Assembly (NCBI GenBank): GCA_963832915.1
Contig: CAWHWE010000013.1
Location: 1,644-65,643, forward strand
Length of the DNA: 64,000 nt
Source: an uncultured Acidobacteriota bacterium
GTDB lineage: Bacteria > Acidobacteriota > Terriglobia > UBA7540
Direction of reading: 5' to 3'
Shown here: positions 1 to 64,000 of the stretch, one piece after another
How positions within the stretch are numbered: the first letter of the stretch is position 1
How the letters are laid out: every line of letters begins with the position of its first letter
The notes under the pieces: generated by a model
What the model was told of the DNA's origin: nothing
Database searches by the model: none
What the model saw: the letters and a program-made list of their open reading frames with translations, nothing else
Program-made: the position numbers and the translations under genes

Positions 1-30
1 AAGCCGCCAGCTACGAGCTGGCTCCGGAAA

Positions 31-423
31 ATGTCCTCCGGGATTGAGCAGCCGGCTCTACGCCGCGCGACCGATGTAGCGCGGACCTCCGTTTTTGAGG
101 TCCGCGGTTCCTCCATAAATTCAGACTTCCGAACCCGAGGGCAGACCCTGTTTTGGAGATTTGCGGTTTTTCCCACTGAGGAACCGCGGACCCCAACGAC
201 GGGGGTCCGCCCTACCCCTCAGCTTCGCGTTTCCGGATCCAAGGGCAAAATGGCCATCCTCAACCCGCAGGCTTCAAAGGCGGACGGCGCATCAGACAAC
301 GAGTTTGATGTCCGGAATGCTTTTTGGCGCAAAACCAACAGATGCTATAGCTCTTTCGGAAAGTACGTGCTTGGCCGGCGCTGGGGCTTGGATTCCCAGG
401 GCTTCGAAGGTGTGAAAAAATAA
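31..423 (+). CDS. Possible 3' portion of, or short, hypothetical ORF; no recognisable family
   Basis: ORF track only; low-complexity Pro/Thr/Arg-rich middle; no motif recognised. Confidence 0.15.
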   Translation: MSSGIEQPALRRATDVARTSVFEVRGSSINSDFRTRGQTLFWRFAVFPTEEPRTPTTGVRPTPQLRVSGSKGKMAILNPQASKADGASDNEFDVRNAFWRKTNRCYSSFGKYVLGRRWGLDSQGFEGVKK

Positions 424-587
424 ACAATCTCACGCAAAGACGCTAAGGCACAAAGACTCGCAAAGAACAACTGCATTGTTTTCTTTGCGCCTTCTGCGAC
501 TTTGCTACTTTGCGTGAAGTGCTTTTGCCCATCCAGGGATTATTTCACGGCTTCTTGCGCCCTGGGCTAAGTTCTATCGCCCGCTAG

Positions 588-762
588 TGTGCTGTAACAT
601 CCAATTCTTGAAAATGGTCGCGGGGCACTGCCTCGTTGTAGGGGTACGGCTTGCCGTACCTTTGTGGATCGGTCGCGCGATAAAAATGAAGAGGGTGCGG
701 CAAGCCGTACCCCTACAACCAGGGCAGCAGCGCCGTTGGCCAATTGTCAAAAGAAATTGCCG
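588..762. repeat. MITE-like dispersed repeat, copy A (core 588-728 is ~90% identical to the reverse complement of 50890-51034). It contains a 26-bp internal hairpin with arms GTTGTAGGGGTACGGCTTGCCGTACC / GGTGCGGCAAGCCGTACCCCTACAAC, and imperfect terminal inverted repeats ~598-625 / ~737-762.
   Basis: Direct sequence comparison of the two copies within this window. Confidence 0.8.
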
Positions 763-775
763 CGCTGAAAACCAC

Positions 776-804
776 TTGACACGAGTAATCTATATATGTA
801 GAGT
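776..804 (+). promoter_or_regulatory. Sigma70-like promoter of the PadR gene: -35 TTGACA (776-781), 17-bp spacer, -10 TAGAGT (799-804). The ATG lies 8 nt downstream, so the mRNA is probably leaderless. The spacer carries the imperfect palindrome TCTATATATGTAGA, a candidate PadR operator.
   Basis: Hexamer match and spacing read from the sequence. Confidence 0.5.
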
Positions 805-811
805 TTCTGGT

Positions 812-1120
812 ATGAAGACGCCGAGAATATCTCCCGAGACTCTCCTGGTTCTGGAAAAGTTTGTTGAGAGCCCCACGGCCTGGCGCTACGGTTACGAGCT
901 GAGCCGCGAAACGGCACTTCCGTCCGGAACGCTTTACCCCATTCTGATACGCCTCGAAAAGCACAAGCTGCTAGTGGCTCGCTGGGTGGTTACGGAGCAA
1001 GGTGTACCTCCGCGGCACACCTACATGTTGACGCCCGACGGATTGGAATTGGCTCGCGCCAAATTGGCTGAGGCTCGCCCGCCCTTGGTGACGCGGCGGC
1101 CCGCCTTGAGCAAAGGATAA
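812..1120 (+). CDS. PadR-family transcriptional regulator (102 aa)
   Basis: Winged-helix motif ...WRYGYELSRETALPSGTLYPILIRLEKHKLL... typical of PadR. The upstream in-frame extension to 587 is encoded by the repeat element and is not credible. Confidence 0.85.
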   Translation: MKTPRISPETLLVLEKFVESPTAWRYGYELSRETALPSGTLYPILIRLEKHKLLVARWVVTEQGVPPRHTYMLTPDGLELARAKLAEARPPLVTRRPALSKG

Positions 1121-1125
1121 CGGTC

Positions 1126-2580
1126 ATGCTTGATGCACACCTGCATCACTCGGCAAGATTGCTCCTTGAAGCCTCGATTCGCATTGCGCCCCGCTGCACC
1201 CGCCACTGGGGCCAGGCGATGCTGGCGGAACTGATGTACGTGGAAGGCCCTTGGGCGGCGCTCGGCTGGGCGCTCGGCGGCGCCGGCGTCCTTGCCAAAC
1301 ACGCCCTCATCTCTCTTTTCATTCCTGGCAACTCCGGGCAGGCCATCACGCCCCAGGGAGGGCTCTTCGCCAAGGAGGTTTCCATGCGCAAGGCTGCCCT
1401 CATCACCACCGGCGGATGCATTCTTGCAGTGCTGCTTCTATTCGTTGCTCCCGCATTTCGCCAGGCGTTTCAACTTTCGCTCGCGCCGTGGCACTGGGTG
1501 TTCCATTTGAGCCCATCGGATGACCAGTCCAGCTTGCGCGATCTCGCCCGGCGGGCTGAGGACAAGCACGATGCGGAGGGGGTAGCCTTCTGCGCCGTGC
1601 GTCTTCGGGATGACCGCGAAAGTGCTCGCTTGGCGGAAGAAGCCGTCCGCCTGAACCCGAACTTTCTTTGGGTCTACGCGGTTGTCGCAGTGCGCCACCC
1701 CACGCTTCCCGAGATCAGCCAGTGGGTCCCCATGCTGGAGCAGCTCGATCCGCAGAATGCCCTCCTCCACATGATTATCGCGGAAAGTAATGACATCCTT
1801 CATGTGGGTCGCGAAGATGTCGCGTCGCACGGAAATGCGAAAGACCCGGCGTGGCTGAGCGCCATGGCGGCCGCGTTCCACTCTGCGAAATTCGACGATT
1901 ATCTAGACCGTATCGAAGCCTTGCAGGGCAAGGTCGTGCCCAGGTACGGTCTGCACGATCCGGGTCAGCTCATGTTGGGAGACGAGCAGTCCGTACCTAC
2001 ATACACTTTCTGGGATTCTCGGAACTACGCAAAATTCCTTATTCAATCCGGGAAAGAGCTCGAAGCCAAAGGTGATAAAAAGGGCGCGATCGAGAAATAT
2101 TGGGGTGTGGCACGTTACGGCCAGGTGATTGATTCTCATTCACACGCCGATATGGAACATTGGCTGGGCACAACCCTACAAAGCACCGCCTACCAGAAAC
2201 TCCAAGAAGTTTCCGAGAGGGACGGGAATCACACCGAGGCCGCGCAATTCACTTACCTTGCGACCAGGTTCGACCCAAGCCGGACACTTCCAGAACGGCT
2301 GTGGCAGGATGTAGGCGCGCAGGATTTTGCCCAATGGGACGCTTTGCTAGTGACTGCATTCGGTGCTGATGATGCTCATCTTCGCGGGGTGCCTGGCGAT
2401 TGCCGCATCCATATTCATCCTGCGGCGGAAGGGCACGGGGCCAAATGGTCTGCGCGCCAAGCGTCTGGCTGCGAGGCTCGTTTTGACGGGCTCGGTGGGT
2501 TTGTTTCTCTCCTCCGCGATGCTCTACGTCACCTACCGCCCTTACGCGGAGATCCTGGATCGCATCCTCAAACTCGATAG
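1126..2580 (+). CDS. Hypothetical protein with an internal TM segment, partner of PadR; the 3' ~200 nt overlap the next ORF and the C-terminal residues look like GC-frame noise
   Basis: Long ORF immediately downstream of padR; TM helix AALITTGGCILAVLLLFVAPAF; no family recognised. Confidence 0.4.
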   Translation: MLDAHLHHSARLLLEASIRIAPRCTRHWGQAMLAELMYVEGPWAALGWALGGAGVLAKHALISLFIPGNSGQAITPQGGLFAKEVSMRKAALITTGGCILAVLLLFVAPAFRQAFQLSLAPWHWVFHLSPSDDQSSLRDLARRAEDKHDAEGVAFCAVRLRDDRESARLAEEAVRLNPNFLWVYAVVAVRHPTLPEISQWVPMLEQLDPQNALLHMIIAESNDILHVGREDVASHGNAKDPAWLSAMAAAFHSAKFDDYLDRIEALQGKVVPRYGLHDPGQLMLGDEQSVPTYTFWDSRNYAKFLIQSGKELEAKGDKKGAIEKYWGVARYGQVIDSHSHADMEHWLGTTLQSTAYQKLQEVSERDGNHTEAAQFTYLATRFDPSRTLPERLWQDVGAQDFAQWDALLVTAFGADDAHLRGVPGDCRIHIHPAAEGHGAKWSARQASGCEARFDGLGGFVSLLRDALRHLPPLRGDPGSHPQTR

Positions 2581-2890
2581 GGACCCCCGCTACGCGGATC
2601 TTTTCGATCGTGTCCTCAAGGGCGATATGAGCGGCCCCTACGCGGAGGATCTCAGTCGCATCGTCAAGGTCAATAGCAGCGGCATTGACAGCCTCCGCAG
2701 CTTTCTAGCTCACACTCACGACCTGCCGGTCGTGCCAAGGCCTCCCGGCTGGGATCCCTACGGGTTTCACCACCCCCTGAACTTTGCATTTTATTTCTGG
2801 CTGGCCGTGATTCTATTCAGTCTAGTCGGGCTCCTCCTCGTGGCGATAAGGCACTTACGCAGCCACACGCGCGCCCGCGTCCCGGCATAA
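2363..2890 (+). CDS. Hypothetical membrane protein (2 TM), possibly the true 3' continuation of the previous gene after a frameshift
   Basis: N- and C-terminal hydrophobic helices; overlaps 1126..2580 by 218 nt in another frame. Confidence 0.35.
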   Translation: MLMMLIFAGCLAIAASIFILRRKGTGPNGLRAKRLAARLVLTGSVGLFLSSAMLYVTYRPYAEILDRILKLDRDPRYADLFDRVLKGDMSGPYAEDLSRIVKVNSSGIDSLRSFLAHTHDLPVVPRPPGWDPYGFHHPLNFAFYFWLAVILFSLVGLLLVAIRHLRSHTRARVPA

Positions 2891-2922
2891 TCCGGATTTC
2901 TCTTTCATACAAGGAGGGTTCA

Positions 2923-3549
2923 ATGAGCTTCTCGACCAAGAGTTTTTTAATGGGTCTCGGGGCAGGGGCAGCAGTGGCGTTGCTTGTTCTGGATATCTGG
3001 GGCAGGCATTACACGAATGAATATTTCCTGAGCTCGCAGCCGCGCCTGCTTCTGCCTTTTCTTCAGCAAGGTTTGGAAAACATCGTGAATTCACAAATGT
3101 CTGCGCACCTGCCGCAGCCCTGGTTGCCCGGACTCAGCAGCGGTCCGCACGACGGCTGGCAGTTGAAGAGCCTTGCCGGAAAGCCCGTAGCGCTCGGTGA
3201 CTTCAAGGGGAAGGTGGTATTTCTCGACTTTTGGGCAACGTACTGCGGCCCTTGCGTTAATGAGATGGCCGGGGTCAAGCGTCTGGCCGACTCACTCCGA
3301 AACGAGAACGTCGCCTTCCTGCTGGCCGCCCGGGATGACGAGGCGCACGTTCGAGAATTCCTCCGCAAGCACCCCATCGATTTGCCCATCTACCTCGCGA
3401 ACGGAGGTGCGCCGGACATGCCCGCCGTCCCCATCCCTGCCAACTACATCCTGGACCGGCAGGGCGTGGTCGTCTTCCAACACATTGGCGCAGCAACATG
3501 GGACACCGATAGCGCCCGAGCTTTTCTGCGCAGCCTCGAAAATCGCTAA
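2923..3549 (+). CDS. TlpA/ResA-like thiol:disulfide oxidoreductase (thioredoxin fold, membrane-anchored)
   Basis: N-terminal TM; FWATYCGPC CxxC motif; AhpC/TSA-like context (KGKVVFLDFWA). Confidence 0.8.
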   Translation: MSFSTKSFLMGLGAGAAVALLVLDIWGRHYTNEYFLSSQPRLLLPFLQQGLENIVNSQMSAHLPQPWLPGLSSGPHDGWQLKSLAGKPVALGDFKGKVVFLDFWATYCGPCVNEMAGVKRLADSLRNENVAFLLAARDDEAHVREFLRKHPIDLPIYLANGGAPDMPAVPIPANYILDRQGVVVFQHIGAATWDTDSARAFLRSLENR

Positions 3550-3586
3550 AAGGAGAGGCGATCCTTCCTCTCGAATCAGGTCTGCC

Positions 3587-4552
3587 CTACGCTTGCTTTT
3601 CCACCTTAAGCTGGCCATGTTCGATCAGCCAGGTGAGTGACTCCCAGACAGCTTCCATCGAGCTGTAACGTGGTTGATAATCAAGCAGCTTTTGGGCCTT
3701 GGCGATGCTGCAATTCGAGCAATGAGTCAGATGGTCCCAGGTATTTTGCGCGTCTTTGGCAGAGACTGTGGCTCGGTACTCCTCCCAAGGGACAAATCGC
3801 AGCCGCGCGGGCTGCCCAAACCATGCGGCCAGAGATTCCGCGTAACCCCGCATCGTCATCGCCGCGGGCGAGACGGAATGGAAGCTCTCGCCCACAGAGG
3901 CATTCCGGTTGGCAATCGCCTTCATGAAGGCTTGCGCCACGTCGTCCGCATGAACGTGATGGAACGTCTCCAGGCCCTGGTGCGGCATCAGCAGTTCTTC
4001 TCCCCGGGCGAGTTTCCCGTACACGTCCAGGCTCCATGTGCCCAATGGGTCCAATGGCACCCAACCCGGTCCCACGATGTGACCGGGGAGCACGGAGGTT
4101 GCCGGGAAACCGTGGACCTGGGCTTCTTCGATGAGATAGGCTTCGAGTTGCGCTTTCTTGATGCCGTAGTCTCCAAACGGACGACGCGGCGAGTCCTCCG
4201 TGATGGCAGCGGTCACGGGATAGCCGTGGACCCAGATGGTACTGCAACTGAGGAAATGGCGCACCTTTCCGCGCAAGGCCTCGACCAACTGCCGGGCGGC
4301 CGCCGGATCAAAACAGATCATGTCAATGACGATGTCGGGCTTGAGCCTGCTCACGCTCAATCCGAACGTCCCTGCCGCATCCTCGGCCTGGCGGTCCATG
4401 GTGACGTGCTGCACTTTCTTCCATGCGGGATCAGGCAGGTATGGCTTGCTTCCTCCTCGGTGGATGCAAACCACCTCGTAGCTCTCGCGAATCAGTCGCG
4501 GAATGAGAAACGTACCCACATGACCCGTCCCACCAATCACCACAACGCGCAT
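3587..4552 (-). CDS. NAD(P)-dependent epimerase/dehydratase family protein (SDR, NmrA-like)
   Basis: MRVVVIGGTGHVGT Rossmann motif at the chosen start (ATG 4552); the ORF-track start at 4702 adds 50 non-conserved residues. Confidence 0.75.
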   Translation of the reverse strand: MRVVVIGGTGHVGTFLIPRLIRESYEVVCIHRGGSKPYLPDPAWKKVQHVTMDRQAEDAAGTFGLSVSRLKPDIVIDMICFDPAAARQLVEALRGKVRHFLSCSTIWVHGYPVTAAITEDSPRRPFGDYGIKKAQLEAYLIEEAQVHGFPATSVLPGHIVGPGWVPLDPLGTWSLDVYGKLARGEELLMPHQGLETFHHVHADDVAQAFMKAIANRNASVGESFHSVSPAAMTMRGYAESLAAWFGQPARLRFVPWEEYRATVSAKDAQNTWDHLTHCSNCSIAKAQKLLDYQPRYSSMEAVWESLTWLIEHGQLKVEKQA

Positions 4553-4934
4553 CGATGTCCTCCCGTTCGTTCCGGATTTCCATTTTCGTTTTCCGACCAA
4601 AAGGTAATATACAAGCGACCACCTCCGCGCGCAATGCTTCAACCCAGCGCGGCCGTTGCCCGCAACCAAGACGAGGCTCTCTGTGTCCTCCGTGCCTTTC
4701 AAGCCTTAACACAGAGCACACGGAGCATCTCAGTGATCCCGTGCCTGCGGGACTCTTCTGGCCACGGAGGACACGGGGGCACTGCTGAGAGGAGGAAAAA
4801 TCTTCGCGGCGCGAAAAGAAATTCGGGATTTGTAGTCCAGCGAGGAAGCACCGCGGACCTCCCGCCAAGGCGGGACGGAGGTTTGCGCTACGCTTGCCGG
4901 CGCCAAACCAGGACACCACCGCGACGACATGTCT

Positions 4935-4963
4935 CTTGACATTCACAAGAAGATAGGCTAGAA
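4935..4963 (+). promoter_or_regulatory. Near-consensus sigma70 promoter: TTGACA (4935-4940), 17-bp spacer, TAGAAT (4958-4963). It points into a ~640-bp ORF-free, repeat-rich region upstream of the MaoC gene.
   Basis: Hexamers and spacing read directly from the sequence. Confidence 0.5.
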
Positions 4964-5087
4964 TACTATGCTCCTTTAGGCTGAATTCAGGGTTCAGGAG
5001 CAAGGAGACGAAAAAACGATGGGCAGGAGAGGCAATTATGGATGGTGAACAGTGGATTCCCTTAGGTCTAAAAAGTGAACGAACGAC

Positions 5088-5210
5088 GCGCGAATGTCTA
5101 TGAAAACAAAGGACCGTTGTAAAACAAATGAGCGCAAAGCGGGAATGTTATAGAAAACAAATATACTTATCGGCTTAAGGCGGGAATGTTGATGAAAAGA
5201 AAGGTAGTTA
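5088..5210. repeat. GGGAATG tri-iteron element, copy A. Three sub-repeats GCG(C/G)GAATGT(C/T)(T/A)ATRGAAAAC start at 5088, 5139 and 5180 (spacing 51 and 41 bp). It is the inverted homologue of 52581-52710.
   Basis: Aligned by eye with the reverse complement of 52581-52710; sub-repeat order and spacing are conserved. Confidence 0.75.
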
Positions 5211-5415
5211 GTAGGTGGTAGGACCAAGGTGTGGGTGGAGCCGCAGCCGAACTTTAATCGTTGCCCGTAGATTTTTAACCCCGTTGGGTCTTGTAGCGCC
5301 GGTCCCGCGCAGCGGGACCGGCTCAGCCCCAATTTGCCGACCCCGCAAGGCGGGGGCCACGCCACGCCAATCTGAGCCACCACCGGATAGATGGTACTGT
5401 CCCAATTTCAGACGT

Positions 5416-5465
5416 AGCGCCGGCTTCCAGCCGGCACCGAGCCGCCAAGATGGCGGCGCTACGTT
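5416..5465. repeat. Nested-hairpin intergenic element of the GTAGCGCCG...CGGCGCTAC family (inner hairpins GCCGGCttccaGCCGGC and GCCGCCaagatGGCGGC). A second hairpin GGTCCCGCGCAGCGGGACC lies at 5301-5320.
   Basis: Palindromes read from the sequence. Confidence 0.6.
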
Positions 5466-5600
5466 CAAATTAGGACAGCACCGGAAAGATTGCCAGCTTG
5501 ATTTGAGGGCCTTCGCTGTGACAAAGTGAGAGGCCAGACTGCTTCATGCGCTGGCGCTTATAGACCGAGGAGCTCAGATTTCATCCCGGAGACTTAACCC

Positions 5601-6113
5601 GTGAATCCCAATCCCGACCCCACCAAGCACTCCGAAATCCCGATCTGGAATGCCGAGAACTGGTTTTACGAAGATTTCGAGATCGGCCACAAGATCCGCT
5701 CCATCCGGCGCACCATCTCGGAAGGCGAAAGCATGCTCTTCAACGCCCTCATCCTCGATATGCACCCTTACGTGGGCGATCAGATCTTCGCCAGCACGGA
5801 AGGGGTGTTTGGCAAACGCCTGGTTGCCGGGGCCATGGTTTTCAGCTACGGGCTGGGACTGGTGGGTACAAATTGTGTGAACGCCTTCAGCTACGGGTAT
5901 GACAAGCTGCGCTTCATACGGCCGGTCTTTATTGGCGACACCATTTACACCATTCGGACCAACCTGGAGAAACGGCCAAAGAACAAAGAGAGGGGCTTGG
6001 TCAGATCCTGTTATGAAGTCTTCAAGAACGAGGGTGAGCTGGCGCTCTATTGCGAGCACCTGCGAACTGTAAAATACCGCGACCCGTCTCGCTGGCAGGG
6101 TCAAGCGGAATAG
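5601..6113 (+). CDS. MaoC-like (R)-specific enoyl-CoA hydratase / hot-dog fold dehydratase
   Basis: 170 aa; hot-dog fold size and conserved MaoC core (…[25 protein letters not shown]…). Confidence 0.7.
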
Positions 6114-6154
6114 TCAAGGTGGAATCAGAGGTTCCGCTAGGGGAAGAAGCCATC

Positions 6155-7324
6155 ATGGAAAGAACAGCAAACTGCAAGGCGAAGTTGGCGCGCATGAACA
6201 AGACGTTGCACCATCAGGAGGTGGATCGGGTCCCCATCAGCGACTTTTTTTGGGGCAGCTTTCTGGCGCGATGGCGTAAGGACCTTGGGCTTGCTCCCGA
6301 CACCGATGTTTATAAGTACTACGATCTCGATTGGGTGGTCACCATCCCCAACCTGGATCCTCACATCAAGCAGTTTGAAGTCCTCAAGGAAAATGAGGAA
6401 GAGGTGGTAGTCCGCACGGGGTTCGAAGCGGTGCTCCAAAAGCGCCTGGCTTATCCCATGCCAGCCTACCTCAGGTTCGATACCGATACGGTCGAAAAGA
6501 TGCAGGCGTTTCAATTCGATGATCCTTGGGATGAGCGGCGCTTCTTCAAAGCCGGTGACAACCAGATTGCAGGCGTCGGTGATGGTTTTGAGCGAAATTC
6601 TCCTGCCTGGATCGACAGTGTGAAGAAGAACTATCCGGATATCCCCGTTTACGGCAGCGTCTGCGAAGGCCAGGAGATGCTGTGGCGCATCCTCGGCACG
6701 GAACATGTGATGCTATGGATTGGGCTGCATCCTGAAGAAGTGGGAAAGTTTGTGGAGAGAATCAATCCCTTCTCCCTGGAACTCCTTAAGGCCCAAATCA
6801 GGGCAGCCGACGGCCTGCTGGACGGAATAGTCATCTGGGGAGACGTGGCCTACAAGCAAGGCCTTTTCTTCTCCCCCAACTATTGGCGCCAGTACTTCAA
6901 ACCCGGCGTGAAAGCCCTGGTGGAGGAATGCCACCTATGCGGGTTGCCGGTGATCTATCACGGCTGCGGAAATGTGCAGAGGATTTTCGAAGACTTTATC
7001 GAAGTGGGCGTGGACGCTTACAACCCGTTGGAGGCCAAGGCCGGTATGGACGTGGTCGAATTGCGGCGGAAATACGGCCACCGCATCGCGTTCTGTGGAA
7101 ACATGGATGTGATCCAGTGGGCGGAGGGAAGCCCGGAAGACCTGAAGCGGACCGTCCTGACCAAGTTGAACGCGGCCAAAGGCGGCGGGTACATCTTCCA
7201 GTCGGACCACTCCGTGCCCAGCAACGTGTCCGGACAGAACTACGACTACGTGGTCAAGCTGGTGCGTGAGTACGGGAAATACCCACTCCGCTTGGGGGAG
7301 TACGACCTTCCCGATTTAAAGTAG
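6155..7324 (+). CDS. Uroporphyrinogen decarboxylase (URO-D/MtaA-like) family protein, paralog 1
   Basis: N-terminal ...HHQEVDRVPISDFFW... (the x-x-DR-x-P signature of PF01208-type proteins); ~390 aa; start chosen at ATG 6155. Confidence 0.7.
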   Translation: MERTANCKAKLARMNKTLHHQEVDRVPISDFFWGSFLARWRKDLGLAPDTDVYKYYDLDWVVTIPNLDPHIKQFEVLKENEEEVVVRTGFEAVLQKRLAYPMPAYLRFDTDTVEKMQAFQFDDPWDERRFFKAGDNQIAGVGDGFERNSPAWIDSVKKNYPDIPVYGSVCEGQEMLWRILGTEHVMLWIGLHPEEVGKFVERINPFSLELLKAQIRAADGLLDGIVIWGDVAYKQGLFFSPNYWRQYFKPGVKALVEECHLCGLPVIYHGCGNVQRIFEDFIEVGVDAYNPLEAKAGMDVVELRRKYGHRIAFCGNMDVIQWAEGSPEDLKRTVLTKLNAAKGGGYIFQSDHSVPSNVSGQNYDYVVKLVREYGKYPLRLGEYDLPDLK

Positions 7325-7480
7325 TGGCGGAAGCGCTTTGGAGTGCGGTCCCGCGTGCGGGACCGCTCTTGTGCCGCGAGCTTGCTCGCGGTCATCTCGG
7401 CACGGAACGTCATCCAGGCCAGCAAGCTGGCCTGCAAGAAAGCGGCAGCAAGCTACCGCACTCCAAAGCTGGAGGTTTTT
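7325..7480. repeat. Structured intergenic element: outer stem GCGCTTTGGAGTGCGG/CCGCACTCCAAAGC enclosing three hairpins (GGTCCCGCGTGCGGGACC, CGCGAGCTTGCTCGCG, GGCCAGCAAGCTGGCC). It starts on the stop codon of the upstream gene.
   Basis: Palindromes read from the sequence. Confidence 0.6.
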
Positions 7481-8599
7481 ATGGATTCTAAAGAAAGACT
7501 CATGACGGCACTTCATAAGGGGAAGCCGGACCGGCTGCCGATTTCAGTCCACCAATGGCAGGCCTACCATCTCAAATACTTCCTGAATGGTATTTCGGCG
7601 CTGGAGGCCTTCCAGAAATTCGGCATGGATGCGCAGATCCAGTATTTCGGCGATGTGGGTCAAAGCGCCCTGGTTGATTATGATTTCACTAAATTCTCCA
7701 CTCCGGAATGGCACGATGAAGTTACCGCGGTCAGCAACGACCCCGACAACCGAATGGCCAATCATGCGATTCAAACCCCGGAGGGGATGCTGACCTATAA
7801 GACTCGTGGCGACCGGAAGACGACCTGGATCACCGAATACATGGTTAAACGCGATGAAGACATCGAGATCATTGACAAGTATTTGCCGGTGGGGAAACTG
7901 GATCTGGCCCCGGTGCAGACCCTCTACGATGAAGTCGGCGACAAGGGCATTCTGCGCGGGTTTGTTTGGGGAGACCAGGGCGGCTGCTGGCAACACGCCT
8001 GTTGCCTCATGGACGTCACCGAACTCATCATGCGCTGTATGGACAAACCGGACTGGGTTCATCGTTTGCTGACTATTCTTCTCCATAAGAAGCTCCGCTT
8101 CATCGAATCGATGAAAGGAGCCAAGTTTGACCTGGTTGAGACGGGCGGTGGAGCGGGTTCGTCCACGGTCATTTCTCCCAAATTGCACAGGGAGTTCTGC
8201 ACGCCTTACGACCGCAAAATGCATGACGCCCTGCACGACCTCGGATTCCTGGTGGCCTACCACACTTGCGGCGGGACGCGAGGAATCGAGGAATTGATTG
8301 TCGCCAATGGCGCGGACATTTCAGAGACGCTGGCCCCGACGAGCATTGGTGGAAATCAGGAACCCTGGGAATTCAAGCAAAAAGTGGGTAACAGGCTCGC
8401 CGTGATTGGCGGGCTTGACCAGTTCAACGTGCTCACCGCAGGGCCGGCCGAAAACATCCGGCAAACCGTGTGCACGCTCTTCGAGAAGGTCGGGCAGGAC
8501 GGAGGCTACGTCTGCTCGGTAAGCGATCACTTCTTCGATACGCCGGTCGAGCATCTCCAGGTGATGGCCGACGCGGCGAAAGAATGCGTCTATAACTGA
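7481..8599 (+). CDS. URO-D/MtaA-like family protein, paralog 2
   Basis: ...HKGKPDRLPISVHQW... signature; GGAGG RBS 8 nt upstream of ATG 7481. Confidence 0.7.
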   Translation: MDSKERLMTALHKGKPDRLPISVHQWQAYHLKYFLNGISALEAFQKFGMDAQIQYFGDVGQSALVDYDFTKFSTPEWHDEVTAVSNDPDNRMANHAIQTPEGMLTYKTRGDRKTTWITEYMVKRDEDIEIIDKYLPVGKLDLAPVQTLYDEVGDKGILRGFVWGDQGGCWQHACCLMDVTELIMRCMDKPDWVHRLLTILLHKKLRFIESMKGAKFDLVETGGGAGSSTVISPKLHREFCTPYDRKMHDALHDLGFLVAYHTCGGTRGIEELIVANGADISETLAPTSIGGNQEPWEFKQKVGNRLAVIGGLDQFNVLTAGPAENIRQTVCTLFEKVGQDGGYVCSVSDHFFDTPVEHLQVMADAAKECVYN

Positions 8600-8600
8600 T

Positions 8601-9710
8601 ATGACTATAAACTCAATAGAGATTCGTGTATGCCACAACACCCGCGCGGCCATGTCCGACTCGGAAATGCGCATGGGAGGAAGATCGACATTTGATTTCC
8701 TCGTCATTTCAATGAAGACCGACACGGGGATCGAGGCGAATTCCTTTGGATTTGCGGGACGCGGCGCCGGGATGGCCGGAGAGATTGCAGCCTCGGCGCT
8801 AAAGCCCTTCTTCCTGGGCAAAGACCCGCTGGCGCGGGAAAAACACTGGCAAGACTTCCGCACGTACGACCGCTGGTGGAACCACGTTCCGATTTATTCT
8901 TACGGCCCCTTTGACATCTGCCTTTACGACATCGCCGCCCAGATGGCGGGGCTGCCACTCTACAAACTGCTTGGCATGTACAGGGACAAGGCGCCCACCT
9001 ACGCGAGCTCCTTCGTGCTGCCGGCGCCCGAAGACTATGCCCGGCAGGCGCTGGAGGTTAAGAACAGGGGCTGGCACGCCTACAAGCTTCATCCCCCTGG
9101 AAAGGTTGACTTCGATCTGAGGGCGTACCGGGCCTGCCGGGAAGCTGTCGGCCCGGATTTCAAGCTGATGGCCGACCCGGTGGCGGCTTACTCCCACGAA
9201 GAGGCTTTGCGGGTGGGGCGCGAGCTCGAGCGGCTCAATTTCTATTGGTTGGAGGAACCCCTCTTCGACGTCGATTTCCACGGACTGCGAATGCTGACTG
9301 CCAAGCTGGACATCCCCATCATCGGCACCGAGGTGCTTGCCGGCTCGCACTACTCCACCGCGGACTGCATCGCCACGGGGGTGGTGGACATGGTCCGCAC
9401 TGATGTGTCCTGGAAGGGGGGTATTACGCCGGTCATGAAGACGGCCCACTTGGCGGAGTCCTTCGGGGTGAAGTGTGAGCTGCACACCGCCATCTACCAC
9501 CCGCTGGAAGTGGTGAACCTGCACTGCTGCTGCGCCATTTCCAACTCCGAGTTCTTCGAACTTTTGTACCCCCTCTCCTATATGGACTTTGGAATGAGAA
9601 GCCCATTGCAGATTGACGCCGAAGGCTACGCGCACCCTCCCGAGACGCCGGGGATCGGGGTTGAGTTCGATTGGAATTTTATCGACAACTGTACCATTAA
9701 GAAGCTGTAG
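8601..9710 (+). CDS. Enolase-superfamily (mandelate racemase/muconate lactonizing enzyme) sugar-acid dehydratase, candidate L-rhamnonate/L-fuconate dehydratase
   Basis: MR/MLE-type barrel segments (…KLHPPGKVDFDLRAYRACREAVGPDFKLMADP…EEPL…) and adjacency to rhaM. Confidence 0.7.
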   Translation: MTINSIEIRVCHNTRAAMSDSEMRMGGRSTFDFLVISMKTDTGIEANSFGFAGRGAGMAGEIAASALKPFFLGKDPLAREKHWQDFRTYDRWWNHVPIYSYGPFDICLYDIAAQMAGLPLYKLLGMYRDKAPTYASSFVLPAPEDYARQALEVKNRGWHAYKLHPPGKVDFDLRAYRACREAVGPDFKLMADPVAAYSHEEALRVGRELERLNFYWLEEPLFDVDFHGLRMLTAKLDIPIIGTEVLAGSHYSTADCIATGVVDMVRTDVSWKGGITPVMKTAHLAESFGVKCELHTAIYHPLEVVNLHCCCAISNSEFFELLYPLSYMDFGMRSPLQIDAEGYAHPPETPGIGVEFDWNFIDNCTIKKL

Positions 9711-9777
9711 CGGCGATTTTATATCGCCATAGCTCGTCCGTTCCCGACGCGGGGTGGCGGCGTAAAGCCGCCGCTAC
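9709..9777. repeat. Nested-hairpin element: TGTAGCGGCG [GGCGATtttataTCGCC] [GGCGGCgtaaaGCCGCC] CGCCGCTACA. It includes the TAG stop of the dehydratase gene.
   Basis: Palindromes read from the sequence. Confidence 0.6.
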
Positions 9778-9797
9778 AAGAAGGAGCCAACAAACTT

Positions 9798-10136
9798 ATG
9801 CAAGCGCCAAAGCTTAAGCGGTATGGACAGATCATCGGACTGAAACCGGGAGCCTACGATATGTACGTTGAGCACCATGCGAAGGTCTGGCCGGGAGTTT
9901 TAAAGACCATCTACGACTGCAACATTCGCAACTACTCAATATTCTACAAAGACAATACGCTCTTTGCTTATTTCGAATATATAGGCGACGCCTTCGAGGC
10001 TGACATGGCGAAGATGGCTGCGGACCCCACGACACAGGAATGGTGGGCTATCATGAAGCCGTTGCAGCAGCCGATCCCCACCCGCGCCGAAGGGGAATGG
10101 TGGGCCGATATGAAAGAGGTGTTCCACGTTGACTGA
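9798..10136 (+). CDS. rhaM: L-rhamnose mutarotase
   Basis: 112 aa; ...YVEHHAKVWPGVL...IRNYSIF... matches the RhaM/YiiL family. Confidence 0.8.
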   Translation: MQAPKLKRYGQIIGLKPGAYDMYVEHHAKVWPGVLKTIYDCNIRNYSIFYKDNTLFAYFEYIGDAFEADMAKMAADPTTQEWWAIMKPLQQPIPTRAEGEWWADMKEVFHVD

Positions 10137-10321
10137 GAGGGCCCAGCCGGGCCTCCGGTACTGACAACGGACTAAGAGAGCCGGATGTGCCGGCCCTCCC
10201 ACATAGACTCCCGCTGTCGCGTCGGCTGGATTGTGAATCGTCAACTCGATCCGCGTGGTGCGGCGGGGCTCGAGAGCGAAGGGAAAGTCCTCCAGCGGGT
10301 CGCGATCACCCCAATTAATGC

Positions 10322-11876
10322 TGTTGTGCCCCGATGATAATGTCCCCTTCTGTCACCGATAGAAATGTCCCCTAAACTCATGGCCTCTGAGGAGGCCACA
10401 GTGAAGAGGACGAGGATGGATGAGCGGGAGTTGAGGCGAGGGGCGGTGTTGTCACAGGTGGCGGGGAAGGGTTGGACTTTGGTGCAAGCTGCCGAGCGCA
10501 TGGGAGTGAGCTATCGGCAGGCGAGGCGATTGTGGAAGCGTTATCGAGTGAAGGGGACAAGGGGGCTGATGCATGGCAACGTGGGGCGGGCGTCGAACCA
10601 TGCCAAGCCGAAGAGTTTGCAGCGACGGGTCTTGGGGCTGATAGGGAAGAAGTACGGTGGAGAGCCCGGCGAGCGTTTCGGTCCCACGCTGGCGGCGGAG
10701 CACTTGGAGCAAGACGATCATGTCGCAATCGGGGTGGAGACGTTGCGGCAGTGGATGCTGGAGGCAGGATTATGGAGCCGGGAGCGGAGAGGGCGAGCGC
10801 ATCGGCGAAGGCGGGAGCGGAAAGCGCATTTTGGGGAGTTGGTGCAGTTGGATGGAAGTTTCCATGATTGGCTAGAAGGGCGAGGTCCGCGGGGTTGTCT
10901 GATGAACATGGTGGATGACGCGACGGGTACGACGCTGTGCCGGATGGGCAAGGAAGAGACGATCTGGGCGGCGGTGGGAGTGTTGGAGGCGTGGATGGAG
11001 TGCTACGGAGTGCCGCAGGCGTTGTACACGGACTGGAAGAACGTGTACGTGCGAGAGCCCAGCGCGCAGGAGCGGATGCGAGGAGAAGAGCCTGTGACGC
11101 AGTTCGGACGCATGTGCCGTCAATTGGGGATTGAGATCATCGCGGCCAGTTCGCCGCAGGCCAAGGGGCGGGTGGAGAGGAACCACGGGACGCATCAGGA
11201 CCGCCTGGTAAAGAAGCTTCGCGTACGAAACATAACGAGCCTAGAGGATGCCAATCGATACTTACAGGAGAAATACTGTGAGGAGCACAACACGCGTTTC
11301 GCGGTACGGCCGGCAGCCCCGCAGGACTTTCACTTGCCCAGCCCTGGGGTGCGGAAACTGGACAGCATTTTCCGGCTGGAGAGGGAGAGAGCGCTGAGCA
11401 ACGATTGGGTGGTACGCGATGAGAACCGCTTCTATCAGGTGGAGCGGCAGCGCCTGCATCACGCGCCAGCAAAGAGCAAGGTGAGGTTATGCGAGTGGGA
11501 GGATGGGAGGATCGAGATTCACTACCGAGGGCAGAAGCTCAGCTGGCAAGAGATCCCAGCACGCCCGCTCCCGAGAAAGCAAGAGGACGAACTTCCAGTG
11601 GCCATGGAGGCGACGAAGAAGAAGTGGAAACCAGGGCCGCACCATCCCTGGCGGATGGGCCCGTGGACTGACCGCACGCCGTTGGTCTCGGCCTCCGCTT
11701 CGCCCTAGACGCTCCGCCCTTCGGGCTCCGCAGGGCTTCGCTCCGGCCGAGACCAACGGCGTAACTCACCACTCCAGCAGAAACAAAGGGAGAGACAAAG
11801 TACGTGAAAGACAAAACCGAAAAAGAGGACATTTCTATTGGGTTAAGGATGGGGACATTTCTATCGGGGCTTGACA
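10322..11876 (+). mobile_element. ISNCY-family insertion sequence (~1555 bp). Its imperfect terminal inverted repeats are TGTTGTGCCCCGATGATAATGTCCCC... / ...GGGGACATTTCTATCGGGGCTTGACA. It is flanked by a 16-bp direct repeat TCACCCCAATTAATGC (10306-10321 and 11877-11892).
   Basis: IRs and direct repeats read from the sequence; the transposase lies inside. Confidence 0.7.
10365..11708 (+). CDS. ISNCY-family transposase (N-terminal HTH plus DDE integrase core)
   Basis: From memory, strong resemblance to proteins annotated 'ISNCY family transposase' (…VSYRQARRLWKRY…, …HRRRRERKAHFGELVQLDGSFHDWLEGRG…); internal start alternatives exist. Confidence 0.7.
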   Translation: MSPKLMASEEATVKRTRMDERELRRGAVLSQVAGKGWTLVQAAERMGVSYRQARRLWKRYRVKGTRGLMHGNVGRASNHAKPKSLQRRVLGLIGKKYGGEPGERFGPTLAAEHLEQDDHVAIGVETLRQWMLEAGLWSRERRGRAHRRRRERKAHFGELVQLDGSFHDWLEGRGPRGCLMNMVDDATGTTLCRMGKEETIWAAVGVLEAWMECYGVPQALYTDWKNVYVREPSAQERMRGEEPVTQFGRMCRQLGIEIIAASSPQAKGRVERNHGTHQDRLVKKLRVRNITSLEDANRYLQEKYCEEHNTRFAVRPAAPQDFHLPSPGVRKLDSIFRLERERALSNDWVVRDENRFYQVERQRLHHAPAKSKVRLCEWEDGRIEIHYRGQKLSWQEIPARPLPRKQEDELPVAMEATKKKWKPGPHHPWRMGPWTDRTPLVSASASP

Positions 11877-12229
11877 TCACCCCAATTAATGCTTGACGCA
11901 CCCCACTTTGTGAGCTAGGCTTTGCGCTTGATTTACGGTGTGCTGTACGGCAGGCGGGAGCAAAGGTAGTCCGAATGGTTGCTCCTCTATCTGACGAAGT
12001 CGATTTTAAACAGTTTGGGGATATCGTTATAGATCAACATTGCAGCATCGGTGACTGCGCGGTTGCGGTCCCTGGGTACGACATACGGATCTTACCTCCG
12101 TCCGGAATCACACAACTGTTCATCAACGAGTTAATAATGCGCGCGGCCGTCGCTGGATGAGCCAGCCGAGTTTTGTGGCGGCGTTTATACTCGCCATAGC
12201 AGTCATTCGGGTATCCGCCGGCAAGCACA

Positions 12230-13453
12230 ATGAAGAAAGGAGAATCTGCGGTGATTTCGATGCAAAAATCAAATTCAATACCTAAGTATTTATCGTTGTA
12301 TTGCTACATGTGGGATGTTCTTGACGAAGGGATTAATTCCTTCGCTCATTTGGTCAAGGATGCGGGATTGAATAACATCTCGATGGCATCAACCTATCAC
12401 GGGGGGAAGTCGCTTAACCCTCACAATCGGAAAAATCACGTATATTTTATCGAAGAGGGGGCAATCTACTTCAAACCTTCGGGTGGATTCTTTGATAAGA
12501 CAAAGATGAAGCCCAGAGTCAGCCGGCTCGTTGCCGAGCGTGATTACTGGAAAGACATCGTGACTGCTTGTGAGAAACGTGGAATAGGGACCACGGCCTG
12601 GAGTGTTTTTCTCCACAATTCGTATTTGGGAGCCACATATCCTGAGTGCACGACGCAAAACGTTTTCGGAGACCACTACCTCCACTCACTGTGTCCTTCA
12701 CAGCCGGCAGTCATGGATTATATGCGTGCCCTGGCTCAGAATCTCGCCGCATACCCCATACAGGCAGTAGAGTTCGAGTGTTTTGACTTCACTCCTTTTC
12801 ACCATTATTCTTTTCTGGAAAAGGAGGGGACGAAGCTGACGCCTTTCGCAGATCTCCTCATGTCCATCTGCTTTTGTCCGGCATGTTTGTTGCAGGCGAA
12901 GCAGCGGCACGTTAAAGGGGGAGCTGTTGCCAAACTAACCAAGGGTTGGATCGAACAATACTTTGATGGGAAACACCGGCAGGAGAGAGCGCTCGAATCC
13001 GAAATTGCCACTATCCCCGGCCTGGCAGAGTATCTCCAGATGCGCTTTGAGGTGCTGGCCAACTGCTTCGCCGAAGTTACTGGGACGCTGAAAGCTCATG
13101 ATAAAAGGGCAATCTATATTGTCATCGATCAAGAGCAGCGGCTGAATTACATGAGGGGGTTGGATTTGCTCCAGGTTGGGTCGCATATGGACGCCATCGA
13201 GGTGTTGTTCTACCACCGTAAGTTGGCCGATGCGCCTGGAATCGTACGGAAGATTCGCCGTGCTACCGGGAATATACCAGAGGTTTACTTTGCGGTGAGA
13301 CCAGGCTATCCCGACGCCGACCGAGCGAAGGAAGTCGTCCGCATGACAGACGCGGTCGTCAACGCGGGGGTGAACGGAATCTCCTATTACAACTTTGGTC
13401 TCCTGGAAAAGTTCCATATGAACTGGGTCAAGCAGGCTATCCGCGCCTTGTAG
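12230..13453 (+). CDS. Hypothetical protein in a low-GC (~43%) segment, probably horizontally acquired; family unrecognised, TIM-barrel-like hydrolase is a guess
   Basis: Clean 407-aa ORF; AT-rich codon usage, a sharp contrast to its neighbours; lies immediately 3' of the IS. Confidence 0.45.
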   Translation: MKKGESAVISMQKSNSIPKYLSLYCYMWDVLDEGINSFAHLVKDAGLNNISMASTYHGGKSLNPHNRKNHVYFIEEGAIYFKPSGGFFDKTKMKPRVSRLVAERDYWKDIVTACEKRGIGTTAWSVFLHNSYLGATYPECTTQNVFGDHYLHSLCPSQPAVMDYMRALAQNLAAYPIQAVEFECFDFTPFHHYSFLEKEGTKLTPFADLLMSICFCPACLLQAKQRHVKGGAVAKLTKGWIEQYFDGKHRQERALESEIATIPGLAEYLQMRFEVLANCFAEVTGTLKAHDKRAIYIVIDQEQRLNYMRGLDLLQVGSHMDAIEVLFYHRKLADAPGIVRKIRRATGNIPEVYFAVRPGYPDADRAKEVVRMTDAVVNAGVNGISYYNFGLLEKFHMNWVKQAIRAL

Positions 13454-13563
13454 GGCCCCGGACGAGGGTACTCACCACAGAGGCCACAGCGTCCGCAGAG
13501 TAGAGCTGAAAGAGTTTTCTCTGTGGTCTCTGTGCGCTCTGTGGTGAAGCTTTTCTTCGTCGC

Positions 13564-14568
13564 ATGAGATTCTTCCTTGGAGATGGCGTCATGAAACCTG
13601 CAGACTTTAATCCGGAAAAGTTCGATCGAGGTGGGAAATACACGCTTTACCTCGAATTGGGGCCGGCCGCCAGTAATATCGAATTGCCGGTTTTGCTGGT
13701 CCGTGGAAGTCGGCCGGGAAAAAGACTTGTGGTATCGGCAGCCGTGCACGGCGACGAATACGAAGGGGTCCGAACCATATATGATGTGTACCACGCACTC
13801 GACCCCGCGAACCTGAGCGGAGACTTCCTTTCCGTGCCCGTGTCAAACCCACCCGCATTCTGGAACGGCACCCGGTCGAGTCCGCTCGACGGCGGCAATC
13901 TCGCACGTGTTTTTCCCGGGAGTTTGGAAGCTGGCCCTACCGCCGCGATTGCGTATCATATGGCGGCTTCGATTATTGCGCATGCCGACCTGTATCTGGA
14001 TCTGCATAGTGCTGGAGTCAAGTTGCTGATGCCCACGATGATCGGTTATGACGCCGGGGATGTGCGTTCTCGGGACGCGGCGTATGCCTTCGGTGCAAAG
14101 GTCCTCTGGGGACATCCCGGAACTGCGCCGGGCCGCACCATAACGTTCGCGGCCCAAAAAAATATCCCTTGGCTGTACACTGAGGCGCATGGGGCGGGCC
14201 GCATCGACCCCGCAGATCTCGAAATATTTGTAGAGGGCGTTTTTAATCTGTTGCGTCATTTAAACATCATATCCGGCCCGCTTCGAACTAACCCGGTAGA
14301 GTGGCATCTATACGGCGCCGGGGACATTGATAAAGGTTTTGTGGCCAGTCAGCGCGGCTTCTTAGTGACATCGGCCACCTTATTCCAAAGGGTCCGCGCT
14401 GGGGACAGGCTGGGGTATCTTTGCGACCTACTAGGGAAAACGATTGAAACCTACCTCGCCCCAACCGACGGAGTAGTCGCGATGATCAGAGCGTTCCCGG
14501 CGGTCGAACCTGGCGAACCCTTGTTCTTATTAACTGACCTGCTGGGGGACAGCTCGCAAACGAGCTAA
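13564..14568 (+). CDS. Succinylglutamate desuccinylase/aspartoacylase (AstE/AspA) family Zn deacylase
   Basis: …SAAVHGDEYEG… (the HGxE zinc motif) and the fold size of the AstE/AspA family. Confidence 0.7.
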   Translation: MRFFLGDGVMKPADFNPEKFDRGGKYTLYLELGPAASNIELPVLLVRGSRPGKRLVVSAAVHGDEYEGVRTIYDVYHALDPANLSGDFLSVPVSNPPAFWNGTRSSPLDGGNLARVFPGSLEAGPTAAIAYHMAASIIAHADLYLDLHSAGVKLLMPTMIGYDAGDVRSRDAAYAFGAKVLWGHPGTAPGRTITFAAQKNIPWLYTEAHGAGRIDPADLEIFVEGVFNLLRHLNIISGPLRTNPVEWHLYGAGDIDKGFVASQRGFLVTSATLFQRVRAGDRLGYLCDLLGKTIETYLAPTDGVVAMIRAFPAVEPGEPLFLLTDLLGDSSQTS

Positions 14569-14649
14569 ACAACAAGCTCCGGGCGCCGATGTCAAAGTAG
14601 ACGCGCCAGCGAGTTTGGAAAACGCGGGTCAGAAACTGAAGGAGTAGCT

Positions 14650-15999
14650 ATGAAACGGTTTGCCATTGTTTGTGTTTTGATTCTCGCCTGCGGCCTCGTA
14701 GTGTGGCGTACCCAGTCGGCCCGCGGCGCAGCGCCGGGCCTCAAGATCGGCGTTGCCAGCGAAACGATCACTCCCTTCTTGGATATACCGTTGGTGGGGT
14801 ATTATTACCCTCGCATGCCGGACGGCGTGCATGATGATCTCCACGCTAAAGCGTTGGTGATCGATGATGGGCACGATCAGATCGTGTTGGTTGCATGCGA
14901 CCTCGTGGGGCTCCCCAGGGAAGCGGCGGAAGAGGCGCGCCGGCAGATCAGCGCCCGCTTTAAAATTCCAGCAGATCATATTCTGATTAGCGCCACGCAC
15001 ACGCATACTGGCCCCGAGCCAGTTCCAAATTACGTCAGCAATTTGGGACATTGGATCGCAGACAGCGTCCTTACTGCGGAAGGCAAGAAGCAGCAAGCGC
15101 TCCTTTGGGTTGCCACCGAGCAGGAACCCGTCCTGGCCCACAATCGCCGCTATCTCATGAAAGACGGCACCGTTCAGACGAATCCCGGGTTTCTGAATCC
15201 CAAAGTTGTGCGGCCGGTCGGTCCTATCGATCCCCGAGTCGGTGTGCTCTTCGCTGAGGACGAAAAGCACAACCCGATGATGACTTGGGTAAATTACGCG
15301 ATGCATTTGGATACTGTCGGTGGGACCTGGATTTCTTCGGACTATGCGTATTACCTGGCCCGGACCCTGGCAGAGGTGAAAGGGGCCGACATGCTTACCA
15401 CTTTCACCATTGGCGCGGCTGGGGACATTAATCACTGGGACGTGCAGCGGCCCGGCCCGCAACGAGGTTTCGAAACTGCGCAGAAGCTGGGAGAAACGCT
15501 GGCAGGTGACGTCGTCAAAGCTTACACGCACCTTCAGGCGCTGGATTCCGTTCGTGTCAAAGCGGTCTCCGAAACCATCCAACTCCCCCTCCACGAGATC
15601 ACGGAGCAAGAGGTGAAAGAATCCGAAAAAATTGTTGCTCAACCTCCTCCTATGGGCGTGGACTTCACGTTGGACCGAGTTAAGGCCGAAAAGGTTATGC
15701 ATGTTTATAAGCGGAAGGGGCAAGCTCTTCAGGCGGAAATACAGGTTTTGACCGTTGGACCGGTTGCCTTCGTGGGTATCCCGGGCGAATATTTCGTCGA
15801 GCTCGGGCTGAGGATTCAGAAAGAGTCTCCGTTCCCATATACTTTCATAGTCGAGCTGGCGAATGGCGAGCTCGGATACATCCCCACCCAGAGGGGTTTC
15901 GAGGAGGGCGGTTACGAACCTACTTCCACGCCCCTTGCCCCGGGCAGCGGCGAAAAGATGGCCGACAAAGCCATCGAGCTCTTGAACCGGTTAAAGTAG
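14650..15999 (+). CDS. Neutral/alkaline ceramidase-like amidohydrolase, secreted
   Basis: Signal peptide; …GYYYPRMPDGVHDDLHAKALV… and SATHTHTGPEP resemble the N-terminal domain of neutral ceramidases. Confidence 0.55.
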   Translation: MKRFAIVCVLILACGLVVWRTQSARGAAPGLKIGVASETITPFLDIPLVGYYYPRMPDGVHDDLHAKALVIDDGHDQIVLVACDLVGLPREAAEEARRQISARFKIPADHILISATHTHTGPEPVPNYVSNLGHWIADSVLTAEGKKQQALLWVATEQEPVLAHNRRYLMKDGTVQTNPGFLNPKVVRPVGPIDPRVGVLFAEDEKHNPMMTWVNYAMHLDTVGGTWISSDYAYYLARTLAEVKGADMLTTFTIGAAGDINHWDVQRPGPQRGFETAQKLGETLAGDVVKAYTHLQALDSVRVKAVSETIQLPLHEITEQEVKESEKIVAQPPPMGVDFTLDRVKAEKVMHVYKRKGQALQAEIQVLTVGPVAFVGIPGEYFVELGLRIQKESPFPYTFIVELANGELGYIPTQRGFEEGGYEPTSTPLAPGSGEKMADKAIELLNRLK

Positions 16000-16014
16000 A
16001 GAAGGAATAAAACG

Positions 16015-17043
16015 GTGGCTCAATCATTCTGGCTGGGGATGGGAACAATATTATTGAGCGGGGTCGCTTATGGAGTCTTTGCAATACCGCTGAAGTATTC
16101 CCGGCGTTGGCGATGGGAGAACACCTGGCTGCTTTATGCGCTTCTTTCGATGGTGATTCTGCCCTGGATGCTGGCGATTGGATTTGTCCCTCAGCTCCGG
16201 GCCCTCTGCTCGGGCACACCGAGCCGGCTCCTTTTGCTTCCCTTGGGTTTCGGTTTCATCTTGGGATTCGCGCAGGTCGCCTACGGCATAGGTATAGTGT
16301 CGGTGGGGATTTCCATCGCAGTTTCCGTGGTGTCGGGCGTCAGTTGTGTTACTGGCGCTCTAGTCCCGCTGTTGGTCTTACAACCTTCGGATCTGCTTCG
16401 CACCAAGGGTATTCTGCTTTTAGTGAGCTTGCCCATCTTGCTTGCAGGCGTTGTTCTTTATGGCATGGCCGGTTACCGGAGAGAAAAAGAGCAGGAGAGG
16501 CTTGCTTCTGAAGCTCATGTCTATCCTTGGGGCTTCGGCACAGGGCTCGCGATCTGCATTTTCACCGGTGTTTTCGGGTCAAGCATCAATCTCGGTTTCG
16601 CTTTCAGTGGTGAAATTATTCGCAAGAGCCTCGCCTTAGGCGGGAGTTCCACGACCTCAACATTTGTGGTCTGGACCCTCGTATTCGGAGCCGGCTTCAT
16701 TCCAAACCTGGTCTATTGCTCCTACCTTCTATTCCGCAATCGCGGCTGGTCACGATTTCTGGCCAAGGGTTGGCCGCGAGAAGCAACGTTCGCGACTGTC
16801 ATGGCGGTGCTTTCGCTCGGAGCCTTCATCGGCTACGGGAGGGGCGCGACGGTCATGGGCAGGTATGGTACATCAGTGGGCTGGGCACTCTTCGTTGCTG
16901 CCACGGTGGTGGCTTCTAACGTGGCAGGCCTCATCATGGGCGAGTGGAGAGACACCTCCCAACACACACGCCGGCTGCTTATTGCAGCAGTGTTCGTGCT
17001 GCTGGCGACAGTCGGTATCCTTAACCTTGGTGGAATACTCTAG
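16015..17043 (+). CDS. rhaT: L-rhamnose-proton symporter
   Basis: 342 aa and ~10 TM; N-terminal KYSRRWRWENTWLLYALLSMVILPWMLA parallels E. coli RhaT [28 protein letters not shown]. Confidence 0.75.
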   Translation: MAQSFWLGMGTILLSGVAYGVFAIPLKYSRRWRWENTWLLYALLSMVILPWMLAIGFVPQLRALCSGTPSRLLLLPLGFGFILGFAQVAYGIGIVSVGISIAVSVVSGVSCVTGALVPLLVLQPSDLLRTKGILLLVSLPILLAGVVLYGMAGYRREKEQERLASEAHVYPWGFGTGLAICIFTGVFGSSINLGFAFSGEIIRKSLALGGSSTTSTFVVWTLVFGAGFIPNLVYCSYLLFRNRGWSRFLAKGWPREATFATVMAVLSLGAFIGYGRGATVMGRYGTSVGWALFVAATVVASNVAGLIMGEWRDTSQHTRRLLIAAVFVLLATVGILNLGGIL

Positions 17044-17204
17044 GCCAGCAGTGAAGAAACAGCCCTCTCCCTTGGGGCAGATCTTTACCCATATCGCTTG
17101 CTGGACACCGGGGGTGGGTGCATTCAGCCCCCGGAGAGAGGGTGTTCCGATGCCGGCGTTTTCACCAGCCCGTCAGCCGACGGGGACGGGTGAGACCCAA
17201 TTCC

Positions 17205-18677
17205 CTACTTGTATCCCACATCTCGTTCGAAGGGGAACATAGGTTTCGGTCTATAGTGATAGATAAAGTTGCCGGAATTTGCCGCCGTGATTCCCGGCGT
17301 ATCAACCTCGATGATATGCGCCGAAACTTCTTCGTAGGCCGCGCGAGGAGCAACCGCTCCCTTTGCCACTAGCACTCGTTTTAATTCCGGCTTGATGCCC
17401 AGACTTCGGACCTGTTCAAGGCTAAAGGGCGCCATGCGCAAAGAAGTAAGAACAATGGTGTCACCTTCAGGGCTCTCGACGACGGCTGTCAAACCTTGGT
17501 TGTTCCGAAGCTTGCCCCCATGTCGCACCTTGTACTCCTCAAAATATCCGTCGTGGAGCAAACGAATGCGACCCGAGATGGGTACCGGCCGGCCGTGTAA
17601 GTTGTCAGTTTTCCCGCCAACCTCGAGTGAGATGTTCTGCCCAACCCCGGCACTGAGGCAGGCCTGAACAGCTTTCGGGTCATACAGGACCACCAGAAAA
17701 TTGTGTATGCCAGCCTTTTGAAGTGCGTCGAGAATCACCGTGCTGTCGCCCGGGCTGCCTCCGCCCACGTTGTCGCCCACATCGAGCAGGGTGGTCGGCG
17801 TCCGTTGTCGCTGCCCTATCTCCTTTACGGTTTCGGAGACCGGCGTCCCTGTTATGTTCCATTCCTCACGTCGTTCCCATGCGCGTAGGGCCAGCGCCCG
17901 CGCTTCCCGGCGTGCCAGTTCCTCATCCCCGTCCGTCACCACCAAGAATGCAGGCCCCATTTCTTCAACATCTGCATAGGCAAACCCGGGAGCGATGCTG
18001 GCCGAGATTATGCCTGGCCGTTTGATCAAGCTCTCCAGATCCCGATACAGTGACGCTAATGGTTCTGCCTGCGTTCTCTGAGCGAGAATGGTTATCAAGA
18101 CGGGCGGCTTCTCAAGGGCCTGGACGGGGCGGATACGTCCTTCCAAAGTCTCTTGCAAAATCCTGGCCGCTTCCCTTCCCCGCTCACGCTGGTCGAGGTG
18201 CGGATTGGTCCGATAGATCATTGTTGCCGTAACACCTGAGATCATGCGGGGAGAGACATTTGCGTGCAGGTCAAGCGTCATGACGATAGGCAGGTCCGGA
18301 CCGACAACACCACGGATCTTTTCCACCGTGTTTCCGTCAGCGTCCCGGATGTGTTGGGCAACCATGGCGCCATGCAAGGCAAGCAGCAGTCCGTCCAGTG
18401 ACTCGCCGGCGAGGCGCGTGAGTATTTCTCCCAGAATCTCCTCATAGACCCCCTGCTCGAGGGGTCCTGCGGGCATGGCCCCGGCACTGACCAACGGTAT
18501 AATTTGCGTTCCCCCGGCGTCCGACTGCTCGATCATGCCCGCTATTTCGTGTTGGGACTGGGACCATTCACGAATGATGTCTTTGCCAAAGAGCACGCCC
18601 CCTTCCTTGAACATTTGACGGGTAGTGGGGTTGGGATTAAAGCTGTTCGATTCGTGGGCAAATGAAACCAGACCTAC
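17205..18677 (-). CDS. M81-family metallopeptidase (MlrC / microcystinase C-like, DUF1485 plus MlrC_C)
   Basis: …VGLVSFAHESNSF… N-terminus typical of MlrC. GTG start at 18677 follows a GGGAG RBS; the ORF-track ATG at 18785 adds 36 unrelated residues. Confidence 0.65.
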   Translation of the reverse strand, partial: VGLVSFAHESNSFNPNPTTRQMFKEGGVLFGKDIIREWSQSQHEIAGMIEQSDAGGTQIIPLVSAGAMPAGPLEQGVYEEILGEILTRLAGESLDGLLLALHGAMVAQHIRDADGNTVEKIRGVVGPDLPIVMTLDLHANVSPRMISGVTATMIYRTNPHLDQRERGREAARILQETLEGRIRPVQALEKPPVLITILAQRTQAEPLASLYRDLESLIKRPGIISASIAPGFAYADVEEMGPAFLVVTDGDEELARREARALALRAWERREEWNITGTPVSETVKEIGQRQRTPTTLLDVGDNVGGGSPGDSTVILDALQKAGIHNFLVVLYDPKAVQACLSAGVGQNISLEVGGKTDNLHGRPVPISGRIRLLHDGYFEEYKVRHGGKLRNNQGLTAVVESPEGDTIVLTSLRMAPFSLEQVRSLGIKPELKRVLVAKGAVAPRAAYEEVSAHIIEVDTPGITAANSGNFIYHYRPKPMFPFERDVGYK

Positions 18678-18884
18678 TTTTTTCACTAGCGAGACTCCCT
18701 TCCAGCAGTAGTTTGTAGTACCTTCGCGGCGCTCGAAGATTTCTCCGTGTGCTCCGTGGCCAAAAGAACCTAACACAGAGATCACTGAGACCCTCCGTGC
18801 TCTCTGTGTTTACGCTTTCCAGGCTCGGAGAACACGGAGAATTGCCTTTTGGTTGCGACCGCGGGCCGCGCTATAGAGTAATGC

Positions 18885-20198
18885 TCAATTCGATCGCCTA
18901 AGCCCATCACAAGCCTTACGCACTGCTGCCAGAGTAACGCCAACGTCAGCTTCAGTATGCACGGCTGAGACGTACCATCGGCCGTCGGGCAACAAATAAA
19001 TCCCTTCCCCGAGCATCCCTTCAATGAATTGGTCCCGCATTCCATCGTCCCGGTTCAGGGTCTCGCGATAGTTGCTCATCTTCTTGGCAGCAGTGAAGCT
19101 GATATGGAATGCAGCCCCGACTCCGTTGATCAAGGCGGGGATGCCTGCTTCAGCCAGAGCAGCTTCAATGCCCTTCTTGAGGTATTCACCCGTTTGTTGG
19201 GTGCGTATTAAAGCGGAGCCACCATCGGCAGACAGAACCTCCAGCGCCGCCTCGGAGGCTGCAAGAGCCAGCGGGTTGCCATTGAAAGTGCCTGCCTGCA
19301 CCACGCGGCCCTTGGGAATCAGTTCCATAATCTCCCTTTTTCCCGCCACCACGCTCAACGGGTAACCAGCGGCGACGGCCTTTCCGAAGGTGGCCAGATC
19401 AGGTGTCACGTTGAAGAGACCCTGTGCTCCTTTTGGATGCACGCGAAATCCTGTTATGACCTCGTCAAAAATCAGAACGATTCCGTACCGCGTCGCCAGC
19501 TCCCGCAAGCTTTCGAGAAAGCCGGGGGAAGGCATCAGGCAGCTACTATTACAAAGGATCGGCTCGGTGATAATCGCGGCAATCTCCTGATAATGTTCAC
19601 GGAGAGTATTTTCAAGTTCTTTAAGGTCATTCCACGGCAGGATGTAAACATCGTCGAGCACGCGCTCGCTCTGCCCCTCGGTGCCCATCTGCTTTGCGTT
19701 GGTTCCGTCTTCTGCCACCTTCGGGTGATAATTTATGAGGATGTTATCGAACCAGCCGTGATAATGGCCCTCGAACTTAATGAACTTCCGCCTCCCCGTA
19801 TGCGCCTTTGCCAGGCGCAAGGCCAGGTGGACTGCTTCCGAGCCCGTGCTGTTAAAGGCCACAAGCTGCGCGCAAGGGACCATTTCACATATCTTGCGCG
19901 CGACGGCGGTTTCCAAGCGATGTTGCGCGCCGATCAGGCAGAACTTCTCGAGCTGGCGCCGGACGGCGGCGATTACTGCGGGATGACTGTGCCCAAGCAT
20001 GAGCGGCCCCCAGGCAAGTCCGTAGTCCAAGTACTGGTTGCCATCCACGTCAACAATTCGGTTCCCCGAAGCGGATTCAAAGAACAGAGGAACCGGCTTG
20101 CAGGCGGCGCGGAGCATGCTGCTGACCCCACCGGCGAGGTAGCGCTTTGACTCGTTAAACATCTCAGCCGAACAGGCATAAGTTCTCATATCAGTCAC
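18885..20198 (-). CDS. Class-III (aspartate aminotransferase family) PLP aminotransferase, glutamate-1-semialdehyde aminomutase-like
   Basis: …LIFDEVITGFR… and …TFGKAVAAGYP… (PLP-lysine region) are class-III hallmarks. Confidence 0.8.
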   Translation of the reverse strand: MTDMRTYACSAEMFNESKRYLAGGVSSMLRAACKPVPLFFESASGNRIVDVDGNQYLDYGLAWGPLMLGHSHPAVIAAVRRQLEKFCLIGAQHRLETAVARKICEMVPCAQLVAFNSTGSEAVHLALRLAKAHTGRRKFIKFEGHYHGWFDNILINYHPKVAEDGTNAKQMGTEGQSERVLDDVYILPWNDLKELENTLREHYQEIAAIITEPILCNSSCLMPSPGFLESLRELATRYGIVLIFDEVITGFRVHPKGAQGLFNVTPDLATFGKAVAAGYPLSVVAGKREIMELIPKGRVVQAGTFNGNPLALAASEAALEVLSADGGSALIRTQQTGEYLKKGIEAALAEAGIPALINGVGAAFHISFTAAKKMSNYRETLNRDDGMRDQFIEGMLGEGIYLLPDGRWYVSAVHTEADVGVTLAAVRKACDGLRRSN

Positions 20199-20595
20199 CC
20201 CCTATAAAGGTCGAACCCCTTGATGACCAAGCTTCGGTATAATCTTCTTACCTGCGAGCAGCCATCAGTATGAATCTAAGCCCTGAGAAAATCTCCGTGT
20301 TCAGGATCTGGTCGTGGTTTCGAATCCCCAGGTTCACGGTTTGCTCAAAACGGCTCAGCAATCATTCCATGGGGGGCGCGCTCGGCAGACCACGGTCGAA
20401 TCTCAGGCGGAGGGTCTTCCAGAGTAAAATGGGCGTTCTTTTTTATAGTCCGCCGCGAACACCACCGATGTCAAGCTTTTTACTAGTTGTCGATTGTGGT
20501 AGCATCTGCTTCCTGACGGGGCGCGTGTCCGAGGGCCTGTGGGCGTTTTTGTGCTTCGGTCCTGGTCGAAATTCAGAGGGAGTGCTCAGATCAAG

Positions 20596-21660
20596 ATGAC
20601 TTCCAGAGAAAGAGTGATGGCTGCCTTCCAACACGAAGAACCCGACCGCGTGCCAGCGTGGTGCGGGTCGTCGATTGAGTTTTGGGAAAAGGCTAAGCGG
20701 ACCTCCGGGCTTCACGACGAAGGACTACGTCTGCGCTTCGGTGATGACTTTCGCCGGGTTTTTCCCGTCTATGCCGGGCCCCAGTTTACCCTGTCCCCTG
20801 GCGCGACTTCCCGAACCCCCTTCGGCATCGAGCGCGAGGGTCTCGGTTACGGGCAACCCAAAAGTCATCCGTTATCCAGCGCCGCTCTGGCGGAAGTTCA
20901 CGCCTATCCCTGGCCCGAGCCGCGGTGGATGGATGTTTCTCACATCCGTGCCGAAGCGGACAAGTACCAAAGGCAGTACGCAATTCTGGGTGGGGATTGG
21001 TCACCCTTCTTCCACGACGCCGTAGACATGCTGGGCATGGATGTTCTGTTCCTTAAAATGTACGACGAACCGGAAGTTGTGGATGCGGTCGTGCAGCACA
21101 TCATGGATTATTATGTGGGCGTCAGCCAGCGAATTTTCGATGCCGCTGCCTCAGCCATCGACATTTTCTTTATTGGAAACGATTTCGGAACTCAGCGGGG
21201 CCCTCTGATGAGCCCGAGTCTCTTCCGGCGGTTCATCCTGCCTCACCTCAAGCGACTGGCTCGCCTGGGCCATGAATATGGATTGAAAGTCATGATGCAT
21301 TGTTGCGGTGGGTACGCTCCTCTCATCCCCCAGATGATCGAGGCTGGACTGGATGGCCTGCATGCGGTCCAGCCGTCTTGTGATGGGATGGATCTGGCGA
21401 CGCTGAAGCGTTCCTTCGGTGACAAGATCCTCTTCAATGGCGGGATCGACTCTCACCATGTGCTGATCCGGGGAACACCCGAGTTCGTCCGCGAAGAAGC
21501 GAGAAAAGTTCTCGACATCATGAAACCGGGTGGAGGCTATGTGGCAGGCGCCAGCCACGACTGGATTCTCGAGGAGACGCCCGTGGAGAACGTTCTGGCC
21601 ATGTTTGACGCGATCTGTGAATTCGGCAGCTACAACTCTGGCGATTCTCGATCGCGTTGA
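20596..21660 (+). CDS. URO-D/MtaA-like family protein, paralog 3
   Basis: …FQHEEPDRVPAW… signature; start chosen at ATG 20596. Confidence 0.7.
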   Translation: MTSRERVMAAFQHEEPDRVPAWCGSSIEFWEKAKRTSGLHDEGLRLRFGDDFRRVFPVYAGPQFTLSPGATSRTPFGIEREGLGYGQPKSHPLSSAALAEVHAYPWPEPRWMDVSHIRAEADKYQRQYAILGGDWSPFFHDAVDMLGMDVLFLKMYDEPEVVDAVVQHIMDYYVGVSQRIFDAAASAIDIFFIGNDFGTQRGPLMSPSLFRRFILPHLKRLARLGHEYGLKVMMHCCGGYAPLIPQMIEAGLDGLHAVQPSCDGMDLATLKRSFGDKILFNGGIDSHHVLIRGTPEFVREEARKVLDIMKPGGGYVAGASHDWILEETPVENVLAMFDAICEFGSYNSGDSRSR

Positions 21661-21739
21661 CCTCTCGAATACGATGAAGATGAAAACCCCTGGGCAACTA
21701 CAGCAAATATTCCGGGGGTTCGTTGTTAGGAGGCAATTG

Positions 21740-22600
21740 ATGTCTGGTTTCCGAGGCCGATCCACTAACCGACGCCTGTTGTTGCTCCTTGGGGCTCTCG
21801 CAGTATTCTTATTCCAAACCACTATATTCGTTTCCTTCTTAGTGGGCAGCGCGCCGGGAAGCATCCACTTGGTTCTTCGGACTCGCGTACAGCCATTCAA
21901 GGGGAGCGGCCAGTGGGTGGAGGTCAACTTCGTCGAGAATCTCCCGCCTAAGGAAACGGCGATTGTAATCTGCGACATGTGGGATAAGCATTGGTGCAAG
22001 GGCGCTACAGGACGAGTGGATGCGCTCGCCCATCGTATGTCACCACTCCTGAAATTGGCTAGAGCGCGGGGCGTGCAGATCGTCCACGCCCCCTCAGACG
22101 TCATGGATTTCTATAAGGATTATCCCCAAAGGCGTCTGATGCAGAGCTTGGCAAAGGTTCAGCCACCGCAGGCCCTCGATCTTTCGGATCCGCCGCTGCC
22201 GATTGATGATTCCGACCGCGGATGCGATACGCCGGGAGATAAGGAGCACCAGGCCTGGAGCCGCCAGCATCCTGCAATTGATATTGAGCCTCAGGACGTA
22301 ATTTCCGACGATGGAAACGAAGTCTATAGCTTTTTGCATGAACGAGGCATCCAATACTTGTTCATAATGGGGGTGCACGCCAACATGTGCGTCTTGGGGC
22401 GATCCTTTGCGATCAGGCAGATGACGCGTTGGGGCATCCACTGCATCTTGGTCCGGGATCTCACGGATGCCATGTATAACCCCGCAATGAAGCCCTATGT
22501 CTCGCACGGGCAAGGTACGCAACTGGTGATTGAGCACATTGAGAAGTACTGGTGCCCATCAATTCTGAGTGCGGACCTGCAAACGGGCCTGAAACCGTAA
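21740..22600 (+). CDS. Isochorismatase-like cysteine hydrolase with an N-terminal membrane anchor
   Basis: …IVICDMWDKHWC… and …MGVHANMCVLGRS… resemble the isochorismatase-family catalytic D/K/C pattern; AGGAGG RBS 6 nt before ATG 21740. Confidence 0.55.
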   Translation: MSGFRGRSTNRRLLLLLGALAVFLFQTTIFVSFLVGSAPGSIHLVLRTRVQPFKGSGQWVEVNFVENLPPKETAIVICDMWDKHWCKGATGRVDALAHRMSPLLKLARARGVQIVHAPSDVMDFYKDYPQRRLMQSLAKVQPPQALDLSDPPLPIDDSDRGCDTPGDKEHQAWSRQHPAIDIEPQDVISDDGNEVYSFLHERGIQYLFIMGVHANMCVLGRSFAIRQMTRWGIHCILVRDLTDAMYNPAMKPYVSHGQGTQLVIEHIEKYWCPSILSADLQTGLKP

Positions 22601-22665
22601 GGGCTGGCGAGAGGAATCGGTCAGATTTCCAGACGAATTGCTAGACACACAAGGGGAGGCGCAAA

Positions 22666-24015
22666 ATGGCAATCAACAGAAGGCGATTTTTGGAAAGGAG
22701 TATTCAGGGAGGATTCGGTGTCGCGGCAGGCGTGTACGGATTACAAGCGGCATCGAAAGCGGCTGCTGCGAGCGACAAGGTTGTCGTGGGGGTGATGGGA
22801 GTGGGAGGCCGAGGGACTTTCCTGACGCAATTGTTCGCCTCCAGGCCGGACGTTGAAATTGCCTACATCTGCGATGTGGATAGCCGGAAGTTCCCGCACG
22901 CAGTAAAGCTTGTGGAAGACATCAAGGGAAGAACCCCCAAGACAGTTGGAAATTTCCAACGCATCCTCGAGGACAAGAATGTTGATGCGATGGTTTGCGC
23001 CACGCCTGACCATTGGCATGCTATGGCCACCGTCCTCGCCTGTCAAGCAGGTAAGGACGTTTACGTCGAAAAACCGGCTTCCCATAACATCTGGGAAGGC
23101 CGGAAGATGGTGGAGGCAGCGCGCAAGTACACGCGAGTGGTACAGGTCGGGATGCAAAATCGGAGCAGCACATCTGGCAAGAGTGCGCGCGAGATGATTC
23201 AGTCCGGAAAGCTGGGTAGTATTCATCTTGTGCGTGTCTACAACATGTTAAACCGGGAGCCTGTGGAGAGAACGCCAAACGCCGCAGCGCCGGAAGGATT
23301 TGATTGGAACATGTGGGTGGGTCCCGGACCACTGGTCCCCTATGACCCCATGTATTTCAAGAGGGTTTTCTGGGATTTTAACGGAGGGCTCATGACTGAC
23401 GATGGAGTTCATCAATTGGACTTGGCTCGCATGGTTATGGGCCTGTCCTATCCCAAGTCCGTTCACCATGCGGGCGGAAAGCTCTTCTTTAATGACATCT
23501 CGGAAACCCCCGACACGACGATTGTGACCTATGAGTATGACAAGCTGCGGCTGGTATTCGAACAGACCGTTTGGACTCCTTATATGAAGAAGACTCCCGA
23601 CAGTATAAGGGAAAGTCTGACCCAGTTTCCCGATTGGTTCCCCTTCAACGCGACCAGAATAGAAATATTCGGACGCAAGGGCCTGATGCTTCTGGGGCGA
23701 CAAGGAGGAGGATGGCAGCTCTACAACGAGGAAGGGAGCGTGATTGCGACGGGCAAGCAGAGGCACTCGGAAATGCAGGCGGGACATGTGGAGAACTTTA
23801 TAAGTTGTATCCATAGCCGGAAGCACCCCAATGCCGACATCGAGGAGGGCCACACTTCCGCCGCGCTATGCCACATGGCAAATATCTCCTATCGGTTGGG
23901 GGACCGAAAGCTGGAATTCGACAGTTCCAAAGAGGCCTTTGTAGATAATAAGGAAGCAAACCATTACTTGAAGCGGTCTTATCGCAATCCCTGGGTGATA
24001 CCCGAGAGCGTGTAG
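22666..24015 (+). CDS. Gfo/Idh/MocA-family oxidoreductase, TAT-exported
   Basis: Twin-arginine signal MAINRRRFLE; Rossmann VGVMGVGGRG; EKP motif VYVEKPASHN. Confidence 0.85.
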   Translation: MAINRRRFLERSIQGGFGVAAGVYGLQAASKAAAASDKVVVGVMGVGGRGTFLTQLFASRPDVEIAYICDVDSRKFPHAVKLVEDIKGRTPKTVGNFQRILEDKNVDAMVCATPDHWHAMATVLACQAGKDVYVEKPASHNIWEGRKMVEAARKYTRVVQVGMQNRSSTSGKSAREMIQSGKLGSIHLVRVYNMLNREPVERTPNAAAPEGFDWNMWVGPGPLVPYDPMYFKRVFWDFNGGLMTDDGVHQLDLARMVMGLSYPKSVHHAGGKLFFNDISETPDTTIVTYEYDKLRLVFEQTVWTPYMKKTPDSIRESLTQFPDWFPFNATRIEIFGRKGLMLLGRQGGGWQLYNEEGSVIATGKQRHSEMQAGHVENFISCIHSRKHPNADIEEGHTSAALCHMANISYRLGDRKLEFDSSKEAFVDNKEANHYLKRSYRNPWVIPESV

Positions 24016-24125
24016 TCTCGGAAAAGGACGAGACCGGAAAGTGCATCGCTTGTGGTTTCGGATCGAGAGGCAACAGGCGCCCTTCTCTCTCGGCACCAAA
24101 CCTGGTAGTGGGTCAGTTTGGTGTT

Positions 24126-24212
24126 GTAGCGGCGATCCCGCAAGGCCGGATCGCCAAATGGCGGCGTCCCGATGAGATCGGGACAGGTTCCGCCGCCTCT
24201 ACATCAAACTGA
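24126..24212. repeat. Nested-hairpin element: ~30-bp outer stem GTAGTGGGTCAGTTTGGTG...CATCAAACTGACCCACTAC around GTAGCGGCG [GGCGATCCgcaaggccGGATCGCC] [GTCCCGATgagATCGGGAC] CGCCGCCTCTAC
   Basis: Palindromes read from the sequence. Confidence 0.6.
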
Positions 24213-24257
24213 CCCACTACTCAAAACTTGAAACCAAAAACAACCACTCGAGGTTTT

Positions 24258-25298
24258 ATGGCCATTGAAGACTATGTCAGTTCTTCGCGTCGGAAGTTCC
24301 TCAGGAGTGTGGCGGGAGCCGGAGCCATGGCCGGCCTGTCGAGCATTCGGTCCAGCGATGCCGAACCGGGCAGAACTCTCAGCCGAGTGCAGACTTGTTA
24401 TTTTTCAAAACACTTGCAATGGCTCAACTGGGATCAAATGGCGGAGACCGCCGCTGAATTGGGGTTTGATGGTATCGATGTGACGGTGCGAGACGGAGGC
24501 CACGTCCTGCCTGAGCGCGTGAAAGAAGACCTGCCCAAAGTCGCGAGAATTGTCAGGAAGGCTGGCTTGGATATCCCGATGATTACGGCTGGAATCGTGG
24601 ACATCCACTCGCCTTATGCGGAAGCCATTATTCGCACGGCCAGCGAGGTTGGTATTCATCGCTACAGGTGGGGTTGGTTTTCCTGGTCGGATACAGCCAA
24701 GGAACCCGATCTGTCAAACTTCCACGCGAGCCTTGGAAAGGCCTCCGCAATCCTTATTGATATCCCTGGCCGGCTCGCCGAGTTGAAAAAGCGTGTTGCG
24801 GAGTTGGCGGAACTGAACCGGAAGTTCAACGTCTGTGCCATGTACCATAACCACTCAGGCTCAATGGTGGGCGCTTCAGTGTGGGATCTTTGGGTGCTGC
24901 TTAAGGACTTCGACCCACGATGGGTGAGTTCCAATTTCGACATTGGCCATGCCACTGTAGAGGGCGGATTGGGCGGATGGATCAATAGCACACGTCTGAT
25001 GACCCCTTTTATTAGGGGGACAGCAATCAAGGATTTCAAATGGGAGAGAAATGCGAAAGGCGTTTGGGAACCCCAGTGGTGTCCGCTTGGGGAAGGGATG
25101 GTGAACTTCCGGGCGTTCTTCGCCATGTTGAAAGAAGGTAACTTCTCCGGCCCTGTGCAGTTGCACACTGAATACCCGCTGGGCGGAGTGGAAAATGGCG
25201 CTCGAACATTAACCTTGGAAAAGGAAACGGTCTTGGCTGCGATCCGCAAAGACCTTGCTGCCTTAAAGGCGTGGATGAGAGAGGCACAATTGGTTTAG
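24258..25298 (+). CDS. Sugar-phosphate isomerase/epimerase (xylose-isomerase-like TIM barrel), TAT-exported
   Basis: TAT motif SSRRKFLRS; AP-endonuclease-2/xylose-isomerase-like TIM signatures (…NFDIGHATVEGG…). Confidence 0.75.
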   Translation: MAIEDYVSSSRRKFLRSVAGAGAMAGLSSIRSSDAEPGRTLSRVQTCYFSKHLQWLNWDQMAETAAELGFDGIDVTVRDGGHVLPERVKEDLPKVARIVRKAGLDIPMITAGIVDIHSPYAEAIIRTASEVGIHRYRWGWFSWSDTAKEPDLSNFHASLGKASAILIDIPGRLAELKKRVAELAELNRKFNVCAMYHNHSGSMVGASVWDLWVLLKDFDPRWVSSNFDIGHATVEGGLGGWINSTRLMTPFIRGTAIKDFKWERNAKGVWEPQWCPLGEGMVNFRAFFAMLKEGNFSGPVQLHTEYPLGGVENGARTLTLEKETVLAAIRKDLAALKAWMREAQLV

Positions 25299-25409
25299 CG
25301 CGGGGGTTGCTTGGTTATATCGGCCCATCTGATCCCTGCTGGCCGTGCAAGTGACCCCTCACCCGGCCCGCGTCCCGATGAAGTGCATCGGGATCGCGGG
25401 CCACCCTCT

Positions 25410-25520
25410 CCCCTTGGGAGTCTGTGTGATAACTCGATATTTCGCCCTTTTCCACAATGCAAGTGACTGATTCTCCGTTGGCGAAAACGCGAAATCAGAG
25501 GTTGTCACACAGACTCCTTG
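25410..25520 (+). promoter_or_regulatory. Long imperfect stem-loop in the 5' leader of URO-D paralog 4 (GGAGTCTGTGTGATAAC ... GTTGTCACACAGACTCC, 17-bp arms ~60 nt apart): candidate attenuator or riboswitch-like leader
   Basis: Inverted repeat read from the sequence; function inferred. Confidence 0.3.
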
Positions 25521-25597
25521 GGAGAGGTCAAAACCCAATTCCCTTCCGCCATTGCGGAGAAATCCCGGCTAGCTTCTTCACATCGGAAGGAGATGAA

Positions 25598-26731
25598 ATG
25601 ATGACTCACCGAGAGCGAATTTTAGCAGCCCTGAAGCACAAGGAGCCAGATCGGGTTCCTCTTGACCTGGGCGCTACGGGAGCCACCACGATATCGGTCA
25701 AGGCCCATGAGCGATTACGGGCCCACCTTGGCCTCCCGTCGGAGCCGCCACCCGCTGTGTTCTCCACCCGCTCCACGACGGTGGTTCCTGACGAAGCTAT
25801 CCTGCGTCGTTTTGACGTCGACGCCCGCCCCCTTTCACTTGGAAATCCAACGGACCGGCCAGAGCGTAAGCTTTCCGAGGATACGTTGTTGGACGAGTGG
25901 GGAGTAACCTGGACAAGGCCTGGTGGCACCCATTACATAAACTCCGACGGCCCTTTCTGCCATCTTGCAGACCCTGCCCTTCAGGACCTCGAGAAGGCCG
26001 ATTGGCCCGACCCGGCAGACGCAGGCCGCTTTGAGGGGCTTCGAGATCGAGCCCGGAGACTGCACAAAGAGACGGATTACGCCGTGATCTTAAACCTCGG
26101 CATAGGCCCCGTCCATGAGTGCCAGTATGTTCGCGGCTATGCGACGTGGCTCGAGGATCTCTTGCTCCGCCCCGTCTTCTCCGAAGCCCTCCTCGACCGG
26201 GTCACCGACATCATGATTCAGATGGCGAATTGCGCCTTGGAAGAGGCGGGCGCGTACGTTGATTTGGTCATGTATGGCGACGATATCGCCACCCAGAATG
26301 CTACCCTGCTCCGACCGGAATTGTATCGGCGGATGATTAAGCCCCGGCATAAGGGGATAGCCAACGCCATAAAGCGTCACGGGAAGCCGATTGTTTTCCA
26401 CTCCTGCGGTTCTGTTTACGCCCTTATCCCAGACCTGATTGAGGTGGGAATCGATGCCCTGAACCCCGTCCAGGTTTCAGCGGCAAATATGGCTACGGAG
26501 CGCCTTAAGCAGGAGTATGGACGTGAATTGGCTTTTTGGGGAGGAATCGACACGCATCGAGTGCTGCCCACCGGAACGCCTGCGGAAGTGCGCGAAGAAG
26601 TGAAGCGCCGCATCGACGATTTGCACGACAATGGCGGTTACGTCCTTTGTGCCGTGCACAACATCCAGCCCGAGGTTCCCCCGGAGAACATCGTGGCGAT
26701 GTATGACGCTGCCCTTGAGTACGGGCGCTAA
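25598..26731 (+). CDS. URO-D/MtaA-like family protein, paralog 4
   Basis: …[13 protein letters not shown]… signature; AAGGAG RBS 6 nt before ATG 25598. Confidence 0.7.
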
Positions 26732-26745
26732 TCAGGGAGGATGCC

Positions 26746-27744
26746 ATGAAGGCCTGTTTGCTCCATTCGCCCGCGCGGGTCGAGACCAATCCACTCGACT
26801 TCACTGACGTGCCGGATCCAGTGGTCCAAGACGATCAGGTGCTGGTCCGGGTTGCCGCCTGCGGGGTCTGCCGGACGGACCTGCACGTGGTCGAGGGAGA
26901 GTTGCCGGCGCGCAAGTCACCCGTGATTCCGGGGCATCAGGTGGTGGGCCGCATTGAGAGGATGGGTCCCGAGGCCAGCCGTTTCCACCTCGGCGACCGG
27001 GTTGGCATCCCCTGGCTTCATCACACCTGTGGGGTCTGCGAGTATTGCCGCGCGGGGAAGGAGAACCTCTGCGACGCACCCACATTCACGGGATACGTCG
27101 TGGACGGCGGCTATGCGGAGTATGCGCTGGCAGCAGAGAAATTCGTCTACCCCATTCCCGAGGGCCTCGCGGACGAGCAGGCAGCGCCGCTACTCTGCGC
27201 CGGGATTATCGGCTTCCGCTCGCTGCGCCTCTCGGGCATCGAGCCACGCGGCAGGCTGGGTTTATACGGCTTCGGGGCGGCGGCCCACCTGGCCATCCAG
27301 GTAGCTCGGCACTGGAACGTCGCCGTCTACGCCATGACCCGCGACGTGCGCCACCAAAAGCTGGCGCTCGAGTTAGGAGCTGTGTGGGCAGGCGGGACGG
27401 TCGAGGAACCGCCTGCAAAACTCGATGCCGCTATTATCTTTGCGCCTGCCGGTGAAATTGTGCCCGCGGCCTTGAAGGCTCTGAAGAAAGGTGGAACCCT
27501 CGCGCTGGGCGGCATCCACATGAGCCCCATCCCGCCACTCGATTACAACTTGCTCTACGGCGAGCGTGTCCTGCGCAGCGTCGCCAATAACACTCGCCAG
27601 GACGGCGAGGATTTCCTCCGCCTCGCCGCCGAAATCCCCATTCATAGCGAGATCGAGGTATTCCCGCTGCGCGAGGCCAATCGGGCGCTGAATTCACTCA
27701 AGAACGACGCTATCCGCGGCGCCGCCGTGCTGCGGGTCAACTGA
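26746..27744 (+). CDS. Zn-dependent alcohol dehydrogenase (MDR superfamily)
   Basis: …[14 protein letters not shown]…, GHQVVG and structural-zinc cysteines [15 protein letters not shown]. Confidence 0.85.
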
Positions 27745-27770
27745 CTGTCCCCTTACAGTCAGGGGGTTCC
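27741..27770 (+). terminator. Hairpin CTGACTG-tcccctta-CAGTCAG overlapping the ADH stop codon
   Basis: Palindrome read from the sequence. Confidence 0.4.
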
Positions 27771-27794
27771 TTGGCGGGGTGCGCTACCCGTGTT

Positions 27795-27824
27795 TCTGAG
27801 TGTCCAACATTCTGAGTGTCCAAC
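27795..27824 (+). promoter_or_regulatory. Two tandem 14-bp direct repeats TCTGAGTGTCCAAC (27795-27808, 27811-27824) ~50 bp upstream of the antitoxin start: candidate ParD operator
   Basis: Exact direct repeats read from the sequence. Confidence 0.5.
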
Positions 27825-27873
27825 TGACAAGGATAGACAGAGCTGGTATTCTCCACTTGAAGGACCAGGAGGA

Positions 27874-28151
27874 ATGCCCGTGAACGTTCACCTTACGCCC
27901 GAGCTGGAAATGCTCGTTCAAAAAAAGTAAAGACCGGCCGCTACAACTCGGCGAGCGAAGTGGTCCGCGAGGCACTGCGGCTTTTCGAAGAGAGGGACCG
28001 CATTCGGGGGCTCCAGATTCAGGATCTCCGAAGGAAAATCAACCAGGGCTGGGCTTCTCTCGAACACGGCGAGGGAGTGGACGGAGAAGAATTTTTCAGG
28101 ACTCTCGAGCGAGAAGAACGAGAATTGGCGCGAAGGCGCAAACCGGCATGA
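27874..28151 (+). pseudogene. parD: ParD-family (ribbon-helix-helix) antitoxin gene disrupted by a frameshift in an A7 homopolymer (27920-27926). Frame 1 gives MPVNVHLTPELEMLVQKK*; the next frame continues …VKTGRYNSASEVVREALRLFEERD…RRRKPA.
   Basis: The GRYNSASEVVREALRLFEE motif is characteristic of ParD. AGGAGG RBS before ATG 27874. One extra A would restore a ~92-aa ORF. Stop TGA overlaps the toxin ATG (ATGA). Confidence 0.65.
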
Positions 28152-28411
28152 AGCGCTTCAAACTTTCCCCTGAAGCCGCCCAGGACATTCGGGAAATCTG
28201 GGCCTACATCGCAGCCGACAGTATCAAAGCCGCCCGCCGTCTTCGCCTCCAGATTTTTGATGCATGCCGGAGGATTGCCGACAACCCAGGAATTGGAAAC
28301 AGCCGAGAGGACCTCACAGACAAGCCCGTGCTCTTCTGGCCGGCGGGCTCATACCTGATTATTTACACCGACCGAAAGCCGGCCCCGATTATAGCGCAAT
28401 CGGAGTTGTAG
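28148..28411 (+). CDS. parE: ParE/RelE-family toxin (87 aa); the C-terminal ~15 residues diverge from the usual ...VEILRVLHG... ending
   Basis: MKRFKLSPEAAQDIREIWAYIA... typical ParE N-terminus; translationally coupled to the antitoxin. Confidence 0.7.
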   Translation: MKRFKLSPEAAQDIREIWAYIAADSIKAARRLRLQIFDACRRIADNPGIGNSREDLTDKPVLFWPAGSYLIIYTDRKPAPIIAQSEL

Positions 28412-28469
28412 GTTTATTTCAACAACTGTCGCACACATGTCAGACGCCGTAAATCCGACACATAACGCC

Positions 28470-29315
28470 TCACGGCTGGCCATGTACCGCTGCCATAAAC
28501 GCCCGTAGCGTGGCAAAGTTGTAACCGCGCTTCTTGAGCTCGGGGATGAGCCGCGACAGCAAATCTACCGATTGCGGCAGCTCATGGAACACAAGGATGT
28601 GCTGGTCAACGCCCTGGCGCTCGCGCTGTTCGATGCTGCGCAGAACGTAGTCATAGTCCGAGGGCTTGGGGCACTTGGCCAAGTCATGGCCGGCGCAAAA
28701 GTAATCTTCGGAGTCAACGTCGCGCAGGGCGGCCGGCACGGTTCTGGACTTTGTCATGACGTGGTAACCGCGCGCCTCGATCTTTTTCTCGAGCTCGGGC
28801 CAAATGGTCCAGTCCGGGGGACGCAGATAAGCGGGTTTGTCGCCGGTAATGGCCTGGATGAAGGTTGAGGCCCTGTCAATGTCGTTCAGCACCCATTCTT
28901 TACCATATCGCTTTGTCATCAGCCGGAAGTCGCCGTGACCGTAAGTATGATTCTCGATCTCGTGACCGCGCCGGTGCTCTTCCTGGGCCGCCTCCCGGCA
29001 AACCCCACCGTCGACTTTGCGGCATGTCTGGTCCGCGTTCTTCGAGAGCCGCCAGCCCATCACAAAGAAAGTTGCCTTAATCCCCTGCTGATCCAGCAGG
29101 CCCAGCAAACTCTGGGACGCGGTTCCTTTCCCCGATCGAGTTCCCATCAGCACGTAAGGCTTGGGTCCATCATCGAAGGTCAGTGCGATGAGCTTGGCAC
29201 TACGGGTCGCTGGTGCCCTCGCGCCGGCGTTTCCTGGAGCAGACGGGTTCTGGACTGGAACGGCTGGGGCGGCGAGCGCGATCAGTAGCATGCAAAGAGT
29301 GGTTGTTTGTGACAT
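28470..29315 (-). CDS. Polysaccharide deacetylase (CE4 / NodB homology domain), secreted
   Basis: Signal peptide; LTFDDGP motif; HTYGHGD. Confidence 0.8.
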   Translation of the reverse strand: MSQTTTLCMLLIALAAPAVPVQNPSAPGNAGARAPATRSAKLIALTFDDGPKPYVLMGTRSGKGTASQSLLGLLDQQGIKATFFVMGWRLSKNADQTCRKVDGGVCREAAQEEHRRGHEIENHTYGHGDFRLMTKRYGKEWVLNDIDRASTFIQAITGDKPAYLRPPDWTIWPELEKKIEARGYHVMTKSRTVPAALRDVDSEDYFCAGHDLAKCPKPSDYDYVLRSIEQRERQGVDQHILVFHELPQSVDLLSRLIPELKKRGYNFATLRAFMAAVHGQP

Positions 29316-29588
29316 GACGTCTCATTATGCCCCCACTCCGCCGGCGTCCGCCAGCAATGCTGCCGCGAAACAGCGATTCCTTCAAAGTCGGCCAAAAGCG
29401 GCTCTGCCGCCTGGTGTGCGGAAAGCCTCTGAAGCTGTGAAAGAATCGCGTTTTGCCATCGCGCCGTAGGGGTCCCGCAGGCGCGGGATGGTTGCTCCCG
29501 CCCTGGCGGGACGGCCACAAGGGCCGCCCCTACAACTCGGTTTTTTTACAGCTTCTCTGGCTTTCCCGCGCAACCCGCCCCCTTTTAT

Positions 29589-29633
29589 CCCTTCTCTCGG
29601 CTGGAAGGCTCAGCCTTCCAGCCGAGAGAAGGG
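29589..29633. repeat. Perfect 21-bp-arm palindrome CCCTTCTCTCGGCTGGAAGGC-tca-GCCTTCCAGCCGAGAGAAGGG in a 525-bp noncoding gap
   Basis: Read from the sequence. Confidence 0.8.
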
Positions 29634-29840
29634 GGTTAGTCACGGCCCAGGCCCTCGGAAAGGCGAAGCCTTTCCGCACGGCAGGCGGCAGAGCCGCTTT
29701 GGGATCTTAACCATCGGGGACGTTGACACGACAAGGTATATACTTACAGGCTCGCCGTTGGTGAGGGTCGAACCACTTCCTTCGATCCGGCGAGTTGAGA
29801 TACCCGCGAAATGTCCACACGAATTGGGTGGAGGTAGGCA

Positions 29841-30596
29841 ATGAGTCCTGAGCTTTCGCGAAGACTGGTGATTCTCTCCGGGCCATCCTGTGTCGGTAAA
29901 AGTCCACTGGAAAAGGCCCTTGCCAAGTTCCATCCGGAGTTGCGCCATGCCCTGCGGAAACTTGTTCTTCACAACAGCCGTGCCCCACGACCCGGTGAGC
30001 AGGAGGGGGTCGACTACCATTTCCGCACCCGGCCTCAGATCGAGGCGTTGCGAGCCGAATCCCGCTATACCGTCTTGGACGTGCGAGGAGACCTGCAAGC
30101 CCTGGATCTCGAAGCGTTGCGGGCCTTGTTAAAAGAAAGCAACGCATTCTTCGAGGGAAACCCTTTTGTGGGGCGAGCCCTCCTGACGCATCCCGGCTTG
30201 GCTGGCATTCATCGGCTTAGCATTTTTCTTTCCCCTATTTCGAAGGAAGAGGTTATCTACCTCAAGGCCCCGGAGCGCAATGTCTGCCTTCCGGATCTGC
30301 TCACCGAGATCATGAGGCGCAAACTGCTGCGCCGTACGCGCCGCCAGAAGTTGGAGCTTTCGGCAGAAGATCTCGAGAATATTGAGGCGCGCGCTACCAG
30401 CGCGTTTCGTGAGCTGAAGGAAGCCTGGCATTTCGATTACGTGATCCCCAACCATGACGGGGAAGACAGCGACAACTGGGAGGCCTTTTATTATCCAATT
30501 GGAGAGGCTCGAAAAGCGCTGAGCGCGTTTGCGGGACTGCTGGAAGGTATGGTCTCACCGCACATAGAGAAATGGGAGGAAGATCTGATTCCTTAA
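29841..30596 (+). CDS. Guanylate kinase-like P-loop protein (251 aa, longer than canonical Gmk)
   Basis: LVILSGPSCVGKSPL (Gmk P-loop), …SRAPRPGEQEGVDYHF… (GMP-binding region), DYVIPNHD near the C-terminus. The middle is divergent with a ~45-aa extension. Confidence 0.6.
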   Translation: MSPELSRRLVILSGPSCVGKSPLEKALAKFHPELRHALRKLVLHNSRAPRPGEQEGVDYHFRTRPQIEALRAESRYTVLDVRGDLQALDLEALRALLKESNAFFEGNPFVGRALLTHPGLAGIHRLSIFLSPISKEEVIYLKAPERNVCLPDLLTEIMRRKLLRRTRRQKLELSAEDLENIEARATSAFRELKEAWHFDYVIPNHDGEDSDNWEAFYYPIGEARKALSAFAGLLEGMVSPHIEKWEEDLIP

Positions 30597-31057
30597 GGCG
30601 CCAGGAACTCGATCTTTCCCTCCTCTTTTCCGTCCCAAGCGGCAAAATACACCTCCACCCTGATCTGAGGGAAATCTTTTCCCAGAGCCTGTCCCAACTT
30701 TCGCAGGTCCTCTTCCTGGCGCTGGCGCGGTTCGGAAGAAGAGTGGAGATGCAGGGGAAGGCTTTTGTACCAGGCGCAGTCCTGGTGCTGGATCAGGATT
30801 AACCGCCCGATATCGTGGTTCTCCACGAAGAAGCGGAACCACCTCCAACTTGCCCAGGAGAATTTCGGCAGATACTCGACAAGCGTCAAGCTTTGGGGTC
30901 CGCCGGGGATGGCCAACAGGTCGTAGTTGCCCTCCAGCCCCAGATGCCGGTTCAAGAACTCGTGAAAAGCCGCCTGGAAGCGATGATCGCCGCAATGCAC
31001 AACGAGGGCGCGAGGCGCCTCGCTCAGGAGTTTGGAGCCGACTTGATAGGCAGGCAT
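30593..31057 (-). CDS. Hypothetical protein with a Cys/Asp/Arg...His/Cys pattern (HCGDHR ... IQHQDC) reminiscent of beta-carbonic-anhydrase zinc ligands
   Basis: ORF convergent with and overlapping the Gmk-like gene by 4 nt; motif resemblance only. Confidence 0.35.
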   Translation of the reverse strand: MPAYQVGSKLLSEAPRALVVHCGDHRFQAAFHEFLNRHLGLEGNYDLLAIPGGPQSLTLVEYLPKFSWASWRWFRFFVENHDIGRLILIQHQDCAWYKSLPLHLHSSSEPRQRQEEDLRKLGQALGKDFPQIRVEVYFAAWDGKEEGKIEFLAP

Positions 31058-31063
31058 AACCAG

Positions 31064-32668
31064 TTATCCTTGCTTCCCCTCTGCTGGCGCTGGCTGCACA
31101 GGCGTCTTGGGTTCGGCCGCTTGCGTTTCCTTGCCCGCGGTGAGTCTGCCGCCGTCGACGCCCAGTTGCGAGAGCACGGCAGGCAAGTCGAGGCCCAACG
31201 CTTGCAACTGTTGGAGCAAGCTGAACACCAGCGCCGGGCCGGTTTGGGCGATGCGACCAATGCCTCCCGTCCCGTCGCCCGCCGCACTGTTTCCTTGGTC
31301 AATAACCACCACTCGATCGATGTTACCTAGCGGGGCAGCAACCGCTCCGAAAATACTTGCTGAGGCTTGGAGGACAGCAGGCAACTTTTCGAGTATGGTC
31401 TGGAGCTTGGCGGCCTCGTTGAATTGCTTCCACGCTTCCGCCTTCTTCAGGATGGCCTGTGCCTCGGCAACGCCCTGCGCCTCGATGGCACGCGCCTGGG
31501 CCAGACCCACTGCTTCCACCTTGGAGGCCTCGGCGCGGCCCTGCGCCTCGGTGGCTGCGGCTTGGCCCAGACCTTCCTGCCGGAATTTCTCTTGCGCGGC
31601 TTCGGCCATAGCGATCTGAGCGGCCTTACTGCCCTCTGCTTCCAGAATGGCAGCCTGCTTCTTGGCTTCCGCACGCAAAATGGCCGCCTGCCGGTCCGCC
31701 TCGGCGGCCTTGATGACCGTGGCCTCCAGTTCTTTCTGCTTGCGTTGTACCTCCTGTTCCTGGACGGCAATCTGCTCCTGGGTGCGCACCCTCTCCACCC
31801 GCACCTCTTCCATGACCACGGCCTGCTTGGCCTTGGCCTGCGACAGCGGACCGGCTTGCGCGGCCGTAGCCTTTTGCGTTTCCACTTCGGCCAGGAACTG
31901 GGCCTGCTTTACCTGAAAGTCGCGCTGCGCCGCAGCAATGTTGGCGTCCGCGTCGAACTTTGCCTTCTCGCCTTCCTGCATGGCCAAGGCGGACTTGATC
32001 TTCGCATCCCGCATGGCCTCGGCCTCGCCAATGGTCCCATCGCGTTTCACCTCCGCCGTGCGCTTCTTGCCCAGGGCGTCCAAGTAACCTTCTTCGTCGG
32101 ATATGTCCTGGATGGTGAGCACGTCCACACCAATGCCCATTCTCTCCAGGTCCACGGTGGCTTCCGAGGTCAGCTTCTGGGCGAAGCTCTGGCGGTCGCT
32201 GTTCACCTCTTCCACGGTCAGGGTGCCGAGGATCGATCGCAGGTGGCCTTCCAGCGTCTGAAAGATGACCCGTTGTATCTCTTCGTGCGACATGCCGAGA
32301 AAGCGCTCAGCAGCGGCGCTGAGGGACATGTCATCGCCTTTGATCTTGACGTTGGCGACCGCCTTCACCGAAATGGGCACGCCTTTAAAGGTGTAGGCGC
32401 GCTTGATTTCCAGCGGAATCGTGAAGACGTTTAAGGAAAGGTAGTCCACCTGTTCCAGGAGCGGGAAACGGAAGGCCGCACCGCCCTTGATCATGCGGTA
32501 GCCCACGATTTTGCCGTCCGGGGTCCTCCGCTTCCGTCCGCTGAAGACGGCCACGGCATTGGGTGGCACTTTCAGATAGTTCCGGCTGAAAAGAGCCATG
32601 GCCACAATGAGAGCCAAAACGACAAAGACCACAATGATGGGAACGAAGAACTGGGTAATCACATTCAT
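31064..32668 (-). CDS. Flotillin / SPFH (band-7) domain protein, YqiK-like
   Basis: N-terminal TM then SPFH domain and a long Ala/Glu/Gln-rich coiled coil (…AEAKKQAAILEAEG…). Start chosen at ATG 32668; the ORF-track start at 33001 runs through the repeat array. Confidence 0.8.
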   Translation of the reverse strand: MNVITQFFVPIIVVFVVLALIVAMALFSRNYLKVPPNAVAVFSGRKRRTPDGKIVGYRMIKGGAAFRFPLLEQVDYLSLNVFTIPLEIKRAYTFKGVPISVKAVANVKIKGDDMSLSAAAERFLGMSHEEIQRVIFQTLEGHLRSILGTLTVEEVNSDRQSFAQKLTSEATVDLERMGIGVDVLTIQDISDEEGYLDALGKKRTAEVKRDGTIGEAEAMRDAKIKSALAMQEGEKAKFDADANIAAAQRDFQVKQAQFLAEVETQKATAAQAGPLSQAKAKQAVVMEEVRVERVRTQEQIAVQEQEVQRKQKELEATVIKAAEADRQAAILRAEAKKQAAILEAEGSKAAQIAMAEAAQEKFRQEGLGQAAATEAQGRAEASKVEAVGLAQARAIEAQGVAEAQAILKKAEAWKQFNEAAKLQTILEKLPAVLQASASIFGAVAAPLGNIDRVVVIDQGNSAAGDGTGGIGRIAQTGPALVFSLLQQLQALGLDLPAVLSQLGVDGGRLTAGKETQAAEPKTPVQPAPAEGKQG

Positions 32669-32683
32669 GACTTCCCCCCGGCA

Positions 32684-32722
32684 CTGGAAAATGAAAACTC
32701 GAAAATCGAAAATCGAAAATGG
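32684..32722. repeat. Short array of ~5 heptamers NNCGAAA (…CTCGAAAATCGAAAATCGAAAAT…), inverse orientation to the array at 34571-34661
   Basis: Read from the sequence. Confidence 0.7.
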
Positions 32723-32769
32723 AGAGTGGTTAGTCTGGCGGGTTGCTGCGCTCTTCTGACCACCCACTT

Positions 32770-33409
32770 CCAAACGCAGCGTCCTAAATAGTTGCGCATC
32801 CTTAGACGCAGTAGCCGCATTAATGGCTTTGGCCGTCGACCCGGATGCGAGCTTATTTATTGCCTCGAGTTTAGATAGCTCTATAGAAGCGGCTATTCCA
32901 ATAGTGCCACATCTGGCGTGTTGACAGGGCCATGTCATAGTGATCGTTACTCTTGTCTGTGAACCGTCTAGGTGCGCACGATCTACCGTTGTCACTGGCA
33001 TTCAACTCGCCTGCCCAGAGTCCCGCACCCGGCGCAGGATGACTTTCTTCAATAAATAGCGCCGGACAAGGAAGATCCCAATCAACGCGCCGGTGGTTCG
33101 CCATATCAAATCGTTTATGTACTCAGCGACCGAAAGCGGCATCCCCAACACATGCGCGCATAGGAAATAGCAAAAAAATGGGAATAGCATTGCTTCCACC
33201 AAGTACTGGGAAATCAACGGCACAATGATCGCCAGAGCCCAAACGCTCGCTGTAGCTGCCCTAGACAGTTTCTGACCGGACCGCTTTGCGTCCCCGGCGG
33301 AGTAGAAGGCACCTACGATAACCACCACAAACGGCACCACACTCAGAAGCTCGAACATCTTCTCCTCCCAGGTGTAAGGATACGCAACTATTTATGACGC
33401 TGCGTCTAG
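32770..33409. mobile_element. ~640-bp low-GC cassette bounded by 32-bp imperfect inverted repeats (CCAAACGCAGCGTCCTAAATAGTTGCGCATCC at 32770-32801; GGATACGCAACTATTTATGACGCTGCGTCTAG at 33378-33409, 28/32 complementary); carries one small membrane-protein ORF; MITE/cargo-like
   Basis: IRs compared by eye; the AT-rich interior contrasts with the flanks. Confidence 0.5.
33002..33358 (-). CDS. Hypothetical small membrane protein (118 aa, 3-4 TM) carried by the IR-bounded cassette
   Basis: Hydrophobic segments; lower GC; no family recognised. Confidence 0.4.
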   Translation of the reverse strand: MFELLSVVPFVVVIVGAFYSAGDAKRSGQKLSRAATASVWALAIIVPLISQYLVEAMLFPFFCYFLCAHVLGMPLSVAEYINDLIWRTTGALIGIFLVRRYLLKKVILRRVRDSGQAS

Positions 33410-34494
33410 TGTCCTGAGTCAGAAGTTCGTTTGCAAAACCTTGCGACGGCCTCCAGGATTTGGTCAGCGGTTTTGGTCCATACGAAAGGCCGGGGGTCTT
33501 GGTTATAGGTTTCCACATAATGGTGCAGAGCCGCCTCCAGTTCTTGGGTGCTGCGATGAGCGCTACGGCGCAGTTGGCGCTCCGTCAGGGTGGCGAACCA
33601 ACGCTCGACCAGATTGATCCAGGACGAACCGGTGGGAGTGAAGTGCAAATGATAGCGAGGATGGCGCACCAGCCAACGCTGAATCATCGCAGTCTTGTGC
33701 GTGCCGTAGTTATCCAGAATCAAATGCACGTCCAGGTCCGCGGGAGTGGCGGTATGGACCGTCTCCAGAAACCGGCGGAACTCGAGGGCGCGATGCCGAC
33801 GATGACACTCGCCAATGACTTTGCCGCTGGCCATCTCCAGAGCTGCAAACAGCAACGTCGTGCCGTGACGTTCGTAATCGTGAGTTCGCCGCTCGATTTG
33901 TCCGGGGCGCATCGGCAGCAGCGGTTGGGTTCGGTCCAAGGCTTGGATCTGGGCCTTTTCATCCACGCACAGCACCAAGGCTTGGTCGGGCGGGTTCAGG
34001 TAGAGTCCCACGATGTCCCGGACTTTCTCGATAAACAGTGGGTCGCGCGACAACTTGAAGGTTTCGCTGCGATGCGGCTGCAAGGCGAACGCCCGCCAGA
34101 TGCGGCTGATGGCCGTCTGGCTCATGCCGCAACGGCGTGCCAGCAGTCGCGTGCTCCAGTGCGTCGCATTGCACGGCATTGATTCCAGGGTCAGGGTCAA
34201 CACCCGTTCCACCTCCGCATCGCCGATGCGGCGCGGCGCTCCGGGGCGTGGTTCGTCCAGCAACCCCTCCAGACGCTGGACGACGAATCGTCCTCGCCAC
34301 TTGCCCACGGTGGGTTTACACACGTGCAGGGCAGCGCTCACCGCCGTGTTGTTTTTTCCCTCTGCGCAGGCCAGCACGATGCGGGCGCGCAACGCCAGGG
34401 CTTGAGCGGTTTTGCGCCGCTGCGCCCAGCCCTGCAAGGTTTCTCGCTCTTCAGCACTCAAGGTCAATTCCGGTGTAGGGCGTCCTCGTCGCAT
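33406..34494 (-). CDS. IS630-family transposase (362 aa)
   Basis: N-terminal HTH (…[42 protein letters not shown]…), DDE region (…[11 protein letters not shown]…[16 protein letters not shown]…). The stop codon is formed at the TIR/TA junction. Confidence 0.85.
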
Positions 34495-34567
34495 TGGTGT
34501 CCTCCTTCTTATAAACCCAATGCACGAGAACTTCCATTTATTAAACGAACTTCTGACTCAGGACACT
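33409..34567 (-). mobile_element. IS630-family insertion sequence (1159 bp) with perfect 24-bp TIRs GTGTCCTGAGTCAGAAGTTCGTTT / AAACGAACTTCTGACTCAGGACAC, inserted into CTAG with TA duplication (33407-33408 and 34568-34569)
   Basis: TIRs and target read from the sequence. The junctions reconstruct C-TA-[IS]-TA-G, the hallmark of IS630-family insertion. Confidence 0.85.
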
Positions 34568-34570
34568 AGT

Positions 34571-34661
34571 TTCCAGTTTCGCTTTTCGCTTTTCGAATTT
34601 CGCTTTTCGAATTTCCAGTTTCGCTTTTCGAGTTTCGATTTTCGAATTTCGAATTTCGAGT
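34571..34661. repeat. Array of 13 tandem heptamers TTTCGNN (tttccag tttcgct tttcgct tttcgaa tttcgct tttcgaa tttccag tttcgct tttcgag tttcgat tttcgaa tttcgaa tttcgag), abutting the nfeD stop codon
   Basis: Parsed by eye from the sequence. Confidence 0.8.
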
Positions 34662-34666
34662 TCCCG

Positions 34667-35227
34667 CTACTCTGCCCGTCGCACCACAACGGTCTCGCCC
34701 ACGACAGCTTCGATCTTCACCAGAGTATTGAGGGGAATCTGTTCGCCGTCTTGCGACCGGGCAATCTTCTCCACCACGCTCTCCCCAATCGTGCACCGGA
34801 CTTGTCCCACTCCAGCTCTCGGGATGGCCACGCTGACCTGGGCTATGCTCCCTGCCAGATCGCTAATCCGAATTTCGCTGGAGGCCTGCTGGCTGAAAAG
34901 GAAACTGGCGAAGAGGTAAATGATGGTCCCGAAGACCAAGCCGCCAGCCACCCCTATAACGGTGCTCACCTCCGTGCTATAACCAAGGTGGATACCAATA
35001 GCCCCGAAGCCGCCAAACGCGGTTATGAAAACACTGAGGATGCGACTGCTGAGGATGCTGACGCCCGCCTCCCCGTGCACGTCGCCGTGAAAATCCGATT
35101 CATGGCCCGCCAAGTCGCCATGCTCGAACAATTCCCCGGACACGAAACTCACCACCAGGATTAAGAACCCGATGGACGCAATACCTAGAAATACTGCAAA
35201 CGCTGAGAACCCGGCAAAGGTCAACAT
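34667..35227 (-). CDS. NfeD-like (YqiJ-type) membrane protein with a C-terminal OB-fold, partner of flotillin
   Basis: N-terminal TM helices, His-rich linker (EHGDLAGHESDFHGDVHGEAG) and C-terminal beta-rich domain typical of NfeD short forms. Same strand as, and upstream of, the flotillin gene. Confidence 0.65.
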   Translation of the reverse strand: MLTFAGFSAFAVFLGIASIGFLILVVSFVSGELFEHGDLAGHESDFHGDVHGEAGVSILSSRILSVFITAFGGFGAIGIHLGYSTEVSTVIGVAGGLVFGTIIYLFASFLFSQQASSEIRISDLAGSIAQVSVAIPRAGVGQVRCTIGESVVEKIARSQDGEQIPLNTLVKIEAVVGETVVVRRAE

Positions 35228-35396
35228 GAGTCAGCCTCGCAGTATCGAGGGAGATTAGGGCTTCCCAAGCACTCCCAGGACGCATGCATAGAATCAGTCA
35301 CGCCTAACTCTAGAACCGACCCGTGCCGAAGTCAAGGCAACCAGCACACTCACCCTCCCTGCGCTTTCAGGTATTGGTGTCATTTGCGAGACCCAG

Positions 35397-35422
35397 TCAT
35401 TCCCGCGAAAGCGGGAATGACC
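35397..35422. repeat. Perfect palindrome GTCATTCCCGC-gaaa-GCGGGAATGAC (related copies at 47401-47424 and 47463-47486; same GGGAATG core as the tri-iteron elements)
   Basis: Read from the sequence. Confidence 0.75.
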
Positions 35423-35469
35423 GGCGGTTCCCGTGGATCCCCATTCAAAACAACACCAGCGCTCTGAGA

Positions 35470-35498
35470 GCCTTTCGCGTTGCGTTTCCGTTTTAGTC
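35470..35498 (+). promoter_or_regulatory. Promoter of the ankyrin gene: -35 TTGCGT, 17-bp spacer, -10 TAGAAT; GGAGG RBS at 35519
   Basis: Hexamers and spacing read from the sequence. Confidence 0.45.
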
Positions 35499-35527
35499 TG
35501 TATAGAATCAAGCCAATCGGAGGAACC

Positions 35528-36763
35528 ATGAACGCGCACTCTTTGTTTAGCCCATCGTACCACTTCCCGTTCTCCCGACGCGCCGTCGTCACGCTTCTGG
35601 CGCTGGTCGCGCTGGTTTGGATCCGCCCCGCCTTCTGCGACGAGATTCTTGACGCGGCCCGGGACGGCGATGTGAAAAAGGTGCAAGCCCTGATTAACGG
35701 CAATCCAGACCTGGTTTTGAGCAAAGACGGCAACGGCTTGACGGCTTTGCACTGGGCGGCGGGAAGGGGCCATCGGGAGCTGGTGGAACTGCTCATGGCC
35801 AGCAAGGCCGATGTCAATGCCAAGTCCGGCAATGGCTCGACCCCTTTGCATCTCGCGGCGTTTAACGGCCACAAGGACGTGGCAGAGCTGCTGCTGGCCA
35901 ATCACGCGGAGGTTAATGCCAAGAACAACGACGGCTGGACGCCATTGCACGGGGCGACGCGTTATGACCACCTAGACGTGGCGGAACTGCTGGTGGCCAA
36001 TGGGGCCGATGTCAATGCCAAGGTAAACAATGGCTCGACCCCTTTGCATATGGCGGCTGCTTTGGGCTACAAGGGCTTGGCGGAATTGCTGTTGGACCAC
36101 CAAGCCGACGTTAATGTCAAGGAGAGCCACGGATTTACACCCTTGCAACTGGCGGAGTCTAATAGCCAACCGGACGTGGCGGAGTTGCTCCGCCAGCACA
36201 TCGGCCAGGGCGCCTCCACGCCCACGCAGGCCGCGCCGACCACGTCCGCACAGGGTGACAAACATGGCGCAGAAGCGCTCGCCCACGAGATTCAGGAACG
36301 CCCCGCGAACGCTGGCGAGATAAAGGAAATGATTGCGGAGATTTCTCGTCGGATAACACCGTTCAATCTGTTGGATGCGCAGGACGGATTCAAGGGACAG
36401 CTGGAAAGCAGCGATAATGTTCTGAGGTCCTCTTTTGCGATTGGTGAGATGACGACGTCGACTATCGCAAGACAGCGGCCAATGGGCGACAGGACTTCTG
36501 TTGAGATCCTTCGGAGGAATGGGAGTCTCGTTGCGATATCATTCAAGAATGTTGCGGGCAACTCTGGATTTTCCGAGATCTGGGCGGCAAAACCGGCAGT
36601 GATTCTTAGCGATCCAACCACTGCAAGTACCTCAGGTGGCGTCGGATTCAACCGAGTCGCCCTCCTCAATGGCGGGGTTGCGACAGAATATCGAATTGTT
36701 GGACCGAACGTCTGGTCTGTATCGACCCATCCCGATCAAGAATATATTAATAGTGTCGAGTGA
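35528..36763 (+). CDS. Secreted ankyrin-repeat protein: signal peptide, ~6 ANK repeats (res ~60-250), Ala/Pro/Thr linker, ~170-aa C-terminal domain of unknown function
   Basis: Repeated …DGNGLTALHWAAGRGHRELVELLMASKADVNAK… units; N-terminal hydrophobic signal ending AFC. Confidence 0.85.
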   Translation: MNAHSLFSPSYHFPFSRRAVVTLLALVALVWIRPAFCDEILDAARDGDVKKVQALINGNPDLVLSKDGNGLTALHWAAGRGHRELVELLMASKADVNAKSGNGSTPLHLAAFNGHKDVAELLLANHAEVNAKNNDGWTPLHGATRYDHLDVAELLVANGADVNAKVNNGSTPLHMAAALGYKGLAELLLDHQADVNVKESHGFTPLQLAESNSQPDVAELLRQHIGQGASTPTQAAPTTSAQGDKHGAEALAHEIQERPANAGEIKEMIAEISRRITPFNLLDAQDGFKGQLESSDNVLRSSFAIGEMTTSTIARQRPMGDRTSVEILRRNGSLVAISFKNVAGNSGFSEIWAAKPAVILSDPTTASTSGGVGFNRVALLNGGVATEYRIVGPNVWSVSTHPDQEYINSVE

Positions 36764-37210
36764 TTTCCGCCAGGCTGGCGCATGGCGGTCTGAGGCGATT
36801 GGAGACCGGGGACAAGTGGGGCATTTTCTGGTAAATGCGTCGCCCGTGGCTCGATTGCCCCGAGTGGTCGTTGCGGACGCTGTGCACCATGTGACTACGT
36901 GCATCGCCGGAGCCACACCGGTTGCAATTTTTTCCCCAGCGTGAACCTTCGTCGGCGCTTCCGCCGGTTTAGCGAATCGGAATATGGCTTTCACGGGCTC
37001 TTGACATGAGTAATGAAAGGTGGTGGAATCAAGCCCCTCGCAAAAGGACCTGAAGCTCTTTGCCAAAGTGCATATTGTCGTGCCCTACGCCGCCTCTTGG
37101 GAAAACGCCAAGAGTCGCCTCACGAGGTGGTGTACGGCAAATCTGGCAATGCACGAGGGACTCTTAAACCGTTGCATAGGCCATCACATATCCCAAGGAG
37201 CCATCAAAAT

Positions 37211-37681
37211 ATGAAGTCAAAATCCGAGGTACTCGAAGTCCTTGCCGGGGCGCTGACTGAGGAATTGGGCGCCGTGGTTCAATACATTTTGCACGCCGAA
37301 ATGTGCGATAATTGGGGCTATAAATCACTCAGCGGTTTCACGAAAAAGCGCGCCATCGAAGAGATGCAGCACGCCGAGAAGTTGATTGAACGCATTCTCT
37401 TCCTGGAAGGCGCGCCGGACTTGCAGGCGTTACCAAAAATCGAAGCGGGCAAGGACGTCGAGGATCAATTCGCGATTGATCTGAAGGGTGAGCAGACGGC
37501 CATCGTCAGCTACAACCAGGGAATCGGCACCTGCGCAAAGTCCGGCGACCAGGGCAGCGCTGATCTGCTGCTGGCGAATTTGCACGACGAAGAACGCCAC
37601 GCCGACTACCTCGAAACCCAACTGGGCCTTATCAAGGAACTCGGCTTGGCAAATTATCTGGCCCAACAACTGGCAGAGTGA
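37211..37681 (+). CDS. bfr: Bacterioferritin
   Basis: 156 aa; …LTEELGAVVQYILHAEMCDNWGY…EEMQHAEKLIERILFLEG… matches the Bfr di-iron and heme-Met region; AAGGAG RBS. Confidence 0.85.
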   Translation: MKSKSEVLEVLAGALTEELGAVVQYILHAEMCDNWGYKSLSGFTKKRAIEEMQHAEKLIERILFLEGAPDLQALPKIEAGKDVEDQFAIDLKGEQTAIVSYNQGIGTCAKSGDQGSADLLLANLHDEERHADYLETQLGLIKELGLANYLAQQLAE

Positions 37682-37712
37682 ATCCTGGCTGACTCTTAAA
37701 AAGCCTCGGCTC

Positions 37713-38303
37713 TTACTTATCGAAAAGCTCCAGTTCAGCAATCTGGGATAGAATGTGCCCGATAAGGGCGTGTGCTTCCTGGATGCGGGGAGTTGAATCT
37801 GCCGGGACGCAAATGCAGCAACGCGCCACCTCTTTCAGCATTTTTCCGTCTCTTCCTGTGAGGGCAATGGTGACCAAGCCCTTGGCTTTCGCCGTTGCCA
37901 GCGCCTTCAGCACATTGGGAGACTTTCCGCTGGTTGAAATGCCCACCGCAATGTCTCCTTCTCCTCCCAAGGCTTCCACCTGCCGGGCGAATACGTTCTC
38001 ATAGCCGTAATCGTTGCCTATTCCGGTGAGTGCAGAGGTGTTGACCGTCAGCGCGAGAGCGGGGAGAGGGGTTCGCTCCAACTGGAATCTTCCCACAAAT
38101 TCCGCGGCAATGTGTTGAGCGTCGGCGGCACTCCCGCCGTTTCCGAAGAGGAGGATCTTGTGCCCCTCGCTCAAGGCCGACACGAATTCCTCTGACACCG
38201 TGGCGATAAGGCTCAGGATGTCTGTGTCGTCGAGTAAGGCTTGTTTCACTTTCAGACTTTCCCGGATCGAAGTAGTCACCAGGAGTGCGATGTCATGGCT
38301 CAT
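37713..38303 (-). CDS. gmhA: D-sedoheptulose-7-phosphate isomerase (SIS domain)
   Basis: …LLFGNGGSAADAQHIAAEF… and …VGISTSGKSPNVL… are GmhA/SIS hallmarks. Confidence 0.8.
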   Translation of the reverse strand: MSHDIALLVTTSIRESLKVKQALLDDTDILSLIATVSEEFVSALSEGHKILLFGNGGSAADAQHIAAEFVGRFQLERTPLPALALTVNTSALTGIGNDYGYENVFARQVEALGGEGDIAVGISTSGKSPNVLKALATAKAKGLVTIALTGRDGKMLKEVARCCICVPADSTPRIQEAHALIGHILSQIAELELFDK

Positions 38304-38534
38304 ATAAATTCCTTCTGTGAAGGAGTAAGTAGCTCGTTGTCCGTAGTCCGTCGAAAAAGGGGCTGGGGGCTAGGGCAATTCTGAATTGTGAATTCTGAAT
38401 CGTGAATTGGAGAAGCGCAGCGGTCAGAGGTCCTTGGCTCAGCGCCCAAATCAAGCTCTGAATCCCCAATTCACGATTCGCCATTCACTATGCACAATAC
38501 GCCTCACACCTGACACCCGAAACCTGCCCCTGCT

Positions 38535-39512
38535 TCAGAAACCCATGGCGACACAAAGGGCCGCCACGTCGCCGATGCGTTCGTCGAGCGCCGCTGGAAC
38601 TATTTCGCAGCTTGCCACGGCAGGGGCCAGCGCTTCTCGGCGCATGACTGAACGCGCCGGATCGAGCAGCAAGTCGCCCAGCCGCATGGCGAGGCCTCCG
38701 ATCACGATTCGTTCCGGGTTTAACAGGTCAACAAGAATGGCAAGCACGGCACCCAGCCGCCGGCCCGTTGATTGGAGAATCCCGAGGGCCACGCGGTCTC
38801 CTTCCTGGGCGGCCAAGCCCACGTCTCGCGCGGTGAGCGCCGTACCGGACTGAAGAAGTTGAGTGAGCGCGGTTCTTTGCTTTTTCTTGGCGGCCCTGAC
38901 AACCGCCCGGGCGGCTAACTGGGCCATGCCGCCGCCGCTCGCCCATCCTTCGGCGGAGCCCGCTTTGTTATGTCCCACCGGTCCAGCACGCGTCAGCCGA
39001 ATGTGGCCGACTTCTCCCGCCAGGTCGTTCGTGCCGTGATAAAGGTGGCCATCCGTGATGATCCCCGCACCGAGTCCTGTCCCCATGGTTAGGAAGACCA
39101 TATTTTGTGCTCCCTGGCCGGCGCCAAAACGGTGCTCCGCCACAGCGCCTGCGTTGGCGTCATTCTCCACCTGGCACTCAGCGCCAAATTCTTCCTCCAT
39201 AATCGCCTTGATTGGGACGTTATCCCAGGTTGGAAGATTGGGAGGCGATTGGATTACGCCTTGGATTCGATCCAGCGGGCCGCCGCAACTGACGCCAATC
39301 CGCTTGATGGCGGATGTCTCGAGTCCTTGCTGAGCAAGCAAGTCGCGAATGCCTTCCTTGGCCAGCTTAAGAGCCCGATCCGCGCCTTTAGCCGGAAGAG
39401 TGGCAAATGCCGTTCGGCCCAGAACTGCCGGCGGGTTCGCAGATATTACGATCGCTGTCTTGGTTCCACCCACATCTATCCCTATCCAGACTTTTTCATT
39501 CATGTTCAGCAC
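38535..39512 (-). CDS. ROK-family sugar kinase/regulator-like protein (glucokinase / N-acetylglucosamine kinase-like)
   Basis: …IGIDVGGTKTA… ATP-binding N-terminus and …MGTGLGAGIITDG…EVGH… ROK signatures; no zinc-cysteine motif. Confidence 0.75.
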   Translation of the reverse strand: MLNMNEKVWIGIDVGGTKTAIVISANPPAVLGRTAFATLPAKGADRALKLAKEGIRDLLAQQGLETSAIKRIGVSCGGPLDRIQGVIQSPPNLPTWDNVPIKAIMEEEFGAECQVENDANAGAVAEHRFGAGQGAQNMVFLTMGTGLGAGIITDGHLYHGTNDLAGEVGHIRLTRAGPVGHNKAGSAEGWASGGGMAQLAARAVVRAAKKKQRTALTQLLQSGTALTARDVGLAAQEGDRVALGILQSTGRRLGAVLAILVDLLNPERIVIGGLAMRLGDLLLDPARSVMRREALAPAVASCEIVPAALDERIGDVAALCVAMGF

Positions 39513-40227
39513 CAGACTCTTTTGTTAACAACTCTTCTAAGTTGACAAAAGTAAAGCCGGCTTTCATGGCCCTGTCAAGGATGGCGGGCAGCGCTTTCAC
39601 GGTTTGTGATCGATCCACAGTTTCCGGGGGACAGGCGTTGCGGCCATCGTGGAGGAGGATGATGGATCCTGGGGCCAGATTCTTGAGTGCTTCGCGCACG
39701 ATCCCTTCCGTCCCGAGCTTCCAGTCGTACGCGGTTTCCGACCAGTTCACCAAGCACAGGCCCCGCGCCTTCAACACGGGGTGAAGCCCCAGCCAGCGCG
39801 CACCGAAGGGTGGTCGAAATAACTTGGGGCGTTTCCCCGTTACTTTTTCAATTGCTTCCTGGGTAAGGTCAATCTGGCGCGCAAAGAAGGCACGGCTGTG
39901 GAAAAAAGGAAACGGGTGGGAGTAGCCATGGTTCCCGATGGTGTGACCCTCGGCCTGGACGCGCCGGAGAATCTCAGGGCTGCGCTCGACGTTCCGGCCG
40001 CAAACGAAAAATGTGGCTTTCACATCACGGCTGCGCAGAATGTCGAGGATCTGCTCCGTGAAGCCTGCGCAGGGGCCGTCGTCGAAGGTAAGGGCGATTC
40101 GATTGCTGTTGCCAGGTCCGCGCAGGATAGCCGGCCCGAACAGTTGCAGGCTGGGGATACTCCAGACGTAGATATAAAGGCCAACCAGGCATATTGCGCA
40201 GATTAAGATTATCCAGATATCGTTCAT
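39496..40227 (-). CDS. Polysaccharide deacetylase (CE4 / NodB domain), membrane-anchored, paralog 2
   Basis: N-terminal TM; LTFDDGP; HTIGNHGYSH. Confidence 0.8.
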   Translation of the reverse strand: MNDIWIILICAICLVGLYIYVWSIPSLQLFGPAILRGPGNSNRIALTFDDGPCAGFTEQILDILRSRDVKATFFVCGRNVERSPEILRRVQAEGHTIGNHGYSHPFPFFHSRAFFARQIDLTQEAIEKVTGKRPKLFRPPFGARWLGLHPVLKARGLCLVNWSETAYDWKLGTEGIVREALKNLAPGSIILLHDGRNACPPETVDRSQTVKALPAILDRAMKAGFTFVNLEELLTKESGAEHE

Positions 40228-40757
40228 TTCGTATCGTCACACTTCAGTGAAAAACGATGAGGCCCAACCGCATTGGTCCCCCCGCAGGTTGCGGGGTCTC
40301 CCCAGATGCGAAAGGAAATTGTATCATCAGCTTAACTCCGCGAGGGGCGGAAGAATTTCACCCAGGACGCAAGTCGCCATGTACCAGCGGCTTTTCGCGT
40401 CTGACGACTGTGGAGGTAACACAGAAGATACTTATCTTGACATTGCCACACGGCGCATTACATCAAAGGGCGTCGAAGGCGGTGCGCGCGGCACTCCTGG
40501 AAATTCAGCCGGGCATCGCCGTCGAGGTCGTGGACTCCCTCGGGCGTTGCACACCTTGGTTCCGGACCTACTCAATTCCTATCAAATTCCGTTGCGCTAA
40601 TGGCCGAGCCTATGAGGAAGGGAATTGATGAACTGGCTCCCCTCCTTGGTAAGGAGGGGGCAGGGGGTGGTTGTGGTAAAGAATTAGCCGGGACTCCACA
40701 CCAGGTCGGAGGCACGCCGTCTCTTGTCTTCTGCCTACTGCTCTATGACTCTTACCG

Positions 40758-41690
40758 TTAGACCAAAACCAAGTCGGGGTGGTAAACGCTGCCCTCCACC
40801 TGGCGAGCGATGGCGATGAGCCGTCGCTCGGGATTCAGGATTTTCAGTAAAGCGGTAACCGGCACACGGCCGGCATTGACGCCTGGGCCTACGCGCGTGG
40901 ATTGGGCCAATTCGAAGGCGAGTCCGTGCCGGATGCCCACCTCCTGGCGTCCGCGAACCAGCAGTTCCGGAAATTCCGGCAGGAGGGCTTCGAGCCGCAC
41001 CAAGCAGTCTTCTATCTTCTTTTCCTTGACCGCTTCGGCGAGCCGGTCGAGCGTCACGGCTTGGCTCTCTTTGAACTCCGCCACGCCCGTTCGCCGCAGA
41101 TCGGCCAAGTACGCTCCACAGCCGATCTTTCGGCCCAAATCGTGGGCCAATGACCGGACATACGTTCCGCCGGAACACTCCACGGCGAACCGGACGTCCT
41201 GCTTCTCAATTCCCAGCAGCTCGAGCGCATAGATTTCCACTTCAACCGGCGCCAACGATACGGGCTTTCGCTGGCGGGCCAATTCATAGGCGCGCACGCC
41301 TCCTACATGTTTAGCGGAAAAAGGCGGCGGCGTCTGCATTAAACGGCCAGTAAATTCCCGGAAAATTCTTTCCAGATTTTCCCCATCCAGCGCCACGGGC
41401 AAGCTTTCCGAGGTCGGCTGACCCGTAGTGTCATAGGTATCGGTTGAAAACCCGAACCGCATGGTCCCTTCGTAGGCTTTCCGCGACTTCAGATAGAATT
41501 GTGCAAAGCGCGTCGCCTTTCCCACCGAAACTGGAAGCACTCCGGTGGCAAAAGGGTCTAGCGTGCCGAAGTGCCCCACTTGGCGAATGCCCAGAATCCG
41601 GCGTACGTGCGCTACGACGTCGTGCGAGGTGAGCCCGGCGGGCTTGTCAATAACGAGGACACCTGAGACTTCAGGATGGGGATCGACCAT
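40758..41690 (-). CDS. truB: tRNA pseudouridine(55) synthase
   Basis: …GVLVIDKPAGLTSHDVV…GHFGTLDPFATGVLPV… catalytic-Asp motif. Confidence 0.9.
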   Translation of the reverse strand: MVDPHPEVSGVLVIDKPAGLTSHDVVAHVRRILGIRQVGHFGTLDPFATGVLPVSVGKATRFAQFYLKSRKAYEGTMRFGFSTDTYDTTGQPTSESLPVALDGENLERIFREFTGRLMQTPPPFSAKHVGGVRAYELARQRKPVSLAPVEVEIYALELLGIEKQDVRFAVECSGGTYVRSLAHDLGRKIGCGAYLADLRRTGVAEFKESQAVTLDRLAEAVKEKKIEDCLVRLEALLPEFPELLVRGRQEVGIRHGLAFELAQSTRVGPGVNAGRVPVTALLKILNPERRLIAIARQVEGSVYHPDLVLV

Positions 41691-41839
41691 AGGTCAGTTG
41701 CGGGCACCGGGCGTCCAATGACGCAGTACGCCACTTGTCCGTCGTCAGTGGTCCGTTGTCTCTCCTAACCGAGTCCGGATTTCGTTTAACGGACGCCGGA
41801 CGACGGACAAGCCTCAGACCAAAGAGGGAAACGAATTGC

Positions 41840-42121
41840 TCAGAAGAATTCCACGAAATGATTCGCCACGTCCTCACCCAGGATTTTTTCCGACTCGGCC
41901 AATACCTGGCGGAAGACAGATTCCAGCAGCGACTGGCTGTCCGAGATTGATGCCACGCCCAACGTGGCGCGCTGCCAAACGTCCTCGTGGTTCAACTCGG
42001 CAACGGCCACGTTGAAACGCGACCGGAGCCTATCGCGCATCTTTCGCAAGACGGCTCGTCTTTCCTTGAGGGAGTGGGCGTAAGGAAGCTGGATCTCCAG
42101 GGTCAGTAGACCGACGGGCAT
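41840..42121 (-). CDS. DUF503 (YlxP-like) protein
   Basis: ~93 aa; …LEIQLPYAHSLKERRAVLRKM… typical of the DUF503 family found in infB operons. Confidence 0.6.
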   Translation of the reverse strand: MPVGLLTLEIQLPYAHSLKERRAVLRKMRDRLRSRFNVAVAELNHEDVWQRATLGVASISDSQSLLESVFRQVLAESEKILGEDVANHFVEFF

Positions 42122-42242
42122 CGCATTCACCCCTGCGGTTCTGTCGCGAAACAACTGCTACAGCTACTGTTCGAACCCCTCAGACCGTCGGCGGGCGGGA
42201 TGGAACAGTTATTCCCTGACAACCCCTCCGCACTACCGGGCG

Positions 42243-45020
42243 TCAGGCCATTGCAGGTTCGGGAACCCTTTCCTTCACGAATGCCTCGATCACGTCGCCG
42301 ACCTTCACGTCGTTATAATTCTCCAGCGCGATCCCGCATTCCATCCCGGACCTTACCTCGGCCACATCTTCCTTAAACCGGCGCAGGGACCTTACACGGC
42401 CCTGGAAAACCACCACGCTATCGCGGAGCAGGCGGATGGGCGCCTCGCGAGTGATCTTACCGTCCTGGAGGTAACAACCCGCCACCGTCCCGACGTTGGA
42501 GATCCGGAAAGTGTCCCGCACTTCTGCCCGGCCCAAGGTCGTCTCCTTGAAAACCACCGCAAGGAGGCCTGTCATCGCTTTTTTGATTTCGTCGGTGACG
42601 TTGTAAATGATGGTGTGCAAGCGGATATCCACCTGTTCAAGCTGGGCGAGTTCAGTCGCTTTCCGCTCCGGCCGGACATTGAAGCCGATGACCACCGCAT
42701 TGGAAGCCGAGGCCAGCAACACGTCCGTCTCAGTGACTGCGCCGACGCCGGCATGGATGACCCTCACTTTGACTCTATCCGTGCTCAACCTATTCAGCGT
42801 GTCCGCCAAGACCTCCACCGACCCTTGAACATCCGCCTTGATGATCAACGGTAATTCTTTCACGTCGCCGGCGGCAAGTTGCTCGTGCAACTGCTCGAGT
42901 GTCAGGCGGGCGCTCTTGGCCAGCGCGGCCTCACGCTGTTTGGCTTGGCGATGAAGGGCAATCTGCCGGGCCTTGAGAGTATCGTCAATCACCTGCAACC
43001 GGTCACCGGCCTGTGGGACATCCTCCAGGCCCAGCACTTCCACCGGGGTGGAGGGCAGGGCTTCAATCACCGGCCGCCCACGGTAGTCGAACATGGCGCG
43101 CACTTTGCCGTAGATCGCGCCGATAATGAAGGAATCGCCCACTTGCAAAGTCCCATTCTGAACCAGGAGCGTGGCCACCGGGCCCCGGCCTCGATCCAGT
43201 TTAGCTTCCAACACTGTCCCAGTGGCCAGTCGTTTCGGATTGGCCTTCAGTTGCTGGAGATCGGCGACCAGGAGAATCATCTCCAGAAGCAAATCCAGAT
43301 TCTTTCGCTGCTTGGCAGAGACCTCCACGGTTACGGTTTGCCCGCCCCACTCCTCCGGCATCAAACCGTTCTCCGTCAGTTGCCGCTTGACGCGTTCCGG
43401 CTGTGCGTCGGCTTTGTCAATCTTGTTGACGGCCGCCACGATGGGAACATTAGCTGCCCGGGCGTGGTTGATAGCTTCCAGCGTCTGGGGCATCACCCCA
43501 TCATCGGCGGCGACTACCAGCACCACCACGTCCGTGACTCGCGCCCCGCGGGCACGCATCATGGTGAAGGCCTCGTGACCAGGGGTGTCGATGAAAGTCA
43601 ACTTGCGCCCTTGTGCTTCCACCTGGTAGGCGCCAATGCTCTGGGTGATTCCACCGGCTTCGTGCGCCGCAACATTAGTTTGACGGATGGCATCAAGCAG
43701 GGATGTCTTGCCGTGATCGACATGCCCCATGACAGTGACGACAGGGGCGCGGCTCTGGAGGTCTTCCAGTCGATCGGTTACCAACTCCTCCTGCAAGACT
43801 TCCTCTTCGTAGCTCACCACATTCGCTTCCGCGCCGAACCCGCGCGCAACCTCGACCGCCGTCTGACCATCGAGCGTTTGGTTGATGGTCGCGAAGATGC
43901 CTTTGTCCAAAAGCCGCTTGATCACGTCCTTGGCACGAACTCCCAGCTTCTCAGAAAGCTCTTTGATGGCTATGCCCTCGGTAATCGTGATCTTGCGCGT
44001 GGTTGGAATTTCTTCCAGGGGAACCGGTTTGGGTGGAAGCGGTGGGGACACAGCCGCAGGACGCTGGGGGAACGCCACGGGTCGCACCGCGGGAGGCCGA
44101 GCCGATGGAACGCCACCCGTGGCGACAGCGCCTGCCGCCGCGCTTGCTGCCGGCCGAGCCGAAGTGGGGTGCATTGGCCGTGGCTCGCCGGGCCTCCTGG
44201 AAACCGCAGGGCGCACAGGCGCCACTTTAGGTTTCACTGCGTGGGGGTAGATCGGCTGGCTGGCCGAGGGGTCGCGACGTACCACTCGGGCCGCGCGCGT
44301 TGGTTTGCCGTGCGCGATGGCACTGGCTGCCAGGTGCGAGAATTCGGGAGTCTTAGGTGGGGCCGGTGGGGCTTCCCTCACCGCGCCGCCACGCGCCACC
44401 GCAGACGTAGGCATTTCCGCTTCAACCCTCACCGCCGGTCCCGCGGCTGGAGATGCCGGGGGACCAACCACCACCCGTGCAGAAGGCACCTGGGCCGGGG
44501 CGGGCGCCACTTGGCCCCCTATGGCTGGAGGTGGAGCGGCAAGCGGGCCAGTAGGAGGGAGAAGCACAGGGGGAGATGGCACGGGCCTTACCACGGGCGG
44601 CGCTGGCTTCGGCACTGCTTGAACCGGCTGCGCCGGAGCTTCGGGGAAGTGAACCCCTCTTGGAGGTGGCGGCGTAGTCACCACCCGCCGCGCCGCGTTC
44701 TTTATCTCTTCCAAGGAGCGCGTCAAGGGATGTTGTAGCTCAGCCTTGATAATGTCGGGGAGCTTGCGGGGTTCCACGACTGCCGCAGGGGGCTCTTTGC
44801 TCACTACAGGAGTCGGCGGGGGCGGAGTGGGAGCTTCCTCAGCAACCTCTCCCCCTTCAACCAAGACACGGAAATGTTCCCGAACCTTGTCGGCAATCTC
44901 GTCGTCAAGCGCACTGGAATGAGACTTTTTCTCCACCCCGAGCACGGTAAGATAATCCAGGATGAGGTGGCTCTTGACCTCGAGTTCACGCGCCAAAACG
45001 TTGATTCTTATGTTGCCCAT
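42243..45020 (-). CDS. infB: Translation initiation factor IF-2
   Basis: 925 aa; Pro/Ala-rich N-terminal region; GTPase domain (…[17 protein letters not shown]…DTPGHEAF…NKIDK…). Confidence 0.95.
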
Positions 45021-45118
45021 TCTGTCTTCTTAATTACTCTCCCTTGTTTCCCGCTCGTCGGCTGACGGGCAGGCGGAAATCTGCGGGTTGAAGCACCTAC
45101 TACCCTGACAGTCTTATC

Positions 45119-46627
45119 TCATTCCTCCTTTCCTCCTTTCTCTCCCGCTGATCCCTCTCCTTCGCTGGATTCAGCTTGCTCAGCCGCCGCTTCGACGTCA
45201 CCCGTCTGAACAGAAGCCTCCGCTGCGGCGCCTTCGGCACTTGATTTCTCTTCCGGGATTTCCTCCGCCGCCGTCTCGAGGGGAGCAGGATGCTCAACAA
45301 GGGGTTCATCAACCTTCACGGATTCTGCTTCTGCGTCAGCGGGCAAGGCTTCGGAGGATCCTTCGTTTTGCTCGAAGTAATCCGTTACTACGCGCCGGAT
45401 CTTCTCCACCGTCTTTTCCCCAATACCCGGTATTTGGGTCAGGTCATCGGGAGTCATCTGGGCCAGTTGCTCCACGGTCTCAACGCCCTTTTCCGCCAAG
45501 CGTTGCAGAGTCTTGTCGCCGAGGCCGTGAAGCTCCGAAATGGAGGCCCCGCGCAAAGCCATGGCAGCCATCTGGGATTCGATTTCCTGGCGCTTCTCCT
45601 CTTCGCTCTTAATATCGACATGCCAGCCGAGGAGCTTTGCCGCCAACCTTACGTTCTGCCCTTTTTTCCCGATCGCCAGGGACAACTGCGTGTCATCCAC
45701 GATTACTTCCAGGTGCTTCTGGTCCAATTCCAGAATCGAGACATGGTTGATCTTGGCCGGGCTGAGTGAGTTCGCCGCGAAAGCCAGCGGGTCATCATTG
45801 TATTCGATGATGTCGATTTTCTCCCCGCGGAGCTCTCGAATGATGGACTGTACTCGCATCCCCTTCATACCGACGCAGGCGCCCACGCAATCCACATCCG
45901 GGTCCTTGGAAAAGACAGCGACTTTGGTCCTGTCACCCGCCTCCCGCGCGATCGCCTTGATCACCACCGTGCCGTCGTAGATTTCGGGGACTTCCATCTC
46001 GAAGAGCTTCTGTACCAGCATCGCGTCGGCGCGCGAGACCACCACCTGCGGGCCGCGCGCGGCACGGTCCACTTGCGTGATCACCGCCCGTATACGATCG
46101 CCGATCTGGTAGGTCTCCAAGCGCGATTGCTCCTTGCGGGGCATGCGGGCCTCCGTCCGGCCCAGGTCGACAATAATGTCCGGCCCCTCCACCCGCTTCA
46201 CGGTGCAATTCACCAGTTCGCCCACGCGCTGGTTGTACTCCGCGTACACGGTATCGCGCTCCGCTTCCCGGACCTTCTGAAAAATCACTTGTTTCGCAGC
46301 CTGCGCCGCAATCCTCCCCAGCACATCCGTGGCTTTGGGAATTCGTACCTCGCCCTCCACCACCGCCAGCGAATCGATCTTCAGCGCCTGTTCCAGCCCG
46401 ATCTCATGATCAGGATCCTGGACGACCTCCACAACCTTCTTGACCGCGTGCACCTCAACCAGCCCCGTCAGCTTATTGAAACGCGATTGGAGCTCCTCGG
46501 AAGACTTGTAGTATTTTCGCGTGGCCACCAGGACGGCGTCCTCTACCGCCGCAATAATGATTTGCGAGTCAATACCCTTCTCGCGGCTCAACTGGTCAAT
46601 TGTTTGGAACAAAAGACTTGTCGTCAC
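45119..46627 (-). CDS. nusA: Transcription termination/antitermination factor NusA
   Basis: S1 and KH domain motifs plus an acidic C-terminal tail; position upstream of infB. Confidence 0.9.
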   Translation of the reverse strand: MTTSLLFQTIDQLSREKGIDSQIIIAAVEDAVLVATRKYYKSSEELQSRFNKLTGLVEVHAVKKVVEVVQDPDHEIGLEQALKIDSLAVVEGEVRIPKATDVLGRIAAQAAKQVIFQKVREAERDTVYAEYNQRVGELVNCTVKRVEGPDIIVDLGRTEARMPRKEQSRLETYQIGDRIRAVITQVDRAARGPQVVVSRADAMLVQKLFEMEVPEIYDGTVVIKAIAREAGDRTKVAVFSKDPDVDCVGACVGMKGMRVQSIIRELRGEKIDIIEYNDDPLAFAANSLSPAKINHVSILELDQKHLEVIVDDTQLSLAIGKKGQNVRLAAKLLGWHVDIKSEEEKRQEIESQMAAMALRGASISELHGLGDKTLQRLAEKGVETVEQLAQMTPDDLTQIPGIGEKTVEKIRRVVTDYFEQNEGSSEALPADAEAESVKVDEPLVEHPAPLETAAEEIPEEKSSAEGAAAEASVQTGDVEAAAEQAESSEGEGSAGEKGGKEE

Positions 46628-46733
46628 CGGTGTCCTCCCACCTACTTGGAACCTGGGATTGGGGACAAGCAGCCAAGGATTACCACCCCCGGGGGACTTC
46701 CCTCGCCCCTACCCTCCAGTCCCTAATCCCCAT

Positions 46734-47195
46734 TCAGATTTCCACCACGAGCCGAGCCTTTTGAATGTTGGAGAGTTCGAGCTCCTTGAGGCCAGCGTCT
46801 CCCAAGTCCAGCCGAACACGACCCGCTTCAAAGCCCGCCAAGCGTCCTTCCAGGACCTTTTGATTGTCCACTGGCTCGCGCACCACCACCCGCGCCTTCC
46901 GTCCCGTAAAATGCGTAAAGTCGCTGGCCTTGACCAACTGCCTGTCGAGACCCGGAGATGATACCTCCAACGTATAGCTACCCGGAAAAGGGTCTTCCAC
47001 ATCCAGCATGACGCTCAACTGCTCGCTCACGAGTTGACAATCCGCATGGGAAATTCCTCCCGGCTTGTCGATGTACACCCGCAGGAGCTGGCTTCCCCGC
47101 CCCCCCTTGAGTTGCACGTCAACTAGCGTCAACCCTTCCGAGACCGCGACTCGCTGGGCCATCTCCGTGATCTTCTCCAGGTCAGCCTCGAGCAT
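46734..47195 (-). CDS. rimP: Ribosome maturation factor RimP
   Basis: …LVDVQLKGGRGSQLLRVYIDKPGGISHADC… RimP core; start chosen at the internal Met; the 5' extension of the track ORF is not conserved. Confidence 0.8.
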   Translation of the reverse strand: MLEADLEKITEMAQRVAVSEGLTLVDVQLKGGRGSQLLRVYIDKPGGISHADCQLVSEQLSVMLDVEDPFPGSYTLEVSSPGLDRQLVKASDFTHFTGRKARVVVREPVDNQKVLEGRLAGFEAGRVRLDLGDAGLKELELSNIQKARLVVEI

Positions 47196-47694
47196 CGCCG
47201 TGCGCCTTGCACTCCTCTCCCGTTGCAAATCCGATGGGGGGAAACCCCGACAAGATTCGCGACCTATAAAAAAAGTGGGCTTTCGCCCACTAAGCGCGTT
47301 CGCCATGATTAGTATAGACCTTGAAAGCGACAAATAGCAAGGCCGCCTAAAACCTGTTACTGGGGAGTCACTTGGAATGGGGATACAATCGAGCCGCTGG
47401 TCATTCCCACTAAAGCGGGAATCCAGTCAATCCACAGGAAATTTCCGAAGGTTTGCAGAGTGGATTCCCGCTTTCGCGGGAATGACCGCGTTTCGTAAGG
47501 GATTTTGGACCTTTAGGTAAGGCACAGGAGGAGTTACCGTGCCAAAATCCTTTCGTTATGCCTTGCAGGCTCTTAAAAAGGGAAACAATGCCAGCCCCTT
47601 CCTAAGTCCTCCGGTTTTGCGCTAAGATGGCGCGTCCAAGGCTGAATGGGGCGGACTCGTTCTGCCGAGCAGGTGGCAATTCAGGACCCGTCCC

Positions 47695-48639
47695 GTGCGC
47701 AGCCACAGATTCGTCAACAGTCTTTGCCGACCCGAACCCGACCGAGGAATTGTGGAATCATCACCCAAGGAAAGACTTTACGCTTTCAAACCCCAACACT
47801 CATTTTTTGTTGGCATTGATTCGGATGGTTGTGTTTTTGACAGCATGGAAATCAAGGTCAAAGAGTGCGTCATCCCCAACCTCATCAAATACTGGAAACT
47901 GCAAGCCATCTCGAAATACGCGCGTGCCGCGGCCGAATTCGTCAACCTCTATTCAAAGTGGAGGGGTGTCAACCGCTTCCCTGCCCTGACCAAAACCTTC
48001 GAACTGTTAGGCGACTGGCCCGAAGCGATGCGGCGTGAGGCGCCGATTCCCGATGTCACTAGTCTTCAGGCCTGGATCGATTCCGGCGCGGCACTCGGAA
48101 ACCAGGCACTTGAATCGGAGGTTGCCAAAACGGGCGACCGGGAGCTGAAGCAGGCCCTGGAATGGAGCAAAGCCATCAATCGTTCGATCGCCGATATGGT
48201 TGAGGGAGTGCCCCCCTTCCCCTGGTTCCGCGAGTGCGCGGAGAAACTTGCGCGGCAGGCTGACGTGATCTGCATCTCAGTTACCTCCGGCGAAGCGCTG
48301 CAGCGCGAGTGGCAGGAGCACGACATCGCAAAGTACGCTGCCGTCATAGCGGGCCAGGAAATGGGCAGCAAGAAGGAACACCTGAAGATTGCAGCGGGAG
48401 GCAGGTACCCGAAGGAATGCACCCTCATGATGGGCGATGCGCCAGGTGACCTTGCCGCCGCGCGTGCCAATAGCGCCCTGTTCTTCCCCATCAACCCTGG
48501 GCACGAGGAGCATTCCTGGGAAAGGTTCTACCGCGAGGGCATCGACCGCTTCTTCAATCTTACCTATGCAGGCGACTACGAAGCCTCGTTGATCGATGAG
48601 TTCGAAAGGTTGCTCCCCGAGAAGCCACCGTGGAAATGA
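47695..48639 (+). CDS. HAD-superfamily hydrolase-like protein; start uncertain
   Basis: …FFVGIDSDGCVF… (motif I DxDG) and …MMGDAPGDLAAA… (motif IV). Confidence 0.5.
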   Translation: MRSHRFVNSLCRPEPDRGIVESSPKERLYAFKPQHSFFVGIDSDGCVFDSMEIKVKECVIPNLIKYWKLQAISKYARAAAEFVNLYSKWRGVNRFPALTKTFELLGDWPEAMRREAPIPDVTSLQAWIDSGAALGNQALESEVAKTGDRELKQALEWSKAINRSIADMVEGVPPFPWFRECAEKLARQADVICISVTSGEALQREWQEHDIAKYAAVIAGQEMGSKKEHLKIAAGGRYPKECTLMMGDAPGDLAAARANSALFFPINPGHEEHSWERFYREGIDRFFNLTYAGDYEASLIDEFERLLPEKPPWK

Positions 48640-48757
48640 TGGAATTGGCTTAGGGGTTGATCAATTCTATTTCTGAAGTGTGAAGTGTAAAGTACGATGT
48701 CCCTCGCGAACCCATGGCTCTTGACTCCTGAATCCTGGCTCCTGATTCATGTCTTTC

Positions 48758-49522
48758 TCAGGGCTCCATGTCGCCGATGGTCTTGACAATCCGTGTCGGC
48801 TGGTAGGGGAAGCGCCGTACGTCCTCCTCGCGGGTGACTCCGGTCAGAACCAGTATCGTCTCCATCCCGGACTCAATCCCGGTCACGATATCGGTGTCCA
48901 TGCGATCGCCGATCATCACGGTATTCTCGGAGTGAGCGCCCAGGTAATTCAACGCCAGCCGCGTCATGAGCGGGTTTGGCTTGCCAACAAAGAAGGGGCT
49001 GACTCCGCTCGCCCTCTCGATAAGCGCTGCCATGGCTCCGCAGGCGGGCACGAGGCCGTCTTCCGCCGGGCCCGCTGGGTCGGGATTGGTGGCGATAAAG
49101 TGTGCGCCCTGGCAAACCAACCGGATGGCCTTGGTGATTTGCTCAAAATCGATGCTGTTGCTCTCGCCCAGAACCACGTATTCCGGGTCGTGATCCGTAA
49201 TGATGTAACCCACATCATGGATGGCATCTGTCAGTCCGCTCTCGCCGATCACAAAAGCTGTACTACGGGGGCGCTGCGCATTTAGAAACCGGGCCGTGGC
49301 CAGTGCCGAGGTGAAGATGAGCTCGGGGGGCACGTCAAGTCCGATCCATTGCAGCCGGTGGGCGAGGTCAACGGGCGTGTAGCGCGGGTTGTTGGTCAAC
49401 ACCAGGTACTTGGCGCCGCTCTCCTTCAACCGGGCGATGAACTTGTCAGCGCCCGGGACGATGTTCGTACCGGTAACCAGCACTCCGTCCATGTCCATTA
49501 AATAACTCATGGCTGGCTCCAT
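48758..49522 (-). CDS. HAD-IIA family hydrolase (NagD/TIGR01460-like sugar-phosphatase)
   Basis: …[10 protein letters not shown]… motif I, …LTNN… , …GKP… and …GDRMDTDI… motif IV. Confidence 0.8.
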
Positions 49523-49663
49523 ATCGGCTCCATCGAGAGATTCCGGTTTCAGGTGTCAGGTTCCAGGCGCCATGGGCTCGGTGCTGGGGACCAGGGAGAG
49601 GCAGGCTACCAACGCGCAACCCCGGTTTTTGTAGCCCTCGGCTCACTGCTTGCTGCCTACTGC

Positions 49664-50764
49664 CTACTGCCTTCCGTTCTTCACGGGGGCCCGCCGCAGC
49701 GCCGACTGCATCATCAGAAACTCCCCCACGTTGTCGGTGGTGAGCATTCCAACAAGTTGGCCGTCATGGACAACCGGTAAGGAACGGGACTTACTATCGT
49801 GCAGAACCACAAGGGCGCGTTCCAGCATGTCGTGCGAGTCAACGGCTTGAAACTCACGCTTCATAGCATCGCGAACCAGGGTATCAGAACCGTGTTGAGC
49901 GATGGTACGGAATACATCTTCCCGAGAGAGCACACCCAGGACACGGTCGCCAAATACAACCGGAAAATCCTGCTGCCCCCCGGCGAGGGTATGATCGATG
50001 GCGGTCTGGAGCGGGTCGTCCGGGTTGATGGTGCGAAATTCCGTGAGCATAGCCCGCTGCACCGGGATGCCCCCGAGGGAGGCGTGCACCTGCACCATCG
50101 CGGCTTCCTGTTCAGCCCCCATCCAAACGAACAAAGCGATGAAAAGAAGGAAAGGGTCTGTAAACAGGCCCACGAAACCAAAAACATAGGCGATAGCTTG
50201 GCCGATGCGCGAGGCAAGGACCGTGGCTCGTGTGTATTCCAAGCGAGTGGCAAGAATGGCGCGCAGCACGCGCCCACCATCCATGGGGAAGGCGGGGATG
50301 AGGTTAAAGGCGAGCAACCAGAGGTTGACCACCATCAGCCTGTTCAGGAAATTTCCTCCCAACCAATGGAACGGCTGAACCTGAGGGGAAATACCGGCGA
50401 AAAGCTCCCCTGCATATAGCGCGCCCGCAATCACCGCGTTCACGGCCGGCCCCGCCAGCGCCACCCAAAGCTCCTGGATCGGCACGTCCGGCATACGCTC
50501 CAGGCGCGCCAATCCCCCGATCGGTAACAACGTAATATCGCGCGTCTGTATGCCGTACTTGCGCGCGGCCAGCGCGTGGCCCAGCTCGTGCAGCACGATG
50601 CAAGCAAAGATGACCAGTATAAACAACGTGCCCGCAAGCGCGCCCTCCATGGTGCGACCCTGATGCAAATACACGCCGAGTATGAAAAGGATGAGCAGGA
50701 CAAAGGTGGCATGCACGTACACGCCTATGCCGGCGATTGTTCCGATTCTCCAGGACCAGCGCAT
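49664..50764 (-). CDS. Site-2 protease family (M50) zinc metalloprotease with a CBS-domain pair
   Basis: HELGHALAARKYG (HExxH in a TM helix) and a C-terminal CBS-like region. Confidence 0.8.
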   Translation of the reverse strand: MRWSWRIGTIAGIGVYVHATFVLLILFILGVYLHQGRTMEGALAGTLFILVIFACIVLHELGHALAARKYGIQTRDITLLPIGGLARLERMPDVPIQELWVALAGPAVNAVIAGALYAGELFAGISPQVQPFHWLGGNFLNRLMVVNLWLLAFNLIPAFPMDGGRVLRAILATRLEYTRATVLASRIGQAIAYVFGFVGLFTDPFLLFIALFVWMGAEQEAAMVQVHASLGGIPVQRAMLTEFRTINPDDPLQTAIDHTLAGGQQDFPVVFGDRVLGVLSREDVFRTIAQHGSDTLVRDAMKREFQAVDSHDMLERALVVLHDSKSRSLPVVHDGQLVGMLTTDNVGEFLMMQSALRRAPVKNGRQ

Positions 50765-50889
50765 AATTCACTCCCCCCGCTCAGGTGCGCGCCTCGCCAA
50801 CCGTAGTGGACCAGTCTGAGCAAGAGGCGCTTGAAGCCACCACAAGCGAAGGTAACACTGCTCGCATGGCGCCTGCAAGCTTCAGCTCC

Positions 50890-51034
50890 GCCGCCCTGGT
50901 TGTAGGGGTACGGCTTGCCGTACCCTTTTCATTCTTATCGCGTGACCGTACCAAGAGGGTACGGCAAGCCGTACCCCTACAACCAGGAAGTGCCCCGCGG
51001 CCATTGTCAAGAATTGGATGTTCCAGCACACTTG
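50890..51034. repeat. MITE-like dispersed repeat, copy B (inverted relative to copy A; one end truncated), followed by the inverted repeat CCATTGTCAA...TTGACAATGG (51001-51065)
   Basis: ~90% identity to the reverse complement of 588-728. Confidence 0.8.
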
Positions 51035-51220
51035 TGTCATGTAACACTGTATTGTTGACAATGGTATCACTTGACCGTTGCTAAAGCCGGGATCCTGAGG
51101 GTGACTGTTTTTCATCCGGCTGTGCGACAACCAGGAGAATCCTCAGGCCGATTCCTGGACGCGACGGAAGCGGAGTGTGCCCGACTTTGAAGAATCGCCC
51201 GCCATCATAAGGAGAATGGG

Positions 51221-51904
51221 ATGGATTACACCTACGATGACATTGCCAAGATGATTGACCACTCTTTGCTGAACCCTAACCTGACCGACAAAGAACTCGA
51301 GAGGGGATGCCGACAGGGCGTGGATTACAACTGCGCCAGCGTCTGTATCATGCCGTATTACTTAAAGCGCTGTGCGGAGATTCTGCGCGGCAGCACGGTC
51401 AGGGCTAGCACCACGGTAGCCTTCCCGCACGGCGGCCACACCACGGCCATTAAACTCGCGGAGGCCAAACAGGCCCTCGACAACGGCGGTGAAGAACTGG
51501 ACATGGTTGTCAACATCAGCAAAGTTCTCAGCGGCGACTGGGATTACGTGCGCCAAGACCTCAAAGCGGTCATTGACCTCACCCACGACCGCGGCCAAAA
51601 GGTCAAGGTCATCTTTGAGAACTGCTACCTGAAAAACGAGCACAAGATCCGCCTCTGTGAAATCTGCGGCGAGTTGCGAGCCGATTGGGTGAAAACTTCC
51701 ACCGGCTATGGTAGCGGGGGGGCGACCATCGAGGATCTGAAACTAATGAGGGCGCATTCACCAGCACACGTTCAGGTGAAGGCGGCGGGCGGGGTGCGCG
51801 ATCTCGACAAGCTGCTCGCGGTCCGCGCCCTCGGTGTGACACGCGTCGGCGCCAGTCGAACCGCCGACATTCTCGAGGAATATAAGCGCCGGCTTACGTT
51901 GTGA
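51221..51904 (+). CDS. deoC: Deoxyribose-phosphate aldolase
   Basis: …KVIFENCYL… and …VKTSTGYG… (Schiff-base lysine region); 227 aa. Confidence 0.85.
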   Translation: MDYTYDDIAKMIDHSLLNPNLTDKELERGCRQGVDYNCASVCIMPYYLKRCAEILRGSTVRASTTVAFPHGGHTTAIKLAEAKQALDNGGEELDMVVNISKVLSGDWDYVRQDLKAVIDLTHDRGQKVKVIFENCYLKNEHKIRLCEICGELRADWVKTSTGYGSGGATIEDLKLMRAHSPAHVQVKAAGGVRDLDKLLAVRALGVTRVGASRTADILEEYKRRLTL

Positions 51905-51966
51905 AAGGCAGGCGCCCGGGGAGCAGGAAGCGCCGAGCCCCACTCTGTCCGGGGGGGGTCTTCAAA

Positions 51967-52419
51967 TTACTTCTTGGCCGCGTCCTTCAACCTCTTGCGC
52001 AGAGAATCCAGAGCCTCCGGGGCGCGCGTCGCCATCCATTGTTCATATTTGCGCGCCAGCGTCTCCAAGCTTTTCCAGGCAAGAGGATTCTTGCGTGCCT
52101 CACGCAGGGCAGGCGCCAGGTGTTTCACCTTTTCCCAGATCAGCCAGAACTCCGCGGTGTTTTCAAAAAACAGATCCGCTTTAAGCAGGCCGTGGTTCAC
52201 AAGGGAAGCAGCCATGTCCCAATAACTTAGAGTCATGCGAAAGAACGCGTTCTCTTCCGACCCCTGGGGCAGTTGCCTGCCCAGCTCCTCAATTGAGTCG
52301 ACCTGGAATTTCTCGATCATCCACTGGCGCGCCCGGCGCAATTTCTCCTCACGGCGCAGTTCGTAAAGACGCAGCAACAGGTCGGCATCGAAATGATCCA
52401 TACTTTCTCGCACGCGCAC
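51967..52419 (-). CDS. Hypothetical protein (150 aa, helical, Lys/Arg/Glu-rich)
   Basis: Clean ORF with a GGGAGG RBS; no family recognised. Confidence 0.5.
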   Translation of the reverse strand: MRVRESMDHFDADLLLRLYELRREEKLRRARQWMIEKFQVDSIEELGRQLPQGSEENAFFRMTLSYWDMAASLVNHGLLKADLFFENTAEFWLIWEKVKHLAPALREARKNPLAWKSLETLARKYEQWMATRAPEALDSLRKRLKDAAKK

Positions 52420-52580
52420 CTCCCTAGATCGCCCCCTTGATCACTCCAATCGTCTGACCGCTTCATGTCAAAGGGCGCCAAGCCCATTATTTCGCGGGCA
52501 GCCATGATACCACGAGACCGCTGGTCGGATTCAGCGACCTAGGCAAGTAAATGCCCGAGCCTTCTGACTAACATGCTTTA

Positions 52581-52710
52581 TTTTCAACGACATTCCCACT
52601 CCTAACACGTAACTATATTTGTTTTCTATGACATTCCCGCTTTCTATCGGGCCGTGAAATTGTTGCCCTTTGTTTTCATAGACATTCCCGCGTCATTCCC
52701 TCATTTCTTA
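52581..52710. repeat. GGGAATG tri-iteron element, copy B (reverse orientation; sub-repeats at 52581-52599, 52621-52640 and 52671-52690, plus an extra GTCATTCCC at 52691-52699), ~150 bp upstream of the gene at 52419
   Basis: Aligned with copy A at 5088-5210. Confidence 0.75.
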
Positions 52711-52939
52711 GCAACCACGCTTTTCCTTCTTTCACGTACGCGGGCATGTTGTCCACATGAAACGAGCAGAGTTTTCGCGTTTTGGGCTTGGCTTGGGGCA
52801 CCTTCGGGTGTGAATCGGAGCGCCGGCGTCGCATGGCGGACAAGTGGTTCCCGAAGGCCATGACCGCGTCCATGGCCCAGACCTAGAATCCTAGCCTATC
52901 TCTCTCCACTTGTCAAGAGACACCGTGTCCGCCTCACGC

Positions 52940-54592
52940 CTATGGGGTGGCCGGGACGCTGCGCCATTCCAGGTAACTGCCGCTTTGGATGACGTCGCGT
53001 GGCAACCTCAGCGCAAACTCCCGCAGACATTGAATCAGGTGCGAAACTTCCGAAGGATCCAGCGCGTAAAACGAGACCGTATCTCCACCCGCAATGACGT
53101 TGTTTCGGATCGTCCACCGGCCCACCCGGACCCATTCCGCAGGCAGGCCGCCCTCCCCCCCTGTAAACCAAGAATCGTAAACGATCGCGACTCGCGCTCC
53201 GGCTTGTTTGGAAAGGCGGGCGATGTCCCTGGTAAGATAGTTATGCGCTCGCTTCAACACAGTTATATCGCGATTGGCCAATCCCCAGAGATCAAGGCAA
53301 TGGATATCCGCCAGAAAGTTGACCGCGCCAACGTCATTCAGCGCGACGACTGAGCCTTGGTAATACTGACGGAGGAAAGACCCCATTTGATACTGTTGTT
53401 CGAAGATGTTGGCCGTGCACTGGGGGAGAAACCAGAGCAGCCGCGTGCCTTTCACGGCCAAAGGGAAGAAGAGCAGGAGCGCCAGCGCACCGGTGGCAAG
53501 GTATTTGGGAATCGACTCGCTGCTGAAAGAGGTCCGAGGTGGGAAGTCGGGCATTATGATAGGGAATTGCGAGGCGATGAAAACAACGCCCAGCACGAAG
53601 AGATAAGCGTCGTACCGGAAGAGCGGACTGACCTGCACAAATTCCACGTGGGGAATAGCCGTCACCAGCAAAATTGCGCCCATGACTTGGCGGCTATCAA
53701 AAACCCCGCGTCCCTTCCCACAGGCCAAAACGTAAAAGAGTAGAACCGCTATCAATAGCACGAACACGTGCAGGCCCAGGTGAAGATTGACAAATGCGTT
53801 GATCGCCAGGGAGAGGAATAAACCGCTCAGGGATCTCAGGTCCGGCGTCACGCCCTTCAATAGAACGGAACTCGGAAGCCAGAACCAGCCGTGCGACACC
53901 GAGATGATCCCGTAAATGACCACGGGAAGAAATCCGCAAACCACGAATGCGAGGGCGTAAAACCACCGTTTGCGAAGAAGAAGAAGGCCGCATATGGCAA
54001 GGATCAGGAACATTCCCTCGAAACGCACGGCCGTAACCAAAGGCGCCAGCACGAGAAGCAGGGTTGAATCGCGAGCGGCGGTACTCGGCGCTTCACCGGA
54101 GAGCACGCGCGCGGCGAGAAAAGTCCCCAGCAGGGCAAGAAGTGTCTGGAGGTTTTGTTCCATTCCGGAAAGTATCAAGGCAGGAAGCGGGATCAAGAAG
54201 ATAATCGCCAGAAGCGCTGCCAACTTCAGCGCCGGCGCCAGTTTGTAATGGGTAAGGATGGCATAGGCGACCCACAAAACAAGGACCGCGAAGAGCAGAT
54301 TCCACAGCAGAGGCGCAATCTGGCTCACTCCGAACAAGTAATACGTAAAACTTAGAAGGAGTGTCCATAGTATGGAGGAGGAAGAAGAGGCGAATCCATA
54401 TCGAGTGATGCCCCAGACCCCATAGAGGGAGAAATTCCTGGCCATGGCCATGTGAATGTACGCGTCATCAAGCGCGTAAACGAGATGCCCCTGGTTCTGG
54501 TAAAAGGAAGTGGCCGAGAGCAGCCCAAATAGAAGAGAGAGAATTAGAACCGATACGTAAAGCGGCCAGTGTTGCAGCAATTTTGTTTTCAA
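52940..54592 (-). CDS. Polytopic membrane protein (~14 TM), GT-C-like (ArnT/PMT-family) glycosyltransferase candidate
   Basis: 550 aa; many TM helices; early …ALDDAYIHMAMA… loop resembles the GT-C DxD/DE catalytic loop; assignment tentative. Confidence 0.45.
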   Translation of the reverse strand: MKTKLLQHWPLYVSVLILSLLFGLLSATSFYQNQGHLVYALDDAYIHMAMARNFSLYGVWGITRYGFASSSSSILWTLLLSFTYYLFGVSQIAPLLWNLLFAVLVLWVAYAILTHYKLAPALKLAALLAIIFLIPLPALILSGMEQNLQTLLALLGTFLAARVLSGEAPSTAARDSTLLLVLAPLVTAVRFEGMFLILAICGLLLLRKRWFYALAFVVCGFLPVVIYGIISVSHGWFWLPSSVLLKGVTPDLRSLSGLFLSLAINAFVNLHLGLHVFVLLIAVLLFYVLACGKGRGVFDSRQVMGAILLVTAIPHVEFVQVSPLFRYDAYLFVLGVVFIASQFPIIMPDFPPRTSFSSESIPKYLATGALALLLFFPLAVKGTRLLWFLPQCTANIFEQQYQMGSFLRQYYQGSVVALNDVGAVNFLADIHCLDLWGLANRDITVLKRAHNYLTRDIARLSKQAGARVAIVYDSWFTGGEGGLPAEWVRVGRWTIRNNVIAGGDTVSFYALDPSEVSHLIQCLREFALRLPRDVIQSGSYLEWRSVPATP

Positions 54593-54793
54593 TCGCCACT
54601 CCTCTCCTCAAAACGAGGGCAAAAGCGCGCGTCGTCCTTGCCCCCACGATCACAGAGGACTATACGCCAGCCTGGAAGATGTGTGCAGCCTTCGCGGTAA
54701 GAAAACGGCGTGAAAAGCGTGAGGAATCCAGTGCGATCATCCGCCCCGATGCGTCAATGGGTCAATAATGCAATGGATCAATAATCAGATGAG

Positions 54794-55378
54794 TCAATGG
54801 TCCAATTTCTTTCTGAAGTACCGATGGACGGTTTCGTCCTCAGTCAGTTCAGGATGGAAAGTTGCCGCAAGGATGCGGCCCTGCTCCACCAGCACCGGAA
54901 GTCCATCGCAGCGCCCCAGCACCCGCACCCCTTCCCCCACCCGGCGGATGATCGGCGCCCGGATAAAAACCATCTCCAGCGGGCGGGGCGAGAGTTCGGG
55001 ACATTCACCCAGGCGCACCGAGCTGTCAACTTGCCTGCCGTAGGCGTTGCGTTCGATGCTGATGTCCAGAAGGCCCAGACGCCCCTGGGAGGGACTCAAG
55101 ACTTCCTTCGCCAGCAGGATTGCGCCGGCGCATGTCCCGAACACGGGCTTACCAGCCGTCACGAATGCCTTGATCGCCTCGCCCATGCCTTCGTTGGAGA
55201 AAAACTTCAACATGGTGGTGCTCTCGCCGCCAGGCATGATCAAGCCGCCAACCTCCGCAAGCTCCGAAGCGTGTTTCACCAGCGTATAAGGCGCGCCGAT
55301 GCGCTCCAGCATTTTGGCGTGCATGGCAAAATCGCCTTGAATGGCGAGTACCCCGATGGGTTTGTGTCCGTTGTTCAT
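54794..55378 (-). CDS. pdxT: Pyridoxal 5'-phosphate synthase glutaminase subunit
   Basis: …IGVLAIQGDFAMH… and …GTCAGAILLA… (catalytic Cys) match PdxT. Confidence 0.9.
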   Translation of the reverse strand: MNNGHKPIGVLAIQGDFAMHAKMLERIGAPYTLVKHASELAEVGGLIMPGGESTTMLKFFSNEGMGEAIKAFVTAGKPVFGTCAGAILLAKEVLSPSQGRLGLLDISIERNAYGRQVDSSVRLGECPELSPRPLEMVFIRAPIIRRVGEGVRVLGRCDGLPVLVEQGRILAATFHPELTEDETVHRYFRKKLDH

Positions 55379-55669
55379 GGTCAGTAGTCAGTTCTCAGTG
55401 GTCAGTTGCCAGTAGTCCGTTGTTCGTAGTCCGTGGTCAGTCGTCCGTTCCAGCAACCGCCCCGCTCGACAGAAAGTAGCCCCCTCCCCCTTGAAGGCTG
55501 AGCGTCTCCCACACCTTTGACTGGATACCGGGGCCGAAGTGAATGAACCGCCCTCTCCCTTGGAGAGAGGGTGTCCAGCGACGGCGCTTTCTCCAGCCGT
55601 CGCCGGACGGGTGAGGGGGCATCGACCTTGCTTCGCCTCGTGCCGCCCGCTCTAGTGTAGAATACTTTC

Positions 55670-55897
55670 ATGGCTCAAACCCGCCCATTCCTTGTCAACC
55701 TGATCTTCGACCCCGAGTACGACGGCTACGTCGCTGACGTGCCGCAACTCCCTGGCTGCATGTCGCAAGGTAAAACCGTTGAGGCTGCGCTGAAAAACGT
55801 TCGCAAGGCTATCACCGCCTACCTTAAGGTGGCCGGGCAGCAAGAAATCACCGCGCTCCCCGAAGTGCTCACCAGCCAAGTCGAGGTCCGAGTTTGA
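55670..55897 (+). CDS. HicB-family antitoxin-like protein (orphan, 75 aa)
   Basis: …YDGYVADVPQLPGCMSQGKTVEAALKNVRKAI… the UPF0150/HicB N-domain pattern. Confidence 0.65.
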   Translation: MAQTRPFLVNLIFDPEYDGYVADVPQLPGCMSQGKTVEAALKNVRKAITAYLKVAGQQEITALPEVLTSQVEVRV

Positions 55898-55920
55898 CAC
55901 TCCTGGCCGACAGAGCCCTT

Positions 55921-56130
55921 TCAAACCTGTACATACTCGGTCGTCGAGGCCGGCTCCGGCACGGGATCGCCTTGTTCCCGCAGGCTGGAGACATGGAGCT
56001 CCACGGCCTCGCGAATTAGTCGCAAAGCCTCTTGGCGCGTTTCCCCCACAACGGCGCAGCCGGGTAGGTCCGGCACGTAGGCTCCGAAGCTGTTTCCACC
56101 TTTTTCGATAACAACAAGGTATTTCATCAA
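55921..56130 (-). CDS. hicB: HicB-family antitoxin (69 aa)
   Basis: …GGNSFGAYVPDLPGCAVVGETRQEALRLIREAVELHV… HicB pattern; overlaps hicA by ATGA. Confidence 0.75.
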   Translation of the reverse strand: MMKYLVVIEKGGNSFGAYVPDLPGCAVVGETRQEALRLIREAVELHVSSLREQGDPVPEPASTTEYVQV

Positions 56131-56333
56131 GGCTGTTGTCCTTTCAATCCGGCTTGCTTGAGGATGCTGTTCAGAGTGCCCGGCGGCACATCCAGGTTTG
56201 GCTTGCCGGCAACTGTTACTGTTCCAGGCTTAGTCGGATGTTTGTACTGCTGATGACTGCCCGTTGTTCTAACCAGCCTCCAATCGTCCTGCTCAATCAT
56301 CCTAATTACGTCGCGAAATTTCACATTCGCCAT
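56127..56333 (-). CDS. hicA: HicA-family mRNA interferase toxin (68 aa)
   Basis: …DWRLVRTTGSHQQYKHPTKPGTVTVAGKPNLDVPPGTLNSILKQAGL… matches HicA/YcfA. Confidence 0.8.
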   Translation of the reverse strand: MANVKFRDVIRMIEQDDWRLVRTTGSHQQYKHPTKPGTVTVAGKPNLDVPPGTLNSILKQAGLKGQQP

Positions 56334-56402
56334 CCAGTAGAATCAATTCACTATTCACTCGGCTTGCCCCCAACCTATGCGCCTGCCGCCGAGACGGCGG
56401 CG

Positions 56403-57290
56403 CTACCACCCCCGCGTTTGCAGCAATTCTTTCGGGTCGAGTTTGGCTACGTCGAGGCCGCGCATGGCTTCGCCGACCTCGGCGGAGCATTCCGCCACCA
56501 CTTGGGGCTCATTGTAATGCGTGGTGGCGCGGACGATCGCTTTGGCGCGATTATCGGGATCGGATGATTTGAAGATGCCCGAGCCGACGAACACCGCCTC
56601 GGCGCCGAGCTGCATCACGAGCGAGGCGTCGGCCGGCGTGGCGATTCCGCCCGCGCTGAAGTTGGGCACGGGCAGCTTGCCGTTTTGGCTCACCCACTTC
56701 ACCAGGTCGTAGGGCGCGCCGAGTTCTTTCGCCTTGGCCATCAACTCTTCTTCCCGCAGCGTGGTGAGCTGCCGGATTTCGCTGGTGATGGCGCGCAGGT
56801 GGCGGACCGCCTCGACGATGTCGCCGGAGCCGGCTTCGCCCTTAGTGCGGATCATCGCGGCGCCCTCACCGATGCGCCGTAGCGCTTCGCCCAGATTTCG
56901 GGCACCACAAACGAAAGGCACCTTGTACGGCCACTTGTTGATGTGATGCTCCTCGTCAGCAGGCGTCAACACTTCGCTTTCGTCGATGTAATCGACGCCC
57001 ACTGCCTCGAGCACCTGGGCCTCCGCGAAATGGCCGATGCGCGCTTTGGCCATCACCGGAATGGTCACCACTTCCATGATCTTCTTGATGATTTTGATGG
57101 AGGCCATGCGGGCCACTCCACCTTCCTTACGGATGTCCGCAGGTACGCGTTCGAGCGCCATCACCGCCACCGCTCCAGCGTCCTCGGCAATCTTAGCCTG
57201 CTCGGCGGTCGTGACGTCCATGATGACGCCGCCTTTCAGCATTTCCGCCAAGCCGACTTTCAATTTCATTTGTTGATCGTATTCCCACAT
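56403..57290 (-). CDS. pdxS: Pyridoxal 5'-phosphate synthase lyase subunit
   Basis: …[23 protein letters not shown]…[11 protein letters not shown]… highly conserved PdxS/Pdx1 sequence. Confidence 0.95.
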
Positions 57291-57405
57291 GGATGCACTC
57301 CTTAAGAAATTTTCAGCAATCAGCCCTCAGCTCTCAACAAGCGTCCCATTCCCCTGCATTCCAGATTACTCGCTGACGGCTGAAAGTTGATGGCTGACGG
57401 CTATT

Positions 57406-58926
57406 TTACACCAACGCTACTCCGGCTCCCTCCGTGGAGCGTTTCCGGCCCGTCTTGGCCTTCCGGATCTCCGCCTTCAACAGGTCTCCAAGAATGGTAA
57501 TTCCCTTTTCAATTTGTCCGTCCGTGAGGCCGCTGAAACACAAACGAAAGGCATTGTGCTTCGGGTTTTGGAAATAGAAATACCTCGAGGGCGCGAAGAT
57601 CACGCCTCGCTCCCGAGCTTTCATCAGAAGTTCCGCAGTGTCGAACTGGGGCGGCAACTCCGCCCAGACGGACATCCCACCTTCAGGAAAAACCAACCGG
57701 ACAGCTTCCGGAAAGTGGCGCCCGGCGGCCTGCCGCAGGACCTCCAGCTTATGCTCGTATACCTTACAGGTTCGCCGAATCCACTTGTCGAGCCAGCCGC
57801 GCCTTCCCAGTTCCTCCAGGACCGCCTGTCCCAGCAGGTTAGTGTGGAGATCGGCCCGCTGTTTGGCCCGGCGCAGGCGATCGATCACACGGCGCGAAGC
57901 CGCGATCCAACCCACCCGCAGTCCCGGGAACCCGACTTTTGAAAAACTGTTCAAATGAATCACCAGCCCGGTGGTATCGAGAGATTTCAAGGGGGGCAAC
58001 TGCCGCCCGCTGTAACGCAGGGCCCCGTAGATATCATCCTCGACGACCGGAACCTGGAAGCGCACGGCAAGCTCCAGCAGCCTCTTTCGCGCCGCCAGCG
58101 GCATGGTATGGCCCGTCGGGTTCTGAAAATTGGGGCTAGCCAGAATCAGCCTCACCTTGGTTTGCTCCAGCATCGCTGCCAGGAAGTCCAGGTCCATCCC
58201 TTCCGCCGTCACGGGAATGCCAATCAAGCGGGTGCCCGGCGACTCGAAGACATTCCAGAGTCCCGTATAAGTGGGGTTCTCCGAGACCACGGCATCACCG
58301 GGGGCAACCAGGGTGCGGCGGATGAGATCAATCGACTGTTGGCACCCGTTCGTGATCACAAGTTCGTCCAGTTCCACGGGGATTCCGTCGCGCTGCAGGC
58401 GCGCCCGCAAATACTCCTTGAGCGGCAGGTAGCCATCGCTTGAACCGTATTGGAGAACCCTGCCACCCTCGCGGCGGAGCACGGAGTCCGTGGCGCGCCG
58501 AACGAAATCATGAGGCGTCATCTCATCGGCGCCGTGCGCGGCCGCAAAGGAGATGACTCCCGCCTCGTAAGCGCTGGCCATCAACCGTCCCAGGGAGTCG
58601 TCGCGCGGGTCCTCGGGAAAATAACTCTCCCAGAACACGTCGTTGCCTGCCGGGCGCGGAGCGCGGACAGCGGACCGCTGCGTTTCCGCCAAAGTCGTGA
58701 CATACGTTCCCCGGCCAACCGTCCCCTGGATAAGTCCCTCAGCTTCCAGTTCGGCGTAAGCGTTGCCAACCGTCGTGCGATGCACCTCCAGGCGCTTCGC
58801 CAGCTCGCGGCTGGGTTCCAGCCGGTCCCCCGGCTTCAAGGCTCCGGAAACGATCCGCTCGCGCAATTGCTCGCGAATCTGAATATAAAGAGGCTTGGGC
58901 AAGCTGGAATCAAGAGTCACAAGCAT
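57406..58926 (-). CDS. pdxR: MocR/GntR-family regulator with a fold-type-I aminotransferase domain (PdxR-like)
   Basis: N-terminal GntR HTH (…LPSSRELAKRLEVHRTTV…) plus a ~380-aa aminotransferase-like C-domain; adjacent to pdxS. Confidence 0.75.
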   Translation of the reverse strand: MLVTLDSSLPKPLYIQIREQLRERIVSGALKPGDRLEPSRELAKRLEVHRTTVGNAYAELEAEGLIQGTVGRGTYVTTLAETQRSAVRAPRPAGNDVFWESYFPEDPRDDSLGRLMASAYEAGVISFAAAHGADEMTPHDFVRRATDSVLRREGGRVLQYGSSDGYLPLKEYLRARLQRDGIPVELDELVITNGCQQSIDLIRRTLVAPGDAVVSENPTYTGLWNVFESPGTRLIGIPVTAEGMDLDFLAAMLEQTKVRLILASPNFQNPTGHTMPLAARKRLLELAVRFQVPVVEDDIYGALRYSGRQLPPLKSLDTTGLVIHLNSFSKVGFPGLRVGWIAASRRVIDRLRRAKQRADLHTNLLGQAVLEELGRRGWLDKWIRRTCKVYEHKLEVLRQAAGRHFPEAVRLVFPEGGMSVWAELPPQFDTAELLMKARERGVIFAPSRYFYFQNPKHNAFRLCFSGLTDGQIEKGITILGDLLKAEIRKAKTGRKRSTEGAGVALV

Positions 58927-59249
58927 GACGGCCAGATCTCCAGTCCGACGGTACCAGACCAGATTAGGCCACTTTCAGCGACCTGTAAAGAGCCAAGTGA
59001 GCCAATGTGAGAATAGGCCAATGGGGAGAAAGTCAGGGGCTGGGTAAGAACAGTGCGCAGTTGGCAGAGCGGAAAAACGAGGGCTGGGGACGGAGGGAGG
59101 ACGGTAAGCAGTCGCCAGCCGGCAGTGGACCATAGGACCGGAAACTGGTGTTGGTAATCTGCTGTTCCCTGGTCCCCAGCCCCGAGCCCCGTTCTTGGCC
59201 GGGGCCAATTCAAAATCCAAAATCTAAAATCCAAAATTGCCCTACGCCC

Positions 59250-59897
59250 CTAGTCCGAGCCACGCTCGTCCTGCAGGTAGGGGTTTGTTTCCCGCTCCTC
59301 GCCAATCACGGTTGGAGGTCCATGCCCGGGGAAAACCGGCGTTTCATCGGGGAAAATCAGCAGCCGGTTGTGAATGGAGCGCAGGATTTCCTCGTAAGAC
59401 CCGCCCCACAGGTCCGTACGGCCGATGCTTCCCTGGAACAGGGTATCGCCACTGAAAATCTTTTGGTGCTCGCCCGGAAGGTGGAGCGAGAGGCTGCCGG
59501 GAGAATGTCCGGGCGTGTGCAGAACCTCCAGGACATGCGGCCCGAAGCGCAGAGCGTCACCCTCTTTCAGGAATTGATCCACATCCACAACGCCAGGAGG
59601 GAGGAGGCCCAGCCATTCCGCCTGCACGGCCAGGTTCTGGTAGAGAGGCAGATCGCTCGCATGCATCAAGACAGCGGCGCCCGTGGCGCGTTTCAACTCC
59701 TCGAGGCCACCCACATGGTCGATATGCGCGTGCGTGGCGACGATGTACTTGGCCCGTAGCTTGTGCTGGGCCAGCACTTCCTGGACACGTTCAATCTCGT
59801 CCCCCGGGTCAATGACGATCGCCTCCCCGGTCTCCTCATCACCGATGATGGAACAGTTACAAACCAACATTCCCACGGGAAGAATCTCGTGAATCAT
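59250..59897 (-). CDS. MBL-fold metallo-hydrolase (hydroxyacylglutathione-hydrolase-like)
   Basis: THAHIDHVGG (HxHxDH) motif and the later His/Asp ligands. Confidence 0.85.
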   Translation of the reverse strand: MIHEILPVGMLVCNCSIIGDEETGEAIVIDPGDEIERVQEVLAQHKLRAKYIVATHAHIDHVGGLEELKRATGAAVLMHASDLPLYQNLAVQAEWLGLLPPGVVDVDQFLKEGDALRFGPHVLEVLHTPGHSPGSLSLHLPGEHQKIFSGDTLFQGSIGRTDLWGGSYEEILRSIHNRLLIFPDETPVFPGHGPPTVIGEERETNPYLQDERGSD

Positions 59898-60005
59898 CCT
59901 CGGTTATCCTTCCTTTCGCCCCCCACCATTGTACTCGATTTCGTTGACTCGCCTGCAAGGCTCTTCTATACTTGCTTCCATCGCGAGCAGGGTGTGCGGC
60001 AACAA

Positions 60006-60659
60006 ATGAATTTGGTGGTGGTGGGCGGGCAGGCGCGGAAGGTCGGCAAGACCTCGGTGGTTGCCGGTTTAATTCGGGGGTTGAATACGCTTCACTGGAC
60101 GGCAGTGAAGATCAGCCATCACGGCGGTGATGCCGACTCGCAGGATACCCCGTCGGCGGACGACCTCCCGGCGCATCTCGAGTTCTTATGCAGCGAAGAA
60201 GTGGACCCTCAAGCACTCCGCGACACGTCCCGGTTCCTCGCGGCGGGGGCACGGCGCGCGCTGTGGATGCGCGTGCGAAGAGGAAGCCTTGCTGAAGCGC
60301 TGCCTGGATTACTCGAAGCTTTGGAGGGCGACGAGCACGTGATCATGGAAAGCAACAGCATACTCACCTTGCTCAAACCCGCGGTCTTTCTGTTCGTAAT
60401 TGATGAATCGCGGCGGGAATTGAAAGCGTCAGCAAGGCAATTCCTCCCCCGCGCGGACGCATTGGTCAGGGTGAGACCTGAGCTCAATGCGCCCGTCGGG
60501 CCGGGAATATCCCTCCCCATGCTCGAAGACAAGCCAGTCTTCCCGGTGTCGGCGGGTGGGTGGCCGGATCCCGCACTCAGCCGCTTCGTTCGAGAACGGC
60601 TGGCATTGGCGGGGAAACAGGAGATACTCGCCGGCCCTTCATTCCCAACAGGAGAATAG
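60006..60659 (+). CDS. MobB-like P-loop protein (molybdopterin-guanine dinucleotide biosynthesis adapter-like)
   Basis: …LVVVGGQARKVGKTSVVAGLI…TAVKISHHGGD… parallels MobB (GxxGSGKTTL…VIKHTHH); tentative. Confidence 0.45.
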   Translation: MNLVVVGGQARKVGKTSVVAGLIRGLNTLHWTAVKISHHGGDADSQDTPSADDLPAHLEFLCSEEVDPQALRDTSRFLAAGARRALWMRVRRGSLAEALPGLLEALEGDEHVIMESNSILTLLKPAVFLFVIDESRRELKASARQFLPRADALVRVRPELNAPVGPGISLPMLEDKPVFPVSAGGWPDPALSRFVRERLALAGKQEILAGPSFPTGE

Positions 60660-60667
60660 GAGCTATC

Positions 60668-60955
60668 ATGGCAGCACTGAGCAAAACGGAAATTCGGGAA
60701 AGGCTGATGAATATGCCGGAGTGGTCGCTCATCGACAGTGCGATCTACAAGAAGTTTACATTCAAATCCTTCCTCCCGGCCATCGCCTTTGTGAATAAGA
60801 TCGCCGAAGCCGCCGAACAGGCCAACCACCACCCCGACATCACCATCAATTACAACCAGGTGGGCATCAGCCTTTCAACGCACAGCCAGTCCGGAGTCAC
60901 GCCAAAGGACTTTCAACTGGCAGAGGCTATCGACAACATCTACTCTCAAGCGTAG
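60668..60955 (+). CDS. 4a-hydroxytetrahydrobiopterin dehydratase (PCD/DCoH)
   Basis: 95 aa; …HHPDITINYNQV… matches the PCD signature E-H-H-P. Confidence 0.8.
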   Translation: MAALSKTEIRERLMNMPEWSLIDSAIYKKFTFKSFLPAIAFVNKIAEAAEQANHHPDITINYNQVGISLSTHSQSGVTPKDFQLAEAIDNIYSQA

Positions 60956-61226
60956 CGCCCCGCTGGGAGCCTTGGTGAAGGTTTTGGGTGAGGAACCGCT
61001 CTCAATCCCCGCGCCACAAGAACGGCGAGCCTTGGCTGGCGCAGGCTGCCGGGCAGCTTGGCGAAAGATGCGCCCCGGCATGTCGTTTTGATCCTTCAAT
61101 CAAACTGCCTCGCGGCACCAAATCAGAAATCCCGCATTGACCACAATGGTAATAATCGCTTGTATCTTGTCCTTTGAGGGCGAAAGCGAATAGAATCGTG
61201 CCCATGCTTTCGTCAGGAAGAAACTG

Positions 61227-61649
61227 ATGTCCACACTCGTGCAATGGATCCATGTGACGGCCGCCGTCATCGGGGTGGGAGGGATGGCGTTCCTGCTTTT
61301 CATCCTGATCCCCTCCCTAGGAGCCTTGGACCCCGAGCCGCGCGCACTGCTCGCTAAACGGGTCATGGACCGTTTCCGATGGGTGAGCTGGTCGGTAATT
61401 TTCTTACTACTCGTTTCGGGGCTCTATAGCATTCGCCAGTATTACTGGGAAATGGCCTGGGGCAAGTCCTGGGCGTTTTTGACTGTAAAGATCGTTCTCG
61501 CCTTCATCGTTTTCGTCATCGTGTTGGCCCTGACGCTGCCCTTGAAACTCTGCGACCGCGTCCGGGCCCGGCGGAAAATCTGGCTCGCCATCGCCTTCGG
61601 CGTGGCAGTGGTCGTCATCTGCATTTCCGCCTATCTACGCCGTGGGTAA
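61227..61649 (+). CDS. Hypothetical integral membrane protein (4 TM; DUF4149/CopD-like small form)
   Basis: Hydrophobicity pattern only. Confidence 0.5.
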   Translation: MSTLVQWIHVTAAVIGVGGMAFLLFILIPSLGALDPEPRALLAKRVMDRFRWVSWSVIFLLLVSGLYSIRQYYWEMAWGKSWAFLTVKIVLAFIVFVIVLALTLPLKLCDRVRARRKIWLAIAFGVAVVVICISAYLRRG

Positions 61650-61670
61650 ATCGTTCACGGAGGCGCTCTT

Positions 61671-61985
61671 ATGGGATCGATCTCAGTCGCATGTTGCAAG
61701 CCGAAGCCCGGTTGCGAGGAAGCGCTGCTTGAGTTGGTTCGCAACCATCTCCCACCGCTACGCGCCCAGGGTCTCGTAACTGAACGCGCGTCGATCGCGA
61801 TGCGCACTGCGGATGGAACTATCGTCGAGATTTTCGAGTGGGTTTCTCAGGAAGCAATCGCGGGCGCCCACAAGAATCCTGCCGTCCTCGATTTATGGAA
61901 ACGTTTCGAGGCGGTATGTTGGTATGAGACACCTTCCAACCTGCCAGAATTCCAGAACATGTTCGCGCACTTCGAGGCAATTTAA
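61671..61985 (+). CDS. Antibiotic-biosynthesis-monooxygenase (ABM)/Dabb-like small protein
   Basis: ~100 aa ferredoxin-like fold size; weak motif resemblance. Confidence 0.4.
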   Translation: MGSISVACCKPKPGCEEALLELVRNHLPPLRAQGLVTERASIAMRTADGTIVEIFEWVSQEAIAGAHKNPAVLDLWKRFEAVCWYETPSNLPEFQNMFAHFEAI

Positions 61986-62356
61986 GCGAGAGCTGTTAGA
62001 GTCCTGTAACTGAAGTTCGTTGCATAAATGCCGTACTCTGAGAACGGCTCTACAGCCCCGATAGGGGCGGTAGAACTTAGCCCACGGCGTGAGCCTTGGG
62101 TAGGCGAGCCCTCCCTCACCCCCATCCCCTCTCCCGCCCGCGCGGGAGAGGGGTGCGGAAGGCGGGGAGTGGGTCGTCTTTCCCAGGGCTTGCGCCCTGG
62201 GCTACAATCTTCCGCCCCTGTCGGGGCTGGGAAGCGAATCCCTCGCCGGGCAGACTTCATGAATGAACTTACATTACACGACACTAGAGGATACGAATCC
62301 CTTTTTCGACCTTGGCTTTTCCACTTTCTAATTTCCAGTTTCCGAGCGGGCGGGCG

Positions 62357-62857
62357 CTATTTCATGTGGAGGACGGCCTCTTTGAAGGTTCCTCGCTCCC
62401 GCATAATTTTCTTTTGCAGGAGGATGATGGCCTGAAGGAGCATTTCAGGCCGCGGCGGGCATCCGGGAACGTACACATCCACAGGAATGAACTGGTTTAT
62501 GCCCTGGACGATCGCATAGTTATTGAAAACGCCACCGGAGGTTGCGCAAGCGCCCATGGAGATCACCCATTTGGGCTCCGGCATCTGCGCGTAGAGCTGC
62601 TTGATCACGGGAACCATCTTTTGCGCCACGCGGCCGGCGACAATCATCAAGTCCGATTGGCGCGGTGAGCCGCGGAAGACCTCCGCTCCAAAGCGCGCGA
62701 TATCAAAGCGTGAGGCCCCGGTGGACATCATCTCGATGGCGCAGCATGCCAGACCAAAGCTCATGGGCCAGATGGAGGACTTGCGCGCCCAGTTCACCGC
62801 CTGGTCCAGCTTGCTGAAAATCAAACCTTCAAATCCCGAGGATTCGTTCGCTTCCAT
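62357..62857 (-). CDS. nuoB: NADH-quinone oxidoreductase subunit B (NuoB/Nqo6-like, [4Fe-4S])
   Basis: …[11 protein letters not shown]… and …GACATSGG…VPGCPP… cluster-N2 cysteine motifs. Confidence 0.9.
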
Positions 62858-62924
62858 AAATTGCGAGCCCCTTCAAAGATTATTATGCCACCTCAGGAAT
62901 GTGATTTCAATTGCGGCTCGCTGC

Positions 62925-63224
62925 TCACACGCCCCCTTGGCGAACGAGGGCTTGAATTTGGGGCGCTCCGAGATAAAGGCCTGCAGCGACCGGCGACCAC
63001 CGCGCGCGGTAGACATCGTGATCGCTCACGCTTTGAAACCGGCCGCTGTAGGACTTGGCGTCGTTCAGCACCGCCCGCATTTCCTGGCCAGTCACCAGTT
63101 GCTTGAGGCTCTCCCAATTGTCTTGGGTCGATTTGGGCTTCGTTGCGCTGACGGAAGCGACCTCGATGAAACCGAGCGTGAGGACCATCATCCCTATTGC
63201 GAAATGTTGTGTTCGACAATTCAT
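62925..63224 (-). CDS. Hypothetical small secreted protein (99 aa), in the position where nuoA would be expected
   Basis: Signal-peptide-like N-terminus; no NuoA-like TM triplet. Confidence 0.3.
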   Translation of the reverse strand: MNCRTQHFAIGMMVLTLGFIEVASVSATKPKSTQDNWESLKQLVTGQEMRAVLNDAKSYSGRFQSVSDHDVYRARWSPVAAGLYLGAPQIQALVRQGGV

Positions 63225-63493
63225 ATTTCACCTCCTGGAGTTTCAGTTTCCTCTGCTGACACGCACGACCTTGGCGCGCACGACGGATTCCTCGCTCTCG
63301 CCGAACTCTACCGAGATGGCTTCACCAGAAAGAGAACCGGGAGACCTCAGGGACGCCTGTTGGGAACGAGGACAACAGGCCGACGGGGGAAGGCTTATGC
63401 CGTACGGCCCGTACGCACGTCTCCGAGGAGTCGCACAGTGGCATAGAACCGATGAACCAATCGAACGATGATGGTTTTCCGTGGAAATCGAGG

Positions 63494-63979
63494 CTAGTGG
63501 ACGTTATTCGCAAACCAAACGGCGACAACAGTGATCGCCACGGCAACTCCCACAAGCACGCCCAAAGCGATCCAACTGCCCCGGCTCATGTTTGGCCCCA
63601 TCTGCTGCACGTTGTTGTATGCGATCTGGACCGGTACGGCCGTGTGGTCGGGCAGCACGGCGAAGCTCTCAGCCGCGATGGCCACGATATTGCCGTGGTA
63701 CTCCTTCGCTTCCGACGTTTTCACCATAATGTGGCGGGCCACACCTAGTTCCGCCACCACGCGCCTTACCGCGACGGAATCCGGCTGGCCCGTCGCCTTG
63801 TAGGTGTTCTTTGCCAGACTCAGTTGCGTGACATTGCCGTAGGGAACCCGCGTTGGTGGGCCGGCTTTGGCCACAGCCAGCAGGAATCCACCGTCCTCGA
63901 TGGAATGAATTGATCCTTTGAACTTCTTGCCGTTGGTAAGTTCGACTTTCACTTTCGCGCCCACTCCGAATTGATCCAC
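63494..63979 (-). CDS. Hypothetical protein with a C-terminal TM anchor (161 aa)
   Basis: ORF with C-terminal hydrophobic helix; no family recognised. Confidence 0.4.
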   Translation of the reverse strand: MDQFGVGAKVKVELTNGKKFKGSIHSIEDGGFLLAVAKAGPPTRVPYGNVTQLSLAKNTYKATGQPDSVAVRRVVAELGVARHIMVKTSEAKEYHGNIVAIAAESFAVLPDHTAVPVQIAYNNVQQMGPNMSRGSWIALGVLVGVAVAITVVAVWFANNVH

Positions 63980-64000
63980 CCGCTGCCTGGTCAGGCTCGG

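Follow-up and report, generated by a model that had tools for sequence, protein, structure and literature searches.

A conserved module of amidohydrolases, an aminotransferase and a sugar transporter in an acidobacterium, with a possible role in N-acylated amino sugar catabolism

The closest described system is the ong cluster of Pseudoalteromonas prydzensis, which uses oxidised chitin (GlcNAc1A) (Jiang et al., 2022; PMC9537276). N-acetyl-hexosaminic acid is imported, N-deacetylated and then deaminated by a PLP enzyme, in a route described as "akin to D-amino acid catabolism" (PMC9537276; PMC12017989), and a structure of OngB is available (PMC12017989). Within M81, MlrC of the mlr pathway, a peptidase, is the only member to have been characterised (PMC9982164). 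The doeABCD genes pair a deacylase of the AstE/AspA family (DoeB) with a class-III transaminase, as does the locus described here, and RhaT- and RhaM-family genes are shared with nan/rha loci.

We analysed a stretch of 64,000 nucleotides (the window) from an uncultured Acidobacteriota bacterium. Pfam and NCBIfam matches confirmed that the genes named in the original prediction, which was made from the DNA letters alone, exist at or near their predicted positions: an AstE/AspA deacylase (with the motif HGDEYEG), a ceramidase-fold protein, a RhaT-like transporter, an M81 hydrolase, a class-III aminotransferase and, with a weak match, an isochorismatase-like protein. Judged by strand layout, the set forms at least three transcription units and not a single operon. 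The conserved block also takes in a 407-aa gene and rhaM, outside the interval first considered. The features are as follows.

9798-10136, plus strand: RhaM-family (L-rhamnose mutarotase-like) protein of 112 aa (Pfam rhaM, 114.6 bits)
11927-12154, plus strand: unkB remnant, a 76-aa C-terminal piece of a conserved, uncharacterised protein of about 410-450 aa elsewhere (tblastn)
12230-13453, plus strand: 407-aa cytoplasmic glycoside-hydrolase-like (beta/alpha)8 barrel (AF2 model and Foldseek)
13564-14568, plus strand: predicted AstE/AspA-family zinc N-acyl-amino-acid deacylase (Pfam AstE_AspA_cat, PF24827, 101 bits)
14650-15999, plus strand: predicted secreted short neutral-ceramidase-fold zinc amidase, catalytic domain only (Ceramidase_alk N-terminal domain)
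16015-17043, plus strand: predicted RhaT-family (DMT) sugar:H+ symporter (Pfam RhaT, 65 bits)
17205-18686, minus strand: M81 (MlrC-like) zinc amidohydrolase, predicted cytoplasmic (Pfam DUF1485, 315 bits, and MlrC_C, 164 bits)
18885-20198, minus strand: class-III PLP aminotransferase of the GSA-aminomutase-like subgroup (Aminotran_3, 223 bits)
20214-20376, minus strand: remnant of an IclR-family regulator (tblastn with the IclR protein of locus L004)
20539-21660, plus strand, probable start 20617: URO-D/MtaA-CmuA-like protein (Pfam URO-D, 107 bits)
21674-22600, plus strand: divergent isochorismatase/cysteine-hydrolase-like protein that starts with a membrane anchor or signal (weak Pfam match)

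Within the Acidobacteriota, the genes for AstE, M81, the aminotransferase, the RhaT-like transporter and the 407-aa protein stayed together in at least five gene orders, with identities of 45-85%. Since this linkage survives rearrangement, the co-localization of the core exceeds chance, and the conserved module is real. Full gene order was retained in the related loci L004, L005 and L008, and rhaM kept its position in these and in L096. In L011, an aminotransferase-M81 pair is convergent with RhaT-AstE-unkB. The co-directional order in L138, at 55-75% identity, is unkB, 407-aa homologue, remnant of a TonB-dependent receptor (TBDR), AstE, M81, lactonase, RhaT and a PALP protein. L092, with orthologues 46-63% identical and a 34% paralogue as its M81, has RhaT next to the aminotransferase, a run of unkB, 407-aa homologue, TBDR, AstE and a lactonase fragment, and M81 with RidA and IclR. 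RhaT-like orthologues linked to AstE and M81 were present in L011 (86%), L138 (67%) and L092 (50%).

Among 80 species-level M81 loci, an AstE orthologue (44-85% identity) lay less than 10 kb from the M81 gene in 11, and an AstE and/or aminotransferase orthologue in 14; both were missing from most M81 loci at 62-66% identity. The aminotransferase-M81 pair was retained in L004-L012, L072, L076 and L086. The original prediction had tied five amide-bond enzymes to rhaT. This held for AstE, M81 and the aminotransferase, which stay linked through rearrangement in L011, L092, L138, L103, L108 and loci from Bryobacterales, and these comparisons support a functional coupling of the three to the RhaT-like transporter. 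The claim failed for the ceramidase-like and isochorismatase-like genes, whose linkage was limited to relatives at 81% M81 identity or more.

Some of these patterns would also be expected if unrelated hydrolases had come together by chance in a gene-dense catabolic island and been kept in close relatives by recent ancestry. Full synteny was found only at M81 identities of at least 81%, the region carries indels and an IS element, and the ceramidase-like, isochorismatase-like and URO-D-like genes behave in just this way. Neutral inheritance, however, would not account for the core, whose genes stay together at 45-75% identity in several acidobacterial lineages while their order varies (at least five arrangements). 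As an account of the locus, chance is highly unlikely; it is contradicted for the core and stands for the ceramidase-like and isochorismatase-like genes.

In distant loci, the partners of the core were TonB-dependent receptors, lactonase, RidA, glucose-1-dehydrogenase-like SDR, aldolases of the DHDPS type (DHDPS/NanA-like), Thr-synthase-like PLP enzymes, BNR sialidase-like and Kelch/NanM-like proteins, SSS symporters and GntR-FCD regulators. The BNR, Kelch and DHDPS assignments hold at family level and fall short of the equivalog cut-offs. The core in the window is flanked by rhaM, a sugar-acid dehydratase (MR_MLE), a TAT-signal GFO/IDH/MocA protein and a xylose-isomerase-like TIM protein. No obvious SDR-type sugar 1-dehydrogenase, lactonase, aldolase or kinase was seen within the window block, and no gene of the block reached a substrate-specific equivalog model.

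Because the core neighbourhood recurs in distant relatives, it probably encodes an undescribed pathway for N-acylated amino sugars. Gene identities, intact active sites and the conserved linkage of the core are the observed part of this explanation. That the window holds a catabolic locus for such sugars in a peat or soil acidobacterium, with substrate class and step order as we presume them, is an evenly balanced proposition. The substrate would most likely be an N-acyl-2-amino-2-deoxy-aldonic acid (N-acyl-hexosaminate) or a sugar oxidised to one, possibly in 6-deoxy form. Among the substrates listed in the original prediction, N-acyl amino sugars are the ones favoured by the comparative context, and nothing points to ceramides or lipoamino acids.

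In the pathway that we envisage, a glycoside stage, seen in relatives, would rely on a TonB-dependent receptor, secreted unkB and the glycoside-hydrolase-like 407-aa barrel. The RhaT-like H+ symporter would bring in the monomer, and the lactonase of relatives would open the C1-oxidised sugar. The cytoplasmic AstE/AspA zinc deacylase may then take the N-acyl group off the alpha-acylamino-carboxylate, and the M81 zinc hydrolase may cut either this substituent or a further one of amide or aminoacyl type. The freed amino group would be stripped by the GSA-aminomutase-like class-III PLP enzyme, or in other loci by the Thr-synthase-like PLP enzyme with RidA, and the resulting keto or keto-deoxy acid could pass to the products of nearby dehydratase, aldolase and dehydrogenase genes.

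This scheme resembles ong at each stage: a TonB-dependent receptor with a glycosidase-like protein, periplasmic or associated, followed by an inner-membrane secondary transporter, a cytoplasmic metal-dependent N-deacylase of amino-acid-deacylase ancestry, and PLP-dependent amine removal with a RidA helper and a local repressor. The window enzymes, however, share no homology with the Ong proteins. An AstE/AspA-type deacylase stands in the place of OngB, a class-III aminotransferase in that of OngC, a RhaT-like transporter in that of the SSS protein OngIT, and an unclassified glycoside-hydrolase-like barrel in that of the GH20 enzyme OngA; the window has an M81 hydrolase in addition, and relatives have a lactonase. 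No OngB-type D-aminoacylase fold (Amidohydro_3) or other Amidohydro-family protein was present among window ORFs of at least 200 aa, and the window block lacked GH20, RidA (OngD), KdgK and TBDR genes. Parts of the ong type do occur in relatives, namely TBDR in L092, L105 and L138, RidA in L092 and SSS in the Bryobacterales loci.

The chances are about equal for and against the ong logic (for GlcNAc1A) having been rebuilt from non-homologous enzymes for the presumed substrate. We propose more tentatively, as a possibility with the balance against it, that soil Acidobacteriota use N-acyl amino-sugar acids through a non-phosphorylative pathway not described before, in which AstE/AspA, M81 and the GSA-aminomutase-like PLP enzyme would replace OngB and OngC and work with unkB and the new 407-aa glycoside-hydrolase-like family. 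Candidate substrates would be LPMO-oxidised chitin products, oxidised ManNAc from nonulosonic acids and 6-deoxy analogues from bacterial glycans. If true, this would be the first physiological role for the widespread M81 family beyond microcystin degradation.

The transporter and RhaM did not mark the locus as a standard rhamnose operon, in agreement with the original prediction. RhaT models scored 63-226 bits in the window against cut-offs of 369-523 (best NF010022, 226 versus 369), and the RhaM-like protein scored 47 with YiiL_rotase, under the cut-off of 99.6, so that neither reached an L-rhamnose equivalog. RhaB, RhaA and RhaD were absent from the window, where the sole related match was the generic sugar-acid dehydratase. 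Distant core loci resemble nan loci in their NanA-like lyase, NanM-like mutarotase, sialidase-like BNR protein, SSS transporter and GntR-FCD regulator. In contrast to nan and rha loci, the window is without NanK, NanE, NagA and NagB as well as RhaB/RhaA/RhaD, and those operons have no counterpart to the window amidohydrolases and aminotransferase.

The 407-aa protein had no Pfam or NCBIfam match, and its family is small (34 hits). Its AF2 model (pLDDT 88.5) found the C-terminal domain of PgaB as best Foldseek match, followed by GH42, GH35 and GH20 enzymes, and on this structural model the protein is a glycoside-hydrolase-like TIM barrel. An invariant C...CxCxxC cluster comprises C155, C214, C216 and C219. 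Homologues were linked to AstE in L092, L101, L103, L108 and L138. Full-length unkB lies directly upstream of the homologue in L092, L100-L102, L104, L105, L108 and L138, whereas the window remnant was 56-74% identical over 68-78 aa only (tblastn with unkB of L011, L092 and L108). In L091 and L098, paralogues of the 407-aa protein are found beside a deacylase of the D-aminoacylase/OngB family (320 bits to 1m7j, 216 bits to PpOngB 9kb1), a further likeness to ong that is found outside the window; the swap of deacylases looks like non-orthologous displacement. Other paralogues pair with RhaT-like genes and a NanE-ROK fusion. The gene lies just upstream of AstE and had been overlooked in the original prediction, although it is the most informative partner.

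The AstE/AspA deacylase lacks a signal peptide. It has the family domain, the HxxE...H zinc site, the conserved Arg and the catalytic Glu, and its motifs HGDEYEG, NLARVFPG, DLHSAG and TEAHGAG align to 3cdx and 6twl. To our knowledge, all characterised AstE/AspA enzymes deacylate N-acyl alpha-amino acids. An N-acyl-hexosaminate is formally such a compound, and the ong pathway exemplifies this chemistry (PMC9537276; PMC12017989). Orthology to a characterised member (DoeB, AstE or aspartoacylase) was not apparent, the best NCBIfam score being 100 for the DoeB equivalog with a cut-off of 402.7.

DoeB, an N-acetyl-DABA deacetylase, was also the second-best PDB match of this protein, which raises the question of a catabolism of ectoine-like compounds or N-acetyl-diamino acids, with AstE as DoeB analogue, the aminotransferase as DoeD analogue and M81 replacing the hydrolase DoeA. 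The logic of hydrolase, deacylase and transaminase agrees with this, and the PALP partner is weakly similar to EutB. Yet the deacylase falls far under the DoeB cut-off (100 versus 403), the transaminase belongs to another subgroup (GSAM-like, neither DoeD- nor EctB-like), DoeA, DoeC and ectoine transporters are absent, and the context is of carbohydrate type. We regard this explanation as very improbable.

For M81, we assumed the 493-aa form, in line with the starts of its homologues; the longest ORF extends to 18785. The protein has the two-domain architecture of MlrC, and its zinc ligands E12, D139, H141 and H163 align to E39, D167, H169 and H191 of MlrC (7ylq; PMC9982164). It differs from MlrC in being only about 30% identical and in its wholly different genomic context: the microcystinase equivalog NF041767 scored 179 bits against a cut-off of 999, and mlrA, mlrB and mlrD were not found beside it in the Pfam/NCBIfam gene calls. 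The aminotransferase gene is directly upstream. It scored below the HemL equivalogs (TIGR00713, 382 versus 527; NF000818, 391 versus 398), and its PDB neighbours were GSAM, PctV-type enzymes, D-phenylglycine aminotransferase and beta-transaminases.

These neighbours, together with the peptidase activity of MlrC (PMC9982164) and the N-acyl amino acids known as AstE/AspA substrates, would also suit a module for unusual peptides or N-acyl-amino acids, in which M81 frees a beta- or D-amino acid, AstE uncaps an N-terminal acyl group, the GSAM-like transaminase deaminates and the sugar genes are mere neighbours. The D-aminoacylase-family gene adjoining 407-aa paralogues points the same way, as does a second M81 lineage, which likewise has a class-III aminotransferase and an SSS transporter as partners (L061, L063, L067 and others). 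However, a peptide or amino-acid transporter or another peptidase never recurs in these loci, and the partners are of carbohydrate type (RhaT-family transporter, glycoside-hydrolase-like barrel, lactonase, sugar dehydrogenase-like SDR, sialidase-like and mutarotase-like proteins, NanE-ROK fusion). We therefore consider a peptide module unlikely.

The original prediction suggested signal peptides for sorting the enzymes by site of action. M81 and the 407-aa protein, like AstE, are predicted to be cytoplasmic. The ceramidase-fold protein carries a Sec-type signal peptide (MKRFAIVCVLILACGLVVW...ARG), and the isochorismatase-like protein an N-terminal anchor or signal. Both are lineage-specific additions, predicted to be exported, outside the conserved core.

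The ceramidase-fold protein matched the Ceramidase_alk N-terminal domain with 40 bits (cut-off 32), over profile positions 2-104 of 509 only. Its AF2 model (pLDDT 88) matched only the neutral ceramidases 2zws and 4wgk (Foldseek TM 0.68-0.72, E about 1e-24), consistent with the fold of their catalytic domain. H117/H119, H219, E380 and Y422, which we take to be the zinc ligands from the ceramidase literature, showed little or no variation across the family alignment, giving a putative His/His/Glu/Tyr site. An intact site in an exported protein would suit the degradation of ceramide, sphingolipid or lipoamino acids, with a long-chain base or amino acid freed for the other enzymes. Against this, the protein has 449 aa versus 630-670 aa and is without the C-terminal domain found in true neutral ceramidases, the equivalog NF041649 scored 26.6 versus 1200, and lipid-metabolism genes are absent from the block. 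Neither is the gene a conserved partner: it is unlinked in L001 and L002, relatives only 82-84% identical, and absent from the modules of L011, L012, L092 and L138. A 61% homologue lies in a glycan locus (L136) with GH20, GlcNAc 2-epimerase and DegT genes. We regard lipid degradation as very improbable.

The isochorismatase-like protein reached 29.7 bits as a whole (Pfam cut-off 27) with no single stretch passing, and NCBIfam gave nothing. Its best PDB match was the cysteine hydrolase 6xix (E 0.008); the alignment matched Asp and Cys, and the Lys was not located. The family assignment is weak. The gene starts near 21674 and not at 21530, since a start at the latter position would make the ORF overlap the gene before it. 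It is linked in the closest relatives only; among 80 distant M81 loci, a homologue was found in L054 alone.

Signs of decay are evident in the window copy: unkB is cut down to its C-terminal end, an IS element has inserted, and most of IclR is deleted, the IclR remnant matching only residues 92-131 (72% identity) and 244-258 of the protein from L004, a 92%-identical relative in which the gene is intact, as it is in L005; L092 also has an IclR gene. Given these losses and the insertion, the window copy may not be fully functional.

The URO-D-like gene, inside the interval first considered, had been overlooked. It scored 89 bits with NCBIfam mtaA_cmuA, under the cut-off, and its best PDB match was MtaA (4ay7, 33 bits). 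It is one of four paralogues in the island and is linked in close relatives only.

ORF listing together with Pfam and NCBIfam scans recovered the genes that the original prediction had described as an amide-cleaving enzyme set around rhaT. The interval also contains a URO-D/MtaA-like gene that had gone unmentioned, and two upstream genes are part of the same conserved block.

9798-10136 (+), rhaM, upstream
12230-13453 (+), gene for a 407-aa protein without a Pfam family, upstream
13564-14568 (+), AstE/AspA-family deacylase (PF24827, 101 bits; motif AAVHGDEYEG; no signal peptide)
14650-15999 (+), neutral-ceramidase-like protein of 449 aa (Sec signal peptide; Pfam neutral-ceramidase N-terminal domain, 40 bits)
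16015-17043 (+), RhaT-family symporter (top NCBIfam model 226 bits against a cut-off of 369)
17205-18686/18785 (-), M81 metallopeptidase-family protein (DUF1485 315 bits, MlrC_C 164 bits)
18885-20198 (-), class-III aminotransferase (nearest to GSA aminomutase, yet under every equivalog cut-off)
20539-21660 (+), URO-D/MtaA-like gene, inside the interval
about 21674-22600 (+), weak isochorismatase-like protein with a hydrophobic anchor at the N-terminus

The active sites look intact. The Zn ligands of the M81 protein align with those of MlrC, and the motifs of the AstE/AspA-type deacylase (AstE) align with those of 3cdx and of DoeB (6twl). The similarity to DoeB, itself weak, is the sole pointer to an ectoine-like catabolism, which we regard as a weak candidate. 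Microcystin degradation was rejected for the M81 protein, whose score of 179 bits falls below the cut-off of 999 and which has no mlr neighbours, and a true HemL identity was rejected for the class-III aminotransferase, which scored under the cut-offs. The model of the ceramidase-like protein (pLDDT 88) matched the neutral ceramidases 2zws and 4wgk only; the His/His/Glu/Tyr positions are kept, and the C-terminal domain of both structures is absent. The isochorismatase-like assignment of the 21674-22600 protein is marginal. The 407-aa protein, which has no signal peptide, was modelled (pLDDT 88.5) as a (beta/alpha)8 barrel, with the C-terminal domain of PgaB, a dPNAG hydrolase, as its top fold match, followed by GH42, GH35 and GH20 enzymes. 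A C...CxCxxC cluster is invariant in its family and is reminiscent of the Zn-Cys4 site found in certain GH42 enzymes.

Synteny was compared from three anchors, the ceramidase-like gene, the M81 gene and the 407-aa protein. Relatives of the ceramidase-like gene at 82-84% identity (loci L001 and L002 in other genomes) are flanked by T6SS and methyltransferase genes, with no other window gene within 10 kb, and the gene was therefore removed from the core. For the M81 anchor, look-ups and a scan in which each species was represented by one genome (80 loci) were scored by tblastn. L004 and L005 (92%) and L008 (81%) preserve the whole window order. In L011 (84%), the aminotransferase-M81 pair is convergent with RhaT-AstE-unkB (unkB being a second unannotated family) and the ceramidase-like gene is absent, while L009 and L012 (81%) keep the pair and AstE, and their contigs carry the ceramidase-like gene at a distance of about 40 kb. 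Among distant loci (M81 identity 48-62%), an AstE orthologue (44-59%) lies within 10 kb in 9 and an aminotransferase orthologue (46-50%) in 8; altogether, 14 of the 80 M81 loci have one or both. Tblastn found no orthologous ceramidase-like gene in the distant M81 loci, and an isochorismatase-like homologue in one.

The 407-aa anchor (L092, L101, L103, L108) and a further look-up (L138) showed these genes in different orders. L092 reads RhaT (50%)-aminotransferase (46%); unkB-407-aa protein (52%)-TBDR-AstE (63%)-lactonase fragment; M81-RidA; and IclR, its M81 being a 34% paralogue. L103 and L101 have 407-aa protein-AstE (78%)-M81 (70%), L108 has aminotransferase-unkB-407-aa protein-AstE, and L138 has, on a single strand, unkB (54%)-407-aa protein (55%)-TBDR remnant-AstE (75%)-M81 (70%)-lactonase-RhaT (67%)-PALP. 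The conserved core thus consists of AstE, M81, the class-III aminotransferase, the RhaT-like symporter and the 407-aa protein, and its linkage through at least five arrangements indicates functional coupling. Pure chance juxtaposition is excluded for these genes and is an adequate explanation for the ceramidase-like and isochorismatase-like genes, which, like the URO-D-like genes, accompany the core in near relatives only. Of the proposed co-localisation, the linkage of AstE, M81, aminotransferase and RhaT-like genes held across rearrangements, and that of the other two enzymes did not extend beyond near relatives. The ceramide or lipoamino-acid substrate suggested along with it depends on a single eye-catching gene that falls outside the conserved system, and we consider it unlikely. 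The region is a real, conserved, uncharacterised catabolic module.

M81 genes also occur in other surroundings. In L016, L017, L022-L024, L027 and L028, M81 genes of 63-65% identity lack AstE or aminotransferase neighbours and have two DHDPS-family genes and an SDR downstream of them; one of these DHDPS proteins is 60-63% identical to that of the L025 module. A second, paralogous M81 module is present in Versatilivorator and Terriglobia genomes (L061, L063, L067, L069, L071, L077, L079, L082), in which a class-III aminotransferase sharing about 30% identity with that of the window lies directly upstream of M81 (47-48%) and an SSS transporter downstream. This second pairing suggests that M81 enzymes may more generally supply a partner transaminase with released amines. 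In Bryobacterales and other distant loci, a Thr-synthase-like PLP enzyme is often directly upstream of M81.

Partner genes offer clues to the substrate. UnkB is the usual upstream neighbour of the 407-aa protein, and one of its members has a signal peptide. In Bryobacterales and other distant loci, core partners include a DHDPS/NanA-like lyase, BNR sialidase-like and Kelch/NanM-like proteins, an SSS symporter and a GntR-FCD regulator, and the SDR partner of distant loci attains the glucose-1-dehydrogenase subfamily cut-off. Paralogues of the 407-aa protein adjoin a D-aminoacylase-family amidohydrolase (320 bits to 1m7j, 216 bits to PpOngB) and, in L104 and L106, a RhaT-like gene and a NanE-ROK fusion. 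Catabolism of peptides or N-acyl-amino acids would agree with MlrC enzymology and with the beta-/D-transaminase relatives of the aminotransferase, but is at odds with these carbohydrate-type partners. As for the ceramidase-like family, one homologue (61%, L136) is part of a glycan locus that also has GH20, GlcNAc 2-epimerase, DegT aminotransferase and heparinase II/III genes, and another lies in an unrelated context; a literature search returned nothing on ceramidase-like enzymes in glycan loci.

To our knowledge, every characterised AstE/AspA enzyme deacylates an N-acyl alpha-amino acid. Chemically, an N-acyl-2-amino-2-deoxy-aldonate is such a compound. The logic of the module resembles that of the recently discovered ong pathway of Pseudoalteromonas prydzensis, in which TBDRs import oxidised chitooligosaccharides, a GH20 enzyme splits them and an SSS transporter imports GlcNAc1A (PMC9537276). 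OngB, derived from D-aminoacylase, deacetylates GlcNAc1A, and the PLP enzyme OngC, helped by RidA, deaminates the product so that KDG enters central metabolism, a route its authors call 'akin to D-amino acid catabolism' (PMC9537276); the ancestry of OngB lies in amino-acid deacylases (PMC12017989). The acidobacterial loci fill the same functional slots with non-homologous proteins: TBDR; GH-like barrel with unkB; RhaT-like or SSS transporter; lactonase and sugar-1-dehydrogenase-like SDR; AstE/AspA, or D-aminoacylase in paralogous loci, for deacylation; class-III aminotransferase, or PALP enzyme with RidA, for amine removal; DHDPS-type aldolase; and an IclR or GntR regulator.

Based on these shared slots and on AstE/AspA family chemistry, we propose that the window genes process an N-acyl amino-sugar acid. 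The RhaT-like symporter would import this acid, or a sugar from which it is formed by oxidation, the AstE-like enzyme would remove the N-acyl group, with M81 perhaps acting on the same amide or a second one, and the class-III PLP enzyme would remove the amine. Read from context, this substrate class has about an even chance of being correct; a specific hexosaminate route is more doubtful. A 6-deoxy sugar is hinted at by the RhaT and RhaM families. The substrate favoured at first, legionaminic or pseudaminic acid (nonulosonic acids that are di-N-acylated and 9-deoxy), was lowered to possible because no specific finding speaks for it. Literature searches returned nothing on catabolism of these acids or on an oxidative ManNAc pathway, and full-text searches found neither an M81 function beyond microcystin degradation nor the AstE/M81/aminotransferase/RhaT-like/407-aa gene combination described.

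Acidobacteriota are dominant, poorly understood decomposers of peat and soil, and amino sugars account for much of the organic nitrogen in soils. The proposed module, whose substrate we infer from context alone, is testable and ecologically relevant. If correct, it would represent another route for amino sugars that are oxidised or N-acylated, the second of its kind and assembled by convergence, would assign functions to the M81 family (known from microcystinase only) and to two unannotated families, and would provide marker genes with which the turnover of amino-sugar nitrogen could be followed in metagenomes.

The state of the window copy was assessed against L004 (89-95% nucleotide identity). 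The core ORFs are intact. A 1.69-kb IS insertion (10190-11876), absent from L004, separates rhaM from an unkB remnant; it carries an HTH/transposase ORF (10365-11708) and perfect terminal inverted repeats of 17 nt (10356-10372 and 11851-11867), and an 18-bp direct repeat, ATCACCCCAATTAATGCT, is located at 10305-10322 and 11876-11893. UnkB, which in many other loci is complete (410-450 aa) and precedes the 407-aa homologue, is reduced to 76 C-terminal residues (11927-12154, +). Since L004, L005 and L093-L095 share this remnant, the truncation is older than the IS insertion. L004 and L005 have an intact IclR-family regulator gene between those for the URO-D-like protein and the aminotransferase; in the window this local regulator was apparently lost by deletion, leaving fragments (20214-20376, -). 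Promoter and terminator scans gave signals at or below shuffle expectation, so that operon boundaries could not be called.

An additional gene relative to L004, MR_MLE (8601-9710, +), has talarate/galactarate, arabinonate and gluconate dehydratases as top matches; a dipeptide epimerase assignment was dropped in favour of sugar-acid dehydratase. Its absence from the otherwise collinear L004 and L008 indicates an indel polymorphism inside the island. The wider island (about 6-28 kb) comprises this dehydratase, four URO-D-like paralogues, a TAT-signal GFO/IDH/MocA oxidoreductase, a xylose-isomerase-like TIM protein and an ADH; outside it, the window is housekeeping (IF-2, NusA, TruB, PdxS). Among named genomes, the closest are uncultured Acidobacteriota MAGs, and exact-sequence look-up of the window AstE gave no match. 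The URO-D/MtaA-CmuA-like paralogues (6050-7324, 7343-8599, 20539-21660, 25457-26731) share 22-29% identity, and no corrinoid-protein partner for them was seen in this sugar-type island; O-demethylation of methylated sugars is only a guess. The oxidoreductase and then the TIM protein (22666-25298, +) form a predicted periplasmic sugar-oxidation pair, kept in close relatives only; the former is partially similar to BT_2158-type glycoside 3-dehydrogenase (139 bits, below the cut-off). Outside the block, amino-sugar-type genes encode a CE4 polysaccharide deacetylase followed by a ROK-family kinase (38535-40227, -) and a second CE4 deacetylase (28470-29315, -). A second transposase (DDE_3 with HTH domains) adjoins a 427-aa ankyrin-repeat protein (33406-34494, -, and 35480-36763, +).

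Follow-up and report, generated by a model that had tools for sequence, protein, structure and literature searches.

Evidence for nested insertion of a single-gene cassette and an IS630-family element in a heptamer-repeat hairpin between nfeD-like and flotillin genes of an uncultured Acidobacteriota bacterium

Introduction

The yuaF(nfeD2)-floT pair of Bacillus subtilis is an example of an operon that combines an nfeD gene with a flotillin gene. Intergenic heptanucleotide tandem repeats, of which the cyanobacterial STRR are one kind, have been described in several bacterial groups. TAACTGA arrays occur in Beggiatoaceae and cyanobacteria (PMC4679880), and GGGACCG and MTYCTGA arrays occur in Geobacter (PMC2700814). 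Palindromes of the REP/BIME type are preferred targets of insertion sequences (PMC1525189), and ISPpu9 is found in REPs (PMC12288879). MICs and MITEs are non-autonomous elements with inverted repeats of the IS type, and they may or may not contain passenger genes (PMC3913671). IS630 itself has been reported to prefer CTAG (Tenzen and Ohtsubo 1991, as cited in PMC2170065), and duplication of the target TA was shown for ISY100 (PMC2170065). Recombination between inverted repeats gives rise to inversions, as exemplified by IS inversions between terminal repeats (PMC3004938).

Here, we describe a locus in which several of these features meet. It lies in a stretch of 64,000 nt from an uncultured Acidobacteriota bacterium (Terriglobia; UBA7540; GCA_963832915.1, contig CAWHWE010000013.1, positions 1,644–65,643 of the forward strand), hereafter called the window, and was compared with the corresponding loci of 80 related species.

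Results

In the window, the flotillin gene and the nfeD-like gene are separated by 2.0 kb (Table 1). In the flotillin product, a flotillin-type coiled-coil region comes after the SPFH (Band_7) domain. The Band_7 match was clear (E 1.9e-24, 87 bits against a cutoff of 23.6), the Flot match (23.9 bits) was just under the cutoff of 27, and FloT NF058507 was matched at 474 of 477 positions with 344 bits, under the equivalog cutoff of 700. Its full-length identity to the flotillins of two related species, L004 and L006, is about 93–95%. Gene callers lengthened the flotillin gene to 624–645 aa, through the cassette described below. The 186-aa product of the other gene matched PF01957 with E 0.026 (15.2 bits, under the gathering cutoff of 29.1; residues 156–184 covered), and its best PDB match was YuaF (2k14, E 0.058). 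Members of the same 90% cluster have the JGI name [quoted passage not shown]. The label "NfeD-like" is a tentative one, drawn from the weak profile and PDB matches, synteny, and the JGI names. An exact look-up of this product led to two loci, L081 and L082, while exact look-ups of the flotillin product and the product of ORF118 (see below) gave no match. A consensus scan found two promoter-like sites against 0.9 expected, and thus the site upstream of nfeD is weak.

Table 1. Positions of the features of the nfeD-flotillin locus in the window
Feature	Position	Strand	Basis or remark
Flotillin/SPFH gene, 534 aa, intact	31064–32668	-	Band_7, Flot, and FloT matches
Flotillin-proximal stem half, ~5 units, CGAAAAT on + strand	32683–32721		TRF 32687–32720, period 7, 4.9 copies
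Ancestral hairpin loop, apparently inverted relative to the flanking genes	32722–32773		Match to L004/L006 loop
Cassette, 632 bp, IR-bounded, one gene	32774–33405	-	Absent from all 80 related species loci
Cassette IR, flotillin-side arm, 34 nt	32774–32807		31/34 complementary to 33372–33405
ORF118, predicted small helical membrane protein, rare family	33002–33358	-	Shine-Dalgarno sequence GGAGG ~6 nt upstream of ATG
Cassette IR, nfeD-side arm, 34 nt	33372–33405		Last base adjoins the CTAG that took the IS
Transposase ORF	33406–34494	-	DDE_3 and HTH domains
TA target-site duplication, first copy	33407–33408		Single TA in L081/L082
IS630-family IS, 1158 bp	33409–34566	-	TIRs 33409–33432 and 34543–34566
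TA target-site duplication, second copy	34567–34568		CTA[IS]TAG
nfeD-proximal stem half, ~13 units, TTTCGNN on + strand	34570–34662		TRF periods 7, 14, and 21
NfeD-like membrane protein gene, 186 aa, intact	34667–35227	-	Weak matches and synteny
Promoter-like site TTGACT-17-TAGAGT	35307–35335	-	Upstream of nfeD; consensus match only

The relatives supported the view, stated in the original prediction, that nfeD and flotillin genes are normally adjacent. An nfeD homologue lay beside the flotillin gene in 78 of the 80 related loci (tblastn), and the spacers measured in 77 of the 80 genomes were 12–368 nt long. Neither ORF118 nor the transposase was present at the locus in any of the 80. In L004 and L006, the spacer at the same position is 200–222 nt long, lacks the cassette, and is made up of a loop with arrays on both sides, the junction reading CTTCTAG. 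The RNA fold of the spacer was calculated to be about -103 kcal/mol for L004 (-102.8; z -10.8) and -79 kcal/mol for L006 (z -7.8).

Two heptamer arrays also border the inserted DNA of the window. They are in inverted orientation and 78–89% complementary, and TRF counted 11.9 copies at period 7 in the 93-nt nfeD-proximal array. Arrays of five and thirteen units in opposite orientation had been predicted as part of the insertion; the arrays themselves were found (4.9 copies, and 11.9 copies or about 13 units), but they predate the insertion, being present in cassette-free relatives. GAAA/TTTC heptamer arrays occur at the nfeD-flotillin locus in about 26 related species. In the 64-kb window and the 80 loci (1.22 Mb), 200 arrays of period 7 were counted, as well as 41 pairs of inverted arrays, which belong to several unit types; a second inverted pair in the window lies at 38378–38498. 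Instead of a single conserved unit of 20–40 nt, the stems contain degenerate heptamers in tandem, which differ in unit type and vary in copy number. We conclude that the arrays evidently represent the stem of an ancestral intergenic hairpin that is common to many relatives, and not a signature of the insertion. The candidate role of composite-transposon ends was dropped, because the arrays occur in cassette-free relatives.

The first inserted segment is the cassette. Its inverted repeats coincide exactly with the ends of the DNA that L004 and L006 lack, and its edges are 0–3 nt from the insertion point, CTTC^TAG, defined by these two loci. A 640-bp AT-rich cassette with 32-bp inverted repeats had been predicted. 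The cassette was recognized, with a length of 632 bp and repeats of 34 nt, but it is merely mildly AT-rich, because its GC content is 52.2% compared to 57.5% for the window. The repeats, with a similarity of 28/32 in the original prediction, have arms that are complementary at 31 of 34 positions (91%), and none of the shuffles of the window yielded two matches to a cassette arm. There is no transposase inside the cassette, which contains one convincing ORF, encoding a 118-aa membrane protein (ORF118). The 3' non-coding part is not unusually structured (z -0.37), an open frame in this part has no protein homologues, and an Rfam scan of positions 32600–34750 at E<=1 gave no match.

No other copy of the cassette or of its inverted repeats, the search for which had been proposed in the original prediction, was found in the window, in 1.31 Mb of related DNA (blastn-short), in metagenome contigs (two scans), in viral contigs (one scan), or in plasmids (blastn). 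The matches of the repeats in the metagenome and viral contigs were chance 17–20-mers without extension. A clean target-site duplication around the cassette was not found either: the flanks read CTTC-CA-[A...C]-TA-GTTT against CTTC-TA-GTTT in the empty site, and a TA duplication requires one mutated base. The repeats show no resemblance to the IS630 ends, and no transposase with matching ends is known. Derivation of the cassette from the resident IS630 was rejected since the ends are unrelated, and an integron cassette with attC was rejected because the repeats are at both ends and no GTTRRRY core was seen by eye. As the searches gave no other copy and there is no clear target duplication, the cassette is a putative mobile element.

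The same negative results would also fit another origin, in which the 632-bp segment is foreign or duplicated DNA that recombination or repair introduced into the loop, for instance at a site of cruciform formation or replication stalling, and its 34-nt repeats are a nested palindrome of the kind accumulating in such loops. Other heptamer-palindrome loops also hold nested, IR-bounded single-gene elements; L004 has a perfect 15-nt inverted repeat at 9641–9850, the L010 loop has a 31-nt inverted repeat, and the L008 loop has a 23S_rRNA_IVP gene (E 4e-19). We nevertheless regard this origin as unlikely. The location of highly complementary repeats exactly at the insert boundaries is a hallmark of ends recognized by a transposase, and the junctions could be explained by a duplication of the TA type if one base has mutated.

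Comparison of the loops indicated that the cassette is not the only change in the hairpin. The + strand of the window loop matches the L004/L006 loop in gene orientation at 44–45 of 53 positions, compared to 31–32 of 53 for the gene (-) orientation. The inner 56 nt of the nfeD-proximal array match the reverse-complemented flotillin-proximal array of L004 at 50 positions and the same-side array at 41, while the outer units match the same-side array of L004. The orientation in L001, L002, and L005 is as in L004, and a clearly homologous loop was found in two relatives only, L004 and L006. From this one loop of ~50 nt and the degenerate repeats, we conclude that the hairpin core is evidently inverted compared to that of the cassette-free relatives. 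No recombinase gene was found among the annotated genes within ~10 kb on either side of the inverted segment. The inversion was absent from the earlier reading of this DNA.

The second inserted segment is an insertion sequence with perfect 24-nt TIRs. Its transposase matched the IS630 model NF033545 at 299 of 299 model positions with 263.9 bits (cutoff 100) and DDE_3 with E 7e-19, and HTH_32, HTH_28, HTH_29, and HTH_23 were matched in the N-terminus, all above the cutoffs, strongly indicating that the element belongs to the IS630 family. The reading frame of the transposase runs through the terminal repeat, and its stop codon, TAG, is composed of the duplicated TA and the target G. A 99.9%-identical copy of the element was found in another CTAG, with a different flank (CTAG|AAGGAG), and the 90% protein cluster of the transposase has 32 members on many contigs.

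L081 and L082, two strains that are 98–99.5% identical to the window, possess the cassette (99.5% identical to the window copy) but not the IS. At the IS position they have a single TA, GGAAAC-TA-GACGCAGCG, and the CTAG is intact. The predicted insertion of an IS630 element with perfect 24-bp TIRs into CTAG, with duplication of TA, was thus confirmed, and empty sites were found in related genomes for both inserted segments, L004 and L006 lacking the cassette and L081 and L082 lacking the IS. Since L081 and L082 combine the cassette with the exact IS-empty site, the cassette evidently entered first and the IS later. All intermediate states of the nested insertion are kept in natural populations, namely the hairpin without inserts, the hairpin with only the cassette, and the hairpin with both cassette and IS, and this fixes the order of events without guesswork. 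Of the hierarchy of mobile elements that had been proposed, the nesting is borne out by the empty sites, while the MITE-like mobile cargo element is a putative one, given that the searches gave no second copy, that no clean duplication was seen, and that homologues of the cargo gene elsewhere have no flanking inverted repeats.

ORF118 is judged to be a real gene on the basis of its distant relatives and a confident structural model. Among 1.84 billion cluster representatives, 14 distant relatives were found (E 1e-15 to 7e-4), the alignments with which show conserved motifs, and the AlphaFold model has a pLDDT of 87. No Pfam family was assigned (VanZ, with E 0.044, is too weak to use), and comparison of the model with PDB folds gave no significant match (best E 0.7). 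The homologues in L086–L091 have no flanking inverted repeats, and none of the homologues placeable on contigs is near nfeD or flotillin.

It is conceivable that the nfeD-flotillin operon acquired ORF118 as a functional third gene, that the inversion was selected for the sense orientation that it gave to ORF118, and that the IS630 copy was gained recently in one strain, where it is mildly deleterious. The gene is intact, co-oriented with the operon, and preceded by a strong GGAGG; its stop codon TGA abuts the ATG of a frame continuous with flotillin; and its membrane protein is set between two membrane-raft genes. A single amino-acid difference was found across three assemblies from different samples, but this conservation says little because the assemblies are ~99% identical. 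The positions of the homologues, and the lack of a function or fold match in our searches, make such a recruitment rather unlikely, and it would be compatible with the history proposed below, not exclusive of it. As for a metagenome-bin artefact, either a chimeric join or a misoriented repeat-flanked segment, inverted repeats and a multicopy IS are classic causes of misassembly, and in L092 an IS end runs directly into an IS start (maybe an assembly loop). However, the window, an NCBI MAG, and a Logan run, which are independent assemblies, agree in the cassette and the inversion, the arrays are unambiguous to an assembler given their incomplete complementarity, and the IS, with its perfect ends and TA duplication, has a corresponding empty site, all of which make an artefact extremely improbable.

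We consider it likely that the locus passed from a hairpin, through entry of the cassette and inversion of the core, to the insertion of IS630. The ancestral spacer would have consisted of (GAAANNN)n, a ~45-nt loop ending with CTAG, and (NNNTTTC)n, forming a long palindrome that filled nearly the whole gap from the nfeD stop codon to the flotillin ribosome-binding site. The cassette would have entered the loop/stem junction, most likely by transposition catalysed in trans, like a mobile insertion cassette. Either before or after this entry, the inner array units, the loop, and the cassette, which make up the palindrome core, would have been inverted, the simplest route being recombination of one inverted heptamer array with the other, so that ORF118 came to read in the same direction as the operon. 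An active, multicopy IS630 would then have been inserted by cut-and-paste into the TA of the CTAG by the cassette end, in this strain only.

The transposase gene and ORF118 have the same orientation as nfeD and flotillin, and both flanking genes are intact. Two terminator-like sites were found against 3.2 expected, one of them a weak site inside ORF118 on the coding strand; the terminator and promoter scans both gave results at chance level. The decoupling of flotillin from its NfeD partner and promoter, as originally predicted, is conjectural. Because all of the inserts are co-oriented and no strong terminator is predicted, our tentative view is that read-through still provides a flotillin transcript and that the gene is not silenced.

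Discussion

The locus is a clearly documented and fairly ordinary case of mobile DNA in a repeat hairpin, and no new mechanism is revealed by it. It illustrates that a conserved nfeD-flotillin pair can tolerate 2 kb of co-oriented foreign DNA in between. The soil Acidobacteriota examined here have many very stable heptamer-repeat hairpins, the loops of which have repeatedly collected insertions. This raises the possibility, which we regard as decidedly slim, that the heptamer-array palindromes of this Terriglobia clade are an undescribed class of hypervariable intergenic hairpins, the loops of which serve as landing pads for IS elements and small single-gene cassettes and which could flip the captured DNA by recombination between their own arms. 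If so, genes could be captured and reoriented inside operons on a platform that needs no recombinase, and the window would be one snapshot (capture, flip, and second hit), with the loop insertions in L004, L007, L008, and L010 as others. If the pattern extends over whole genomes, it would account for the places in which IS elements and small orphan genes settle in these bacteria, and would mark the positions most prone to changes of operon structure.

As in the yuaF-floT operons, a small NfeD-like gene is located directly upstream of flotillin and co-oriented with it in 78 of the 80 related loci; in the window, where the NfeD assignment is weak by sequence, the pair is parted by the inserted DNA. 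The IS shares with the IS630/Tc1/mariner elements the single DDE transposase, the N-terminal HTH, the short TIRs, the duplicated TA, and the CTAG target, and nothing essential differs; a small differing detail is the transposase frame that runs through the terminal repeat to a stop codon completed by the target. The cassette resembles MICs and MITEs in having terminal inverted repeats at the exact edges of the insert, no internal transposase, and one passenger gene. It differs from them in that no second copy, matching autonomous IS, or unambiguous target duplication was found, and from a classical non-coding MITE in its length of 632 bp and the gene inside. In common with IR-mediated inversions, a segment bounded by inverted repeats is flipped compared to relatives. 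The repeats here, however, are imperfect heptamer arrays with no invertase gene nearby, and the absence of an adjacent recombinase gene also distinguishes the locus from invertible switches of the fim/hin type.

With respect to REP/BIME sequences, the common feature is the repeated entry of mobile elements into multilocus intergenic hairpin repeats, here the heptamer-palindrome loops of different relatives. Unlike the conserved unit of 20–40 nt in REPs, the repeats of this study are degenerate heptamer tandem arrays of 5–14 units per arm and variable length, and no REP-associated transposase is implicated for them. The arrays share with the known heptanucleotide arrays the period of 7, the intergenic concentration, and the copy number that varies among relatives. 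They differ in having other unit sequences, in occurring in Acidobacteriota, and in being often arranged as inverted pairs, which give very stable hairpins.

Organization of the locus and its empty sites

Both genes flanking the insertion-bearing spacer are intact in the window (see table). The flotillin gene encodes a clear Band_7 domain, and in profile searches its alignment spans the whole FloT model. The upstream gene is NfeD-like by weak matches (PF01957, E = 0.026; YuaF 2k14, E = 0.058), by its conserved place upstream of flotillin, and by the NfeD-type JGI names given to members of its cluster.

Features of the nfeD-flotillin locus, other repeats of the window, and related segments in other species
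Feature	Sequence	Coordinates	Remarks
nfeD-like gene	window	35227-34667	minus strand, first in operon order
nfeD-side heptamer array	window	34662-34570	93 nt, about 13 degenerate units; then CTA
IS630-family element (IS)	window	34566-33409	between CTA and TAG (minus-strand order)
Cassette	window	33405-32774	632 bp, ends are 34-nt inverted repeats; directly after TAG
ORF118	window	33358-33002	118 codons, minus strand, inside cassette
Unique stretch (loop)	window	32773-32722	about 50 nt
Flotillin-side heptamer array	window	32721-32683	about 5 units
Flotillin ribosome-binding site and ATG	window	ATG at 32668	minus strand
Second heptamer palindrome	window	38378-38498	AATTCTG-type units, arms 36 nt, 81% complementary, loop 49 nt
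Other period-7 arrays	window	55380-55450, 59207-59237, 62318-62343, 49645-49672, 48718-48745, 57372-57402	units GTCAGTA, AATCCAA, TTTCCAA, ACTGCCT, others
REP-like GC hairpin CATTCCCGCGAAAGCGGGAATG	window	35398-35419, 47402-47423, 47463-47484	three copies
Ankyrin-repeat protein gene	window	35480-36763	
99/198-bp tandem repeat (TRF)	window	35781-36190	inside ankyrin-repeat protein gene
Conserved segment of about 1 kb	window; L004; L006	26736-27742; 10653-11659; 10638-11644	downstream of the locus
Flotillin-downstream palindrome	L001; L005; L004; L008	9556-9660; 9547-9648; 9598-9906; 9618-10139	

Using the flotillin protein as the query, we collected 80 loci; the metagenome-assembled genomes that hold them belong to Acidobacteriota/Terriglobia and come mainly from peat and soil. 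In 78 loci flotillin is directly preceded by an nfeD homologue, and the spacers are 12–368 nt long (77 measurable). Neither ORF118 nor the transposase occurs in any related spacer (77 measured, 80 loci). The closest species, represented by loci L004 and L006 (flotillin 95% identical, surrounding DNA about 91%), have spacers of 222 and 200 nt, respectively. The finding of empty sites in related genomes upholds the nested insertion put forward in the original prediction.

The IS630 element

A search with the nfeD product retrieved two near-identical assemblies, L081 (GCA_052139915.1) and L082 (Logan assembly of SRR31840415), which are 98–99.5% identical to the window over 8–18 kb. At the IS position both read GGAAAC-TA-GACGCAGCG, an exact empty site with one TA. 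The IS has perfect 24-nt inverted repeats with TA on either side within CTAG, and its transposase, which contains DDE_3 and HTH domains, scores 264 bits on a curated IS630 model (cutoff 100). These results bear out the predicted IS630 insertion, including its ends and the duplicated TA. A copy from another run is 99.9% identical and has a different flank, again at CTAG, and the 90% cluster of the transposase comprises 32 members on many contigs. Taken together, the model score, ends, target, empty site, second flank, and cluster size argue that the IS is an active, multicopy IS630-family member. The same TA duplication and CTAG preference are given for this family in a passage of PMC2170065 that cites Tenzen and Ohtsubo (1991).

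At window 33406-33432 the transposase frame crosses the terminal inverted repeat, which encodes the last eight residues, KRTSDSGH. The frame closes with a TAG formed from the duplicated TA and the final G of CTAG, so that the insertion site provides the stop codon. In a 1254-bp Logan contig (L092, positions 1-40), a single CTAG connects the right end of the IS with its left end; this contig may represent a tandem or circular junction, or the assembly may have looped through a multicopy repeat.

The cassette and ORF118

In L081 and L082 the cassette is present and the IS absent; the cassette therefore preceded the IS. Compared with L004 and L006, the extra DNA starts no more than 3 nt from one repeat arm, and its other end coincides with the final base of the second arm; the insertion point is at the loop/stem junction, CTTC^TAG. 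Arms so exactly aligned with the limits of an insertion look like transposase-recognised ends. The flanks are CA...TA, and a TA duplication fits only if one base changed. The cassette repeats do not resemble the IS630 ends. Neither pair found two matches in any shuffle of the window, which places both far beyond chance. The cassette repeats, predicted at 32 bp, are therefore real but 34 nt long, and the supposed AT-richness proved mild (52% GC versus 57.5% for the window). As for the proposed MITE-like cargo element, a repeat-bounded segment with a gene is present, but searches of the window, 1.31 Mb of related DNA, metagenome and viral collections, and plasmids gave no second copy of the cassette or its repeats. 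The 632-bp segment is therefore described as resembling a mobile insertion cassette and as only putatively mobile, not as a proven member of that class.

ORF118 is a real gene, as judged from its strong GGAGG site, 14 distant relatives with common motifs among 1.84 billion cluster representatives, and a structure prediction that confidently gives a four-helix membrane protein (pLDDT 87). Profile searches assigned it to no Pfam family, and structure searches matched no known fold. Those relatives that could be placed on contigs lie in unrelated contexts and lack flanking repeats.

An ancestral hairpin and inversion of its core

In the spacers of L004 and L006, (GAAANNN)n is followed by a loop (GTGGTTAGTCTCGCGGGTTGCTGCGGTCTT.TAGCTACCCACTTCTAG) and then by (TTTCNNN)n, which reaches the flotillin Shine-Dalgarno sequence. 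Folding of the spacer RNA gave a single long hairpin in each (L004, -102.8 kcal/mol, z = -10.8; L006, -79 kcal/mol, z = -7.8). In about 26 related species this spacer is occupied by similar GAAA/TTTC arrays, whose copy numbers vary widely. Since the cassette-free spacers already have the array-loop-array hairpin, the window arrays are the arms of an ancestral palindrome and not a by-product of the insertions; the arrays were correctly recognized in the original prediction, but their tie to the insertions does not hold.

The window loop matches those of L004 and L006 at 44–45 of 53 positions when its plus strand is set against their gene orientation, and at 31–32 of 53 in its own gene (minus) orientation. 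Likewise, over its inner 56 nt the nfeD-side array agrees with the reverse-complemented flotillin-side array of L004 at 50 positions and with the L004 same-side array at 41; the outermost units match the same-side arrays. These matches indicate that the palindrome core, cassette included, was flipped in the lineage of the window, with breakpoints inside the arrays. The L004 orientation is common to L001, L002, and L005, and the window orientation to L081 and L082. Recombination between the inverted arrays would be the simplest cause, and the flip may have come before or after the cassette arrived. After the flip, ORF118 lies in the operon direction.

Downstream of the locus, the conserved 1-kb segment (approximate length) has the opposite orientation and another distance in L004 and L006, a sign of an additional local rearrangement between the species.

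Possible effects on the operon

Uncoupling of flotillin from nfeD, as expected in the original prediction, is possible but unproven, and read-through transcription would be at least as likely. The transposase gene, ORF118, and flotillin are all co-oriented with nfeD. The frequency of terminator-like sites does not exceed that in shuffled sequence; one of the two found is a weak 5-bp stem on the coding strand within ORF118. In strains free of the IS, nfeD, ORF118, and flotillin read as one compact unit. In the window (32669-33004), the ORF118 stop TGA is directly followed by an ATG (33001) opening a 111-codon frame continuous with flotillin. The resulting ORF is 645 aa long; for L081 and L082, gene callers give a product of 624 aa. 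By our rough estimate, a frame of this kind would stay open by chance in about 1% of cases, and protein searches found no homologues of the extension.

Heptamer palindromes across the clade

Period-7 arrays are common in this clade: the window and the 80 related loci (1.22 Mb) contain 200, including 41 inverted pairs of several unit types. The window itself has a second palindrome of this sort (see table). Among the other six window arrays, no inverted partner was found near the five that were checked (all but 57372). The 99/198-bp tandem repeat was rejected as a DNA element; it reflects the protein repeats of the ankyrin gene.

What is inserted in the palindrome loops differs from one relative to another. 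In L010, the nfeD-flotillin loop has a 245-bp insertion (7664-7908) with 31-nt inverted repeats at its ends, and a palindrome loop of L007 has extra unique DNA. Two inverted copies of the REP-like hairpin bound the L010 insertion. Between flotillin and the downstream Pro_CA_2-like gene, relatives have a (TAAAGGN)n/(NCCTTTA)n palindrome, whose loop contains a nested-repeat element in L004 and a gene for a 131-aa 23S_rRNA_IVP protein (PF05635, E = 4e-19) in L008. In the window this palindrome is missing, and the spacer there is 6 nt (31058-31063).

Heptamer palindromes may be recurrent landing pads for insertions, a role that we regard as the part worth pursuing. A full-text literature search turned up no account of heptamer repeats in Acidobacteria. 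The components of the locus are all of known kinds. Heptamer arrays between genes have been described in other phyla (PMC4679880, PMC2700814), IS elements are known to target extragenic palindromes (PMC1525189), and the proposed flip between inverted arrays would be comparable to the inversion process described for IS terminal repeats (PMC3004938).
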